A stretch of 64,000 bases of DNA from an uncultured Gemmatimonadaceae bacterium (GCA_963829055.1 CAWHHI010000008.1:256001-320000), one strand, 5' to 3'; shown: positions 1 through 64,000, counted from the first letter of the stretch. The notes: generated from the sequence alone by a model not told the origin. Numbers and translations are program-made.

Positions 1-1359
1 GGCGCGGTCGCGCTCACGATCGTCGTCGTTGCGCTCGTCGCGCATGCCCTCGTGCCGGGCATGTCGTGGGCGGCCGCGATCGCGTTAGGCGCCATCGTCG
101 CTCCGCCGGACGCGGCGGCCGCCACCACGGTGCTCAAGCAGCTCCGCCCGCCGCATCGGCTGCTCGTGATTCTCGAGGGGGAGAGCCTGTTCAACGACGC
201 GAGCGCGCTGCTCGTCTACCGCCTCGCGGTCGGCGCGACGGTCACCGGCTTTCTGTCGGGGTGGAGCGTGATACCGACGCTGCTCGTGGTCACCCTCGGC
301 AGCGTCGTGCTCGCGCTCGTGCTCGCGCGGGTCACGATCATGATCAACTCGCGCATCCATGACGTCGCGACGGCGGTCGTGTTCCAGTTCTGCGGGACGT
401 TCCTGGTGTGGATTCTCGCCGAACGGCTGCACCTCTCGGGCATCATCACGATGGTGGTCTACGCGATGCTGGCGGCGCGCCTCGCGTCGGAGGCGATCCC
501 TGCGCGCATCCGCATCCCATCATACGCCGTGTGGGAAGTCGCGGTGTTCGTGCTGAACGTGCTCGCGTTCATCCTCGTGGGCTTCCAGCTCAAGTCGATC
601 TCCGAGCGAGTGACCGGTTCCACCGGGGCGCGTTATGCAGCCGTAGCGGCGGCAGTGTGCGTCGCGGTCATTCTCGCGCGCATCGCGTGGGTGAGCGGCG
701 CGGCGGCGTTCAGTCGATGGCGCTGCCGTCCGCGTACCGACGGTGCGCCCGGCCCGCGCGACGCCGTCGCGCTGACGGGCCCGGGCGCTGCCGTGGTCGG
801 GTGGTGCGGCATGCGCGGCACCGTCACGCTAGCCGCGGCGCTCGCGCTCCCAACCAATTTCCCGTTCCGCGACCTGATCCTCACGACGGCATTCGGCGTC
901 ACGCTCGGAACGCTCGTCCTTCAAGGACTGACACTTCGGCCGCTTCTGCTCCGCCTGCGGCTCGAGGACGATGGATCGGTCGAGCGCGAGGTGAGCGTCG
1001 CTCGGGTCGAGTCGCTGCGAGCGGCGCTGGCGGCCGCTGCCACGTGCCCTGGTGCTGAAACCGCGGAGCTCGTGCGACATCGGTACGAGCTCGAGCTTCG
1101 CCGCGCCGAAGAAGATCTCGCCGATTTCAACGCGGACGCAGATGGCGATGCGGCTGCCGAGACAGCAGGAGTGTCGGTGTCGGCCCGCTCCAACGGTCGG
1201 GATGGCGACGCCGCGGTCGTTCAGGCTGCGACCGAGGCGCAGCGCCGGCGGCTCGTGGCGCTACGCGCCGACGGCACAATCGGCGACGCCGCGTTTCAAC
1301 GCGTCGAGGAGGAGCTCGACCGGGCAGAGCTCGATTGGGCGCAGTTCGTCCGCTCGTGA
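1..1359 (+). CDS. Na+/H+ antiporter, CPA1/NhaP family (5' end outside window)
   Basis: Frame open from base 1; many TM segments; motifs LEGESLFNDA and WCGMRGTVTLA. Confidence 0.9.
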   Translation, partial: GAVALTIVVVALVAHALVPGMSWAAAIALGAIVAPPDAAAATTVLKQLRPPHRLLVILEGESLFNDASALLVYRLAVGATVTGFLSGWSVIPTLLVVTLGSVVLALVLARVTIMINSRIHDVATAVVFQFCGTFLVWILAERLHLSGIITMVVYAMLAARLASEAIPARIRIPSYAVWEVAVFVLNVLAFILVGFQLKSISERVTGSTGARYAAVAAAVCVAVILARIAWVSGAAAFSRWRCRPRTDGAPGPRDAVALTGPGAAVVGWCGMRGTVTLAAALALPTNFPFRDLILTTAFGVTLGTLVLQGLTLRPLLLRLRLEDDGSVEREVSVARVESLRAALAAAATCPGAETAELVRHRYELELRRAEEDLADFNADADGDAAAETAGVSVSARSNGRDGDAAVVQAATEAQRRRLVALRADGTIGDAAFQRVEEELDRAELDWAQFVRS

Positions 1360-1442
1360 GCGCGAGAGCGAGAACCGTGTGTCGCGGTGCTGCTGTTCGA
1401 GTCACCCGCGTATCGGGTGACTCGAACAGCAGCACAACGATT

Positions 1443-4104
1443 TCAGCGAAGCACGGTGATCGGATCGACTCGCGTCGCACGGCGTACCGGCACGAGCAAC
1501 GCCACCCCCGCGCAAATGAGCAGGGTCAGCACCGCGACGCCGATGGCGATCGGGTCGAACTGCGGCACACCGTAGAGTTGCGTGCGGAGCAGTTTGGACG
1601 CGAACACCACGCCGAACGTGCCAACGCCAAGACCGATCGCCATCCAGACCCCGCCCTGCCGCAGCACGAGGCCGGCGATCGCGCCGCGAGTCGAGCCCAG
1701 CGCGATGCGAACGCCGAACTCGCGCTCGCGCGCCGACGCCATGCTGGCGAACATCGCGTAGACGCCCACCGACGCGAGCAGTAGCGCGAGTGCGCCGAAC
1801 GACGTCATCAACACCACCGGCAGTCGTCGCGACGCGAACCCCTCGTCCATCACGGCGCGCATCGTGGCCACGCGGTGCATCGGAAGCGCAGGGTCGATCG
1901 CGCCGAGCGCACGTCGCACGGTGTTGACCAGCGCGAGCGGATCCCCGGCGGTGCGAACCATGAACGTGTCACCGAACGGCTGCTGCCGGAGCGCCATGAA
2001 CATCATCGGCTCCGGGAGAAGGTGGGTGGGGTCGTTGCGCACGTTACCGACGACGCCAACCACGGTGATCCACGGCGCGCTCGGGTCGGGTGGCCCGATA
2101 TGAATACGCGCGCCGACAGCGTTCCCCTTCGGCCAGTAGCGCTGCGCCATGGCTTCGTTGATGACAATCACCGGTCCGACATCCGCTCGATCCGCGGTCG
2201 TGAACACGCGGCCCTGCTCGAGCGGAATTCCCAGGGTCTGGAAGTAGCCGTCCGACACGCGTTGGGTGAGGATGAACGGCACCGGCTCATCGGCCGCCCA
2301 GGGAGAATCCTGAATGAAGAGGCCATTGCTGTTTCCCACGGTGGTCGGAAGCTCGGTCGTGATCGCAACGCCGGTGACGCCGGGAAGCGCGCGGAGGCGC
2401 TCCTCGAACTGATCGTGAAAGCGCACCTGCGACTCGGCGGTGCCGTATTTTGCGTTAGGCAGCTGCACGGTGAACGTGAGGAGCCTGTCGGCGTTGAAGC
2501 CCACTGGGGCGGTCGTCATCGCCCACAGACTGCGGACGAGCAGGCCGGCGCCGGCCAGCAGACTGACGCAGAGCGCGATCTGCCCGGCGACGAGCAGACC
2601 TCGCGTCCGCCGAGTGTGGGTGCTCTCGCTGGAACCGCGCGTCTGCTCGCGGAGCGTGCTCTGTGGATCGGATCGTCCGACGGAGAGCGCCGGCCCGACG
2701 CCGAACGCGAGACCCGTCGCGAGGGCGAGCGCGAACGTGACGAGCACCGCACCGACGTCGAGCGAGAGGTCGGCATAGGTGGGAAGCGCGGTGAGAGCGA
2801 GGCCGCGGAGGAGACTCAATCCACCCATGGCCAAGCCCAAGCCAGCGGCGCCGCCAGCGAGAGCGAGGAGCACGCTCTCGGTCAGTAGTTGTCGAACGAG
2901 CCGCCCGCGCCCGGCGCCGAGTGCGACGCGGACCGCGAACTCCTTTCGTCGCGAGAATGGTCCGTGACAAGAGCGCACCGGCGAGGTTCGCGCAGGTGAT
3001 GAGAAGCACCAGGCCGGCGCTGGCGAGCAGGATCAGCAGCGGCGTGCGTGTGTCGCCGACCATCGCGTCGCGCAGCGGTACGCCGGATAGCCCGATACCA
3101 AGGTTGTCCTTGGCGTACAGCCGCTCGAGCTCCGCGCCGATGCCGACGAGCTCGCGGTGCGCAGCCTCCGCCGTGACCCCCGGCTTGAGGCGGCCGACGA
3201 ATCCGAAGTTGTGCGAGCCGCGCACACTGATCGGGTCGCGCATGAAACGCGGGATGCCTAACGGGAAATAGAAGTCCGCCTCGCCTTCGGGCGGGACGAA
3301 CGATCGCGGCAGCACACCGACGACCGTGCGCGGGATGCCGTTGATGCGAATGCTGCGGCCGATGACGGCCGGGTCGCCGCTGAACATCCGCTGCCACGTG
3401 GCGTGCGGAAGCATCACGACGAACGCCGTGTCGCGAAGTCCGTCCTCATCCCGAAAGCCTGGGCCACGGACCGGCGATACGCCTAACGTGCGGAAGAACC
3501 CCGGCTCGGCCCACACGGCCTTCACGACTTGCGGAGCATCGGCCATGTACACGACGTCGCGCGGAGGCACGAACGCACCGGTCGTCGAGAACGATCGTTG
3601 CCGCTCGCGGATGTCGCTCACGGTTCCGGCGCTCAACGAACCGTTCTCGATGCTGCCGTCGCGGAAGGGCGAATAGATGCGCACCAGGCGCCCCGGATCC
3701 GAATACGGCAGCGCGTTGAGCAGCACCGATTTCACCACGCCGAACACGGCCGCATTGGCGCCGATGCCGAGAGCCAAGGTCACGATGGCCAGCAGCGAGA
3801 AGATGGGAGCCCGAAAAGCTGCACGAACGGCGAACCGGAGGTCTTGCCGCAGATCGTCGAGCCAGTCGCGACGCGCCTCGGCTTTGCGGTCCGCGGTGAG
3901 CAGCTGCGCGCACTCCTCACGGACGCCGTCGACGTCGCCGAAGCGCTCGAGCGCGGCGCGACGGGCCGCCTCCGGGCTCATACCGCGATTGATATTCTCC
4001 TGGATGCGACGCTCCAGATGGAAGCCGAGCTCGTCGTCCACTTCCGCCTGGGGTTTTGGGGGCACGAACGGGATACCGCGCCCGCGTTCGAATCGATCGC
4101 TCAT
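1443..4104 (-). CDS. ADOP-type duplicated ABC (MacB/FtsX-like) permease; one frameshift near 2950-2960
   Basis: Joined ORFs 2455..4278 (from MSDRFERG) and 1443..2978; motifs TLALGIGAN, LLITCANLA, REFGVRIALG, PVRRATRVDP. Confidence 0.9.
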
Positions 4105-4106
4105 CG

Positions 4107-4460
4107 TTACCTCGCCCAGCTGGGGGCCACAGTGCTCGTGACCGCCTGGTTCACGGCGGCAGCGAAGCGCTGCCACCCCAATGTTTGCTCGCGAAATTGC
4201 CGCCGCCCTTCGGCGGTCAGGTGGTAGAACTTGGCTCGACGGTTGTTCTCCGAGACGCCCCACTCGGGCTTGATCCACCCTTTGCGCGCCATGCGGTACA
4301 GCGCGGGATAGAGTGATCCTTCCTCGACGCGGAGCACGTCGCTGGTGGCGCTCTCGATCCAGCTCGCGATTCCGTAGCCGTGCATGGGTCCCCAGGACAG
4401 GGTCTTGAGGACGAGCAGCTCAACCGTGCCTTGCAGCAGTCCGGATTCCTTATCGAACAC
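4107..4460 (-). CDS. PadR family transcriptional regulator (acidobacterial type)
   Basis: LLQGTVELLVLKTL, HGYGIA, EEGSLYPALYRM, SENNRRAKFY; directly upstream of the ADOP permease. Confidence 0.95.
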   Translation of the reverse strand: MFDKESGLLQGTVELLVLKTLSWGPMHGYGIASWIESATSDVLRVEEGSLYPALYRMARKGWIKPEWGVSENNRRAKFYHLTAEGRRQFREQTLGWQRFAAAVNQAVTSTVAPSWAR

Positions 4461-4523
4461 ACCGCCCCCGTGTTTGAATGGCTGTGCCGGGAACGGCTGC
4501 GTCAGTCAGCCGTTCCTATACCA

Positions 4524-4578
4524 GTCTAAGGGAATCTGACATCTGACCCTTAGACGCGCCGAGGGTGCAAAAGGTTGG
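4524..4578 (-). promoter_or_regulatory. Candidate PadR operator overlapping an ECF-type promoter upstream of padR
   Basis: Perfect 9-bp inverted repeat GTCTAAGGG (4524-4532) / CCCTTAGAC (4547-4555); minus strand reads AAC-N17-CGTCTA. Confidence 0.45.
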
Positions 4579-4590
4579 TAGCAGCCGCGA

Positions 4591-5730
4591 CTAGCGCGAG
4601 ATCGAGCGCTGGAGCAACTCGAGGATGTCCGATTGTTCACCCGCGGGGAGCACGCAGTCAGCGGGACGCATGCGCCAGAGTGTCTCCGCGAGGCTGAGCT
4701 TCCGTTCCGTGACCGCAGTGAGGTCGCCTCGCGGCTTCGGCGCGGCGCGCTCCGCACGCGCCGAGTCCAGAACCGCTACGTCCGCGGCCACGGTGTCAGC
4801 CGCCGCACACGCGCCGAGCGCGACGAGCGTGCGTTCGAGCAGCGCCTGGCTCCGCGTTAGGCGTGCCGCATCACTCAGCCCGCGGCCGGTCGGGTCGAGT
4901 GCGAGCACGGAGTCGATCACCCGCAGCCTCCGGACGATCGTACTGTCCGACGGCCGCGCGCGCACCGCACTTCGAAACGCCGCGCGCCCTGCCTGAAATT
5001 GGCCGAGCGCGAGGTCAGCCTCACCCAATCCCGCGTAGGCATCCGCGTTGGACGGCGAGCGACGGAGCAGCGCGCGGTAGGCTTCCGCCGCCCTCGATGG
5101 CGAGTCGGCGCGCAGGTACAGCGGCCCGAGCCGCGCGAGCAACGCCGCGCTATCGGCGGGAGCGCTCTGTAATGGAAGCAGTTCCGCGAGCAGCTCCTCG
5201 TGCGCCTGTTGCCGCGCCAGGAGATCGATCAGCTCGAAGCGCGCCGCCGTTCGCTGAGCGATGCTGTCGCTTCCCCATCTGCCGTAGATGGCCCAATGAT
5301 AGAACGCCTTCGCGTCGCTCGTCCGCGCAGTGCTCGCGAGCAGACGAGCCATCGTTAGGTTCACCGCGCCATCGTTCCGGGCCCGATCGAGGAGCCGGTT
5401 GAGGATCTCTTCCGCATCGGCCGCCTTTCCATTCGCGAGGAGTGCCTGGGCGAGCGCGAGCCCGTAGCCGACGTTGTCGCGCTCGAGCGTGGTCGCGGTC
5501 GCGAGACGGTCCGCTGCATCGCCGGGCCGGCCGGCCGCGAGCAGCGCTCGGCCCTCGGCGAACGCGTTCGCCGCCTGCCGCCGCCTCTCCTCGCGATCGA
5601 TGCGCGCCAGGGCGAGGTCGAGGACGAGCAGCCCGACAATGAGGCCGAGTATCGCGGCGAATGTGCCGAGAAAGACGCCGGTGCTCGCCAGCGGCCTTCC
5701 GACCGGCGGCGCGGGCGCAGCGTCAGTCAT
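4591..5730 (-). CDS. Membrane-anchored tetratricopeptide-repeat protein
   Basis: N-terminal TM helix followed by Ala/Leu-rich TPR-like repeats; overlaps the ClC stop codon. Confidence 0.75.
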   Translation of the reverse strand: MTDAAPAPPVGRPLASTGVFLGTFAAILGLIVGLLVLDLALARIDREERRRQAANAFAEGRALLAAGRPGDAADRLATATTLERDNVGYGLALAQALLANGKAADAEEILNRLLDRARNDGAVNLTMARLLASTARTSDAKAFYHWAIYGRWGSDSIAQRTAARFELIDLLARQQAHEELLAELLPLQSAPADSAALLARLGPLYLRADSPSRAAEAYRALLRRSPSNADAYAGLGEADLALGQFQAGRAAFRSAVRARPSDSTIVRRLRVIDSVLALDPTGRGLSDAARLTRSQALLERTLVALGACAAADTVAADVAVLDSARAERAAPKPRGDLTAVTERKLSLAETLWRMRPADCVLPAGEQSDILELLQRSISR

Positions 5731-7536
5731 CGGACGCCTCTACAGCCGCGATCTCGTCCGCGCGCTCCACGCCGTATGCGGTGAGGACGTCGTCGAGCGT
5801 CACGACGCCGAGCAGCAGACGTACGTTGGCGCGACTGACGACAGGCAGCACGCTGTGATGAGTCTCGCCCATCCGCGCGAGCGCGTGCCCGAGCGGCTGA
5901 TCACCATGCACGTGCGCGAAACGCAGCGGCTCGCGTCGTGACCGGCCCTCTCGCTCGGCCACTGCCGCGAGTAGCGCACCGATGGTCTCGTCGGCTGCGC
6001 CGGATGCTGCACGCTTCTCCATATCGGAGACTCGCACCATCCCGAGAAAGCCGTCGCCGTCAGCGACGGGCCACGACCGGAGTGCGCTGCCCGCCACGCG
6101 GTCCAGCGCATGGCGAAGCTGCAGATCGGGCGTCAGGGGCTCTGGCGATTCGCGAATGGCCTCGTTCACGCGCAACCGGCCTGCATGCTGGCGCGACTCC
6201 CCGGTCGGCAGATGCAGCCCGTCCTGTCGCGCGAGCGCCTCGTAGAGCGGCTCGCGCTGCAGACGCTGCGAGATGTAGAACGCGATCAGGTTCGAGATCA
6301 TGAGCGGAACGATGATCGTGTAGTCCCGCGTCACCTCGAAGATCATGATGACCGACGTGAGCGGCGTGCGGATGATTCCCGCGAAGGCGGTCCCCATGCC
6401 GACGAGCGCGTAGGCACCGGGACCCGCAGTGCTCGCGGGGAGGAGGCCGTGCGCGACCGCTCCGACCGCCGCACCCATCATCGCGCCCATGAACATGCTC
6501 GGCCCGAAGACGCCACCGGCATTCCCGGACGCGTAGCACACGGCCGTCGCGATGATCTTGAGCACGGCGAGCAGCACGACGGTGCGCAACACGAGGTCGC
6601 CGCCTAGCACGCGATCGACCTGGTCGTAGCCGACGCCGAGTACCGCAGGCACGAAGTAGCCGAGGAGGCCAACCAGTAGACCGCCGACGGTCGGATACCA
6701 CCACACACCCGTGCGTGGAAGGAGGGCGAACCGTCGGCGGAGAAAGAGCAGGAGCTTGACGAAGCCGACCGACCCAAGCCCTCCGACGATCCCGAGCGCG
6801 CCGTACACGATGAGCTCCGTGGCGCTCACCAGCCGATACGGCGTCACGTGGAACAGCGGCTCGTCGCCGAGCACGAGATGGAGAACCATCCATGCCGTCG
6901 TCGAGCTGAGCACGATCGAGCCGAGGATGGGCGCATGCAGGTCGCCCATGATCTCCTCGAGCGAGAACAACACGGCCGCGATCGGCGTGTTGAACGCCGC
7001 CGCGAGCGCCGCGGCTCCGCCCACCGGGACGAGCCATCGCACCTGCGCCTGACTCATGCCGAGTCGTCGTCGCGATGACCGACGCGATGCCCGAGCCGAT
7101 GTGCACCGACGGGCCTTCGCGGCCGAGCGCGATACCGCTCGCGAGCGAGGTCGCGCAGCACACGAACTTGCCGACGACCGTGTGCAGCGTGATGCGTCCG
7201 TCGTGGATGAAGATTGCGGCGCGCGTCTGAGGAATCCCGCTCCCGCGCGCCTCAGGAAAGAAGCGATACAGGAGGATCCCACTCACCAGCGCCCCGAGCA
7301 CCGGAACGACGACGCGGCGCCAGCCTGCGGCGCCCGCCGGGTACATGTGCGCGGCGAGGCGTCCCGTGAGCAAAACGAACGCGACGACGACGAGGCCGAC
7401 GAGCGCGCCGATCACGAGGCTCAGTAACGAGCGCCAGCCGATCCTCGCGTCGCCGCAGGTCCTCGACGAGCGAGGCGAGGCGTTCGAGTGCCGCGGCGAT
7501 CGCGCTGCGTGTTTCCGGTAGCGTGGGTGCGGTCAC
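5723..7536 (-). CDS. ClC chloride channel / Cl-H+ antiporter with C-terminal CBS domains (frameshifted)
   Basis: ClC signatures GSGIP, GREGP, GGVFGP and AFNTP spread over ORFs 7252..7536, 6060..7415 and 5723..7282. Confidence 0.9.
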
Positions 7537-7727
7537 CGCGAATTCAGTGCGTCAACGAGCGGCAATCGTCGCGCGGCACCTGACGCGATGGCGTCACGCG
7601 ACAGCACGTATCGCATAATGGCCGCCAGACAGACGCTCGAGCCCGCAGAATCGACCGCGGCGCCGACTTTGCGCTTCTGCGGCGGAGTGACCCTCGACAC
7701 CCCGCCCCCTGCCTCGACTCTTCCCGT

Positions 7728-9599
7728 ATGCCATCACCGATAGAGCATTACGCGCTCATTGGCGATTGTGAGACCGCTGCCCTCGTCTCTCGCAACGGCT
7801 CCATCGACTGGCTCTGCTGGCCGAGGCTGGACTCTGGGGCCTGCTTCGCCGCGCTCCTTGGCGCTCCCGAGCACGGCCGCTGGCTCGTTGCGCCGGCAGA
7901 CCCGGAGCCACGCGTGCAACGCCGCTACCGAGGTGACACACTCATCCTCGAAACGTTCTTCGAGACCGACGATGGCGCAGTGACGCTCGTGGATTTCATG
8001 CCGGTCCGCGGAAGCCAGTCCGACCTCGTACGCATGATCGTCGGGCGCCGGGGACGGGTGGCAATGAGGACGGAGCTCGTGCTCCGCTTCGATTACGGAT
8101 CGACCGTGCCGTGGGTGACCACGGTCGACGACGGCTCGCCTCACGGAATGCTGCGCGCGATCGCCGGACCCGACATGGTGCTGCTGCGCTCCGACGTGCC
8201 GCTCCGCGGCGAGGGGCTCAGCACGGTCGGCGAGTTCACGGTGAGTGCCGGGGAGACGGCTACGTTCGTACTCACGTACTCGCCCTCGCACCTGCCGCCG
8301 CCCACGCCGGTGGAGCCGTTCAGTGCGCTCGCGGCCACCGAAGAGCTCTGGAACGACTGGGCCGCACGATGCACGTACCGCGGCGAGTGGCGCGACGCCG
8401 TCCTCCGGTCGCTGCTCACGCTCAAGGCGCTCACCTATCGACCCACCGGCGGAATCGCGGCTGCGCCAACGACGTCTCTCCCCGAGCAGCTCGGAGGCAC
8501 GCGCAACTGGGACTACCGCTTCTGCTGGTTGCGTGACGCGACGCTCACCCTGCTCACGCTGATGGACGCCGGCTACTACGACGAGGCGGCCGCGTGGCGC
8601 GACTGGCTGCTGCGCGCGGCGGCGGGGAGTCCCAATCAGCTGCAGATCATGTACGGACTGTCCGGCGAGCGCCACCTGCGCGAGTGGACGGTTCCATGGC
8701 TTCCGGGTTACGAGAACTCAGGACCGGTGCGCGTCGGCAACGCCGCGCACGGCCAGATGCAGATCGATGTCTACGGCGAGGTTCTCGATGCGTTGTTCCA
8801 GGCGCAACGCGGCGGGCTCCCCGGCAGCGAAGAGGCCTGGCGGCTGACGAGCGCGCTGGTCTGCCACCTGGAAACGATCTGGCAGTGTCATGACAGTGGG
8901 CTATGGGAAGTCCGCGGGGAACCGCGTGACTTCACCCATTCGAAGGTCATGGCGTGGGTCGCGCTCGACCGCGCCATCCGGACGGCGACGGAGTTCGGAC
9001 ATCCCGCCCCGATCGACGCATGGCGCGTGACACGGCAGCGCATCCATGACGAAGTCTGTGCCCGCGGATTCGACCCTCGACTCGACAGCTTCGTTCAGTC
9101 GTACGGCTCGACGCAGCTCGACGCGAGTCTGCTGCTGATCCCACTCGTCGGATTTCTCCCCGCGGACGACCCGCGTGTGTGCGGCACCGTCGCTGCCGTG
9201 GAGCGACGGCTCATGGCCGATGGGCTGGTCCAGCGCTACGACACGAGCGCCACCGATGACGGGCTGCCACCGGGCGAAGGGGCTTTTCTCGCTTGCAGCT
9301 TCTGGCTCGCGGATAACTACGCGCTGACCGGGCGGGCCAACGACGCCCGCACGCTGTTCGAGCGTCTGCTCGCGCTGCGAAACGATGTCGGTCTGCTCGC
9401 AGAGGAGTACGACCCGCGCACCAAGCGGCTGGTCGGCAACTTCCCGCAGGCGTTCTCGCACGTGGGGCTCGTCGACACGGCGTTCAACCTGTCCCGCGGC
9501 GTGCCGGTCAGGCAACGGCCGGCAGCGCAACGCGCCGACGGAAGTGACGGCGAGAGGAGTGTGCAAGAGCGGGAGCGGAGCACCTCTCCCAAGCGCTGA
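7728..9599 (+). CDS. Glycoside hydrolase family 15 (trehalase/glucoamylase-like)
   Basis: IEHYALIGDC, RNWDYRFCWLRD, GLWEVR, GLLAEE, GNFPQAFSH. Confidence 0.93.
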   Translation: MPSPIEHYALIGDCETAALVSRNGSIDWLCWPRLDSGACFAALLGAPEHGRWLVAPADPEPRVQRRYRGDTLILETFFETDDGAVTLVDFMPVRGSQSDLVRMIVGRRGRVAMRTELVLRFDYGSTVPWVTTVDDGSPHGMLRAIAGPDMVLLRSDVPLRGEGLSTVGEFTVSAGETATFVLTYSPSHLPPPTPVEPFSALAATEELWNDWAARCTYRGEWRDAVLRSLLTLKALTYRPTGGIAAAPTTSLPEQLGGTRNWDYRFCWLRDATLTLLTLMDAGYYDEAAAWRDWLLRAAAGSPNQLQIMYGLSGERHLREWTVPWLPGYENSGPVRVGNAAHGQMQIDVYGEVLDALFQAQRGGLPGSEEAWRLTSALVCHLETIWQCHDSGLWEVRGEPRDFTHSKVMAWVALDRAIRTATEFGHPAPIDAWRVTRQRIHDEVCARGFDPRLDSFVQSYGSTQLDASLLLIPLVGFLPADDPRVCGTVAAVERRLMADGLVQRYDTSATDDGLPPGEGAFLACSFWLADNYALTGRANDARTLFERLLALRNDVGLLAEEYDPRTKRLVGNFPQAFSHVGLVDTAFNLSRGVPVRQRPAAQRADGSDGERSVQERERSTSPKR

Positions 9600-9729
9600 C
9601 GGCGTCGGTCGCGTCGGGACGTCGCCGTATGATTTCGCGTGATGACCCATTGACTGAGCTCGCCGCGCGCGCACAGTTGTCCTCGCACGCGCTCGCAGGT
9701 GCCTCGCCTCCGTCTCCGTCCACACACCA

Positions 9730-11314
9730 ATGTCCCCGACCCGCCGCGAAGCACTCGCACAGCTCGCCGCTCTCGTCGCGCTCCCGCTCCCGGCGTGGAG
9801 CGCTGGCGCCACCGACCCACTCGACGGCACCGTCGCCGACTACCAGGCGGGGCGACGTCGGAAGAAGTGGACCGCGGCCGAGGTGACTGCCCGCGCGCTC
9901 GAACGCTGCCGCGCCGACGGTATGAAGTGGCACGCGATCGACGCGCTTTCCAACACGGCGATCGCCGATGCGCGCGCCGCCGATGACCGGCTGCGCGCCG
10001 GTCGCGTGCGCGGGCCTCTCGACGGCGTCCCCGTGTTCGCGAAGGCGATCTACGACATGAACGGGCTCCCGACCACGGGGTCGAGCGCGGAGTGGGCGCG
10101 TCTCTTCCCCGAGGCCGTGCGGCGTGACGCGCTCGAGGTGACGCGCATGCGCGCGGCAGGCGCGATCGTCCTTGGGAAAACCGCGGCCGATGACTTCGCG
10201 TATCGTGGCAATGGTACGAGCAGCCACACCGGGCAGGTGCTCAATCCGTACGATCGCACGGGCACGCGCACGCCCGGCGGCTCGAGCGCGGGCTCGGCCG
10301 TCGCCGTGGCGAGCGGGATGGCGTTCGCGGCGTTAGGCACCGACGACGGCGGGTCGAATCGCATCCCGGCGCAGTTCACCGGCGTGGTCGGAATGAAGCC
10401 GACGTTCGGGCTCGTGCCACGCACCGGCGTCATCCCGACGTGGCCGTACCTCGACACACACGGTCCGCTCGCTCGCACGGTCGCCGACGCGGCGCTGCTC
10501 CTCGCCGCCATCGCGGGGGCTGACGCATCCGACCCACTCGCGCTCACTGGCGCGTGGGACGGCGCGCCGTTGGCCAGACTGAGCGATGACGCACTCGCCG
10601 GCGTGCGCCTCGGGCTCGTCGAGGCGCACGTGCCGCGCGCGCAGATGACGCCGGAGGCGCTCGCGATGTGGGACCGCGCGTTAGGTGACCTGCGCGCCGC
10701 CGGCGCGATGGTCGAGCCCTTCGCCGCCGCGGTGACGCGCGTGAACTACCGCGACGCGTTTGCCGCCTCGGCCCGCGGCCGCAACGACGTGGCGGTGGAT
10801 GCGAACTCGCCGGCCCCCACCGCGAACGCCCTGCTCCGCTACTTCGAAGGCCGCGCCGACGACCCGCGCGCGGCAGTACGGCGCGGGTACGCCGGCGTAC
10901 CGCGCATTCTACGACGTGCTGCCCGCCACGTACGAGGAGTGCGAGCCGCTGCTCGACCGCCCGATGGCGGAAGACCCGGCAGGACGCTCGTTCGCGCGCT
11001 CGCGCGCCGAGGTGGTGGCCACACTCGCAGCGTCGATGCGCGCGGCGGGTGTCGCGGCCATGGTCTACCCGACGATGCCGTTCAACGCCCCGCGCGCCGT
11101 CGACAAGTGGCCGGACATCCGCACCGCGTTAGGCTACGGCAACTGGCTCGGCCTGCCGGAAGTGTCGGTCCCGGGCGGACTCGGCGCGGACGGAATGCCC
11201 GCGCTCAACGTGTCGATCGTCGGCCTTCCCGGTGAGGACGCCCGCGTACTCGCGTTGGCGCACGCCTACGAGCGGCACTCACGCCGTTTCGTGGCGCCGC
11301 CGCGCGCGGGGTAG
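9730..11314 (+). CDS. Amidase-signature enzyme with Tat-like signal (frameshift near 10890)
   Basis: PTRREALAQL N-terminus; GPLDGVPVFAK, GGSSAGS, GTDDGGSNRIPA; C-terminus in ORF 10760..11314. Confidence 0.88.
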
Positions 11315-11345
11315 TGCACGCGGCGGCGCTCGATCGGAGGACGCA

Positions 11346-12002
11346 TCACGCCGCGCAGCCGCTTTTCGGGACCTGATAGTCGCAGCGGCAACGTCCAGGC
11401 GCACAGCTCATCCCCGGGCGACCAGCCCGCACGCAGCGCCAGCACTGCGCGAGCGGCTCGCTCGCCTCGGGCAACCCGAGCACGCGCCCAGCGACCGCGG
11501 CACCACCGGGAAGTACGGCGCGTAACGCCGGACGTCCTGCCGCATCGAACGACAGCTCGGCGAGGGCGACGAAGCCTGCCTTCCTGATACCGGAACCCGA
11601 CGCGTGGTTCTCGGGCGCGTACGCGATCCAGAACCGTTCAGCCTCGCGCGACTCAGCGCGCACGATCGCGTCGAGCAGCCGCGGATATACGCCCAGGCCG
11701 CGGTGGGATTTCAGCGTCACGAAGTTCCAGAGATACCGCTCGCCTTCCGGGATGGGGAACGTCGTGCGCAGCTCGCCGATCTCCGCGGACCGGGTGGCGA
11801 CCCAGCCCCACGCGGCCGGCTGCCCGTTCATCTCGGCGACGTACGCACGGTGTCCGGCCTCGAAGCGCCGGGTCATCTCATCGGCGGTGCGCTCCTGCAG
11901 GGCAGCCATCACGGAGGCGCTCTCCTCCCGGCGCACCGAGAACCCGGGAAGCGACATCAACGAAGGCGTTGGATCATCACGGCGACGAGCGGCGAATGGC
12001 AT
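11346..12002 (-). CDS. GNAT N-acetyltransferase with Cys-rich C-terminal tail
   Basis: Acetyl-CoA motif HRGLGVY; ENHASGSGIRKAGF; tail CWRC..C..CRC..C. Confidence 0.75.
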   Translation of the reverse strand: MPFAARRRDDPTPSLMSLPGFSVRREESASVMAALQERTADEMTRRFEAGHRAYVAEMNGQPAAWGWVATRSAEIGELRTTFPIPEGERYLWNFVTLKSHRGLGVYPRLLDAIVRAESREAERFWIAYAPENHASGSGIRKAGFVALAELSFDAAGRPALRAVLPGGAAVAGRVLGLPEASEPLAQCWRCVRAGRPGMSCAPGRCRCDYQVPKSGCAA

Positions 12003-12094
12003 GACAGGATCCTCGGGTCGTTTCGTTAGGCAGTGAATGGCGTCGGACTGACGTGCAGCACGCTACGAACAGACTACACATCTCTGAGACTGTG

Positions 12095-12115
12095 CTCTTG
12101 AACGAACGGGCTGAC
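12095..12115 (-). promoter_or_regulatory. Candidate AraC-family binding site (GTCAGCC-N5-GTTCAAGAG) upstream of the GNAT gene
   Basis: Minus strand GTCAGCCcgttcGTTCAAGAG; same motif at 14039-14080 and 14763-14783. Confidence 0.6.
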
Positions 12116-12135
12116 CTTTCGGCCGCGTGCGTCGC

Positions 12136-13470
12136 TCAGCGACGAGCTGGCGGATCGAGGAATCCGGGCGGCGCCGTGAGCGGCCCGCTCAACGTTCGCA
12201 GAAAGGCCACCAGCTGATCCATCTCGCGTTGCGAGAGCCGAAGCGTCTTGAGCTCACTGTGGCCGAACGGCGCACGCGGGGCATTGCTGTAGTGCGCGAC
12301 GACCTGCTCCAGCGTGGCGATCTGTCCGGCGTGCATGTAGGGCGCGCGAGCCGCGACGTTTCTGAGCGATGGCGTCTTGTAGGCGCGCAGAAGCTCCTCG
12401 CCCTCCGTCACGGCGAACCGCAGTTCCTCGCAGTCCTCTGCCTTGGCGTCGCTGTAGCGGCTCGTGCAGTTGAATTCGCCCGCCACTGCCTGCCGGACTC
12501 CTAACGCGCGTCCGCTGTCGGGACTCGCGACGGCCGACGATGCGGGCACGCCGGTGTTGTGGAAATGGTTGTCGGTGAGCAGCGGCCCGTTGTGGCACGT
12601 GACGCAATTCGCCTTGCCAATGAACAGGCGCAGTCCGGCTTCCTCGTCCTTCGAGAATGCGTTGTCCTGGGTTTTCGGCTTTCCGTTCAGCTCTGCGTCC
12701 ACGTAGCGGTCGAAGCGTGAAGGCGCGTACTCGATGCGCCGCTCGTAGGCGGCGATCGCCTTACCGATGTTCGCGTAGACCTGGGTGATTTCCTCACGAC
12801 GCACGGCTGGAATCCGCTGCCATGCGCCGCGCCATGCGGTGTCGGCGACCGGGCCGGCGCGCTGCGGCAGTCCCGCGAGATCCGGCAGCTTTCCGAACAC
12901 GGCCTCGTACTCGCCACGATAGTGCGCGCCAACGACGTGCGCGTACTGGGTGCGGCTGCCGCCGTGTTCGACCGCACTCTCGAGCGGGCCTAACGCCTGC
13001 GCCCACTGGCTGTCCGCTCGGCCATCCCAGAACAGCCACGGGCTGTGCGCCGTACCCGCGACCGGCATCGTGCGCCGAGTCGTCGTGCCGACGCCGTCGG
13101 CCAGCGGCTTTCCGTCCTGGAAATCCGTCGACGCGATGTGGCACGTCGCGCACGACACCTTCCCGTTGCCACTGAGCCGCGTCTCGAAGAACAGTTCTCG
13201 GCCGAGCGCCGCCGCGCGGGCGTCGTCCGCATAGCGGTTGGACGGGTCCGCCGGCACAGGGCCAAGACTCGTTAGCGACAGAGACCGCAGCATCGTGCGG
13301 TCCTGGGCGGACCAGCGCGGGGAGCCGTTGCCAGCGCCTCGGGCGGCGGCGGTGGAGACGACCGTCGTGCCAAGCGCGCTGGCCAACACGCTCACCAACA
13401 CGGCGAACAACAAGCTGTCGGTCATTCTCGAGTTGGCCCGGCCGGTGGGCCCAACGCGGTTGCGTGACAT
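12136..13470 (-). CDS. Diheme cytochrome c peroxidase, MauG/MbnH-like family
   Basis: Two heme motifs CATCH and CVTCH; LFWDGRADS; KTPSLRNV..APYMHAG; N-terminal hydrophobic signal. Confidence 0.9.
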   Translation of the reverse strand: MSRNRVGPTGRANSRMTDSLLFAVLVSVLASALGTTVVSTAAARGAGNGSPRWSAQDRTMLRSLSLTSLGPVPADPSNRYADDARAAALGRELFFETRLSGNGKVSCATCHIASTDFQDGKPLADGVGTTTRRTMPVAGTAHSPWLFWDGRADSQWAQALGPLESAVEHGGSRTQYAHVVGAHYRGEYEAVFGKLPDLAGLPQRAGPVADTAWRGAWQRIPAVRREEITQVYANIGKAIAAYERRIEYAPSRFDRYVDAELNGKPKTQDNAFSKDEEAGLRLFIGKANCVTCHNGPLLTDNHFHNTGVPASSAVASPDSGRALGVRQAVAGEFNCTSRYSDAKAEDCEELRFAVTEGEELLRAYKTPSLRNVAARAPYMHAGQIATLEQVVAHYSNAPRAPFGHSELKTLRLSQREMDQLVAFLRTLSGPLTAPPGFLDPPARR

Positions 13471-13530
13471 GGCAGGCTCTAGTGGAGGTCAGTGGACGGC
13501 GTGTGCGTGCAGTTCCGATCAGAGCTCGCG

Positions 13531-13953
13531 TCAGAGCTTGAGATTGAACACGAGTGAGTCACTGCCCGCGGTCGCGTTCACGCGGAACTTCACGACCCAC
13601 CAGCCGCCCATGTTGAACTTCATGCCTTCGACGAGGTGGTCGCCGTTGCCCAGCTCTCGCGTGACGCGGGGCTTCGTTGGCAGACCGTGTCCGTGCTGCG
13701 GCATGCCGCCGTCGACCACCATGGTGGCGGAGTCGACCGGCGCGCCGCTCGCGGTTTCGAGGTGAACCGTCCAGCGGTGCAATCGACCCTGGGGGATCGA
13801 GTCACCCTGCGGGTGGATCGTCGCGCGGTAGAGCCCGCCCTCGCTGGTGCGCGTCCGCGAGTAGTCCAGATCCTTGGGGGCCTTGGCGAACATCATGCAG
13901 CCGCTGAACAGGAATGCGGCGACAGCGGTAGCGAGCCTGGATGTAGAGCGCAT
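13531..13953 (-). CDS. YtkA/FixH-like lipoprotein with MPxHxH putative copper site
   Basis: Lipobox FLFSGC; DGGMPQHGHGLPT; MKFNMGGWW. Confidence 0.8.
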   Translation of the reverse strand: MRSTSRLATAVAAFLFSGCMMFAKAPKDLDYSRTRTSEGGLYRATIHPQGDSIPQGRLHRWTVHLETASGAPVDSATMVVDGGMPQHGHGLPTKPRVTRELGNGDHLVEGMKFNMGGWWVVKFRVNATAGSDSLVFNLKL

Positions 13954-14038
13954 GTGAATGCTCCGAGCGGGAGGTTGCGAGTCGAAAACGCCCACGTCGC
14001 GTGGACGTGGGCCTAGGTTACTCGCGCTCCGCACTGCG

Positions 14039-14080
14039 CTCTTGAACGACGAGGCTGCGTCGTTGAACGTAGGGGCTGAC
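14039..14080 (-). promoter_or_regulatory. Tandem AraC-type direct repeats (21-bp period) upstream of the ytkA-like gene
   Basis: Minus strand GTCAGCCcctacGTTCAA then CGCAGCCtcgtcGTTCAAGAG; TTGAAC at 14042 and 14063 on +. Confidence 0.65.
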
Positions 14081-14129
14081 TTGAATGAGCCGAGGTCGGG
14101 CCCTGGGCTATCGGAGCTCCAGCGGTGCG

Positions 14130-14632
14130 CTACCGGGTAGCGGCGCTATCCCTGAGCGGGCCGGCCAGGTGCATCGCCGACGGGGGGAAGCCGAACATCC
14201 GACGCGACGTCCGCGTTAGGTGTGCGGCGTCGGCGAATCCGGCCCGATGCGCGGCCGACGACAGCGACTCGCCAGCGGTCATGAGCTCCCACACCCTGAG
14301 GAACCGACGCCAGAGGATGTACGGCCGGAGCGCCATGCCCGTCTCCTCGACGAAGAGGTGGCGAAAACGACTCGGCGAGAGATAGGCCGCGGCCGCTATG
14401 TCCGCACCACCGACGCATCCATCGTATGCGGCTGCCTCGAGGGGATGAGCACGCCGTCGTACTCGGTCCAGTCATCACGATCGGACGCCCGAAAGCGAAT
14501 ACCATGTTGCGACCCGAACGCGATCTGAATGGCGTAGTGCGCATGCATCGGGGTCACCGCGGTCGCCCGACTCAGGAACGCGCACCCACCGTCCCAGGAC
14601 ACAAAGTGCCCAGTTCCTACTACAGTGCTCAC
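14130..14632 (-). pseudogene. AraC family regulator with internal deletion
   Basis: Cupin-like N-terminus (HAHYAIQI, IPSRQPH) joined out of frame near 14400 to the HTH region (LSPSRFRHLF, GFADAAHLTRTSRRMFG); only ~500 bp long. Confidence 0.75.
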
Positions 14633-14762
14633 GAGACCCTCCCCTTCCTGTCGTGCCAATCGTACGCGCCGAGCAGCGGATGGCAATTGTTGTTTGCACA
14701 GCCCGCCGTGCGGATCGTGCCTCCACGTTAGGTCCGCGATCGGGAACGGTAGAAGAACAAAC

Positions 14763-14783
14763 GTCAGCCTCTCCGTTCAAGAG
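14763..14783 (+). promoter_or_regulatory. Candidate AraC-family binding site upstream of the second YtkA-like gene
   Basis: GTCAGCCtctccGTTCAAGAG, oriented with the downstream gene. Confidence 0.6.
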
Positions 14784-14861
14784 TCCGGCGGCCGACGGCG
14801 TCATCTTCCTGTCGCCTGCCAACGTTTGTTCGTTCTGATGCCCGTACGGGCGAGAGGAATC

Positions 14862-15419
14862 ATGCACACGCAGACTGGGGAACTTCCGATTTTCGGTGCG
14901 CCGGCGGATGCCGAGCAGCAGGGGACTCGACTGACCGTCACCATGGCCGGCGCGTTTCTGCTCATCGCCGCGCTGTCGTGGGCGACGTGGGCAAGACCCG
15001 CCGAGATGACCAACCTGTCGGCGAGTGCCGGAGTGCCGTCCGCGGCCGGCATCGTCACGAGCCTCGGCCTGCGCCCCTCGCACAACGCGCGCTACCAGGC
15101 CGAAGTCACGTCGGTCACGCCTTTCGCGCTCCGCGAGCCACAGCGTTGGGCGATACGCCTAACGCAACACGGCGAAGGGCAAGTCGCGAATGCGCGGATC
15201 AGAGTGAAGTCGTGGGCGCCCGAAACCGGCGAGGTGTCGCGCATCACGCCAAGCGCTCATTACGTCGGAGGCGGTCGATACGTGGTGGACGACATCATTT
15301 TCAACCGCCCGGGACTGTGGAACGTCGCACTGGTCATTGACGGCCCCGCCGGAGTCGACAGCGTCGCCTTCAACGTCATCATGCCAACGTCATCGCTGGA
15401 GGCGCGCCTGCAGCGGTGA
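14862..15419 (+). CDS. YtkA/FixH-like membrane or secreted protein lacking the MPxHxH motif
   Basis: TM segment; GGGRYVVDDIIFNRPGLW and GVDSVAFN align by eye with the C-terminus of 13531..13953. Confidence 0.65.
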   Translation: MHTQTGELPIFGAPADAEQQGTRLTVTMAGAFLLIAALSWATWARPAEMTNLSASAGVPSAAGIVTSLGLRPSHNARYQAEVTSVTPFALREPQRWAIRLTQHGEGQVANARIRVKSWAPETGEVSRITPSAHYVGGGRYVVDDIIFNRPGLWNVALVIDGPAGVDSVAFNVIMPTSSLEARLQR

Positions 15420-15555
15420 CCGGGCGGAATGTGTATTGCCCTTCAGCGCTCCGATGGACGCTCGACGGGCATTCGGTCCGGCAGCGTCTGTCTCGGGGGG
15501 CCATGCACACTACCGCGACACCCGCCGGGACCATGTTGGCCCAGCGAGCCGACGT

Positions 15556-15775
15556 CTCCGGGTCATATCCACGAGGACGTTAGGCGGACCCAACGTCTGG
15601 CACCTCGCGCCGGCGCTGGTCGCGGAGGTGCGCACCGGCTCGCTGGTCGACGTCGGGTGCAGAAGCGCAGAGGTCGTGCAGTCTCGAGGAGGCCGACGCG
15701 GTCGCGCACGTAATCGACGTGATGCGTCCGGGCGACATCGTCGTCATCATCGCCGACGCGGCGTCAGTGCTGCAG
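15556..15775 (+). pseudogene. Collapsed cyanophycin synthetase-like remnant (N-terminus joined to C-terminus)
   Basis: LRVISTRTLGGPNVW resembles a CphA N-terminus; IDVMRPGDIVVIIAD resembles the Mur-ligase-like CphA C-terminus. Confidence 0.45.
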
Positions 15776-15919
15776 GATCAGCCCCTGGGGTACTGGGGCT
15801 GCACAGACGACTCGACCACCCGGCGCCTAACGCGTCGGGCGGGTCCCGGCGCGCCATCATCAGCGCGCCGCCGCCAGCACGCCCGCGGCGACGTGCGCGG
15901 CGCGCTGACGCCACCGAGA

Positions 15920-16555
15920 TCACCCGTCAGCGACGTCCATCCAGAACTCCGGGAGCCCACGCACTTGCTGCAAGGCTGCCGCAGCGCGCGGGTCTCGCAG
16001 CGCACGTGTCATCGTGCGCAGTGTCACACCATGGCTCGGCCGAGAGATGACCTCCGCGGCATCGCCCGCTCCGACGTCGCCCTCTTCGATGACGCGGAAG
16101 TACGCGCCCGAGCGTTCGGCGGCGAGGAATTTCTTCGGGAAGAGTCGATCGCCCATGCGAATGCCGAGCTTGTAGCACGGCAGACGTGGCTGTGCGACCT
16201 CGAGCAGCGCCGACCCGATCCGCCATCGCTCGCCAACGACCGTCGCGGAAAGATCGACGCCCTCGAGCGTTAGGTTCTCTCCGAACAGGCCCACCGGCGT
16301 CTCGATGCCCTCGTGCGAGCGCCAGAACTCGTAGTCCTCGCTCGCATAGGCGTACACCGCCTTGTCCGGGCCGCCGTGCACGGTCCTGTCAGCCTGATCG
16401 TCTCCGACGAAGTTCACGCCTCGGAGCGCGACGCGCCCGGTGACGGGCGACTTCCAGATCCCGGTGGTGACGAGCGTTCCGCGCCACTCGACTTCACGGA
16501 TGGCGCCGACGTTGACGGACAACACGCGTGGCGTCGTCGCCGTCGGGCTACTCAC
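15920..16555 (-). CDS. MOSC domain protein (YiiM-like)
   Basis: GDDQADRTVHGGPDKAV, FGENLT, QPRLPCYKL. Confidence 0.9.
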   Translation of the reverse strand: MSSPTATTPRVLSVNVGAIREVEWRGTLVTTGIWKSPVTGRVALRGVNFVGDDQADRTVHGGPDKAVYAYASEDYEFWRSHEGIETPVGLFGENLTLEGVDLSATVVGERWRIGSALLEVAQPRLPCYKLGIRMGDRLFPKKFLAAERSGAYFRVIEEGDVGAGDAAEVISRPSHGVTLRTMTRALRDPRAAAALQQVRGLPEFWMDVADG

Positions 16556-16910
16556 CGCCGCACGTCCGCGCCCACGGGATCAGATCGAGTCGCTCGAACG
16601 GGATGTCGCGGCCGGTGTTCTCACAGACACCGAACTCGTTAGGCCGCTGATACAGTCGCTCGAGGGCCGCGTCGATCTCGGCGAGCTCACGCGAGATGCG
16701 CGTCTCGTTCGACGCCTGGAGCTCGTCGTTCATGGTGTCGGTCCCGAGGTCGGCGGGGTGGAACGGCATTTGGGACAGGTCTCCCGCCTCATCTCGCTGG
16801 GTGCCGTCCGCCTGGTCAGTCACTTCTCGATTCAGCAGACTGAGCGCTCGCGCGCGCTCATCCAGCAGACGCCGTCCGAGGTGCGCGCGTTGCGCGGTGG
16901 TGAGGGACAT
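16548..16910 (-). CDS. TraR/DksA family protein
   Basis: Coiled coil with HPADLGTD, EIDAALERL, FGVCENTGRDIPFERL..IPWARTC. Confidence 0.85.
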   Translation of the reverse strand: MSLTTAQRAHLGRRLLDERARALSLLNREVTDQADGTQRDEAGDLSQMPFHPADLGTDTMNDELQASNETRISRELAEIDAALERLYQRPNEFGVCENTGRDIPFERLDLIPWARTCGGE

Positions 16911-16989
16911 GAGTTTGCTCCTGGTTGAGGGCCGTCAGGCGAGACTCTCGACTGAAGCATACCGGCGCGGCGCCGTCCTCAGAATGCTG

Positions 16990-17255
16990 CGCCGGTCCTA
17001 TCCTCAACGCGCCGACCAATCATCGTCTCGCGAAACGCAGGGTTCGAGGGTGGGTCCTTGGCTCTAGAGACTGGCAGGGTCCCACGCAGCAACCCGAGGG
17101 CGCCCTACATCGGGAACGGCCGCTATCAGGTGGACAGCATCTACTTCACTCGTCCGGAGTTGTGGAGCGTCGGACTCGTCATTCGCGCTGATGCGGGCGT
17201 GGACAGCCTTGCCTCCACCGCCAACATGCCAGACACATCACGACGACAGCGTTAG
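16990..17255 (+). pseudogene. Degenerate C-terminal fragment of a third YtkA-like paralog
   Basis: YIGNGRYQVDSIYFTRPELWSVGLVI..GVDSLA matches 14862..15419; no N-terminus. Confidence 0.6.
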
Positions 17256-17300
17256 GCGCATCGATAACGGCACACGCAGGTGACTGGGGGCGTTAGGCAG

Positions 17301-20009
17301 TCACTGCGGGTGCTCCCGCAGGAACCGCTCGAACGCGGGCGTGCCGCGGAGCACGAATAGCGAAGGTTCCATGGCATATCGGCGTGATGTGTATCCCCCG
17401 CTGGGGCTCGCGAGTCCGGCGGCCAGCCAGCGCACGGCCGTCTCGGGTTCGCCCAGGCGCGCGTAGACCGCCGCTGCGGAGCGTGGGAAGAAGACATCGG
17501 TGAGGTCGGGCCGCGACGCTGTGCGGCGCGCCGTCGCGAGCGCTGTTACAAGCGTGCGACGTGCCACAGCGGTATCTCCGACACCTGCCTCGGCGAGAGC
17601 GCGCTGAAGCAGCAGCGTTGGCGCGTACGGTCCGGTCAGCGGCCGCGACATCAGCAGGGTACGAATCGAGTCGTAATACACGCGCGCGCCGGCCGGCTCC
17701 CCGCGGTGGTGGAAGACGTCCGCTTTGATGCTGTAGTAGAACAACACGCTATCGTAAAGCGCGGTAATACCCAGCTCGCGCGCCGACAGCGCGACATACC
17801 GTGAACCGTACGCTCCGCCGATGTATGGCATGTACCCGAGCACGGTATTGTCGGGCCGGGAGACATGGGCGAGTGCACGGTCCAAAGTGCGCCGTTGGGT
17901 AGTCGTATCTTCAAGATTGAATGTCAGTTCCAGTAGTACCGCCCACCCTCGCGAGTCAGTCGAGTCGAGTGCGACGCTGGCGTCCGAGTAGCGGCGCGCG
18001 TCGTCCCATCGACGCATCATGACCGCCTCGTTCGCCACGAGCACAAGCGATCGCATGGAGCGTGGGTCGAGGACCGCAGCGCGTTTGGCAAGCGCATAAC
18101 CACTGTCGGCGTGCTGGCGCAGCAACAAAAGGATGCTTGCGCCGCGGAGAACGGCTGGATCATTGGGTGCTGCCGAGAGTGCCCGCGCGACCAGCGTATC
18201 GGCACTCGTGGTGTCGTGGTCGTAGTCAAATCGAAGACCGGCGAGTGCGAGAAGGACGCGCGGCTGACCGGGGGCGTGCACGAGCGCGCGATCGATGGTC
18301 GCGCGCGTGCGCGCCTCCGAGTCACGGTCAACGGTCGTGAAGATGGCCAGTGCGTAGTACACTGCTGCGAGCTCGCCCCACGCCTCGGCGAACATGGAGT
18401 CGAGTGCGACCGCGGTCTCGAACTCGGCTGCCGCTCGCTTCATCCCCTCTGTCGACGCTCCGTACGCGACCGCGTCCCACGCGGCGACGCCGCGCACCCA
18501 CGCCGCGAACGCTTCCGGACTATTCGTCATCCGCCGGGCGAGCGCAGCGCGGTCGTTAGGCCGGAGCTCGACGGCCAGCGCGTCGGCCACCTTCGTGGCG
18601 ATGTCACCCTGCGCGGTGAACGGGTCGCCCGGCGTGATCACCACCGGCGTTCCGGTCCAGCGGGTGGTGCCGGCCCGGGCGTCGACGAGCGTCGGCGTCA
18701 CCTGCGCGCGCCACACCCCACCGGCGTCCTTCGCCCAGCGCACCACGCCTTCGAGCAGCCACAGCACGCCGAGCTCGGCGCCGATCTGCTTCGCCGATTT
18801 CGTCGTCTGCCGGTACTGTGCGGCACTCTGCCGGTCGATGACGGCGAGCCCGGGGAGCGCGACCAGCTTCGCGGTCACCGCGTCGGTCAGCCCGTCGGTG
18901 AACACCGTCTGCTCGCTCGGACCGGCGTTCTCGAACGGCAGGACGGCTAGCATCACGGGGCCTGTCGGGTCGGCGACAACGGCCAAGCTCCGCCTCGTTC
19001 CCCACGCGTATGCCCCGGCCGCGACTGCGACGGTGAGAATGGCCGCAGCAATGCCGACCCACGGCCGCCGCGCCGGCCGCGGGCGGTGCTCGCCCGACCA
19101 GGCAGTCCCGTCGAGCACCGTCGAGCAGCTCGGCGGCTGACGCGGGGCGCTCGCGCCGGATCTTTCGCGAGGCATCCGCATCACGAGCGCGCCGAGCACC
19201 GACGGGACGCCGCTGCCTAACGGGCCGGTCGACGCGAGCGCCGGCGGCACTTCCGACATGTGCGCCGCGATCAGCTGCGGGGCCGTCGTCCTGCCGGCGA
19301 ACGGATGGCGGCCCGCGAGCAGCTCGTACGCGATCACACCCCACGCGTAGAGATCAGCGCGTGCGTCGACGTCGCCGCCCGCCGCCTGCTCCGGCGCCAT
19401 GTACGCCGGCGTCCCGAGCGACGTGCCCCGCTGCGTCAGCGTCGCGTCCGCCGGCGCCGTCCGCGCCGCCGAGAGCGCCTTCGCGATGCCAAAGTCGGTA
19501 ACGACCGCGGTGCCTGACGAGAGCAGCACGTTCGCCGGCTTGATGTCGCGGTGCACGATGCCGTGGGCGTGTGCATACCCGAGCGCACGCGCCACGTCAC
19601 GCAGAATACTCACCGCTTCGGACAGCGGCACAGGGCCGCGCGCGATGCGCGCCCGTAGGTCGTCGCCATCGACGAGCGGCATCGTATACCACGGCAACCC
19701 GTCGGCCGTCGCGCCGGCCGCGTGCACCGGCACGATGTGCGGCTCCTGCAGCGCGGCCGCGAGCCTGATCTCACGCGTGAAGCGCTCGGCACTCAAGCCT
19801 GCAGCGAGCTCGGGTGCTAGGACCTTCACAACGACGTCGCGGCCGAGCGCCTGGTCGCGCGCCACGAACACGCGGGACGTCCCCCCGCCCCCGAGCTCGC
19901 GCTCGAGCGTGAAGCCGGGGCCGAGCGACGTCTGGAGGTGCTGGCGGAGCGGATCGCTCAAGGTGGGACCGGCGAGGGACTGCGAGCGCGCAGACGCGCC
20001 AGTGAACAT
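17301..20009 (-). CDS. Hanks-type Ser/Thr protein kinase with TM helix and TolB-like/TPR C-terminal region
   Basis: LGGGGTSRV, HRDIKPAN, DFG, GTPAYMAPE, AVLPFEN; short compensated frameshift near 19120-19175. Confidence 0.92.
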   Translation of the reverse strand: MFTGASARSQSLAGPTLSDPLRQHLQTSLGPGFTLERELGGGGTSRVFVARDQALGRDVVVKVLAPELAAGLSAERFTREIRLAAALQEPHIVPVHAAGATADGLPWYTMPLVDGDDLRARIARGPVPLSEAVSILRDVARALGYAHAHGIVHRDIKPANVLLSSGTAVVTDFGIAKALSAARTAPADATLTQRGTSLGTPAYMAPEQAAGGDVDARADLYAWGVIAYELLAGRHPFAGRTTAPQLIAAHMSEVPPALASTGPLGSGVPSVLGALVMRMPRERSGASAPRQPPSCSTVLDGTAWSGEHRPRPARRPWVGIAAAILTVAVAAGAYAWGTRRSLAVVADPTGPVMLAVLPFENAGPSEQTVFTDGLTDAVTAKLVALPGLAVIDRQSAAQYRQTTKSAKQIGAELGVLWLLEGVVRWAKDAGGVWRAQVTPTLVDARAGTTRWTGTPVVITPGDPFTAQGDIATKVADALAVELRPNDRAALARRMTNSPEAFAAWVRGVAAWDAVAYGASTEGMKRAAAEFETAVALDSMFAEAWGELAAVYYALAIFTTVDRDSEARTRATIDRALVHAPGQPRVLLALAGLRFDYDHDTTSADTLVARALSAAPNDPAVLRGASILLLLRQHADSGYALAKRAAVLDPRSMRSLVLVANEAVMMRRWDDARRYSDASVALDSTDSRGWAVLLELTFNLEDTTTQRRTLDRALAHVSRPDNTVLGYMPYIGGAYGSRYVALSARELGITALYDSVLFYYSIKADVFHHRGEPAGARVYYDSIRTLLMSRPLTGPYAPTLLLQRALAEAGVGDTAVARRTLVTALATARRTASRPDLTDVFFPRSAAAVYARLGEPETAVRWLAAGLASPSGGYTSRRYAMEPSLFVLRGTPAFERFLREHPQ

Positions 20010-20215
20010 ACGCCGAGGTTCACGACGTGTCCACTCGGGCCGGCGGCGCTTAGTGGTCCTGCCTAACTACCGCACGAACGTTCGGCGTCACCATTGGCGA
20101 CGCGATATCGCGTCGCCTGGACAGTGCTTGTGAAAATCGCGTTCAGCGGAGCGCGCAGGCGCGCCGCGACCGTGGGAATCCAAACGCGCCGCGTTTCTCG
20201 TTAGGCCCGCGACGT

Positions 20216-21868
20216 CTACTCCATGATCGCGTGAGATCCGCCAGCACCGCGCGTCTGCCGCACGAGCAGGAGCATGGGGATGATCGCCAGAATGATGATC
20301 GCGCTGAGCACGTAGACGCGGGAATACGCGATCACACTCGCCTGCCCCATGAGCTGTCCCTCGATCAGCCGATACGCTCGCGCGCGCGCCGTCACTGCGT
20401 CCACACCTCGGCCCATCATGCCGCGCGTGAGCATCTCGACCCGATTCAGACTCGTCGCATCGATCGACGTGACGTGCTCGGCCAGCACGGCGCGATACTG
20501 CGCCGTGTATCGCGAGAGCAGCGTCGCGATACCCGCGATGCCGAACGAGCCACCGAGCTGGCGGAAGAAGTTGTAGAGCCCGGTTCCCTGCGGCAGCTCC
20601 GCGGTCGAGAGCTCGGCAAGCGTGATCGTGGTGAGCGGCACGAACATCAAGCCGAGGCCCGACGCCGCGGAGAATGAGCGGCCAGAAGAAATCGCCGGCG
20701 CCGCTCTCGCCGGTGATGCGCGATAGCTCCCACGCCGCGGTCGCGAAGATCAGCGCGCCCGCCGTGATGAGCAGTCGAGGATCCACGCGACTCGTCAGGC
20801 GGCCGACGACCAGCATCGAGAGCGCGGTCGCGACGGCACCCGGCAGCAGCACGATGCCCGTCTGCTCCGCCGTCATGTGCAGGTTGCTCTGCAGGAAGAC
20901 CGGGAGCGTGAACGACATGGCGTAGAGCCCGATGCCCATCACGACGCCGAGCAGCGTACCCACCCACATCTGGCGATGACGGAGGACGCGGAAGTCGATG
21001 ACCGGCTCGCGCGTCGTGAGCTCTCGCCACACGCAGCGCGACGCCGCCGACGACGCCGATCGACCGCGAGACTCGTGATGAAACGGGATTCGAACCAGTC
21101 GTCGCGCTGTCCGTGCTCGAGCAGGTACTGCAGCGCCCCGACGCTCACGGCCAGCAGCCCGATGCCAACATAGTCGATCGCGCCCGGCTTCTTCTGGTCG
21201 GCGCGGTCGTGGACGTACGCCGCGATCATGACCGACGCGAGGATACCGACCGGGATGTTGATGTAGAAGATCCACGGCCACCCGTAGTTGTCCGTCAGCC
21301 ACCCGCCTAACGTTGGACCGATCGTCGGGCCGACCATCACGCCGACGCCGAACAGCGCCATGGCGGTGCCGGCCTCCTCGGGCGGGAAGGACTCGAGCAG
21401 CACGGCCTGGGACACGGTCATGAGCGCGCCACCACCGATGCCCTGGACGATGCGCCAGAAGATCAGCGCGCCGAGCGAGTGTGACGCGCCGCAGAAGAAC
21501 GACGACACGGTGAACAGCGCGATCGAGCCGACGAAGTAGCGCTTCCGTCCGAACAGCTGACCGAGCCAGCCCGTGAGCGGGATGACGATCACGCTCGCGA
21601 GGATGTAGCCGGTCGTGACCCACGCGATCTCGTCGAGCGATGCGCCGAGGTTGCCCATCATGTCGGGCAGCGCGACGTTCACGATGGAGCTGTCGATGAC
21701 CTGCATGAGCGCGGCGAGCACGACAGCGAACGCGATGAGGTAGCGATGCTCCTCACCGCGACGGCGCTCGGGGACGGCAACGCCGGCGGGCGCCTCTGGC
21801 GTTAGGTCTTCTTCGATCGGGGTGGTACCCGCGCCGGCGTGGTCGTCGTCGACCTGAATCGTGGTCAT
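20216..21868 (-). CDS. DHA2 (EmrB/QacA) MFS efflux permease (frameshifted)
   Basis: IDSSIVNVALP, WIFYINIPVG, NFFRQLGGSFG over three frames. Confidence 0.9.
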
Positions 21869-21881
21869 CGCAAGCGGCGAG

Positions 21882-21903
21882 TTCTGTACTCGCCAGTAGA
21901 ATA
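21882..21903. promoter_or_regulatory. Candidate TetR operator upstream of the MFS gene
   Basis: TTCTGTACTcgccAGTAGAATA; palindromic TACT-N4-AGTA core shared with 22652-22673. Confidence 0.55.
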
Positions 21904-21941
21904 GTGAGCCCGTCCGCGGGACGGTCGCAGCTGAAGCCGCA

Positions 21942-22607
21942 TCATCGTTTGATACGGAGTCGGCGTGACGGAGGCGTCAGCGGACGCAGGCCGTGCAGGA
22001 ACAGCTCGACCGCCGAGTCGGCGAGACGGTCCTGGGAGACCGTGAGGCCAGGAACCTGCTTGGCGTATTGCTGCCACACCGTCTGCTGCAGCAAGCCGGA
22101 CACCAGCAGCCGCGCAGCAACATCGCCGTCGGCATCGGAACGAAAGTCGCCGCTTGCCTGCCCCTCGCGGACGAGCGTCGCGATGACTCGAGCGGCGGCG
22201 GTCGGCCCACCGGCTAGCCATCGTCGATACGCCTCGGGTGCCTCGTGGGCGATCCCCTGGAGCAGCAGCGTGACGACTGCCAGGCGTTCCTTGGTGAGCG
22301 ACCCGAACCACGCGCGGATGATGAGACGAACGCGCGTGGAGACGGGCGCGGTCTTGTCGCGAAGGATCTCGTCGATCCGCCCGAGCGCGGCCTCGCGTCG
22401 ATGATCGATCGCGCGGAGCAACAGCTCTTCCTTGTTCGCGAAGTAGTGGTAGATGGTGCCCTTCGTGACGCCGGCCGCTTCTCCGACGTGCTCGAGACGC
22501 GTGTTCCGATACCCTCGCTCCGCGAACACGGCGAGCGCGGCGTCGAGGATCTCGTTAGGCCGGTCGTCGGGGCGACGCTCCCAGCGAAGTGCTTTGGCGG
22601 GCGGCAT
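21942..22607 (-). CDS. TetR/AcrR family regulator
   Basis: ILDAALAVFAERGY, AGVTKGTIYHYFANKEEL. Confidence 0.93.
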   Translation of the reverse strand: MPPAKALRWERRPDDRPNEILDAALAVFAERGYRNTRLEHVGEAAGVTKGTIYHYFANKEELLLRAIDHRREAALGRIDEILRDKTAPVSTRVRLIIRAWFGSLTKERLAVVTLLLQGIAHEAPEAYRRWLAGGPTAAARVIATLVREGQASGDFRSDADGDVAARLLVSGLLQQTVWQQYAKQVPGLTVSQDRLADSAVELFLHGLRPLTPPSRRLRIKR

Positions 22608-22651
22608 GGACGGGTGTATGCGGTTCGGATCGGGAACGACGGACGTACGAG

Positions 22652-22673
22652 TTATCTACTCTGGAGTATAATA
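22652..22673. promoter_or_regulatory. Candidate TetR autoregulatory operator
   Basis: TTATCTACTctggAGTATAATA, 45 bp upstream of the tetR start. Confidence 0.55.
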
Positions 22674-22674
22674 T

Positions 22675-22935
22675 AAACGGCGCAGGCTCTAACGGCGCGA
22701 AATGCCAGACGGCGCGAAATCCCGAACGGCGCGGAATCCCGAACAGCGCCAGATGCCAAAGGGCGCGGAATCCCAGAAGGCGCCAAACGGCGGTGCCGTC
22801 CGCTTTTGTCGCCGTTCGTCTTTGTCGCCGTTCGGGATTTCGCGCTGTCTGGGATTTCGCGCCGTCTGGGATTTCGCGCCGTCTGGGATTTCGCGCCGTT
22901 CGGCATTCCGCGCCGTTAGAGCCCTTGCGCCGTTT
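22675..22935. repeat. Two inverted tandem arrays of a 17-bp unit forming a ~260-bp palindrome
   Basis: ~5 x ACGGCGCGAAATCCCAG-like units, then ~5 x GGGATTTCGCGCCGTCT; outer arms AAACGGCGCA..CTCTAACGG / CCGTTAGAG..TGCGCCGTTT. Confidence 0.9.
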
Positions 22936-22952
22936 CGCTCTTTAAGTGCTCC

Positions 22953-23987
22953 TCAGCCGTAAACCGTAACCGGTGGCGTATTCAGCCGCGGATTCAGCCG
23001 CTGATGCCAGTACGGGTAGATCGGTCGTCGCTGGCTCACACGGTCCAGCTTCTCCATGTGGGCGGCATTCAGCGTCCACCCAACCGCGCCGAGATTCTCG
23101 CGCAACTGCGCCTCGGTCCGCGCGCCGATCACAACGCTCGCCACCGTGGGCCGCGTGAGCACCCAGTTGAGCGCGACCTGCGACACGCTGCGCCCGACAT
23201 CACGGGCGACGTCCTCCAGCACGTCCACGATGTCGTACAGCTTCTCGAGGTCCCCCGCGCGCTCGAGCCCGAGCTGACTCACGCGCGTGCCGTCCATCAC
23301 CGGCGCGCCTCGGCGCACCTTCCCGGACAGCGCACCGCCAGCCAGCGGACTCCAGACCACCGTCCCCACACGCTGGTCGAGCGCCAGCGGCATGAGCTCC
23401 CACTCGTACTCGCGCGACACGAGCGAGTAGTACGCCTGATGCGCGACGTACGATGTCCAGCCGTAGCGCTCGGACGTCGCGAGCGACTTCATGAGATGCC
23501 AGCCCGAGAAGTTCGAGCACCCGATGTATCGAACCTTGCCGCTCCGGACGAGGTCATCCAGCGCGCGAAGCGTTTCGTCCACCGGCGTGTTCTCGTCGAA
23601 CCCGTGCATGTAGTAGACGTCGACGTGATCGGTCCCGAGTCGCCGCAGGCTGTCCTCGCAGGCGCGCATGAGGAAGTGGCGCGACGACCCGACCTCGTTA
23701 GGCCCGCTGCCCATGGGGAACGTGGCTTTCGTCGCGAGGAGAATATCCTCACGGCGCCCCGCGATGGCGGCACCGAGAATCTCTTCGGCGCGACCGGTAG
23801 AGTACGAATTGGCGGTGTCGAAGAACGTCGCGCCGGCGTCCACGCACATATCGACCATCCGCTTCGCCTCGGCCACGTCGGTGCTGCCCCACGCGCGGTA
23901 GAAGTCGTTACCGCCGCCGAACGTGGCGGTGCCGAAGCTCAGTACGGGCACGCGCAACCCGGCACGGCCCAGCTGCCGAAATTCCAT
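22953..23987 (-). CDS. Aldo/keto reductase
   Basis: FFDTANSYSTG, SLRRLGTDHVD, GKVRYIGCSN, WSPLAGG. Confidence 0.95.
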   Translation of the reverse strand: MEFRQLGRAGLRVPVLSFGTATFGGGNDFYRAWGSTDVAEAKRMVDMCVDAGATFFDTANSYSTGRAEEILGAAIAGRREDILLATKATFPMGSGPNEVGSSRHFLMRACEDSLRRLGTDHVDVYYMHGFDENTPVDETLRALDDLVRSGKVRYIGCSNFSGWHLMKSLATSERYGWTSYVAHQAYYSLVSREYEWELMPLALDQRVGTVVWSPLAGGALSGKVRRGAPVMDGTRVSQLGLERAGDLEKLYDIVDVLEDVARDVGRSVSQVALNWVLTRPTVASVVIGARTEAQLRENLGAVGWTLNAAHMEKLDRVSQRRPIYPYWHQRLNPRLNTPPVTVYG

Positions 23988-24013
23988 CGGTCGTCTCCGT
24001 AGTGGAAGAGCCA

Positions 24014-24168
24014 TGTCATTCCGAGCGGAGCCGCGAAGCGGCGCGGAGTGCCCTCTGGGCGCATCGAGGAATCGCGATCGTCCCGGTAGAGGGCTCTCTA
24101 CCTACACGGTCTCGATTCCTCGACTCGCTCCGCTCGCTCGGAATGACAACTCCGCTCGGAATGACAAC
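24014..24168. repeat. REP-like long palindromic intergenic element, copy 1
   Basis: TGTCATTCCGAGCG...CGCTCGGAATGACA ends; inner TCGAGGAATCG/CGATTCCTCGA and GGTAGAGGGCTCTCTACC hairpin. Confidence 0.85.
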
Positions 24169-24173
24169 GCTAG

Positions 24174-26090
24174 TTAGGCACCACGACCCGGGCGTCCACC
24201 GCGGGTCGGTCCACGCGTGATGAACGTGAGCACGAGCCGGCCGTTCACGAGCGCGTCGCGGTCCAGCGGCGTCAGAACCGTCGATCCTGACGCCGCCGTG
24301 GACACCGGACCGATCAGCTGCTGCACGACGCGCGCACGGCCGCCCGCATCGCGGCGACGCAACACGACCGCCTGCACCCTCGTCGCCGGGACGCCGCTCA
24401 CCGTGACGGCGTGTCGAAGCGTGCTCGTCACGGGGTCGAACGTGAACGCTGCACGCGCCATTGCCGCGGTCGGACCACCCTGCGCCGCACGCGCCGTCGT
24501 GGAAAACGCCACTGCCGTCGGCGCATGGCCGTTCACGAGCGGCGGGGTCGAGAACGGAGGCCGACGCCGCGGCCCGAGCTGCTCGAACGCGTAGCCTAAC
24601 GACACGAGTCTGACATCACTGAACGCGCGGCCGAGCAGCTCGATGCCGACCGGGAGGCCATCACTCGTGAAGCCCGCGGGAACGCTCAGCGCCGGAAGAC
24701 CCGTCTGTGCACTCAGCCCGCAGGTACTGCCCAGCTGAACGTCGCCGGGAAATACCGGCCTGCGCCGCATCGTCGGATAGACGAGCGCGTCGAGTCCCAG
24801 GCTGTCCATGATGGCGACGACGCGCGCGCGCAGCACCGCCTGACGCGCGAGCGCTCGTCGATACGGCGCGTTGTCACGCGTCCCCAGACTGTCGGCGAGC
24901 TTGAAGCGCGCCTCGAGTGCACTGCTCTCGAGTCCACTGGCGAGAATGTCGCCGATGGACTTGACCGACTCACCCGGCGTCTTCGCCAGGTAATCGATCA
25001 TGTCGTACTTGTGCTCGAAGTTGATGACGCTCGTTCCTGCGACGAGACTGTCGAAGTTCGCGATGTCGATGCGCACGGTGTCGGCGCCCGCAGCCTTCAT
25101 CGCGCGAACCGCGGCCCGCACCGTGTCGATGATGTCGCCGTCGGCATCGGTCATGTAGTTCGCGAGAATTCCGATCCGTGCGCCGCGTAAGGCATCTGCC
25201 CGCAAGGAATCGGTGAAGCGTGGAATCGGGCGTCCGACCAGCACCCGCGTCGAAGAGTCCGCGGAGTCCGCGCCGACGGAGACGTCGAGCGCGATCGCGA
25301 GATCGGTGATCGTCCGCGCGAGCGGGCCGGGAATGTCCTGCGTGTGCGAGAGCGGCATGACGCCGCTGCGGCTCACGAGTCCTTGCGTGGGCCGCAGTCC
25401 GGCGAGACTCCCGAACGCCGACGGAATGCGAATCGATCCACACGTGTCGGATCCCCAACCGACCGCAGCGAAGCTCGCGGCGATCGCCGCGCCGGTGCCA
25501 CCGCTCGAGCCACCGGGACAGCGTCGCGGATCGTACGGATTCCGCGTTTGCCCGCCGAGGGAGCTGATCGTCGTGATGCCTGCGGCCAACTCGTGCATGT
25601 TCGACTTGCCGAGGATGATCGCGCCGGCGTCGCGCAGCCTGCGGACGACGAATGCATCGTCACGCGTCTGATGATTCGCGAGCGCGAGCGAGCCGCCGCT
25701 GGTTGGCAGATCGGCGGTGTCGAAGTTGTCCTTGATGATGACGGGAATCCCGTGCAGCGGGCCCCTCACCTTGCCACTGCGTCGCTCGGCGTCGAGCCGT
25801 CGCGCGTCCGCGCGCGCGTTCGGGTTGAGCCGGATCATGGAGTTGAGCTGCGGCCCGCGGTGATCATACTCCGCGATCCGGGCGAGATACGCATCCACGA
25901 GCGCGACGGCCGTGGTGCGGCCGTCGGTCATGTCGCGCTGCAGATCGGTTATCGTCGCCTCGTGTACCTCGACACCTCGCGGCTGTTGCGCTGCCTGGGC
26001 CGGCAGGATACCGACAGCCGAGCCTATCGCGATGACGAGCGTGACCGCCGCTCGGCGGGGATGCGTTCGGCGAACGAGATCTGATGACAC
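24174..26090 (-). CDS. Secreted amidase-signature enzyme with CHRD-like C-terminal domain
   Basis: Signal peptide; GPLHGIPVIIKDN, GGSSGGT, GSDTCGSIRIPS; C-terminal beta-rich domain. Confidence 0.88.
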   Translation of the reverse strand: MSSDLVRRTHPRRAAVTLVIAIGSAVGILPAQAAQQPRGVEVHEATITDLQRDMTDGRTTAVALVDAYLARIAEYDHRGPQLNSMIRLNPNARADARRLDAERRSGKVRGPLHGIPVIIKDNFDTADLPTSGGSLALANHQTRDDAFVVRRLRDAGAIILGKSNMHELAAGITTISSLGGQTRNPYDPRRCPGGSSGGTGAAIAASFAAVGWGSDTCGSIRIPSAFGSLAGLRPTQGLVSRSGVMPLSHTQDIPGPLARTITDLAIALDVSVGADSADSSTRVLVGRPIPRFTDSLRADALRGARIGILANYMTDADGDIIDTVRAAVRAMKAAGADTVRIDIANFDSLVAGTSVINFEHKYDMIDYLAKTPGESVKSIGDILASGLESSALEARFKLADSLGTRDNAPYRRALARQAVLRARVVAIMDSLGLDALVYPTMRRRPVFPGDVQLGSTCGLSAQTGLPALSVPAGFTSDGLPVGIELLGRAFSDVRLVSLGYAFEQLGPRRRPPFSTPPLVNGHAPTAVAFSTTARAAQGGPTAAMARAAFTFDPVTSTLRHAVTVSGVPATRVQAVVLRRRDAGGRARVVQQLIGPVSTAASGSTVLTPLDRDALVNGRLVLTFITRGPTRGGRPGRGA

Positions 26091-26132
26091 GCGCGCTCCT
26101 CGAGTCGTGGGTCGGCGCGCCTCACCAGAACC

Positions 26133-27800
26133 TCACCGAGGCGCCGGGAACGAGGATGCAGCCGGCGAAATGCGCCCGCCAGTGACTGACGAGACATCCA
26201 CGGAATCATGTGCGTCGTCGCCGCTCAGTCGCGCCGATTCGCGGTGCAGCATCTCGACTACTGCCTGGAACAGCTCTCTCGCGTGTGCAGGCGTCCGACC
26301 GATACACACTGCGCCGACCTTTCCGAACTCCGGCAGAGCGCCCAGCAGGTGGAACACGGCACCGCATTCGACGGCAGGGTCGTACGCCAGCCCGCATCGC
26401 TGCGCCGCGGAGAGCACGTCTTCCGGAGCCAGTGCGGCGAACGACGGATCACACAGGTTGTCGGATGCCACGTAGTAGCACGGCCGGCCCGACGCAGTCC
26501 GATACAGCCCGGTTGCTGCGTCGTATGCGCCGTCGGTGAGCATCTGCAGCGCGAGATACGGGTGGGTCGTCCCGCCCTTCCGGAGGTTGATCTCGATCGC
26601 ATGATGGACCCACTGATCCGGGGCGTCATGCAACCGCGTCGACACGAAGTCGATCCCGAATCTCGCGACGACGCCATCCTCGGCGAGCACCGCCGTCACG
26701 CGCTGCGCGGCGTCGTGGAGCCCGGGGCAGCAGGACGCTTCCGCGGGAAAGGTGCACCCGAGGTAGATCTGTCCCGTGGCGCCGCCGAGCACCTGATCGT
26801 GCGTCGAGATGATCTGCGTCTCGCCGATCGGGCTGATGCGACATTGCACGGACGGTGAGCGCTTCTCGACGCCGTCGACATACGCTTCGACGATTCCGCC
26901 GAGGCGCGCGAACTCGTCGCTGTACGCGTCCCATGTCTGGTCGGCCGCAACGCAGCGAGCACGCACCGGGAGCTCGCGCCGGACCCACGATTCGAGCTCC
27001 GCGCCCGCGGGGGCACCGTCATACGAGAAGATCGCGTTCCCCTCCCCGGAGAATCCCTCCTCGAGCTTGATCACCGCCTTCCGCAGCCTCGGATGCTCGC
27101 GCTTGAGCGCGACGAGCGCGCGGCGCAGATCATCGTCGCCGCGCAGGTGCTCGTACCCCGGCGGCATCCCGACGCCGGCTCGGCGAAAGACCTCGCGGCT
27201 GCCGCTCTTCGTACCAAGGTGGGCGAGGGTGGGATCGCAGCCGTAGAGCGGCAGGCCGAGGCGCACCGCAAGCGTCCGCTCCAACGTGGTCGCATTGAAG
27301 CACGTGAGATGCGCTGCCGCGGGGTCGCTCACCAGCTCCCGAATTCGCGCTAGCAAATCCGGCCGCGCGAGCATCTTCTCGGTCAGCGGGGCGGGAGACG
27401 CGTCATTGCAGGTGAGCATCGTTAGGCGGGATCGCGCATCCGCCAGCGCGACGCCGCGAAGGAGTCGCAGATAGTAGTCGACGATCGCGGGCGCGATCGG
27501 CTCGCTGGTGACGTACACGACGTGCGTCGCTGGCAACTGCAGCAGCAGGAGAAGACAGAGAAACCGCTCCTCGTAGTGCGACGCCCCGACCAGCTTCGTC
27601 AGCTCCTCGCGGTCGAGCGACATGCTGGGAATGACGATGACGGTTCGCGGCGCCCGCCGATCAGAGAACACCCGGCGGTACATCGGCGCGAGCGCGCCCT
27701 GCAGTTCGGCAAACGCGCGAAGCTCATCAGCAGAGCCGGGCGATGGCCCAAGCGGCGAAGCCGGAATGGCGGGGCTGGCGGGAACGTCGACTACAGTCAT
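26133..27800 (-). CDS. Pgm1-related ATP-grasp peptide ligase
   Basis: YEERFL, GTKSGSREVF, KLEEGFSGEGNA, SPSVQ, RFGIDF, EINLRKGGTTHP, YYVASDN. Confidence 0.8.
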   Translation of the reverse strand: MTVVDVPASPAIPASPLGPSPGSADELRAFAELQGALAPMYRRVFSDRRAPRTVIVIPSMSLDREELTKLVGASHYEERFLCLLLLLQLPATHVVYVTSEPIAPAIVDYYLRLLRGVALADARSRLTMLTCNDASPAPLTEKMLARPDLLARIRELVSDPAAAHLTCFNATTLERTLAVRLGLPLYGCDPTLAHLGTKSGSREVFRRAGVGMPPGYEHLRGDDDLRRALVALKREHPRLRKAVIKLEEGFSGEGNAIFSYDGAPAGAELESWVRRELPVRARCVAADQTWDAYSDEFARLGGIVEAYVDGVEKRSPSVQCRISPIGETQIISTHDQVLGGATGQIYLGCTFPAEASCCPGLHDAAQRVTAVLAEDGVVARFGIDFVSTRLHDAPDQWVHHAIEINLRKGGTTHPYLALQMLTDGAYDAATGLYRTASGRPCYYVASDNLCDPSFAALAPEDVLSAAQRCGLAYDPAVECGAVFHLLGALPEFGKVGAVCIGRTPAHARELFQAVVEMLHRESARLSGDDAHDSVDVSSVTGGRISPAASSFPAPR

Positions 27801-28081
27801 GATTCCACTCCGTCGCGCGATCGAGGTGATCAGGATGAATGCACCCGTGCGACCGCCAGGTCAGTCGGGCAACGGCGCGCCATACGTGGTGGATCCCCGC
27901 ACGCGAGCTCGACAGCAGCGTTGCGCGGCCGAGCGTCCCCGGGGCGACCGACGACGGGGTTTCCCCTATGGCCACTGCGGGGTTTTGCCGACTGCCTCCG
28001 CCCGAGAGGCGTGGTACTAGTTCAGAGCGCGGCTGGGTGTCGTCTGCCGGATGGACCGCGCGAAGACGATGGGGAGGTCTG

Positions 28082-28432
28082 ATGCGAGCGAACGAGTTGA
28101 ACCGAACGATCCTGGTACCGATTCTCGATGGCGATATCACCGAGGAGACGCTCGGGATCGCGATGCCGTTGGTGGCCAGGGAGCGAACGCGCCTGGTGTT
28201 GGTGCACGTCACGCCGACCGCGGAAGCGGAATCGGCCGAGCGTCACCCGTGCGGCCGTCACGCTCCGATCAACCCGCCAGTCAACCGCCGTTGGCAGCGT
28301 CTCGCATCGGCCGCGCCGCAACGCACCTTCGTCGAGGCTGTTGCGGGCGACCCCGCAATGGTGGTGCGCGAGGAGGCCGAGCGATTCGGCAGCGACACGA
28401 TCGTGGTGAGCCCGCCTGCGTTCGAACCGTGA
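28082..28432 (+). CDS. Universal stress protein-like
   Basis: RTILVPI, LVLVHV, GDPAMVVREEAE..DTIVV. Confidence 0.6.
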   Translation: MRANELNRTILVPILDGDITEETLGIAMPLVARERTRLVLVHVTPTAEAESAERHPCGRHAPINPPVNRRWQRLASAAPQRTFVEAVAGDPAMVVREEAERFGSDTIVVSPPAFEP

Positions 28433-28448
28433 CCAATCCGGAGGCAAC

Positions 28449-28910
28449 ATGCTGACCGATCCGCACTTCTCTCTGCCGCGCCTAACGCGCTTCGATACGC
28501 GGGACGACGACCTGAGCACGACGCCGCTTTCACGCATCGCCCGCGAGCATGGCGTCGAGGCCGAGGCCGTTGACACGATGCTCGAGATGCTGCCGGTCGC
28601 CGTGTTCATGGTGGACCGAGACGGCCATGTGGTCTACGCGAACGCCCAGGCTCGTACGTTGCGCGCGGATCGGCTGGATCGCATCCAGTGGGCGGTCACA
28701 CGCGCATTGCTCACGGAGGACGCGGTGCGCGAAGACGACATCGAGCTTCTCGCAGACGGAAATCCGCGGCGCTGGTTGAGCGTCCTCGTGACCCCGCTTC
28801 GAACGCCAGGCGTCGGAATCACCGCCGCGTTCGTGGTGATTTCCGACGTGACGGCCCGCAAGCGGCTGGATGGCTGGACGCCCGTGATCGAGTCGCTCGT
28901 GAATCTCTGA
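28449..28910 (+). CDS. Stand-alone PAS domain protein
   Basis: LPVAVFMVDRDGHVVYAN and ISDVTARKR. Confidence 0.75.
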   Translation: MLTDPHFSLPRLTRFDTRDDDLSTTPLSRIAREHGVEAEAVDTMLEMLPVAVFMVDRDGHVVYANAQARTLRADRLDRIQWAVTRALLTEDAVREDDIELLADGNPRRWLSVLVTPLRTPGVGITAAFVVISDVTARKRLDGWTPVIESLVNL

Positions 28911-28917
28911 GCACGGC

Positions 28918-29088
28918 TGTCATTCCGAGCGGAGCGTCGAAGCGCGAGTCGAGGAGGGTTGTCATTCCGAGCGGAGCCGCGAAGCGGCGGAGTCGAGGAA
29001 TCGAGACCATCCTGGTAGAGGGCTCTCTACCCATCACAGTCGCGATTCCTCGACTCCGCGCCTTCGGCGCTCCGCTCGGAATGACAAC
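28918..29088. repeat. REP-like long palindromic intergenic element, copy 2, with partial duplicated left arm
   Basis: Same ends and central hairpin as 24014-24168; between convergent genes. Confidence 0.85.
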
Positions 29089-29093
29089 CGCTC

Positions 29094-30986
29094 CTATGAC
29101 TCGGCGGCCATCGTCTCGAGCGCCTCCCAGCGCGCCATCGATTCCGCAATCTCGGCATCGAGCGTCTCGAGCCGTTGCTTCGCGCTGACCACCGCTGCGC
29201 CATCTCGCAGGAACGCCGGGTCTCCGAGAGACGCGTAGAGCGCCTCCCGCTCTCGCTCCAACGCATCGATACGATCCGGCAGCGCCGTCAGCTCCGCCTT
29301 GTCACTGAAGGAGAGACGTCGCCGCTTCTCCGTCCGCCGCGGTGCGCGCGGTGTCGGTGGCGGCGCCGCCGGAGCAACCTTCGCGCGACGCGGCGGGCGC
29401 TGGCGAATCCAGTCGCTGTACCCGCCCACGTACTCACCGACGCGTCCGTCTTCCTCCATCACCAGCGTGCTCGTGACGACGTTGTCGAGAAACGCGCGAT
29501 CGTGGCTGACGAGCAGGAGCGTCCCCGAGAACTCGAGCAGCAGATCCTCCAGCAGATCGAGCGTCTCGATGTCGAGGTCGTTCGTCGGCTCATCGAGGAC
29601 GAGCACGTTGAACGCTCGCGTGAACAGCCGCGCGAGCAGCAGTCGATTGCGCTCACCGCCCGAGAGCGCACGAACGGGTGTGCGAGCGCGATCCGGCGGG
29701 AACAGGAAATCCTGCAGATATCCGTTGACGTGCTTGCGCCCACCGCCGACGTCCACGAAATCCGCGCCGTCCGCGATGCTCTCGAACACGGTGCGCTCGG
29801 GATCGAGCTGCTCGCGCAGCTGATCGAAGTACGCGATCTCCAACCCGGTGCCGGTGCGCACCGTGCCCGCGTTAGGCTCGAGCTCGCCGAGCAGCAGGCG
29901 GAGCAGCGTGGTCTTGCCGGACCCGTTTCGACCGATGATGCCGACGCGATCACCGCGCGTGATCGTCGTGCTGAAATCGCGCACGATGGTGCGCTCGCCG
30001 TGCGCGAACGTCACGTCCCGCGCCTCGAATACGAGACGCCCCGACCGCTCGGCCTCCGCCGCCTGTAACTTCACGGTCCCAGTCCTGTCGCGTCGCGCAC
30101 CTCGTTCCCGTCGCAACGCCTCGAGCGCGCGGACGCGTCCTTCGTTTCGAGTTCGCCGAGCCTGAATCCCCGTGCGGATCCAGACCTCCTCCTTCGCGAG
30201 CTTCTTGTCGAACTCCGCCCACTCGCGCCCCTCGGCCGCGAGCGCGGCTTCCTTCCGCTCGAGGTACGACGCGTAGTCGGTGCCCCAGTCGACGAGCTGC
30301 CCGCGGTCGAGCTCCACGATTCGCGTCGCGACGCGGCGCAGGAACGCGCGATCGTGCGTCACGAACAGCAGTGTCGTTCCGTCGTCGATGAGGAACTCCT
30401 CCAGCCACTCGATCGCCTCGATGTCGAGATGGTTCGTGGGCTCGTCGAGCAGCAGGACGTCGGGGTGACCAACGAGGGCGCGCGCCAGCAGCGTCTGACG
30501 CTTCCGTCCGCCTGACGCGCGCGCGAACGGCGCATCGGCGTCGAGCCCGAGGCGCAGCAACACCGTGTCGACGCGCGACTGAATCTCCCAGGCACGCGCG
30601 GCGTCGAGTGCGTGATGGAGCCGGTCCAATTCGCGAACGGCGGCATCGTTGCCGCCGACGGCAACGTCGTGACTCGCCTGGTGATACCGCGCGATGAGTC
30701 GTCCGGTCTCGCCCAGCCCGGCGGCGACGACGTCGAACGTCGTACCCTCGATGTCCCCGGGAACTTCCTGCTCGAGCCGGGCGACGGTGATGCCAGTTTG
30801 CCGGACAACCGCCCCGGAATCGGGAAGGGTGCTACCATCCAGGAGCCGCATGAGCGTGCTTTTCCCGGCACCATTGCGACCGAGGACGCACACGCGCTCT
30901 CCACGCTCGATCGCGAGGTCGGCGTGGTCGAGCACCGGCGGTCCTCCGAACGCAATGCTGACTTCGCGGATACTTATTACAGCCAT
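29094..30986 (-). CDS. uup: ABC-F family ATPase Uup
   Basis: Two ABC cassettes (GRNGAGKS, GRNGSGKT, LDEPTN x2), WIRTGIQARRTRNEGRVRAL, C-terminal coiled coil RWEALE. Confidence 0.92.
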   Translation of the reverse strand: MAVISIREVSIAFGGPPVLDHADLAIERGERVCVLGRNGAGKSTLMRLLDGSTLPDSGAVVRQTGITVARLEQEVPGDIEGTTFDVVAAGLGETGRLIARYHQASHDVAVGGNDAAVRELDRLHHALDAARAWEIQSRVDTVLLRLGLDADAPFARASGGRKRQTLLARALVGHPDVLLLDEPTNHLDIEAIEWLEEFLIDDGTTLLFVTHDRAFLRRVATRIVELDRGQLVDWGTDYASYLERKEAALAAEGREWAEFDKKLAKEEVWIRTGIQARRTRNEGRVRALEALRRERGARRDRTGTVKLQAAEAERSGRLVFEARDVTFAHGERTIVRDFSTTITRGDRVGIIGRNGSGKTTLLRLLLGELEPNAGTVRTGTGLEIAYFDQLREQLDPERTVFESIADGADFVDVGGGRKHVNGYLQDFLFPPDRARTPVRALSGGERNRLLLARLFTRAFNVLVLDEPTNDLDIETLDLLEDLLLEFSGTLLLVSHDRAFLDNVVTSTLVMEEDGRVGEYVGGYSDWIRQRPPRRAKVAPAAPPPTPRAPRRTEKRRRLSFSDKAELTALPDRIDALEREREALYASLGDPAFLRDGAAVVSAKQRLETLDAEIAESMARWEALETMAAES

Positions 30987-31022
30987 TCACTCACCCCCAC
31001 CCCGGTCCCGTTCTCGTAGCAC

Positions 31023-32828
31023 ATGCACATTCTGTTCGGCTATCTCAAACAATACTGGAAGCTGGTGCTGGTGGCTCTGCTATTGGCCACGATCAACCAG
31101 GTCTTCTCGCTGCTCGACCCGCTCATCTTCCGCCACATCATCGACAGCTACGCGACGCGCTACGCCGACTACACGACGAGCCAGTTCTTCCGCGGCGTGT
31201 CGCTGCTGCTGCTCGCGGCGGTCGGCGTGGCGTTCGTCTCGCGCGTCGCCAAGAACTTTCAGGACTACTGCGTCAACCTCGTCACGCAGCGCCTTGGCGC
31301 CCAGCTCTACTCCGACGGCATCCGCCACTCGCTCGCGCTGCCGTACTCCGTGTTCGAGGATCAGCGGAGCGGTGAGACGTTAGGCAAGCTGCAGAAGGCG
31401 CGCTCGGACTCCGAGCGGTTCGTCGCGGCGGCGGTCAACGTCGTGTTCACGACGATCGTCGGCGTGGTGTTCGTCATGATCTACGCGTGGAAAGTACACT
31501 GGTCGATAGCGCCCGCGTTCCTGCTGACGGTCCCCTTGCTCGGCGTCCTCAGCTCCGTGTTGAGCAAGCGCATCAAGGAGATTCAGAAGGTCATCGTCGC
31601 CGAGACGACCGCGCTCGCCGGCAGCACGACCGAGTCGCTTCGAAATATCGAGCTCGTGAAGAGCCTCGGGTTGGCCGAGCAGGAGGTGCAGCGGCTGAAC
31701 GGGACGACGCAGAAGATCCTGAAGCTCGAGCTCAAGAAGGTGCGCTACCTGCGGAGCCTCAGCTTCATCCAGGGCACCGCGGTCAACTTCCTGAGGACGT
31801 GCATCCTGTTTCTGATGCTCTACCTCATCTTCGACCGACAGATCACCGTCGGGCAGTTCTTCTCGCTGCTCATCTACTCGTTCTTCATCTTCGGTCCGCT
31901 CCAGGAGCTGGGGAACGTCATCAACATCTATCGCGAGACCGAAGCGTCGATGGCGAACTTCGAGGCCGTGCTCGCGATGCCGCTCGATCCCAAGCCCACG
32001 AATCCAGTCGCGGTAGATCGGCTCGAGGAGCTGGCGTTCGAGAACGTGAGCTTCTCGCACCGCACGGCGAGCGCCCCTGCCCTGCAGGACATCTCGTTCA
32101 CGGTGGACCGTGGCGACACGGTCGCATTCGTCGGTCCGTCAGGCTCGGGCAAGACCACGCTCGTGAAGCTGCTGGTTGGTCTCTATGCGCCGCAGGAGGG
32201 CAGAATCCTCTACAACGGCAACCCGAGCACGCGCGTGGACCTCGACCGCTTCCGTGAACGAATGGGACTCGTCACGCAGGACACGCAGCTGTTCTCGGGC
32301 TCCATTCGCGAGAACCTCGTGTTCGTTCGCCCGGATGCGACGGACGAGGAGTGTCTCGACGTGCTCCGGCGCGCCGCGGCGAGTGGGTTGCTCGCCCGCG
32401 CGGACCGCGGTCTCGACACGGTGATCGGAGAAGGTGGGGTGAAGGTCTCCGGCGGCGAGAAGCAGCGCCTGTCCATCGCGCGCGCATTGCTGCGTCGTCC
32501 GCAGCTGCTCGTGTTCGACGAGGCGACGTCGGCGCTCGACTCGCTGACGGAAGAAGAGATCACGCAGACGGTGCGAACAGTCTCGAGCGCGGAGGACGGC
32601 ATCACGATCCTGATCGCGCATCGCCTGTCGACGATCATGCACGCGGACAGGATCTACGTGCTCGAGCGCGGCCGCATCGTGGAATCAGGCGCGCACGATG
32701 AGCTGCTCGAGCAGCGCGGCCTTTACTACGCGATGTGGCGGCAGCAGGTGGGCGAGCGTCGCGAGCGCGCGCTGCCACCCACACCGTCAGCGGAACGTCG
32801 TCCGACGCTCGTGGCGAGCCACGGCTGA
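31023..32828 (+). CDS. ABC exporter, fused permease and ATPase
   Basis: TM domain, then GPSGSGKT, VSGGEKQR, DEATSALD, IAHRLST. Confidence 0.93.
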   Translation: MHILFGYLKQYWKLVLVALLLATINQVFSLLDPLIFRHIIDSYATRYADYTTSQFFRGVSLLLLAAVGVAFVSRVAKNFQDYCVNLVTQRLGAQLYSDGIRHSLALPYSVFEDQRSGETLGKLQKARSDSERFVAAAVNVVFTTIVGVVFVMIYAWKVHWSIAPAFLLTVPLLGVLSSVLSKRIKEIQKVIVAETTALAGSTTESLRNIELVKSLGLAEQEVQRLNGTTQKILKLELKKVRYLRSLSFIQGTAVNFLRTCILFLMLYLIFDRQITVGQFFSLLIYSFFIFGPLQELGNVINIYRETEASMANFEAVLAMPLDPKPTNPVAVDRLEELAFENVSFSHRTASAPALQDISFTVDRGDTVAFVGPSGSGKTTLVKLLVGLYAPQEGRILYNGNPSTRVDLDRFRERMGLVTQDTQLFSGSIRENLVFVRPDATDEECLDVLRRAAASGLLARADRGLDTVIGEGGVKVSGGEKQRLSIARALLRRPQLLVFDEATSALDSLTEEEITQTVRTVSSAEDGITILIAHRLSTIMHADRIYVLERGRIVESGAHDELLEQRGLYYAMWRQQVGERRERALPPTPSAERRPTLVASHG

Positions 32829-32849
32829 CGCCATAGTAGTGCGCGCACG

Positions 32850-33111
32850 TCCAACAGCGACGCAGAATCGCAGGCGCCGCTTTTGCGGCCGCAACGCAGA
32901 GGGACGCAGAAAACAGCCGCTCGGGACGCGCGCGTTGCGCCACGCCTTGAAAAGAATGAACGCCTCGGGACGCATTGGCCTACCCGAGGCCGCTCGCCAT
33001 TTGCACGGCCCGGCGGATGAGCGGGTGCGCTCCCGCCGGGTGATGCAGCTTTCTGCGTCCTTCTGCGTTGCGGCCGCAGCGTCCGCCTGCGTATTCTGCG
33101 TCGCTGTTGGA
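32850..33111. repeat. ~260-bp element with long imperfect terminal inverted repeats (MITE/REP-like)
   Basis: TCCAACAGCGACGCAGAAT..TGCGGCCGCAACGCAGA..GGACGCAGAAA mirrored by TTTCTGCGTCC..TCTGCGTTGCGGCCGCA..ATTCTGCGTCGCTGTTGGA. Confidence 0.8.
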
Positions 33112-33163
33112 TCTAGGAACCCAACGGTATTGCTGACGTGGCCTCTTCGGCCGCCATTCGCGA

Positions 33164-34324
33164 CTAGAAGCTCAGATGCGACGCCAACCGCTCCAGACTC
33201 GCGAGATCATGCGCCGGAGCGAAGACGTCCACGTGAGGCAGCGCCGCTTCCATGCCTCGGGTCAGCGGACGATACGTCGGGCTCCCGAGAAGCGGGTTGA
33301 GCCAGATCACGCGCCCCGCCTTCCTGCGGATCTCACGAAGCGCGGTGCTCAGGACCTCGGGATCGCCAGTATCCCAGCCATCGCTCAACACGATCACCGC
33401 CGTGCGTCGATCGAACAGCCGAGGCCAGCCGAGTCGCAGCGCCTCGAGGCTCTCGCCGATCTTCGTTCCGCCGGACCACCCACCATCGGGCACGGCGGCG
33501 AGCGCGTCGAGCGCCTCGCGATACGTGTCTCGCGACAACGACTCCGTGATGCGAACGAGTCGTGTGCTGAACGCGAACGTCTCGATACGCGCGAACGCGT
33601 GCTGTAACGCGTAGAGCACCTGCAGCAGGAACCGGCTGTAGAGGTCCATCGAGCCAGAGACGTCGCACGCAACGACCAGCTTCGTTCGCCGAACTTTGCG
33701 TTGCCGCCGGACGAGCCGGATGGGATCGCCGCCCGTCGCGAGTGCGAGACGGACAATGCGCCGCGGATCCAGGCGCCCGCGGTGACCCGCACTTCGCCAC
33801 CGCCGGCTGCGACGGGCACGGAGGCGCCTAACGATCCGGGCAATTGCGCCCGCCAGCGCATCGAGATCGTCACCGCCGTAGAGGCGAAAGTCCTTCGTCG
33901 CCGCGCCCTCCCGCACGCTCGGCGCCGCCAACGGAATCGTCTCCTCTCCTTCGGCGTCAGCCAGCGACGACGCCCAGCGGGTGAGCGCGGTACTTCCCGT
34001 CGCCGTCTTCGGCTCATCCGTCGGGGAGATGACGGGAGGGTTCGTCGCCGCGCCGCGCCTGCTTGGCACGGTCCCGTCGTGACTCGCGTCGCGTCGCCCC
34101 CACCAGGCCTCGAACAGCTCGTCGAACAAGTCGAGGTCCTGCCGGCGCGTCACGAAGAGCGTCCGGAGCGCCAGATACACGTCCATGCGATCCGTAGCGT
34201 CCACGGCAGCCAGGACGCGAACCGCCTCGATGGACGTCGCCGGCGTCGCGGCGATCCCACGTTCGCGCAGCAGCCGGCTGAACTGCGTGGCGAAGGTGAC
34301 GGGATCGACCGCCGCGGCCGTCAC
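33164..34324 (-). CDS. coxE: CoxE-like VWA domain protein
   Basis: MIDAS DVSGSM, WSGGTKIG, SDGWD, WLNPL; cox context. Confidence 0.88.
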   Translation of the reverse strand: MTAAAVDPVTFATQFSRLLRERGIAATPATSIEAVRVLAAVDATDRMDVYLALRTLFVTRRQDLDLFDELFEAWWGRRDASHDGTVPSRRGAATNPPVISPTDEPKTATGSTALTRWASSLADAEGEETIPLAAPSVREGAATKDFRLYGGDDLDALAGAIARIVRRLRARRSRRWRSAGHRGRLDPRRIVRLALATGGDPIRLVRRQRKVRRTKLVVACDVSGSMDLYSRFLLQVLYALQHAFARIETFAFSTRLVRITESLSRDTYREALDALAAVPDGGWSGGTKIGESLEALRLGWPRLFDRRTAVIVLSDGWDTGDPEVLSTALREIRRKAGRVIWLNPLLGSPTYRPLTRGMEAALPHVDVFAPAHDLASLERLASHLSF

Positions 34325-35217
34325 CCCGCGGTGCGCCCTGCCGCGACCATCGCGCTGGCGCCTCGGTCGCTGACCTCACGTCGAACCTGGCGGACGTCCG
34401 CTTCGTCCTTGAGCACGCAGCCTAACGTCTCGGACACGACGTCGTCATCCAGCGTGTTTGCCCCGATCACCACCAGCGCGCGCGCCCAATCGATCGTCTC
34501 GGCCACGCCTGGCGTCTTCACGAGACGCTGGCGTCGAACGGCCTGCACGAACGCCGCGACATCGGCGGCGAGCTGCTGGTCGATCACCGGAACCTTGGCG
34601 CGAACGATCTCGATCTCCTTCGACAGCGACGGATAGTCGATCCACAGGTAGAGACACCGGCGGCGCAGCGCCTCGGACAGCTCGCGCGTCCGGTTCGACG
34701 TCAGCACCGTACATGGCTCGTTCGTCGCGCGGATCGTCCCGATCTCGGGGATCGTCACCTGATGTTCCGACAGCACCTCCAGCAGGAACGCCTCGAACTC
34801 CTCGTCGCTGCGATCGACCTCGTCGATGAGCAGCACCGTCGTCTGCGTGGCGCGGATGGCGCGAAGCAACGGTCGCTCGAGCAGAAACGCCTCGCTGAAG
34901 ATCTGCGCCTCGCGCTCGCCGACCGATTGCCCGGAGCCTTCCCCCAGCTTGATGTGCAGGAGTTGCTTGGCGTAGTTCCACTCGTAGAGCGCCGTCGCGA
35001 CGTCGAGTCCCTCGTAGCACTGCAGCCGGATGAGGTCCGTTGCGAGCACGCGCGCGAGAACCTTCGCCACCTCGGTCTTGCCAACGCCCGGCGGACCTTC
35101 GATGAGCAGCGGCTTGTGGAGCGTCATGGCGAGGTACGCCGACGTCGCTGTCGCGCGATCGGTGACGTACCCCTGCTCTGCCATCGCTTGCTGAACGCGC
35201 GCGATCTCTTCCTTCAC
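34321..35217 (-). CDS. coxD: CoxD/MoxR-type AAA+ ATPase
   Basis: EGPPGVGKT, RLQCYEGLD, LLIDEVDRSDEEFEAFLLE, ALRRRC. Confidence 0.9.
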   Translation of the reverse strand: MKEEIARVQQAMAEQGYVTDRATATSAYLAMTLHKPLLIEGPPGVGKTEVAKVLARVLATDLIRLQCYEGLDVATALYEWNYAKQLLHIKLGEGSGQSVGEREAQIFSEAFLLERPLLRAIRATQTTVLLIDEVDRSDEEFEAFLLEVLSEHQVTIPEIGTIRATNEPCTVLTSNRTRELSEALRRRCLYLWIDYPSLSKEIEIVRAKVPVIDQQLAADVAAFVQAVRRQRLVKTPGVAETIDWARALVVIGANTLDDDVVSETLGCVLKDEADVRQVRREVSDRGASAMVAAGRTAG

Positions 35218-36242
35218 GTCGCCTGTCCCGCCTGACGACGCAGGTAGGTCGCCTTGCATCCGGGGCAGCAGAAGTAGACGGTGCGCTCGCCTTCGACGAT
35301 CGTGTGGCGAGCGGTCGTCGTGTCCACTGGCATGCCACACACCGGGTCGACCGCCATTGCCGGTACAGCGGTGCGAGGACCGGTGCGCCTCGCGAGCGGC
35401 GTCGGCACGTCCACCGAGTGCGGAGCAGCAGTCACCGCCTGCGTGGCGTTAGGCTTCCGGTACCGCCGCTGCACGATCTCCGCCAGCACGCTGAGGGCTA
35501 TCTCCGAGGCGCTCATGCCGCCGAGGTCGAGTCCGGCCGGAAATTTCACGCGCGCGAGTCGATCGGCACCGATCCCCGTCGCCGCGACGTAGTCGATGAG
35601 GTAATGCGCCTTCTTGCGACTGGCGACCAGTCCTATGTACGCCGCGTCGCTCGCCGCCGCCGCCGCGAGCGCCTCTTCGTCGCCGGCACCCATCGTTCCC
35701 ACGACGACGAACGTGGAGTCATCGGCACGAGCAACGGCCGCGGTGATGTCAGACGTTAGGCGTATGCCCGGGGGAAACAGGTCCGCCGGCAGCGCAGCGG
35801 AACCGACGACGACCTCGAACCCGAGCTCGGCGCCTTGCCTCGCGAGGGACTGCACCACCGGTGTATGCCCGAGCAGCACGAGGCGCGGCGCCGCGAGCAC
35901 CGGCTCCAGGTAGATCTCGATGCCCCCTTCACCCTGGCAGGTCATGGGATACTCGCGCACGTCGCCATGGCGGGTCGGGTCGGTATTGGCGGGCCCCGCG
36001 CCGGCATTCATGCGAACGAGCCGAGGCCGTCCGTCGGCGAGCGCGTCGGCCGCTTCCTGCCTGACGACTGGCTGCACACACCCACCGCCAACCCACCCGT
36101 CGATGGCCCCGTCCGCCCGCACGATCGCCTTCGCACCCGGCCGCACACTCTGCGGTGGGTAGCTCGCGACGACGGTCGCCATGACGAATGGCGTCCGGTC
36201 GGCGCGAAGCTGAGCAGCGGTCGTGAAGATATCGTTGGTCAT
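35214..36242 (-). CDS. XdhC/CoxF-CoxI-like molybdoenzyme maturation factor with C-terminal YHS domain
   Basis: GWVGGGC, MTCQGEG, YIGLVAS, PAGLDLG, EIALSVLAEI; tail DPVCGM..YFCCPGC. Confidence 0.87.
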   Translation of the reverse strand: MTNDIFTTAAQLRADRTPFVMATVVASYPPQSVRPGAKAIVRADGAIDGWVGGGCVQPVVRQEAADALADGRPRLVRMNAGAGPANTDPTRHGDVREYPMTCQGEGGIEIYLEPVLAAPRLVLLGHTPVVQSLARQGAELGFEVVVGSAALPADLFPPGIRLTSDITAAVARADDSTFVVVGTMGAGDEEALAAAAASDAAYIGLVASRKKAHYLIDYVAATGIGADRLARVKFPAGLDLGGMSASEIALSVLAEIVQRRYRKPNATQAVTAAPHSVDVPTPLARRTGPRTAVPAMAVDPVCGMPVDTTTARHTIVEGERTVYFCCPGCKATYLRRQAGQAT

Positions 36243-36548
36243 CGGATGACAGCGGGGACTGGGGACTGGGGACTGGGGACTGGGTCGTTCAGGCGAGCAG
36301 CGAGCAGCGCGTGGTGTGCCGGGCGGTATTAGCAGCAGCGGGCAGCGTGCGGCCGCAGCATGCAGCCGTCGGCAGATGTGCCCAGCGTGCAGCTCAGTCC
36401 CCAGTCCCCAGTCCCGATGTCCTATCCTGTCCCTCTCTTCTCTCCAAGAATCTGCCACACCTCGAACGGCGTGATGGGAATGTAGATGCACCTGACCCCC
36501 GGATGCCACGGGGCGTCCACTACCGCGTCCGCGATCCCCGGCGGTGCG
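36201..36548. repeat. Left copy of the direct duplication flanking the cytochrome insert (xdhC 5' end + intergenic + decayed coxL 3' end)
   Basis: Matches 45169..45578; contains (GGGGACT)4 at 36254 and (AGTCCCC)-type array at 36395-36415. Confidence 0.9.
36422..36548 (-). pseudogene. Decayed duplicate of the coxL 3' end
   Basis: APPGIADAVVDAPWHPGVRCIYIPITPFEVWQILGEKRGTG* versus CoxL [41 protein letters not shown]. Confidence 0.85.
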
Positions 36549-36571
36549 ATACGGTACGTGATGTCACCACG

Positions 36572-38098
36572 TCACCGGCCTTTCGGAATCGAATTGCCGT
36601 GACACGCGGTGCACAGCGATGGATTCTTCGCCCGCATCCGATCGGCGTTGAACCCCGGCCCGTGAGGGCTGAATCTGAACCCGCCGTTCACGGCCGAATG
36701 GCACGCCGTGCAGTCGCGCTCCGCATGGCAGGCCACGCACGACTCCAGACTCTGCCGCGCCGCCTGGCCGTGGCCGAGGCTGAAGTTGCGATAGGCGTCG
36801 TGATAGCCAGCCTGGCCGAGTCGCGAAGTAGCGACGAGACCTGACTTTTGGTGACAGGCCTGGCAGAACTGCGCCGCGTTGTGGCAGTCGCTGCAGTTCG
36901 CCTCGCGAGCGTACGCGGAGCTCGGGTGCCGCGTGAGAAACTGCGGAGGATGGTAGCCGACCTGTCGCGTGACGTCGGGGCGATGACAGTCGAGACATGT
37001 CGAGCGCACGTGGCAGGTCTCGCACGAGGACGGACGTGAATTTGCGGCTGACCCGTGCCGTTCCTTGAACTCGGGCGTGTGGTTCGCCGGCGGCACTCGC
37101 GCGAGCTGCACTCCTACCCCACGGCCCGGACCGGCGACTGGCATGGCATTCACAACGCGGGTCTGCACCCCGATGTGGCAGCTCACGCAGCTCTCACGGG
37201 CGTGGCACGTGACGCAGTTCGCACCGGTGCGCTGCGCGTCCTTCCCATGCGCGCGGATGAAGTTGGCGGATTCGTGACTTGGCGGCGCTGGCAGCGATGA
37301 CGTGTAGGCAGGCGACCGATCATCCATCGCGAGCGCGCGAATCACGGGCGATTCGGGCGCGTTGACGTGGCAGGTAATGCAGAAGTTCTGCGCGTGGCAG
37401 GTGGCGCAGCTGGCCGAGACCGCCATCGGTCCGGAGGTGGCTGATCCTTTCGCGGCTCTGCCGTGGCCTCCGGTCAGGAAGTCGGCCGCGTCGTGGGACC
37501 GTGGCTTCGGGAACAGCGCGATGTCCTCACGCGTTAGGCTCCGTGCAGCCGTAACGGGCACGTGACAGGTCGCGCACGCCTCGCTCGGGACGTCCACGTG
37601 AGGCCCCCTGAATCCGTGACAGCTCACGCATTGATTCACGACCGCGCGCGTGACCTCCATGCGCGGCGCGCCGCGCTCGTTATGACAGGCGGCGCAATTC
37701 CCGTTGAGCGTACTGTCGGCAGGATTCTTCGCCGTTGCGGCGCGGGCGTGCGCCTCGTGCGTGAACCGGAGGTTGCGCGTTGGCAGGCCGGCGGTGCGAG
37801 GCTGCCAGGTCACGCGCTGCTGGATGACACCATCGTGGCACGACGCGCACCCCGATGGATTCGGCAATATCGGCTGGCCCGCCTGCGTGACTCCCGCATG
37901 GCACGTTGCGCAGAGCGGAAAGAGCCGAGCGTGTCTCGAGTGCTGGAAGCGGTCCTCGCGTGCCGCGCTGGCACGAACCGCCGGCGGCAGGACACGTGCA
38001 GCGACCGCGTCCACACCCCACGTTGCCACCCCGAGCGCGACGGCGCCGAGCGCACCGACGGCGAGCAGCGTACCGACGACGTGGCGACGTGCGGTCAT
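36572..38098 (-). CDS. Periplasmic multiheme cytochrome c (16 CxxCH)
   Basis: Signal/TM N-terminus; 16 CxxCH motifs counted, many in paired CxxCH-x4-CxxCH arrangement. Confidence 0.9.
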   Translation of the reverse strand: MTARRHVVGTLLAVGALGAVALGVATWGVDAVAARVLPPAVRASAAREDRFQHSRHARLFPLCATCHAGVTQAGQPILPNPSGCASCHDGVIQQRVTWQPRTAGLPTRNLRFTHEAHARAATAKNPADSTLNGNCAACHNERGAPRMEVTRAVVNQCVSCHGFRGPHVDVPSEACATCHVPVTAARSLTREDIALFPKPRSHDAADFLTGGHGRAAKGSATSGPMAVSASCATCHAQNFCITCHVNAPESPVIRALAMDDRSPAYTSSLPAPPSHESANFIRAHGKDAQRTGANCVTCHARESCVSCHIGVQTRVVNAMPVAGPGRGVGVQLARVPPANHTPEFKERHGSAANSRPSSCETCHVRSTCLDCHRPDVTRQVGYHPPQFLTRHPSSAYAREANCSDCHNAAQFCQACHQKSGLVATSRLGQAGYHDAYRNFSLGHGQAARQSLESCVACHAERDCTACHSAVNGGFRFSPHGPGFNADRMRAKNPSLCTACHGNSIPKGR

Positions 38099-39576
38099 CG
38101 CCGCGTCGGTCGTGCGGGAGGCAACGCCAGCCGGTCCGCGCCGGAGCCGAACGACGCACTCACCCCGGTGCGGATGCGAAACTGCGACAACGATGACGCG
38201 CTGGCATCGGGTCGATCGCGCTCATCATTGACGAGTGTGACGTCAGCCCAGAGGCGGTACTCGGTACCGAACTGGCGCTCGCCGCGGGCGCCGATCCACA
38301 GACTGCTGGCGTCGTAGAAGCGCAGCTCGAGCGGCCGGTCCAGGGCCCCGCCGTGGACGTCGAACGAGTACGCGGCGTTAGGCGCCCAGCGCACGGCAGC
38401 GTCGGCGAACCGGGCGGAGGCGCCGGGCCCGTGCTCGAATCCGAGGTTGCCGTCGACGCTCCAGCGCGGATTCAGCGTGGCGGTCCCACCGCCGCTCGTC
38501 CGCCAGCCGCGATCCTCGAGGTCCGGGACGAGCGCCGTCGAGACGCCGGCGTCCTCGTACCGGTATGCTTCGCCGCGAGCATGCAGCGTCAGGCGGTCGG
38601 TCGCGCGAACGTCGGCCGACGCATTCACCGCGTTGTACGGCACCGGGCTGAACGCGCTCCACAGCGACCACAGACTGAAATAGGGCCGGTAGCGCCGCGC
38701 TCCACCGGTGACCGACAACCGCGGGCGCGTGTACGTGACTGTGACGTCCGCGCTCCCCACGGCGCCTTCGGCAATGTTGTAGTCGGCGCTGCCGGCGACA
38801 TGAAACGACGCGAGCTGTGCGCCGAGCGAGATGACCGTGCGCTCCGAGACGATGTTGTTGTCCCGCGGGTCGATTTCCCGGCGGTACTCCGCGCGGGTGT
38901 CGATGTCGCTGGAGTGCCACCCGGCTTCGACGCCCGCCACGATCTGCCGATCGGCAGGGCGCCACTCATCCAGCGGATTCAACGCGGGACTGTACACCGG
39001 AACGACGGCCGCCCGACCCAGGCCCCACCCGGCGTAGCCGCCAAACTCGATCGATGCATCGCGCCAGCGGCCCTCGACCGATGCACCGTCGAATCCGAGC
39101 GGCTCGAGACGCGACGCCAGAAGCAGACGCCCGCCTCGGGCGATGAGCGACGGACGCCGGTACTCGACGAAGCCCTCGATCAGCTGCCCGGTCGGTTCGG
39201 TCGCGGGCCATGCGTCGTCCGGGCCCAGATCCGCGACCAGTCGGCCAGTCGCATGGATCGTGAGACCGGGGACACGCAGTCCCCAGAGGATCACGCTGCC
39301 GCTGGTCGACACGGGCACGCCACGGAGCTCGTCACCCGGCCTCGTGTAATAGCAGTAGGCGCTGTCGCTGCAGCGCACCGCGTGACCATCGGGCGTCTGG
39401 AACCCGCCGCTCGGGGATGGCACTACGGCCGTGGCCAGAATGCTGTCGGCGATGAGGCCGCGGTACGACACGGCCTGCCCTCGCGCGTCGAGGCGCACGC
39501 GGTAGTTCTGCGCGCCTAACGAACCGGCCCACACCGCGAGGATGCTCGCGGCGATCCACGCGCGACGCCGCCTCAT
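38095..39576 (-). CDS. Putative outer-membrane beta-barrel (porin of a porin-cytochrome complex)
   Basis: Signal peptide; alternating amphipathic beta strands rich in Y/W/G/R; lies between multiheme genes; C-terminal strand IRTGVSASF. Confidence 0.65.
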   Translation of the reverse strand: MRRRRAWIAASILAVWAGSLGAQNYRVRLDARGQAVSYRGLIADSILATAVVPSPSGGFQTPDGHAVRCSDSAYCYYTRPGDELRGVPVSTSGSVILWGLRVPGLTIHATGRLVADLGPDDAWPATEPTGQLIEGFVEYRRPSLIARGGRLLLASRLEPLGFDGASVEGRWRDASIEFGGYAGWGLGRAAVVPVYSPALNPLDEWRPADRQIVAGVEAGWHSSDIDTRAEYRREIDPRDNNIVSERTVISLGAQLASFHVAGSADYNIAEGAVGSADVTVTYTRPRLSVTGGARRYRPYFSLWSLWSAFSPVPYNAVNASADVRATDRLTLHARGEAYRYEDAGVSTALVPDLEDRGWRTSGGGTATLNPRWSVDGNLGFEHGPGASARFADAAVRWAPNAAYSFDVHGGALDRPLELRFYDASSLWIGARGERQFGTEYRLWADVTLVNDERDRPDASASSLSQFRIRTGVSASFGSGADRLALPPARPTRR

Positions 39577-41590
39577 CCTGAGGACTTGGTGAGCTTCGCC
39601 CGATACGCGCCTGGCTCAGTGAGAAAATGACAGGTGCTGCATTCCTGCTGCGGGTAGTGGTTCGCGGCCTTGGCCGAGTGGCACGTGCTGCAAAACGTTC
39701 TGGTGGGCGTGAGCTGCGCGACGGTTGCGGCCGCGTGGCAGGCGTCGCATCGCTGGTGCGCCACCTCGAGCGTCGCGTGGGCGGCTTTCGGGTCGGCGAG
39801 TGTATGGCATCCCGAACACGCGCGGCCGGCCGCGTGATGATCGCTGTGACAATCCTTGCACTGGGCAGTGGCCGGTGACGGCGCGAGCGTGACCGGCGTG
39901 GTGTGACACGCGGTGCACGTTCGCATGGAATGAGTGGCGTGCGAGAATTCCACAGGGCGCGGCGCGGCCTTGTGACCCGGGACGGTGACCGTCAGCGAGG
40001 CCGCGATGGGGGCGGCGAGCTCGTTAGGCTTGTGACACGAAGGGCACCGGGCCGCCGTGGGCTGCTGATGGTGGCAGATGGTGCACCCACGCGGCGGCTC
40101 GAACGTCAGGTGGCTCCGGGTCGACGTCGTCTGATGACAGACGAGGCACGCGATCTTTGCGTGCCTCGCGTGGGCAAACGTGTCGGCCTTGACGGGTGGT
40201 GGCCGTAACGGTGGAGCAATCCCTGGCGGGTCGTCGGCGATGCCTGGCGGGGGGCTCGTCGGCCGAGGGCCCGCTGGTCCGCGGCCGCGCGAGGAACGAC
40301 TCGATGGCCTGACGTACCACGGGCGGCGTCGGCGCGGCGCTCGTGCGGCGGAGTGCCCTGGTCGTATCGAAGGGCACCGGTGGCCGCACGTTCCCGCGAG
40401 ACCGGGCATTCGCGTGGCATCCCGTGCAGTCGCTCGCGTCGACCTTCGCCTGGTGCGGGGTGTGACACGTTAGGCATTGCGTCGGCTGCGAGGCGACCTT
40501 CTTGTGCGCGGCGCCGGCGTGGAACGGGTTGTCGCGCCAGCTGCCGTGACACGCGGCCGTCGTGCAGGTCTTGGCGGCCGCCGCTGTCGTCTCCTGCGTG
40601 TGCGGGTTGTGACACGTGCCGCACTTCCCACCGTGCGGGTCCTTGGCCGGGTCGAAATCCGGGAGCGCCTTCTTCATGTCGTGGCACCCGAAACACTGCG
40701 GCCCGCCCGGGACGAGCGTTCCGCGCGCCGAATCGCGCGTCGCGAGCGCGGGGACCTGAGCGGTGAAGTGCGTGACACACGGTGCAATGACGGATCGTCT
40801 GGTCGCGCATCTTGTCGAGCACGATCTTCGTGTCGTTCGCCTTGTGACACCCACTCTGGCCGCAGGTCGCGCGAGCGGGCTGGAAGCGGTGCACCTCCAC
40901 GCCGTGGCACGTCACGCATTTGACGTCCTTGAGCGCGCTCGAATCGGACTCGAGGTGGACGCGGTGCCCCGCCGTCGCCCGGATGCGCTGCCAGTTGGCG
41001 GTGTCCCCGGTGACGTGACACGTCTCGCAGACGCGATTCTCCACGGTCGCGTGCACGCCGATCTTGTCCGGCCGCTCCAGGAGCCAGAAGTAGAGCTGCC
41101 ACGCACTGGCGAACACCGACTGCGTGTGGCACGAGTGGCACGACAGCTCACCGTGCTTGTTCTCCGCGCTCGCGAACTTCGAGTACGCCGGGTGCATCAC
41201 GTGACACGACGTGCAGAAGTCGTTCGAGTGCTGCGTGTAGTTCCAGGTGGCGGTTCCCATGCCGACCGTCGCCACGAGCAGCACGGCCGCCCCGGCAACC
41301 AGCGCCACCGTCACGCCTCGGCTGCGTGACCTGAGCCAGGCGATGATGGCCGCGCGGTGCCTAACGAGGTACCAGACGACCACCACCGGCGACGATAGCC
41401 GCGACCACGAGCCCCGCCAGTTGCACCCACTGCGGAACCGTGGACAACAGGAACCGGGTGACCGCGGCAACGCCGCCGGGCAGCGGCGACTTGACGATGA
41501 CCGAATCCGGCGGTTGCACCGGCGTCGCTTGCTGCAACGCCGCCACCCAGAAGCGAATCGGGATGGCGGCGCTCGCGTGCAGTCCGGTCA
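39573..41590 (-). CDS. NapC/NirT-anchored large multiheme cytochrome (~20 heme motifs; frameshifted)
   Basis: TM helices, then NDFCTSCHVM, SCHSCH (NapC/NirT-like); 18 CxxCH + 2 CX4CH across ORFs 40106..41470, 40024..40854 and 39573..40409. Confidence 0.8.
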
Positions 41591-41610
41591 CGAGGCGCGG
41601 CGTGAGTGGT

Positions 41611-43181
41611 TTACCGGGCCTGACGCGCGGCGCCGGTCCGCGCCGCGGTGCTCGGCAGTCTGGCAACCAACGTCCTCATGAAGGCCTGTTGGGAGGTCTG
41701 TCCACTCGTCGCAACGTCCGCCAACGCGTAGTAGGTCTTGATGTAGGCGGTCGTCGACGACAGCAGCGCGTCGCACAGGAAGGGATTGTGAACCCCTTTC
41801 GAGTTGTCACTGTTCGACGCGCCGTACTCGCCGCAGAGTCGAGCGTTGAACTCGGCGCCCTCAGCTGCCGTGATGTCCGCGTGGTCCATTCGGCAGGACG
41901 CTGCTGCTTCACGATGGCGAGCAATCCGCCATCGGTTGGCGCGGCCTGAAGCGTGTTGTCCTTATTCGTGTCCAGCCACAGCTGTTCCGTGGCCGTCTTC
42001 ATGCGAGTGCGAACGCTGTTGAACACCGAGACCGCCACAGCCGCGTCTGCGTGACACCCGGACTGCGTGCAGGACTGCCAGGTTCGCGCGGCCGTCGTGT
42101 ACGCGCACGTCTTGTCGGCTGTCGGCTTGCCCGTGCGCATCCAGGCACGGGATCGGGCGGAACAAGTGGCCGGTCGCCTTGAACACGAAGTTGCCCGACG
42201 TCGGGTCGTTTACCGTGAACTGGAGCACGTGACAGCCCGCGCAGAGCTTCGGGTTCTTGGTCGTGGCGTGCGACCCATAGATCCGTGCGGTGTCGTACAC
42301 GAATCCGGGCGGGCGCCAGCCGGCGTAGCCCAGCAGCACGGCTCCCTGTGGCGCGTGCGGTGTGACCGTCGACGGCGGCTCCGGCTCTGCGCGCCGATTG
42401 TGGCACTTCATGCACAGGTTCTGATCGGGATCCGCGGAGGTCACCGGATAGCGCAACTGATTCGGATTCGACGACCCATGTGGGTCGTGGCAGGTTGCGC
42501 AGGTGGCCGGCGGTTGATAGTCGGTCGGGTTCGCCTTCTCGACGTAAGTTGGCATCGATGCCCCAGCGCGCGAGCGCACCGCGAGCCTCGTGGCAGCCGA
42601 CGCACGACGGATTCGACGCCCGCGACGTGTTCAGGTTCGCGTGTCGTGACTGCTTCCACTCATCCGTGAATGGATGGTGAGCCCCGGAATGACAGTCGCT
42701 ACAGTTGCCGGTGCCGTTCACGCCCAGCTCTGCCAGCGGTCTCACCAGGTTGCCCTGGCCCACCCCTTCCACGTGCTCCAGGCCTGCCCCATGGCAGCTC
42801 TCGCACTGGACGTCGTGGTAGACCGGGTCCTTGACGCCGTCCCATCCGGCAGTCGTGCCAGCGGCCGCGTTGCCCCTGCCGTTCGTTGTATGGCACCCGA
42901 AGCACGAGTCCTTCTTGCCCGGATTCGAGTTCAGTGTGTTGTAGGCCTTGGCATGATTCGTCATGCCCCAGCTGCCCTGGAAGTCGGCGTGACAATTACC
43001 GCACGTCGTCTTTTGCGTTGGTCGCGTCGTAGTAGCCGAGGAAGCTCGCCGCAGCCGCCGCCGGCGGATTGAACGGCGGCCGATCCTGGTACACGACGTC
43101 ATCTTCGCACGCCGTGAGCACGGCAACGGCGATCAGCGTGGCCTTCGCGAGAGCGAGCGGACTGAACGACGTGATGCGCAT
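41611..43181 (-). CDS. Multiheme cytochrome c lipoprotein (~9 heme motifs; frameshifted)
   Basis: Lipobox VLTAC; CGNCH, CFGCH, CESCH, CSDCH, CVGCH, CATCH, CMKCH, CAGCH, CTQSGCH; C-terminal GVHNP. Confidence 0.82.
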
Positions 43182-43472
43182 GGTGCGATGCAGGTTCGGG
43201 GCGAAGCCGTACCTACGAATGAGCGGAGTTCCGCCGAGAGATTGATGGCTCCATCCGGTCCGGAGCGATAGTCGGCGATTCCCCTAGAGCACCTCCTATA
43301 AAGGAAGAATCGGGCAATCTCCCGCCATTAGCCGTTCGTACCACTATCGGTAGTATTACGGACCGCCCATCGAGCCGCCTGGGCGGCGGAGACCTAACGC
43401 CGCCCGTTCAACGTAATTTGGGGTTCCGGGCACAGCCCAGCTCGGGTTGACTGCCGACCAGGAGGAGAGCTG

Positions 43473-45156
43473 ATGGCGGAGATCCGTCCCTGGCTTGCCC
43501 ATTACGACCCGGACGTGCCGGCCACGCTGGAGCCGTATCCGGAGCGGACGCTCCTCGACTACCTGTCCGAGAGCGCGCGCACGCATCCCGACAGCCCGGC
43601 CCTGCTCTTCAAGGGGCGTCGAGTGAGCTACGCGGAGCTCGAGCGCCAGAGCGACGCGTTCGCCGCCGCACTCGCAGCCAGTGGCGTCGTACCCGGAGAT
43701 CGGGTCGCGCTCTGCCTGCCTAACTGCCCACAGTTCCTCATCGGCGAGTTTGGTGCGTGGAAGGCCGGTGCCATCGCCTGCCCGCTGAATCCCACCTATA
43801 CCGAACGCGAGCTGCAGGAGGCGCTTTCCGCGAGCGGTGCGAAAACGGTCGTGGTGCTCAACCGCTACTACGACAAGCTGAAGGCCATCCAGTCTCAGAC
43901 GTCGCTGACGCGACTCATCGCCACGGGCATTAAGGAGTACCTGCCGCCTGAGCTCAGGATGGGTTACGAGCTGTTGAAGGAGCAGGAAGAGGGCGAGCAC
44001 ATCACGCTCCGTGACGACGACGAACGATTTGCCGAGGCTCTCGAGCGCCATCACACGGCGACGCGTCCTGCGCATCGTGTAGCCCCCAACGATCCCGCCG
44101 TGATTCTCATGAGTGGCGGGACGACGGGCACGCCGAAAGGCGTGCTCGGAACACATGGCGGCATGGTTGCAGCGGGCATGCAGCTCCGCGCGTGGCTTCG
44201 GCAGCGCGATGAACGAGTGGAGCGACACGATCATGCTCCCACTGCCGCTCTTTCATACGTACGCCAATAGCGGCGTGCAAAGCCTCGCGCTCGTCAACCA
44301 CAACCCGATCTCGCTCATCCCTAACGCGGGCGACTTCGGTGACATGCTGAAGGAGATCGCGACGGTGAAGCCGGCGTTCATCTGCGTCGTGCCAACGCTT
44401 CTCAGCGCAATCCTGAACCACAAGCTGGCCCGCGCCGGAAAGGTGGACTTTCGCTCGATCAAGCTCTGTTTCTGCGGCGCCGCCCCGCTCATGGCGGAAA
44501 CGCAGCGTCGCTTCGAGGAGCTGACTGGCGGCGTGATCGTGGAGGGCTACTCGCTGACCGAGGCGCAGATGGCGGTGCTCGCGAACCCCGTACGCGGCGA
44601 GAAGAAAATCGGATCGGTGGGCATGCCGCTGCCCGATGTCGATCTGCGCATCGTGGACAGCGACGACGGTACCACGCCCGTGCCGTTAGGCGACGTGGGC
44701 GAGATCGTGCTGTCCGCGCCGCAGCTCATGCTCGGGTACTGGCAGAGGCCGGAAGAAACCAGAGAGATGCTGCGCACGACCGACGACGGTCAGCGCTTGC
44801 TCTATACGGGCGACCTCGGGTACGTCGACCCGGACGGGTACGTCTTCATCGTCGACCGCAAGAAGGACCTCATCAAGACGAGCGGCTACCAGGTCTGGCC
44901 GCGCGAGATCGAAGAGGCGATCTCGACCCACTCGAGCGTCGCCGAAGTCGGGGTCGTGGGGCTGCCTGACAAGATGAGGGGTGAGTCGGTGAAAGCGTTC
45001 GTCGTGCTCCGGCCGGGAATGACCGCGACCGAGGCCGAGCTCAAGACGTTCTGCCGCGAGCGGCTCGCGCCGTACAAGGTGCCGTCGGACTTCGAGGTGG
45101 TGGCGGAGTTGCCGAAGTCACAGGTTGGCAAGGTGCTGCGCCGAGCGCTCAAATAG
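43473..45156 (+). CDS. Long-chain fatty acid-CoA ligase / AMP-binding enzyme (frameshift near 44200)
   Basis: MSGGTTGTPKG, LPLFH, EGYSLTE, YTGDLG, DRKKDLIK, LPKSQVGKVLRR. Confidence 0.9.
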
Positions 45157-45168
45157 CGGACCGGTGTT

Positions 45169-45578
45169 GGCGGGAAGCTGAGCAGCGGTCGTGAAGATAT
45201 CGTTGGTCATCGGATGACAGCGGGGACTGGGGACTGGGGACTGGGGACTGGGGACTGGGGCTGCACGCTGGGCACCTCAGCCGACGGCTGCATGCTGCGG
45301 CCGCACGCTGCCCGCTGCTGCTATTAGCGCCCGGTCACCCACGCGCTGCTCCGCGCAGCCGCACCCAGCGTCACCCAGCAACAAGCACGACCACCCAGCC
45401 ACCAGCTTGTAGTTGCCAGTCCCCAGTCCCCAGTCCCCAGTCCCGATGTCCTATCCTGTCACTCCCTTCTCTCGAAGAATCTGCCAGACCTTGAACGGCG
45501 TGATGGGAATGTCGATGTGCCTGACCCCCAGATGCCACAGCGCGTCCACGACTGCGTTCGCGATCGCCGGCGGCGCGC
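45169..45578. repeat. Right copy of the direct duplication (truncated xdhC start + intergenic + intact coxL 3' end)
   Basis: GAAGCTGAGCAGCGGTCGTGAAGATATCGTTGGTCATCGGATGACAGC identical to 36206 onward; (GGGGACT)5 at 45222, (CAGTCCC)4 at 45417. Confidence 0.9.
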
Positions 45579-47820
45579 CGACCGTCGCGCTCTCACCCAC
45601 CCCCTTCGCGCCTAACGGGTGATGCGGGCTCGGCGTGATCGTCTTCGCCACCTCCCAGCTCGGCGTCTCCATGGCCGTCGGCACCAGATAGTCCATGAAG
45701 CTGCCGCCCTGAATGTTGCCGTTCTCGTCGTACTGGATCTCCTCGAACAGTGCCGGTGCGAGCCCCTGCGTCAGCCCGCCGTGGATCTGCCCGTCGACGA
45801 TCATCGGATTGATGATGTTCCCGCAGTCATCGACCGCCACGAAGCGACGCACCTTCACCTCGCCCGTGCCCTTGTCGATGTCCACGACGCAGATGTAGCT
45901 GCCGAACGGGAACGTGAGGTTCGGCGGATCGTAGTAGCTCACCGCCTCGAGGCCCGCCTCCATGCCCTGCGGGTGGTTCGTGTACGCGGCGAACGCGATC
46001 TCCTGAATCGTCTTCGAGCGCTCGGGCGAGCCGCGCACGGTGAATTTCCCGGGCGTCCACTCGAGGTCATCCTCGCTGGCTTCGAGCAGGTACGCCGCGA
46101 TCTTGCGAGCCTTGTCGCGAATCTTGCGCGCGGCCATCGCGCCGGCCGCGCCCGCCACCGGCGTCGAGCGACTGGCGTACGTCCCGAGTCCGTAGGGCGC
46201 CGTGTCCGTGTCACCCTCCTCGACCTGCACGTGCGCGGCGGGAATGCCCAGCTCTTCGGCGACGATCTGCGCGTAGGTCGTCTCGTGCCCCTGGCCCTGT
46301 GACTTCGTGCCGAAGCGCGCGATCGCCTTGCCCGTCGGATGAATCCGGATCTCGGCCGAATCGAACATCTTGAGACCCAGGATGTCGAACTGGTGCGACG
46401 GGCCCGCGCCGACGATCTCGGTGAAGCTCGAGATGCCGATGCCCATGAGCTCACCGCGCGCGCGTTTCTCGAGCTGTTCGCGGCGCAGGTCGGCATACCC
46501 GATGCTGCTCCATCGCGAGGTCGAGCGCGCCCTTGTAGTTGCCGCTGTCGTACGTCCACCCGGTGGCCGACTTGTACGGGAACTGCTCCGGCTTGATGAA
46601 GTTCTTCAGGCGGAACTCCGCCGGATCCATCTTCAGCTCGTGCGCCGCAATATCGGCGAGCCGTTCGATCGCGTGGACGGCTTCGGTCACGCGGAAGGAG
46701 CAGCGATACGCGACGCCGCCGGGCGGCTTCGTCGTGTACGCCGCATCCACCGCCACGTGCGCGGCCGGAATGTCGTACGACCCGGTGATCACACTGTAGA
46801 GTCCCGCGGGATACTTCGACGGGTTCGCGGCAGCATCCGCACATCCGTGATCCGCGAGCGTCTTCACACGCAGCCCCGTGATCGTCCCGTCCTTCTTGAG
46901 CGCGAGCTCGGCGTCGATGTGATAGTCGCGCGCGAACGAGTCGGCCTGGAGGTTCTCCATCCGATCCTCGATCCACTTGACCGGCTTGCCTAACAGGAAC
47001 GAGACGGCGATCGCGATCACGTAGCCCGGGTAGACCGGCACTTTGCCACCGAACCCGCCCCCAATGTCCGGAGAGATGATACGGATGCGCTCCTCGGAGA
47101 GACCGACGTGTCCCGCGACCAGCGCGACGCACCGTGCGCACCGCGTGCGGCGCCTGAGTGGTCATGTAGACCGTGAGCTGCTCGCGCGCCTTGTCGTAGC
47201 TCGCCACGCACCCGCACGTCTCGATCGACGCAACGTGAATGCGCGGGATGTACATGTGCTGCGACACCGTGAGGTCGGCGTCGGCGAACATCTGCTCGGT
47301 TGCGTCCTTGTTGCCCGCTTCCCAGTGCCAGATGTGGTTCGTGTCCTTCCGGTCCGGTCGCACGAGCGTGGCGCCCGGCTCCATCGCCTTGTACGGATCG
47401 ATCACCGGCGGCAGCGGATCGTACTCCACATCCACCACGGCGACGCCGTCCGCGGCCGCATAACGACTCGTGGCGATCACCGCCGCGACTTCCTGCGACT
47501 GATAGACGACGCGATCCGTCGGCAACACCATCTGGGTGTCGCTCATGAGCGTCGGCATCATGTGCAGGTTGTACTTCTCGAGGTCACGCCCCGTGATCAC
47601 CGCGAGCACGCCGGGTGTCGCGAGCGCGCGCGACGAGTCGATGCTCACGATCTTCGCGTGCGGGTACGGCGTGCGGACAATGTCCATGTAGAGCATGTCG
47701 GGGAGCACGACGTCGTCGACGTAGTTGCCCTTCCCGCGCAGGAAGCGGCCATCTTCCTTGCGCTTGATCGAATGCCCCATCCCACCGACTTCGGGAGCTG
47801 GTACGCGGCTGCGGTATCAT
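45451..47820 (-). CDS. coxL: Aerobic CO dehydrogenase large subunit, form I (frameshifted)
   Basis: Active-site GGVAYRCSFRVTEA; DIGGGFGGK, QGQGHETT, TYASRS, GAKGVGES. Confidence 0.93.
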
Positions 47821-47822
47821 GG

Positions 47823-48404
47823 TCAGTCGTCTTCCCGCGTGTCGAGGCGGCGAGTTAGGTCGGCTCTCGGCAGAGTCTCGGCGACGCAGCGCCTTCGCGT
47901 GGCGGGCAGTCGCGCGCGCTCGCGCGGCGCCGCATCCGCGCTCTCGGCGGCGTGCTGGATGGCCTTCACGATGTTCACGTAGCCCGTGCACCGGCACAGG
48001 TTGCCCGAGATCGCCTGCCGGATCTCTCCCTCGGTCGGGTTGTCGTTGTGCTCCAGCAAGCGCGGTCGCCGTCATCATCATGCCCGGCGTGCAGTAGCCA
48101 CACTGGAGACCGTGTTCTTCCTTGAACCCCGCCTGAACTGGGATGCAGGGCACCGCCCTGCTCGAGCCCTTCCACCGTGCGGATCGAATGCCCATCGGCC
48201 TGGACCGCGAACATGGTGCACGACTTCACCGGCGTGATCATCGACCAGCACGGTGCACGCACCGCAATGCGTCGTATCGCAGCCGATGTGCGTTCCCGTT
48301 AGGCGGAGGTTCTCCCGGATGAAGTGCACGAGCAGCAGCCGCGATTCGACGTCGGCCGAGTGCGCCTGGCCATTGACCGTGACGGTGATGTTGTGTGTGG
48401 ACAT
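47823..48404 (-). CDS. coxS: CO dehydrogenase small [2Fe-2S] subunit (frameshifted)
   Basis: [30 protein letters not shown]. Confidence 0.9.
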
Positions 48405-48406
48405 GG

Positions 48407-49304
48407 TCAGCTCTCTCGGTTGCCGATCTCGCCACGCGCGCGGCGCCCGGCGAGCGCCGAGCGCCCGCGTCGCGAGCACGCGAATGAGATCGCGTTTGTA
48501 CTCCTCGCTGCCACGTCGATCCGCGACAGGATCGGCGGCCGATGCGGCGAGCGTCGCCGCCTGCTCGATCGTACGCGGCGATCGAGCGGCTTGTTGAGCA
48601 GGAACGCCTCCGCCGCTCTCCGCGCGAATCGGCGTCGGTCCGACATTCGTTAGGGCGATGCCGGCCCGCTGGCACGGAACCGCTCGCGTCGACCGTCACC
48701 TGCGCGGCGACCGCCGCCGTCGCGAAGTCGCCGACCTTCCGCTCGAGCTTGAAGTACGCGCCACCGGACCGCGCCGGCGGCGACGGCATCGACGATCTCG
48801 GTCACGATCTCGTCCGGCTCGAGCACCGTCGTGAACAGTCCCACGAAAAAGTCGCGCGCAGCGACGGTGCGCGTTCCGGTCGCGCCGCGAATCACGAACG
48901 ACGCGTCGAGCGCGATCATCGTCGCCGGATGATCGTTGCCCGGATCTCCGTGCGCGACGTTGCCGCAGATCGTCGCCGAGTTGCGCACGATCGGGTCGGC
49001 GATCACGCGTGCCGTGTCGTAGCAGCAACGGATACCGATCGCGCACGACCGCAGAGCGCTCGAGCTCTGCCTCGCGCGCGAGCGCGCCAATGCGCAGCGC
49101 ACCATCGCGTTCCTCGACGTAATCGAGCCCGGGAATCCGGTTGATGTCCACGAGCACGGTGGGAGTGGCGAGGCGAAGCTTGAGCATCGGAATCAGACTC
49201 TGACCACCCGACAGCACCTTCGCTTCACCGCCGTGCTCGCGCAGCAGCGTCACGGCATCGTCCAGGGTGGAGGGCGCGACATAATCGAACCGCGACGGAA
49301 TCAT
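48407..49304 (-). CDS. coxM: CO dehydrogenase medium FAD subunit (frameshifted)
   Basis: [50 protein letters not shown]. Confidence 0.9.
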
Positions 49305-49434
49305 CGGCACCTCCTCGAGTTTTGTTGGTGCATAACAGACAACCACGACTTGACCCGCGCGCTGCTCGCGCTAAAGTGTCTCGCGGTTTCGCGGTGTCAA
49401 TGACCCGACGTGGTCGCACGACCAGAGGCTCGCC

Positions 49435-50170
49435 ATGTCGATCCGAATCGAAGAGGTCTTCGAGATTCAGGCGCATCCCGATCGTGTGTGGGCCTACCTC
49501 ACCGATCCGCGACAGGTCGTGAATTGTCTTCCCGGCGCCGAGCTCACGTCCGTGCAGGACGAGACGACGTTTCTCGGCCGAGTGAAGGTGAAGGTCGGAC
49601 CGATTTCGACCGCGTACGCCGGCAAGGTGATTCTCACCGGAGCGACGATGACGCCAATCGCGTCGTGCAGATGATCGGCGAAGGACGCGAGAGCGGCGGC
49701 ACCGGGTCAGCGAAGATGACGATGACGAGCATCGGTCGTTCGAGGCTCGCAAGCGGCAGCCACCGAGGTCCGCGTCGTCGCGGACATCGACATTGTCGGA
49801 CGCATCGCGCAGTTCGGGCGTGGGATGATCGAGAGCGTGAACAAGCAGATGTTCAAGCAGTTCACGGAGTGCGTCCGCGCGACGCTGGCGACGCCGATCG
49901 CGCCGACGCCCGCCGAGTCGGCGACCGACGCCATCAGCGCCATCTTCGATGATGCCGACCAGCCGCCCGCCGCAGCCGACCCGTCGGCGACGCCAGCCGC
50001 GCAATCGCAGTCATCCGTCGCTGGCGACACCCACGTCGGGCTCCATCGTACCTGGCGATCGCCACTGCCGAGCGCACCACCCGCCGCGCCCGCCCACGAT
50101 CGCGGGCAACCGGTGCGCTGATCCCGGTCTTGCTCCCGCGCTTCGTCGACTACCTCGGTCGGTCTCCTGA
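49435..50170 (+). CDS. coxG: CoxG/SRPBCC family protein (frameshifted)
   Basis: DRVWAYLTDP..CLPGAEL, KVKVGP, GRIAQFGRGMI; divergent from coxM. Confidence 0.8.
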
Positions 50171-50252
50171 GCAGACTGTTCCGTCGCTGAGGTCGCGCCC
50201 GGCAGGCCATTGGAAGCCGCCGATAGGCACAAGGGAACTGTTGCGATATGTG

Positions 50253-51208
50253 ATGTACATCACTATCTTGTCGCGGCCGTCTCCTTCCGCAGATCACCCC
50301 CCGCGACCGCTTCATCGCTTTTCGACGCTCGCGCCCAGCGTCACCGCGCCTGACACGGCGCGCCGTTCGCGCACGCGGACTCGAGTTCGCCGTGTACCTC
50401 TCGCCTGAGAGTACACGGTGCCGATACCGCTCGTCTGCGTGAACGGCGGATTGTTGTTCGATCACAACCTGTTGTGGCCCGCTCTCGCTCCGCTCGCCGA
50501 GCGCCGTCAGCTCATCCTCTACGACCAGCGCGGTCGCGGTGCATCGCAGGTCACCGCCGGGTGCTCGCAGCGCACGCATCGAGCATGACGCCGGCGATCT
50601 CCCCGCGCTTCGCGAAGCGATCGGCCTCGCGCGGTGGGATGTCCTCGGCCACTCGTGGGGTGGCGGCCTCGCCATGCTCGCGACTGAACGCGATCAAGGG
50701 CGGCGTTCGACGACTCGTGCTCGTCGACAGCGTCGGGCCCGTCGGCAACTGGCAGGAGAATCTCCTGCGCGATGCACTGCCGCGACTTGGCGCCAGGCGA
50801 TCGCGCGATTCTCGAGCGCATCGATCAGCAAGCGCTGCTCGCAGCCGGACCCCGGCGTTCACAGCGCGTACTCGCGCGCGATGTACGCGGCGTGGTTCGC
50901 CGACTCGTCGCTCGCCACGATGTTTTCGCCGCCACGATCGGATAGTCAGACCGGTGCCGCAGTCGCGTCGCAGCTCCGTGGCGAGGGCTACGACTGGCGA
51001 CGCGCTGCTCCGTGCCGTTTCGGTGCCCACGCTCGTCATTCACGGAGATCGAGATCTGCTACCCGTCAGCGTAGCATGAGAGATCGTCGCAACGCTCGGG
51101 AACGCGCGTCTCGAGATCATCCCCGATGCGGGCCATATGCCGTTCTGGGAATCGCCGGAGCTGTTCTTCACCCTCATCGAGTCGTTTCTCTCGACTCCTA
51201 CGTCGTAA
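50253..51208 (+). CDS. Alpha/beta hydrolase, proline iminopeptidase-like (several frameshifts; start uncertain)
   Basis: YDQRGRG, GHSWGG nucleophile elbow, HGDRD, AGHMPFWE. Confidence 0.8.
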
Positions 51209-51219
51209 CCACGAGTACG

Positions 51220-51995
51220 ATGCGTCGTCTCGAACTGGTGTTCGGTGCTATTGTCACTGCGCTCGCAGTCTTCGTCGCGGTCGAGGCGCGTGGCGCGCGT
51301 GTGTACTCGCGAGTACCTCGGCGGAGCGGTGTCCGCACCGATCGCGAGCAGTCCGTCCGAGACGCCGCGTCGCGCGCGCCCTGCCGACGACGCCGGTCAC
51401 CGATGAGACGTGTCAGCGCCGCGCGACCTCGAGGACATTCGTCGACGGCTGCGCGAGGGGTCCCCGGGCACGTACGTGGACGAGCTGCTGCTGCAGCGCG
51501 ACTCCGCGCTCGCTCGATGGCCGGATCGCCGCAAGCGTCCGCTTCGCGTGTGGATTCAGCCCGAGACGACGATGTCGGACTTCAGCGCCGAGCTATCCGG
51601 ACATCGTTCGCAACGCCTTCGAGGAGTGGACCGCGACGGGCATTCCGCTCGTCTTCACGTTCGTTCATCGACTCGGCGAAGGCCGACGTCCACGTCACGT
51701 GGATCGATCGCTTCGACGAGCAGATCAGCGGCAAGACGTTGTGGGCGCACGACGATGACTGGTGGATCGTCGAGGCGAACATCGTCCTCGCGATTCACCA
51801 CCGCGGCGGCGAGCCGCTCGACAGCTCCGCCGTGCGCGCCATCGCGCTCCACGAAGTCGGCCACCTGATCGGTCTCGATCATACGACCGACACGGCGAAC
51901 ATCATGACGCCGAAGGTTCGCGTGAAGGAGCTGTCCGACGCCGACCGCGCCACCGCGCGACTGCTCTACACCTACCGCCGGGAAAGGTGAAATAG
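51220..51995 (+). CDS. Matrixin-family (M10) zinc metalloprotease (frameshifted)
   Basis: HEVGHLIGLDH plus Met-turn NIMTP. Confidence 0.82.
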
Positions 51996-51997
51996 AC

Positions 51998-52135
51998 CGG
52001 GCATCCCGAGCGGGAGACGGGAACCGGGAAGCATCGAGCCGAACCGGCTCGGGATGCTTCACACGAGGTCCCTCGTCGCTGGCGCTCCTCGGGATGCCCG
52101 TCTCCCGTCTCCCGCCGTCCCGTTCCCGCTTCCCG
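51998..52135. repeat. Intergenic inverted repeat with heptamer-like arrays
   Basis: CGGGCATCCCGAG / CTCGGGATGCCCG plus CGGGAGA-type and TCTCCCG-type units. Confidence 0.65.
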
Positions 52136-52141
52136 TCCGCG

Positions 52142-53249
52142 TTGGCACCGGTCCTGCCCTCGCTACACGAACGGCGAGGGAATCGACTTCGACGTAGCGA
52201 TAGTTGGCGGCGGTCCCGCGGGACTGACGGCCGCGCTCTGGCTCGGCCGCTACCTGCACCGCGTCGTCGTCATCGACTCCGGCGACCCACGAAACTGGGA
52301 GACGCGCGGCGTCAACGGTTTTCCCGGGCACCCAGGCATCACGCCCGCGGAGTTCCGCGGGAAGACGCGCGACGAGTGTCGCGAGTACGGTGTCGAGCTC
52401 ATCGATGGGTTCGTCGCACGCGTCAGCGCGACGACGTACGGCTTCGAGATCCAGTTCGACCCGATGCACGGGACGAAGGCGCGCGAAGACCACCGCGGCT
52501 CCGGGCGCCCCGCGCGCGCCGTCGGACAACGCACCTCGCCCGGAGACGCGGACGCTCCGCGCGCAGCGCGATTGCTGCTCGCGTTCGGGCTCCGCGACGA
52601 GTGGCCGAAAGTACCCGGGCTGCAGCAGGTGTACGGAAGCGCCGCGCACGTCTGTCCCGACTGCGACGGCTACGACACGCGCGGCAAGAAAGTCGTTGTG
52701 CTCGCGTCCGGCCGGAAAGCAGCGGGCATGGCGCTCAACCTCACGACGTGGACACACGACATCGTGATCTGCACGAACGGCCGCGATCCCGACCTCGACG
52801 CCGAGCAGTGCGCGAAGCTCGACGCGCTGAACATTCCCGTGCTGTCCGCGCGCATCGAGCGGGTCGTGCCCGCAGGGCGACCGGATCTACTCCCTCGAGC
52901 TCGAGGGCGGTATGCACCTCGACTGCGACCACCTCTTCTTCGCGCTGTCGCAGCGTCCCGCCGACGACCTCGGTGCCCAGCTCGACTGCGAGCGCGACGA
53001 CGACGGGCAGATCATCGTGGATGAGCACCAGCACACCTCGGTCGAGTACGTGTGGGCCGCAGGCGACATCACACCCGGCGCCGCAGCTCGCCATCGTCGC
53101 CGTCGGCGGAGGGCGCGGTGGCGGCCCTCTCGATTCACAAGAGCCTCGTGCCTAACGAGCGCAAGCTGGAGCCGCCCGGCCGAAAGGCCGGGCGGACGCT
53201 ACCTGCTACCAGCGCAGCGTCAGGGACTGCTCCTTCTTCTTGCGGATGA
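52142..53249 (+). CDS. Thioredoxin reductase-like NAD(P)/FAD oxidoreductase (frameshifted)
   Basis: IVGGGPAGL, HVCPDCDG, WAAGDITP. Confidence 0.82.
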
Positions 53250-54522
53250 TCGCGAAGCGGAAGCTCCGTGCCATCCGGCGTTCTCGATCGCCCGCTGGAC
53301 CGACAGCGGCGACGTCACGGCGATTCGGCCAACGGACACGATGATGTCGCCGCCCTTGAGGCCCGACGCTGTAGGCGGGCGATCCGCGGGCCACGTCGAG
53401 CACGAGCACACCGCTCTTCACGCCGAACGTCTCGCGCAGATCCGCGTTGGTCCGCACGATCGTCGCGCCGGCAATGACCATCGGCGCCGCCGATCCGCGC
53501 GAGAACACGAACACGCTTCGCTCGCCCCGATCCGCGCGGCCTTCGGCGACGTTAGGTGCAGGCATCGGCAGCGCTCGGAACGAGCGGCGCACGGCGTGAC
53601 CGTGACGACACCGTTCGTGCCTCCGGCCACGACCGGCTCGCGGCTCCGCGCGCTGGGCGAGCGACGCGCACCCGCCCGACGACCGGCGCGGTACCCGGTG
53701 CTGGCGGCGCGGTGCGCGAACGATCGCACCGCTCAGCGGGAGCTGCGACGATCGAGATCGGATCACCGAACGCCGCCATGATACGCGCGTCGAGGAACGG
53801 GCATCCGCTGTCGAGCGACGGCGGCCGCTGCTTGATGAGCGAGCAGCACGTCGCGCGTGTCGCCGTCGCGCCTAACGCGGAGCGGCAGCCGAGTACCCGG
53901 CCGCAGCAGTCTGCGTGAACACGATGTCGCGCCCCACCACCGACTGCCCGTCGATCAGAATGATCTCGTCGCCCTTCGCCACGCCCGCGCGCTCGGCCGG
54001 CGAGCCCGGCTCGACCGTCTCGACTGTCGGGTTCTCGGCGAACCGGAAGACCTCGCCGCCGGACGCCCCCGCATCGGCACGCATGGTCGCCGAGAACGTG
54101 ATCCCCATGTAGCCGCTGCGGCTTCGCGTTGCGATCGCACAGCGAGGCGAGCTGCGTGCGAAGCATCTGGGACCGTTGCGGCCGCCTGGTCGATCTGCTC
54201 GCGGAGCTGGCGCGCGACCGCCTCCACCTGCGACGCGATTCGCTTCCGCCACCTGGCCGGACCGCAGTGCGTCGAGCGCCTGACTCGCCTGCGTCTGCAT
54301 CTGCGTCGCCATGAGCAGCTGCGCCGCAATGCTCTCGATCTCGCCCTCGAACCCGGCGCGCGCAAGCGAAGCGAGTCTCTCGCACTGCGCGAGACGCGCT
54401 TCCGTCGATGCACGTCGCCTCGGCGGTCGTGGCGCAGTCGCGACAGCGCGCGCTGTCGGGCTGTTGCCCGACCGCCACGTCGCCGACGACACGGTGAGAA
54501 TGAGGAACGTGAGTGATCGCAT
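53206..54522 (-). CDS. Secreted PDZ domain protein (frameshifted)
   Basis: GYMGITF..VEPGSPAERAGVAKGD and VARGSPA..GLKGGDII; last gene of the ECF operon. Confidence 0.72.
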
Positions 54523-54603
54523 ACGCGGAGCCGAATACCTGCTATCCATCTTCTGAAGGTTCACGTGGCAATGCCACATCGTCGGGTTCGTATAAGGCAC
54601 GGG

Positions 54604-55390
54604 CTAGAACCGTGACAGCCGCGTGCCCGGCGGTGAGCACGCTCCCGAGCTGTCGCAGCGTCACTTCACGCGCGCCGAGCGTCGAGAGGTAGTACTGGTT
54701 GAGCACGGGATCGGCCGGAGCCACGGAGAGTGCCTGACGCGACGTCTCGGCCATCTCGTCGAGCGCCGCGAGACGCGTCCGGAACATGTCGCCCGCTTCG
54801 GGCGACTGGACCGTCGAGTCGTGCGCGGCGATGAACGCGACGGCGCGATCGTAGTTGCGCTGTGAGGTCTCGAGGGTGGCCAGCGCCTCCTCGACGGACG
54901 TGAACGGTGAGCCTGATCGCCGAACACGGACGGCATGAGCTGTTACGTCGAGCCCGGAAGACCCGACTCGCCAATGTCGCCGAGCACTTCCTTGCCGGAT
55001 GGCGCCGGCGATGCGCCGGCGCTCATCCTGCCTAACGCACCGAAGCCCGCGGCGAACACGAGTCCCGCGGCGACGCGGAGTCCGACGAGCCACGCGCGCC
55101 GGTGCGGTCGCGGCCTGCGCGATGGGCACGACGCTCGTCTCGACGGCCGTGGCGCACCGGCGTAGTCGTCGCGATGATGCCGCTGCTCACGCAGCTGCGC
55201 CGCCAGCGTGGACCACTGCGTGAGCGGTGGCGCGACGCGGTCGCGCTCGTCGCAGTGCCATGGACAGCAGTCGTTGGTGTGCACTCCGCTCGGTGGCGCA
55301 GATCGCGCACGCGGCGAGGTGCTCCGCTTCCGCGACGGTGGGTTCGCCGTCGGCAAGCTCGGCGAGGCGCTCAGAAGACAGGTGCAACAT
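54604..55390 (-). CDS. Putative zinc-finger-type anti-sigma factor (frameshifted)
   Basis: [23 protein letters not shown] (HxxxCxxC) and a TM segment; directly after the ECF sigma gene. Confidence 0.7.
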
Positions 55391-55948
55391 TGCTCGGGAT
55401 CCGTGTCCGGTCTGAGTCCATCCACCACGTGCGCAAGCAGCCGGCGAAGCTTCGCGCGCGCCTTGAACAGCTGGGATTTCGAGCCGCCCGCCGTGATGCC
55501 GAGCTCTCGAGCAATCTCTTCGTGCGTGTAGCCTTCGACGTCGTGCATCATGAATACGGTCCTGGCGCCCGGGCGACAGCCGGTTCGCTGCTTCCTCGAT
55601 GCTCGCGGCGAGCAGGGCGCGCTCGCTGTCGTGTTCCACCGCGACCGTGTCGTCCTCGATGTCTGCCTCGGACTTGGCGATCCGTCGCGATGCGCCGGAG
55701 CGCGTTGAGCGTGCGGTTGACGGCGATGCGGTGCGCCCACGTTCCGAACTGCGATTCCCCGCGATACGACGGGAGCGCCCTGAAGATCTGAATCCACACT
55801 TCCTGCGCGATGTCGGCGGCGAGGTCGGGGTCGCCGACCAGACGCCGGATGACGGCGTCGATGTGCGGCGAGTGCTGCGACCAAAGGTCTGCAGCGCCCG
55901 CTCATCGCCTTCGATGGCGCGCTGGATGAGGACTTGATCCATTCCCAT
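55371..55948 (-). CDS. ECF RNA polymerase sigma factor (frameshifted)
   Basis: [39 protein letters not shown]. Confidence 0.9.
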
Positions 55949-55964
55949 GGGGTTCTGCTACTTG

Positions 55965-55992
55965 GTCACGCGAGGACGGTCCAGTGGTTTAC
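55965..55992 (-). promoter_or_regulatory. Candidate autoregulatory ECF promoter
   Basis: Minus strand GTAAAC-N16-CGTGAC just upstream of the sigma start codon. Confidence 0.5.
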
Positions 55993-56389
55993 CGATCCGG
56001 CTATCAACCGTCTGCTCGGCAGCTCGTTCGGCGGGAACTCAGCGGCTCGCCGGCCGACGACCTTATCAGTGCAACTGAAATGAGCTGAATCACTTGTGAT
56101 CCAGATCACAAAACCGGCCGGTTACTGTGACCCGAAGCCGAACGTATTCGTCTTGACAGAAGAGGCGCCAACAATAAGAGTAGACCGTGTAAGTCGCGTC
56201 GTCTACGGAACTTCCCAGCGGCGCGAGCAGTATGTGAGTCGTGAAAGCGGCAGTGCGGGCTCTCTCGAGCCTGACACCGCCGTGCATCACGCTCTTTTGT
56301 CGTTCACCACCGGCGCCTTCGGTCACCGGCTCAGTTCGTCAGTACCCGCGATCGCCATCGAGATCGTCAGCCGTCGATCGGAGCATCAC

Positions 56390-57943
56390 GTGGTCCACCT
56401 CCTCCTCGGCGCGTACGTCGCGCTGGCCGCGTCCGATGGGTTGCCGGTCAACACGCCAAAGTCGGTCGGCATGTCCGCCGCCCGCCTGGCGTCGATCGAC
56501 CGCATCGTCATGCGCGGTATCAAGGCGGGAGGATATCCGGGCGCCTCGGTGGTCATCGGCCGTAACGGATACGCGGTCTACCAGAAGGGGTTCGGCAAGC
56601 TCGGGTGGACGACGAGCAGCCCGCGCGTCACCGCCGATCGCTCCATCTACGATCTCGCGTCGCTGACAAAGGTCGTCGGCACGACGACCGCGGCGATGGT
56701 GCTGTACGACCAGGGCCGTCTCGACCTCGACGCGCCGGTGTCGACCTACCTCCCGGCGTTCTCCGGCGGCTGGAAGGATTCCGTCACCGTCCGCCATCTG
56801 CTCACGCACCGCTCCGGCCTTCCGGCCGGCCGCGATCTCTGGCGCATCGCGCGCACGCCCGACGAAGCGCGCGCCGCGGTGCTCTCGACGAACCTCGAGT
56901 GCAAGCCCGGGCCAGTGCTACATCTACTCCGACCTCGGCGCCGACGTCCTCGGCTTCGTGATCGAAGCGATCGCCGGCGAGTCGCTCGACGTCTTCCTGC
57001 ACGACAAGGTGTTCGAGCCGCTCGGCATGAACGACACGTTCTTCCGCCCGGCCGACTCGCTCACGTATCGCATCGCGCCAACCGAGATCGCCCCGCCCCG
57101 CGGCTATCCGCTCCAGGGTCAGGTGCACGACGAGAACGCGTACGCGTTAGGTGGCGTGGCCGGCCACGCGGGACTGTTCAGCACCGCGGCGGATCTGTCG
57201 ATCTTCGCGCAGATGATGCTGAACGGCGGATCGTACAACGGCGTCCGCATCCTCAGCGACACGACGGTCGCGCTGTTCACGCACCGCGCGGCGGGCACCC
57301 GCGCGCTCGGCTGGGACACGGCCGACGGCGACGGCGGCTCCGGCAAGTTCCTCGATTCGCGCGCCTACGGTCACACCGGCTACACGGGCACGTCGATCTG
57401 GATCGATCCCGAGCGGCAGATGTTCGTGCTGCTGCTGACGAATCGCGTTCACGCAGCCCGGGCTCGTCGTCCGGCCAAGGTGATCTCGGACGTGCGCGCC
57501 GACCTCGCGGACGCGGCGGTCGCGTCGCGTCGTCGACAACCCGGACAACGTCATCTGCGATGCCGCGCACGTTCCGCGCGGACAAGGCAGCCGGCTGGAA
57601 CCGTCCGGTTCGCAGCGTGCGCCGCAAGGCGCGCCGGCGAAGCCACGCAAGGCGGCGGCGTCGAAGAGCGCCGAAGGCTGTCCAAGAAGCCGCCGCTCGA
57701 AGGTCGTCGGCGAAGAGCTCGAGCAGCCAAGAGCTCCGCCGGCAAGAGCGTCCGCGAAGCCGTCCGCGGCGAAGAAGCCGTCAGCTCGTCAAGTCCAAGA
57801 GCAGATCGTCGAAGACCGCGTCCGCTCGAAGTGCGCTTCGTCCAAGAAAGCCTCGGCCTGACGCGTCGCCGTCGCGGTCGCCGCTCGGCTTGCCGCAAGC
57901 GTCGCTCGCCGCCGATCTTTCGAGCATACGAGCGACGGAGTGA
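56390..57943 (+). CDS. Serine hydrolase, beta-lactamase/AmpC-like, with basic Lys/Ser-rich tail (frameshifted)
   Basis: ASLTK (SxxK), LLTHRSGL, YSDLG, GHAGLFS, GHTGYTG. Confidence 0.85.
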   Translation: MVHLLLGAYVALAASDGLPVNTPKSVGMSAARLASIDRIVMRGIKAGGYPGASVVIGRNGYAVYQKGFGKLGWTTSSPRVTADRSIYDLASLTKVVGTTTAAMVLYDQGRLDLDAPVSTYLPAFSGGWKDSVTVRHLLTHRSGLPAGRDLWRIARTPDEARAAVLSTNLECKPGPVLHLLRPRRRRPRLRDRSDRRRVARRLPARQGVRAARHERHVLPPGRLAHVSHRANRDRPAPRLSAPGSGARRERVRVRWRGRPRGTVQHRGGSVDLRADDAERRIVQRRPHPQRHDGRAVHAPRGGHPRARLGHGRRRRRLRQVPRFARLRSHRLHGHVDLDRSRAADVRAAADESRSRSPGSSSGQGDLGRARRPRGRGGRVASSTTRTTSSAMPRTFRADKAAGWNRPVRSVRRKARRRSHARRRRRRAPKAVQEAAARRSSAKSSSSQELRRQERPRSRPRRRSRQLVKSKSRSSKTASARSALRPRKPRPDASPSRSPLGLPQASLAADLSSIRATE

Positions 57944-57946
57944 TCG

Positions 57947-58462
57947 ATGACCGAGCCAAGCCTGCCACTTTCCGCCAGATGCGGACGCGTGACCAGCACG
58001 CCGCCGCGACGGCGCCAGCCCGCCCGTCGCACGATCGCGAGCTGCCCGTGAGCGCGTCTGAAGGCGACCGTCCGACGCAGTACGCCTCGATTCCGCGGCC
58101 GCGGATGGCGTTCCGGACGATCGCGGACGCGCGAAACGAGTGCCGAGTCCACGGGCGACGCTGACGCCCTCTCGGAGGATCAGGTGAAGCTCGCGCTCCG
58201 GCGCGTGAAGGATCCGGAGCTCAACCTGAACATTCTCGACCTCGGCCTCGTCTACGCGATTCGCGTGGAGGGCAACGGCGGTGTCGGTCGACATGACGTT
58301 GACGTCGCCGGGCTGCCCGTCGGGTCCCGAGATCATGACCGACGCCGAGCGACACCTCAAGGCGATTCCGGGCGTCGGCGACGTCGCGGTGAACCTCGTG
58401 TGGTCGCCGTTCTGGAGCCCGGAGCGGATCGAGCCGAGAGTCGGGCGTATCTCGGGTTCTAG
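57947..58462 (+). CDS. DUF59/SufT-like metal-sulfur cluster assembly factor (start uncertain; frameshifted)
   Basis: VKDPELNLNILDLGLVY, MTLTSPGCP, LVWSPFW. Confidence 0.85.
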
Positions 58463-58518
58463 CCAGTCTACGAGGCAGATCCTGCTACGTAGACGGCCCG
58501 TTCGTCTGCCTGAGGCCG

Positions 58519-60145
58519 TCAGCAGGTCGAATTCGCGTCTCCGGCGACTCCATCCCCGTCCGTCCGATCGCGGTGACGACAATGAGATCCGGACGCGCCG
58601 ACGCGTCGCTCGCCGCGAACGAATGCTCGCGCACCGAGCCCGGCACAACGCTCGTCGTCCACGTGTCCGCCGAAGCGCGACCGCACGACCCAGAGCCTCA
58701 CCGGCGTCGTGTCCGACCGGGTGCGATCGTGACCGTCGTGCGCCCCGAGAGCGTGTCCACCTGCGCCTGTGCGCGCGGCGCGCTCGGCGCGCGCTTGTCG
58801 AGCCACGGCGACGCCGGCACGAGCGCCGGCACCGCGTACGGACCGGCAATGAGCCGGTCGCCCAGGCTGTCGCGGTTCTGCATGAACACGCTCATGCTGA
58901 AATGCAGGTTCCCGCTCGCGCCGGAGTCGGCTCGCGTTAGGCGTACCTGCTCGAGCAGCTCCGACGCCGGCCAGTTCGCCCCCTCGCCCATCACGCGGCT
59001 CGTGTAGTTCCCCACCCACAGGTGGCGGCCGAACGTGTTCTGCTCGGCCCACCAGTGCAGCAGCTCGTCGTACCGCTGCTGCGGATGCGCTCGAGCGCCA
59101 GTAGAGCTGCGGCGTGAAGTAGTCAGCCCAGCCGCGCTGCAGCCACTTCCGCGAGTCGGCGTAGAGCTCGACGTAACGCGTCCAGCCCGCGCACCGACGG
59201 CGGACTGCCCGGCCGCCAGATGCCGAACGGACTGATGCCGAACTTCACCCACGGCTTCTCCTCCTTCACCGTCTTGTACAGCTGCTCGATGAGGAGATCC
59301 ACGTTCCGCCGCCGCCAGTCGTCGCGCGCGAGCGTTCCGCCCCCCCGGCGATACGCGCGCCAGGTTCGGTCGTCGGGGAACGGGATCTCGCGGCCGCGAC
59401 GCGTGTGCTCGCGGTACGGGTAGAAGTAGTCGTCGATGTGGATCCCGTCGATGTCGTAGCGCCTAACGATGTCGCGCACGACACCGACCGTGTACGCCCG
59501 CACCTCGCTGCTTCCCGGATCCATCCAGAGGTACGGACCGTACTTCACGACGAGGTCCGGCCGCCGGCGAGCAATGTGATTCGCGCAGATGGGCGACTTG
59601 TCCGCCGGGAAGTGCGCACGGTACGGATTGACCCACGCATGCAGCTCGAGCCCACGCGCGTGCGCCTCTTCGCACCGCGAACGCGAGCGGGTCGTAGAAC
59701 GGCACCGGCGCCTTGCCCATCGTGCCCCGTCAGAAACGCCGACCACGGCTCCTTCTGCGACGCGTACAACGCGTCGGCCGATGGGCGCACCTGCAGCACG
59801 ACCGCGTTCAGGTTGAGCGCCGCCGCGCGATCGAGAATCGCGATCAGCTCGGCCTTCTGCTGAGCGACGGGCAGGCCGGGACGCGACGGCCAATCCATGT
59901 TGCCGACCGACGCGACCCACACGCCGCGAAACTCGCGCGCGACGGGCGGCGCGATCGCCGATGAGTCGACCGCTTCGCGTCGGCCGTGGTGACGGGCGCG
60001 CGAGCACTCGAGTCGGGGCGCGATCTGCGCAGCGGCCACGAGGCGACGGCGCGAACGCGAGCACCGCGAGCAAGCGACGGTGCACCAGATGCGTGCCGCA
60101 GACGCGGCAAGCGAATCGCCGGCGTGGGCGAGACCGAGCTTCCAA
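58519..60145 (-). CDS. GHL10 (YddW/DigH-like) glycosyl hydrolase (frameshifted; start uncertain)
   Basis: REFRGVWVASV, LELHAWVNPYR, DGIHIDDYFYPY, FGISPFGIW. Confidence 0.87.
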
Positions 60146-60178
60146 GGATCGAATTCGCCCGCGACTGATTCCTACTGC

Positions 60179-61424
60179 TTATAGGGCGAATCGTCGCGAT
60201 TTGTGCCACTCGCGCGCGCCGGTCGATGCGCGGTCGGCCGCGCGCGCGTCGCTCTTTCGGGAAGACGACGGTGCGTCGCGCAGGGCACGAACGAAATCTT
60301 CTCCGAGCTGCTCGATCTGCCAGCGACGCAGGTCGGGAATCTCGCTCAGCTCCTCGACGGACTTCGGGCGGCGTCGAGCCACCGCCTCGAGACGCTCGCG
60401 CGAGGCACAGCACACCGGGATCGAGGTCGAGTCTCGCCGCGGCCGCGTCGCGCACGGTCTTGAGTCGCGCGACGACGTCGTCGAAATCCGGATCGCGCTC
60501 CCAGCGCTGCGCGCGCGGAAATCGCGGAAGCTCCGCCTCGGGTACGGCGAGCCCGCGCTCCACCGCGGCGAGCATCTCACCCGATCGCGATTCGAGGATC
60601 CCGCGCGGCATTCCCTTCACTGCCCGACAGCTGCGCGCGTCGCGTTCGGAGCAAGCCGCGCGATCTCGAGCAGCGTCTCGTTGCTGACGACGCGAAACGT
60701 CGCGCGATCGAGCGCGCGCGCCACGCTCGTCGCGCCAGATCACGAGCTCGCGCAGGATGGCGAGCTGACGCCGGGTGAGGTCGCGCGCGCCCTTCACGCG
60801 GAGGAACGCATTCGCGCTCGTCTTCGGCGTCCCACTGCGTGCCCTCGAGGCGCCCGAACTCCTCGGCCGCCCAGCGTCGACCGGCCCGAGCTTCTCGAGC
60901 TCGTTGCCAAGTCGATCGCGAAGGTCGAGCAGGTACTCGGTGTCCTGTGCCGCGTACTCGAGCATGCCCGCGGTGAGTGGCCGCATGGACCAGTCGGCGC
61001 GCTGGTGCTTCTTGTCGAGCTTCACGCCGAAGAACCGCTCGAGCAGCGCGGCCAGCCCGAACGCCCGAATACCGAGGAGCTGCGCCGCGACGCGCGTGTC
61101 GAAGATGTTCGTGACCCGCCAGCCGTAGTCCTGGTGCAGGAGCCGCAGGTCGTAGTCGGCGTCGTGGAAGACGACTTCGACCTTCCGCGACTCGAGCAAG
61201 GCGCCCGAGACCCTCGGGAACGCCGATCGTGAGCGGATCGAGAATCGCGCTCGCTTCGCGCGTGGAGAGCTGGAGCAGGTAGATCCGGTCGATGAACCGG
61301 TGGAAGCTCGCCCCCTCGGTATCGAGCGCGATGGCACGCGTGTTCGCGATGCTGGCGATGAACCGCTCGACTGCCTCCTTCCCGTCGAGGTACAAGGGCG
61401 GTTTTTGATCTCGGAGGCAGTCAC
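60179..61424 (-). CDS. rnd: Ribonuclease D (3'-5' exonuclease + HRDC; frameshifted)
   Basis: ALDTE, FHDADYD, FDTRVAAQLLG, QRADWSMRPL, YAAQD. Confidence 0.88.
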
Positions 61425-61637
61425 GAATCGGGAATCGGGAGATCGGGAGTCGGGAATCGGTGCTCGCATGCCGATTCGCCCATACGTCGCCGCGGCTCGC
61501 AGGCCTTGGATATTCCCGTCGAGTCCCGGCTCGGGTAATCTAGCACGCGGCTGAACGGGGCACCTCGCTTGCCTCGACGTCGGCCGTGGCGGCGCTGACG
61601 TCGTTTCGATTCCCGATTCCCTATTCCCGATTCCCGA
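61425..61637. repeat. Inverted heptamer arrays (GGGAATC)n ... (GATTCCC)n flanking a divergent intergenic region
   Basis: GAATCGGGAATCGGGAGATCGGGAGTCGGGAATCGG at 61425-61460; TCGATTCCCGATTCCCTATTCCCGATTCCCGA at ~61606-61637. Confidence 0.8.
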
Positions 61638-61642
61638 CGACG

Positions 61643-62982
61643 ATGAGCGAAAGACGAGCCCTCCGAGTCCGCACGCCACCACGAGCGCGGCCAACCCGAC
61701 GCCCGACCACGCCGGTTCGCGCCGCCGATCGACGGCGCACGCCAGGTCGGCTGGCGCACGTCCGACGTCCTGCGTGCTGCCGCGCGCCGTCATCGCGATG
61801 TACCTCGTCCTTCGGCTCATCTGGGTCGCGCAGACGGTCTTTCTCACGGCGTTTCTCGGTGTCCTGTTCGGACTCGCGGTGTCGGCCGGCGTGGATTGGG
61901 TGCGGACGCGCGTCCGCGCTCCCTCGCGGCCTGCATCGCCGCGCTCATCGTGCTTGGCTCGGCCGGCGCGATCGTCGGCTTCTTCGTCGTGTCCGGTCCC
62001 GTCCTCGCGACACAGTCGCGCGAGCTCCAGACGAAGCTTCCCGAGGCGATCGACAAGATCGACAGTGGGTTCAGAGCAAGGGCGGTTTCTCGGCTCGTTG
62101 ATCGCGGGGTCGCAGGGTCGTCGACCACGCGCGACCCGGACGCCGCTCCTCGCAGCCGGTGCACGAGGCCCGGCGCCGCCCGCCGAGCGCGACCGTACCG
62201 GCGCCGCACCTGCGCCAGATGCCCACCGACAGCGCCGACTTGACCGCAGGGCGCGGCTCGAAGGCGGCCGCGGCGGCCAGGCTCCACCTCAGACGCTCAA
62301 GCAGCGAATCATCGGACAGCTCGCGGGGCTGACGCGATACCTGTTCGGGTTCCTGTCGTCGACCGATCGCGGTGTTCGCCGGGCTGGTGCTGATTCTCGT
62401 GCTGTCGATCTACATCGGCGCCGACCCGGACACGTACCACGACGGCCTGATGAAGCTCTTCCCGCGTCCGTGGAGGAAGCGCGCCGGCGAGGTGCTGACC
62501 GCGATGTCGCGTCGCGCTTCGGAAGTGGCTCGTGACGCAGCTCATCGCGATGGTCGTGATCGGCGTCGTTTCGACCGTCGTCCTGCTCATCCTCGGCGTG
62601 AACGCCGCGGTGCCGCTCGGCGTCATCGCGGGGCTTCTCGAGTTCGTGCCGACCGTCGGGCCGATCCTGAGCGCGCTGCCCGCCATCGCGATGGGCTTCG
62701 TCGAGTCGCCGCGAGAAGGCGCTCGCCGTGATCGTGGCGTACATCGCCATCCAGCAGATGGAGAACTATCTGCTGATTCCGTTTCTCATGCGTGAGGGCG
62801 TCGACCTGCCGCCGGCGCTGACGATCATCGCGCAGGCGCTCATGGCGCTGATCTTCGGGTTCCTCGGACTGCTGTGCGCCGTGCCGGTACTCGCGGCAAC
62901 GATGGTCGCGGTGAAGATGCTGTACGTGCAGGACGTGGTCGGCGAGCCGGTCGAAGTGTTCGAGGATCTCGACGATGACTGA
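61643..62982 (+). CDS. AI-2E family transporter (frameshifted)
   Basis: LEFVPTVGPILSA, IQQMENYLLIP, FGFLGLLCAVP. Confidence 0.85.
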
Positions 62983-64000
62983 CTCCGGGCCTGATGGGCC
63001 CGGGGCAGCCGAACTACGCCGTCGGCGCGCCATCCGGCGTCGCGACGATCCCATTCCGCTCGTCCGACGCTTCCCTGCCCTCGCCGCGATCCCGCGCGCG
63101 CGGCTGGGGCGATTTCCGACGCCGGTGGAGCGATCTCGACGGGCTTTCGCGACGTCGACTCGTTGTGGGTGAAGCACGAGGACCTGTCGTCGGACGTGTT
63201 AGGCGGCAACAAGGTGCGATCGCTCGAATTCCTGCTCGGACGACGTCGGCCGAGGGCGACACGGTGCTCACGCTCGGCGGCGTGGGATCGACGCACGTCC
63301 TCGCGACCGCCGTTCACGCCGCGCGCCTCGGCGCGAAGACGATCGCCGTGCGGTGGCGCCACGACATGCACCCGGCTGCGCAGGAGGTGCGGAGCGGACG
63401 CGCAGCGGAATGTGCCGAGGTCGTGACGGCGTCGAACTTCGTGACGGCGATGTCCGCCGCTGCATCCGCCTGCGACTCACGCGGCGTGCCCACTACATCC
63501 CGCTCGGCGGCAGCAACGCCGTTAGGCACGTTAGGCCACGTGAACGCGGCGCTCGAGCTGGCCGAGCAGATCGAAGCCGGCGAGCTTCCGCCGCCGGCTC
63601 GAGTCGTCGTGCCGCTCGGAAGCGGCGGAACGGCCGCAGGGCTCGCACTCGGGTTCGCCATCGCCGGCCTGGAGCACGGTCGTCGTCGGCGCGCGCGTGG
63701 GGCCGCGCATTGGGGCGAATCGCTGGCACGTGCTTCGTCTGGCGGAGCGAACGCGTCAGCTGATCGCGCGGTATACAGGTCGGCCGCCGGCGCCGGTGCG
63801 CCGTGAGCCGCGTCGTCGTCTCACACGATCTCTACGGCGGGGCGTATGCTCGACCGCACCCGACGGCCGAGCACGCGGCCGTCCTCGTGGATGCGCTTCG
63901 CGGGTGGCGGCTCGACGCGACGTACAGCGCGAAGGCGTTCGCTGTCGCGCTGGACATGGCCGCCAGCGACACGGAACACCGACATTGTTCTGGATGACGT
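62975..64000 (+). CDS. PLP-dependent ACC deaminase / D-cysteine desulfhydrase family (frameshifted; truncated)
   Basis: FPTPVE, GGNKVRSLEFLL, STH, GSGGTAAGL, LDATYSAKAF. Confidence 0.85.

Follow-up and report, generated by a model that had tools for sequence, protein, structure and literature searches.

Organisation of the locus

The window analysed here is a stretch of 64,000 nucleotides from an uncultured Gemmatimonadaceae bacterium. Its central part holds a predicted porin-cytochrome gene cluster within the genes for a CO dehydrogenase (CODH), as follows.

33164..36242, minus strand: xdhC (coxF/I-type, with YHS), coxD (AAA) and coxE (VWA), intact and single-copy
36243..36421: intergenic copy B, a REP-like core flanked by inverted short tandem arrays
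36422..36548, minus strand: coxL relic, the last ~42 codons including the stop, ~87% identical and decaying; downstream half of the scar
36572..38098, minus strand: 16-haem exported cytochrome, with a c7/c3-like N-terminal part and a paired-motif C-terminal part (motifs, complex model)
38095..39576, minus strand: predicted outer-membrane beta-barrel, ~22 strands, no plug (model, structural alignments)
39573..41591, minus strand: 20-haem cytochrome (18 CXXCH and 2 CX4CH) with two N-terminal hydrophobic helices (motifs, NapC/NrfH-like first domain)
41611..43181, minus strand: 9-haem lipoprotein (8 CXXCH and 1 CX4CH; motifs, lipobox LTAC, profile, fold)
43473..45156, plus strand: acyl-CoA ligase (AMP-binding; PF00501/PF13193)
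45174..45210, minus strand: truncated xdhC duplicate, the first 12 codons, its end 18 nt away from the stop of the ligase; upstream half of the scar
45211..45450: intergenic copy A, past the intact coxL, with the same arrays, the REP-like core reversed and a long hairpin
45451..47780, minus strand: coxL, form I Mo-Cu CODH large subunit, AYRCSFR, frameshifted in the assembly
47850..49304, minus strand: coxM and coxS, limits approximate, several +1 indels
49459..49887, plus strand: coxG, divergent from coxMSL

The minus strand of 36572-43181 carries 42 CXXCH and 3 CX4CH motifs, grouped by gene as 9, 20, 0 and 16, and its plus strand has no CXXCH at all; base-shuffled controls (n=200) contained 0.125 CXXCH on average and 2 at most. 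These counts agree with the first-pass annotation, which had placed four co-oriented genes with those motif numbers between form I coxL and xdhC-coxD-coxE. The last two junctions of the cytochrome operon (20-haem/barrel and barrel/16-haem) are overlaps of 4 nt each, and the xdhC ATG at 36242 lies 329 bp past the stop of the 16-haem gene, close to the ~330 bp first estimated. The acyl-CoA ligase gene, which diverges from the cytochrome genes and converges on coxL, does separate coxL from the maturation genes as described. The assignment to form I also holds: besides the coxMSL order, CoxL carries AYRCSFR, a match to AYXCSFR, which we take to be the active-site loop of form I Mo-Cu CODH. For each of the three CoxL fragments, TIGR02416 is the top NCBIfam family, and the C-terminal part of CoxL is 96% identical to a congener CoxL.

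The first two cytochrome genes, the ligase gene and coxMSL are frameshifted in the assembly, the lipoprotein gene by four 1-bp indels, and polishing had been advised. The extra bases at 40771, 43020 and 44204 are absent both from near-identical contigs of public runs and from intact orthologues. Because of this, and because neighbouring non-cox genes bear comparable +1 indels, the frameshifts are most likely assembly errors. Near-identical contigs covering the lipoprotein gene were also found in one soil RNA library; contigs of this kind cannot show transcription, its level or co-transcription, and gaps in their coverage of other genes carry no information.

A predicted porin-cytochrome conduit

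The haem-less protein (493 aa) models as a 22-strand outer-membrane barrel, with a pLDDT of 75 and about 22 antiparallel strands by DSSP. Its residues 20-477 align to outer-membrane barrels, with Z of 15-18.5 to 22-strand TonB-dependent barrels; the structural alignment with MtrB gives Z 15.8 at 9-11% identity. The candidate barrel of the first-pass annotation is thus supported over its full length. No family of Pfam or NCBIfam, including the MtrB families, matched it, and a profile search of PDB sequences yielded nothing significant. In the complex prediction that had been suggested as a check, the barrel and the 16-haem protein docked with a score of 0.81, the best of three controls scoring 0.00; the mark set for this score is reached by 116/157 solved complexes and 2/215 mismatched pairs, rates that are approximate here, with our own alignments. 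At least 83% of contacts are common to the runs, the partner pLDDT is at least 73, and the contacts link cytochrome residues 278-499 to alternating residues of almost every barrel strand. Haems 10-16, the last seven motifs, are predicted to thread the barrel, a position in the lumen that derives from the contact list and not from coordinates, in a complex that was modelled without haems and for which MtrAB-like structures may have been borrowed from. The C-terminal part of the 16-haem protein may resemble OmaB, and its distant homologues, which adjoin related barrels, have 11-14 haems.

The 20-haem protein aligns with NrfH (2J7A) over ~70 residues (E 2e-8) and scores 21.9 bits with PF03264, under the cut-off of 24.1; TIGR03153 is likewise under its cut-off. 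Two N-terminal hydrophobic helices are found in 4/4 intact orthologues as well. The protein is a putative quinol dehydrogenase of the inner membrane, with a periplasmic wire fused to it. In NCBIfam, none of the four conduit proteins or their distant homologues passed a full-length family cut-off, TIGR03508 (decahaem MtrA/DmsE) giving 19-39 bits against a cut-off of 192, and single-protein sequence searches of the PDB returned motif-level matches only. The genome encodes ccmF and ccmC.

For the lipoprotein, the best solved relatives in a PDB profile search are OcwA (6I5B, E 9e-15) and OmhA (6QVM, E 1e-12). Both also lead by fold, OcwA ranking first in a Foldseek search, but weakly (E 0.02, TM 0.32; model pLDDT 66). 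The protein combines a c554 domain (PF13435) with an NrfA-type haem core and has long C-terminal helices (378-399, 437-448 and 465-482); a lipobox is present in 47/49 aligned homologues. It is predicted to be an OcwA/OmhA-like terminal cytochrome at the cell surface. A small dihaem lipoprotein is encoded upstream in L033 and also at three other loci; it was not found in this genome.

Comparison with known systems

With the Shewanella CymA-MtrCAB system, the cluster shares a putative NapC/NirT-type quinol dehydrogenase, a cytochrome predicted inside a barrel and a predicted surface lipoprotein cytochrome. However, the lipoprotein is not MtrC-like and the putative quinol dehydrogenase carries a further 16 haems in the same chain. 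Unlike Mtr, Mto and Pio, it has a barrel of ~22 strands (26 in MtrB, 26-28 in MtrB-type barrels) and no decahaem MtrA/DmsE. By layout, it resembles the Pcc systems in its clustered small barrel (~22 strands), periplasmic multihaem cytochrome and outer-membrane lipoprotein cytochrome, the last of these with atypical CX3-4CH motifs as well. Pcc membership is defined by sequence similarity, and in Geobacter OmbB-OmaB-OmcB and its relatives, the barrels have 18-22 predicted strands and the barrel-associated cytochromes 5-14 haems (Shi et al. 2014, PMC4245776). Here, in contrast, the cytochrome paired with the barrel carries 16 haems, the operon also encodes a 20-haem protein with a putative NapC-type anchor, and the predicted partner at the surface is OcwA-like with 9 haems. 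A search for homologues of distant barrels collected 13 proteins without names and no bridge to named Pcc porins; OmbB, OmaB and OmcB themselves came up in none of the PDB, NCBIfam and homologue searches. The lipoprotein has nine haems, as has OcwA of Thermincola potens, and shares with OcwA and with OmhA of Carboxydothermus ferrireducens the c554-like N-terminal part and the C-terminal helices. It differs from both in being a lipoprotein encoded beside a barrel and in keeping the distal His pairs only partly.

Distribution of the cluster

The barrel is present in 116 of 251 Gemmatimonadota genomes, with a full match in 4/6 congeners. At 38 of the 39 genome loci with enough flank, all three cytochromes surround it, the exception being a split lipoprotein. 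This conserved gene order, together with the barrel fold, the barrel-cytochrome docking and an OcwA/OmhA-like lipoprotein devoid of CXXCK, fits the non-Mtr porin-cytochrome conduit first proposed. A protein atlas returned Gemmatimonadota clusters without names and generic barrel families. Near-typical copies occur in L153, L160 and L109 (labelled Kuenenia, Bacillota and Vicinamibacterales); we rejected these as signs of spread beyond the phylum, mislabelled or mixed bins being likely.

Respiratory modules (a molybdoenzyme, NrfD, a NiFe hydrogenase, cytochrome b or a ccm gene) lie beside the cluster at 38/76 loci of relatives, so that its position next to an electron-donor enzyme might be more than coincidence. 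Soils and sediments are rich in Gemmatimonadota, which have been described as mostly aerobic organotrophs; in the literature surveyed, we found no demonstration of extracellular electron transfer for any strain of the phylum. Two points that speak against outward transfer are the several haem-copper oxidases encoded in this genome and the aerobic nature of Mo-Cu CODH.

A probable insertion scar in the CO dehydrogenase operon

The operon resembles those of other form I aerobic Mo-Cu CODHs in its gene set (coxMSL, xdhC/coxF, coxD, coxE, coxG), M-S-L order and AYRCSFR loop, but in this species only, a 9-kb block composed of the cytochrome and ligase genes stands between coxL and the maturation genes. 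The first-pass annotation missed that the 3' end of coxL, the intergenic repeat and the start of xdhC are duplicated on both sides of this block. The REP-like core of the repeat has 57 BLAST hits on 13/20 contigs, and the segment 45160-45460 folds at -170 kcal/mol (z -5.7). In 4 congeners, coxL is directly followed by xdhC at 5/5 assembled loci, and the junction is shared by 0/6 congeners. Given the duplication scar and the intact site in congeners, the ligase and cytochrome genes likely moved as one block into the coxL-xdhC junction, in a recent insertion. Ligase gene and cluster are neighbours, with no cox genes beside them, in G005, L061, L069 and L082; in G006 and G002, 3-12 kb separate the ligase gene from that of the lipoprotein. 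No clean donor site turned up in this genome, the ancestral neighbours being dispersed among contigs C4, C6, C13 and C20, in a genus that is heavily rearranged.

Among 48 metagenome loci, a single one (L060), from the same species and 96.6% identical, has the junction with xdhC/coxD/coxE, and the 16-haem gene, coxL relic, xdhC, coxD and coxE all lie within one alignment of 7.2 kb. The relic in the window differs from coxL at 11/99 sites, and from that of L060 at 5/99 sites plus a ~35 bp deletion; to judge from these differences, the two relics decayed separately. Recombination with the form II paralogue was rejected, the relic matching form I coxL.

A survey of homologous clusters for linkage to cox had been recommended together with the idea that the conduit could connect CO oxidation to extracellular acceptors. 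Form I cox genes lie beside the cluster at 0/76 genome loci, and xdhC/coxD/coxE are near it at 0/20 relative loci and 0/76 genome loci, two sets that overlap. Two candidate linkages were discarded: the coxS/L genes downstream in L130 are form II-like (AYRGAGR), and the neighbour in L151 is a 29% Mo-hydroxylase. Because of the scar, the intact coxL-xdhC order in congeners and the lack of form I cox at all 76 genome loci, the cox placement is probably a species-level insertion and no conserved module, the CO link being incidental. A built-in link of the conduit to CO oxidation, as first suggested, is thus not upheld; with form I cox beside the cluster in this species only, the result essentially corresponds to one of the outcomes that the first-pass annotation had named as refuting.

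Proposed electron path and alternatives

We consider it rather probable that the cluster is a self-contained quinol-to-exterior porin-cytochrome conduit that is widespread in Gemmatimonadota and that, in this species, moved with the ligase gene into the coxL-xdhC junction, leaving the scar. By homology, the NapC/NrfH-like head of the 20-haem protein would oxidise quinol in the inner membrane, and electrons would run along its haem chain through the periplasm to the 16-haem protein, entering at the N-terminal haems. Haems 10-16, which the modelling places in the 22-strand barrel, would then pass electrons to the 9-haem OcwA-like lipoprotein, putatively at the surface, for transfer to Fe(III), humics or other acceptors. 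Electrons derived from CO could enter this wire by an indirect route only, via CoxG and then the shared quinone pool, for which gene adjacency is not needed.

Anatomy alone does not fix the direction of flow, and the conduit might work inward, from Fe(II), reduced humics or minerals to the quinone pool, in support of photo- or chemolithoautotrophy. Contig C11 of this genome encodes pufLMC, puhA, acsF, bchYZ, the RuBisCO large subunit and PRK, and NapC/CymA-type proteins have been proposed as quinone reductases in Fe(II) oxidisers (PMC6295460). We nevertheless regard inward flow as unlikely. The pufLM genes were not found in 6/6 congeners (77-92% complete), 4 of which have a full barrel match; among solved structures, those closest to the lipoprotein are Fe(III)/electrode reductases (PMC6703420, PMC7829351); and the modules neighbouring the cluster in relatives look like donor enzymes.

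It is also conceivable that selection has kept the insertion, with CODH maturation and conduit under one control as a pathway from CO to extracellular acceptors in this species. The maturation genes are intact and, by the dN/dS between the window and L060, both post-insertion (0.089 for xdhC, 0.086 for coxD and 0.053 for coxE), they are under purifying selection after the insertion. Since they are also single-copy, read-through from the cytochrome promoter, as the first-pass annotation had envisaged, is plausible. The 329-bp gap showed no sigma-70-like promoter, although this is a weak test, and a promoter/terminator scan gave site counts not above those of shuffles. CoxG, present here, passes CODH electrons to menaquinone in Mycobacterium (10.1101/2024.01.09.574806). 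Nevertheless, purifying selection means that the genes are used and says nothing on co-regulation, the arrangement is confined to one species of a rearranged genus, the block brings an unrelated ligase that interrupts read-through from coxL, and coxMSL itself is not co-oriented into the cytochrome operon. Selective retention thus appears improbable. In the favoured interpretation of a self-contained conduit, the separation of xdhC-coxD-coxE from coxMSL by the hairpin and the convergent gene, and their present transcription, either with the cytochrome operon or from a promoter within the scar, would both be likely side effects of the insertion.

A third possibility, slightly less probable still, is that the lipoprotein is catalytic and reduces a soluble substrate (nitrite, hydroxylamine, NO or a sulfur compound) instead of a mineral. 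The first-pass annotation had named a catalytic nitrite or sulfur reductase as an outcome that would refute its proposal. The lipoprotein does belong to the c554/NrfA/octahaem superfamily, but the CXXCK of the NrfA catalytic haem is seen in 0/49 aligned homologues. Nitrite is a slow substrate of OcwA, which also turns over hydroxylamine (PMC6703420), and H282 and H381, its distal non-bonding histidines, are conserved in all OcwA/OmhA (PMC9250108). The His-His pair matching the OcwA haem-2 pocket is kept in this lipoprotein and 22/49 homologues (the H282 equivalent, mapped by eye). However, the H381 equivalent, mapped from the OmhA alignment, occurs in 0/44 matched homologues: the second distal His of the haem-5 pocket is replaced (HA in 39, HS in 3 and HG in 2, with the motif unmatched in 5; n=49). 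Moreover, a soluble substrate needs no dedicated barrel-threading cytochrome. Finally, misassembly at the REP-like repeat, to which the indel-rich assembly, the multi-copy repeat and a coxL-side junction seen in this assembly only might point, is hardly credible given the independent contig L060 and a divergence of the relic beyond any assembler artefact.

Significance

In the most far-reaching interpretation, about half of Gemmatimonadota would possess an undescribed one-operon wire from quinol to the surface, ending in an OcwA-like cytochrome, and the recent insertion would place CODH maturation under the wire promoter, CO oxidation being switched together with extracellular electron transfer in a phototrophic, RuBisCO-bearing species of soil and sediment. 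In that complete form, we hold it to be improbable. Of lesser weight than the conduit itself, the cox placement shows that residence in an operon can be recent and incidental, and strains with and without the insertion offer a natural experiment on the co-regulation of CODH maturation and the conduit. The predicted assembly would combine a porin complex of diderms with a surface cytochrome of the OcwA type, which is known from Gram-positive thermophiles. If true, this 45-haem trans-envelope wire would add a large unrecognised group to iron and humic redox cycling.

Gene content and layout

Six-frame translation of window positions 36400-43500 gave 42 CXXCH and three CX4CH motifs on the minus strand, grouped 9, 20, 0 and 16, against at most two haem motifs in shuffled sequence. 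This confirms the first-pass annotation, which had placed multihaem genes between coxL and xdhC-coxD-coxE.

Genes of the cluster and its surroundings, with the CoxL paralogue of the source genome

47780-45451, minus strand: coxL, on one side of the cytochrome genes
43473-45156, plus strand: acyl-CoA ligase, between coxL and the cytochromes
43181-41611, minus strand: 9-haem lipoprotein (motif group of 9)
41591-39573, minus strand: membrane-anchored 20-haem cytochrome (motif group of 20)
39576-38095, minus strand: haem-less protein, barrel candidate (no motif)
38098-36572, minus strand: 16-haem protein (motif group of 16)
36242-33164, minus strand: xdhC-coxD-coxE, on the other side
Contig C6, 358400-362400: form II-like coxS-L-M (AYRGAGR), CoxL paralogue

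CoxL is of form I: it matches TIGR02416 and has the AYRCSFR loop, which we take to be the form I signature. The coxG gene is divergent from coxM. In G001 and G005, the form II-like cluster lies within about 10 kb of the ligase gene.

Comparison with intact relatives places single-base indels of the window at about 43022, 42546, 42133, 41880, 41383 and 40771; a short deletion lies near 40247. Public runs contain near-identical contigs in which the bases inserted at 40771, 43020 and 44204 are missing and additional letters occur at 40247-40250, and similar +1 indels affect coxMSL and unrelated genes out to 55 kb. On these grounds we read the frameshifts as probable assembly errors; structure models were built from intact natural orthologues, not from the frameshifted window genes.

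A likely recent insertion into the cox operon

The stop codon of the 16-haem gene is directly followed by a coxL relic (36548-36422), a decayed duplicate of the final ~127 nt; a spacer with repeats comes next, and then the true xdhC. On the other side, a spacer of this kind directly follows the stop of the true coxL and leads to an xdhC stub of 37 nt (45210-45174), whose end is 18 nt from the ligase stop. A coxL-end/spacer/xdhC-start segment of ~340-400 bp thus occurs in duplicate, once on each side of a 9-kb block of cytochrome and ligase genes. Form I coxL is present in four of six congeners, and the site is empty, with xdhC directly next, at all five loci with an assembled coxL 3' end; G001 has two such ends (C315, C100), xdhC directly following each. 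In G005 and at loci L061, L069 and L082, the ligase adjoins the cluster at a distance from form I cox; in G006 and G002 it lies 3-12 kb from the lipoprotein gene. G005 holds two ligase copies (C108, C110), only 80% identical, which are paralogues or reflect mixed bins. Neither scar junction is present in any of the congeners.

An independent metagenome contig, L060, aligns to 40352-33164 at 96.6%, relic included. Compared with coxL, the relic shows 11 differences in 99 sites; compared with its L060 counterpart, it shows 5 in 99 and a deletion. This alignment and divergence argue that the insertion is genuine and predates the split of the window and L060 strains, this assembly being the sole source for the coxL-side junction; with a dS of 0.7-1.3 to G005, it is also far more recent than the divergence from that congener. 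Circle integration and duplication followed by deletion both fit as its mode. The two scar copies carry, in opposite orientation, a ~100-bp REP/MITE-like core (36291-36395 and 45260-45351), which gave 57 BLAST hits on 13 of the 20 contigs of the genome; nine copies of this core, found on C8, the window's contig, lie on C11. The genome also has 73 short tandem heptamer arrays. Congener coxL-xdhC gaps contain similar arrays with different sequence between them. Elsewhere in the window, a short palindromic repeat (28916-29103) also flanks genes at L061 and L062.

The suggestion that the cluster is linked to cox did not hold in other genomes. No cox gene was found at 20 relative loci, and xdhC, coxD and coxE were absent from all 76 genome loci, 49 of which have at least 4 kb downstream; distant Mo-hydroxylases occur at two. 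Among 48 metagenome loci, where the match reaches the 3' end in 39 and at least 500 nt follow in 33 of those, L060 alone has the three genes. These locus sets overlap, and kin among them are not independent. The place of the cluster in the CO dehydrogenase operon appears to be a recent insertion. Neighbours at the 76 genome loci include molybdopterin oxidoreductase (21), NrfD (16), ccmF (10) and NiFe hydrogenase (6), with at least one of six tested respiratory genes at 38. One neighbour operon recurs (L119 1-5900, L146 15300-20200 and similar loci) and encodes a molybdopterin oxidoreductase, 5-haem and 4-haem cytochromes, an Fe-S protein and NrfD. The portions consulted of the literature on coxL with multihaem cytochromes and extracellular electron transfer, mostly open-access papers, describe no such cox linkage.

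A conserved, predicted porin-cytochrome system

The haem-less protein is predicted to form a barrel of ~22 antiparallel strands (pLDDT 75), which resembles outer-membrane barrels generally (Z 15-18.5, rmsd 4-5 Å over 290-365 residues) with no standout. Its complex with the 16-haem protein, modelled from the polypeptides alone, scored 0.81 against 0.00 for the best control. Of 157 solved complexes, 116 attained that mark, as did 2 of 215 mismatched pairs; this calibration is roughly applicable to our own alignments, and likeness to MtrAB may raise the score. At least 83% of contacts were common to the runs, with partner pLDDT of at least 73. They mainly join residues 338-499 of the 16-haem protein (haem motifs 10-16) to alternating residues of nearly all strands, a pattern that we read as a cytochrome in the predicted barrel lumen.

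The 20-haem protein begins like NrfH and contains two hydrophobic helices. Profile searches with the lipoprotein returned first OcwA (E 9e-15; PMC6703420) and OmhA (E 1e-12; PMC7829351), then MtrA and octahaem nitrite reductases (on multihaem evolution, see PMC9250108); Foldseek also ranked OcwA and OmhA first, as weak matches. The lipoprotein has no CXXCK motif and keeps the distal histidines of OcwA only in part. Two homologues near related barrel clusters (L197 16061-18424, L199 16483-18810) end in a T9SS/FlgD-like sorting tail, which suggests that the family may be exported by more than one route.

Protein names place the relatives in Gemmatimonadota. Of 251 genomes of this phylum, 116 match the barrel profile, seven of them weakly. 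Where the flanks are long enough, all three cytochromes accompany the barrel at 38 of 39 genome loci, and haem counts of 9/20/0/16 are almost invariant. At seven loci (L113, L114, L123, L127, L130, L145, L153), the 20-haem gene retains its last nine haems only; in L145 the 11-haem NapC-type half is encoded downstream, on the opposite strand and beside ccm genes. The 9-haem lipoprotein gene is present in two tandem copies at L037 and L149, and L037 and L035 have no 20-haem gene between lipoprotein and barrel. A different cluster (L107 7317-14649) encodes 12-, 12-, 33- and 9-haem cytochromes, the 33-haem start resembling the 20-haem protein. In another class of the phylum, distant relatives combine a 410-aa barrel (hhalign 99.6%), a different lipoprotein and an 11-14-haem cytochrome, within the range described for Pcc clusters (PMC4245776). 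The source genome further encodes an 8-motif c554/paired-type multihaem protein (C15 32400-33700) and an ActA-like pentahaem cytochrome (C16 131600-132100).

Passages of a Gemmatimonadota genomics study retrieved under 'cytochrome', 'heme' and 'electron transfer' (PMC10581226) contain no such conduit. Nor is the cluster described in the parts consulted of the literature on porins, multihaem cytochromes or extracellular electron transfer in the phylum, where figure 6/table S2 of PMC13264449 may include one.

Possible roles

The 20-haem protein would oxidise quinol and electrons would pass outward along the cytochromes to a putatively surface-exposed lipoprotein. Electrons from CO could join via CoxG and quinone, a route reported in Mycobacterium (10.1101/2024.01.09.574806); it serves any quinol-consuming chain and does not require adjacent genes. 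With the block in place, a strong hairpin and a convergent gene come after coxL. The single-copy state of xdhC, coxD and coxE and their dN/dS of 0.05-0.09 against L060 indicate that their expression probably continues, driven either by the cytochrome operon or by the scar; a scan for consensus promoters does not discriminate between the two.

Flow into the cell stays a live rival in the source species in view of its genome context. Contig C11 (~310000-330000) interleaves pufL, pufM, pufC, pufA, puhA, acsF, bchY and bchZ with the RuBisCO large subunit and PRK genes, and a small-subunit-like ORF was seen there by eye; several haem-copper oxidases are encoded, and a search of the genome for NrfA-like proteins gave no more than a weak fragment. 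The species is possibly a photoautotroph with CO dehydrogenase. We did not find pufLM in the six congeners, and the consulted sections of PMC10581226 report none in soil Gemmatimonadota MAGs. DNA near-identical to the window is present in rhizosphere, soil and sediment runs.

Whichever way electrons run, the predicted barrel, the modelled docking of the 16-haem protein and the conserved cytochrome set bear out the proposal of a non-Mtr conduit. It is a real and widespread porin-cytochrome system with a candidate Pcc/Mtr-like function, distinct from Mtr and a candidate member of the Pcc group.
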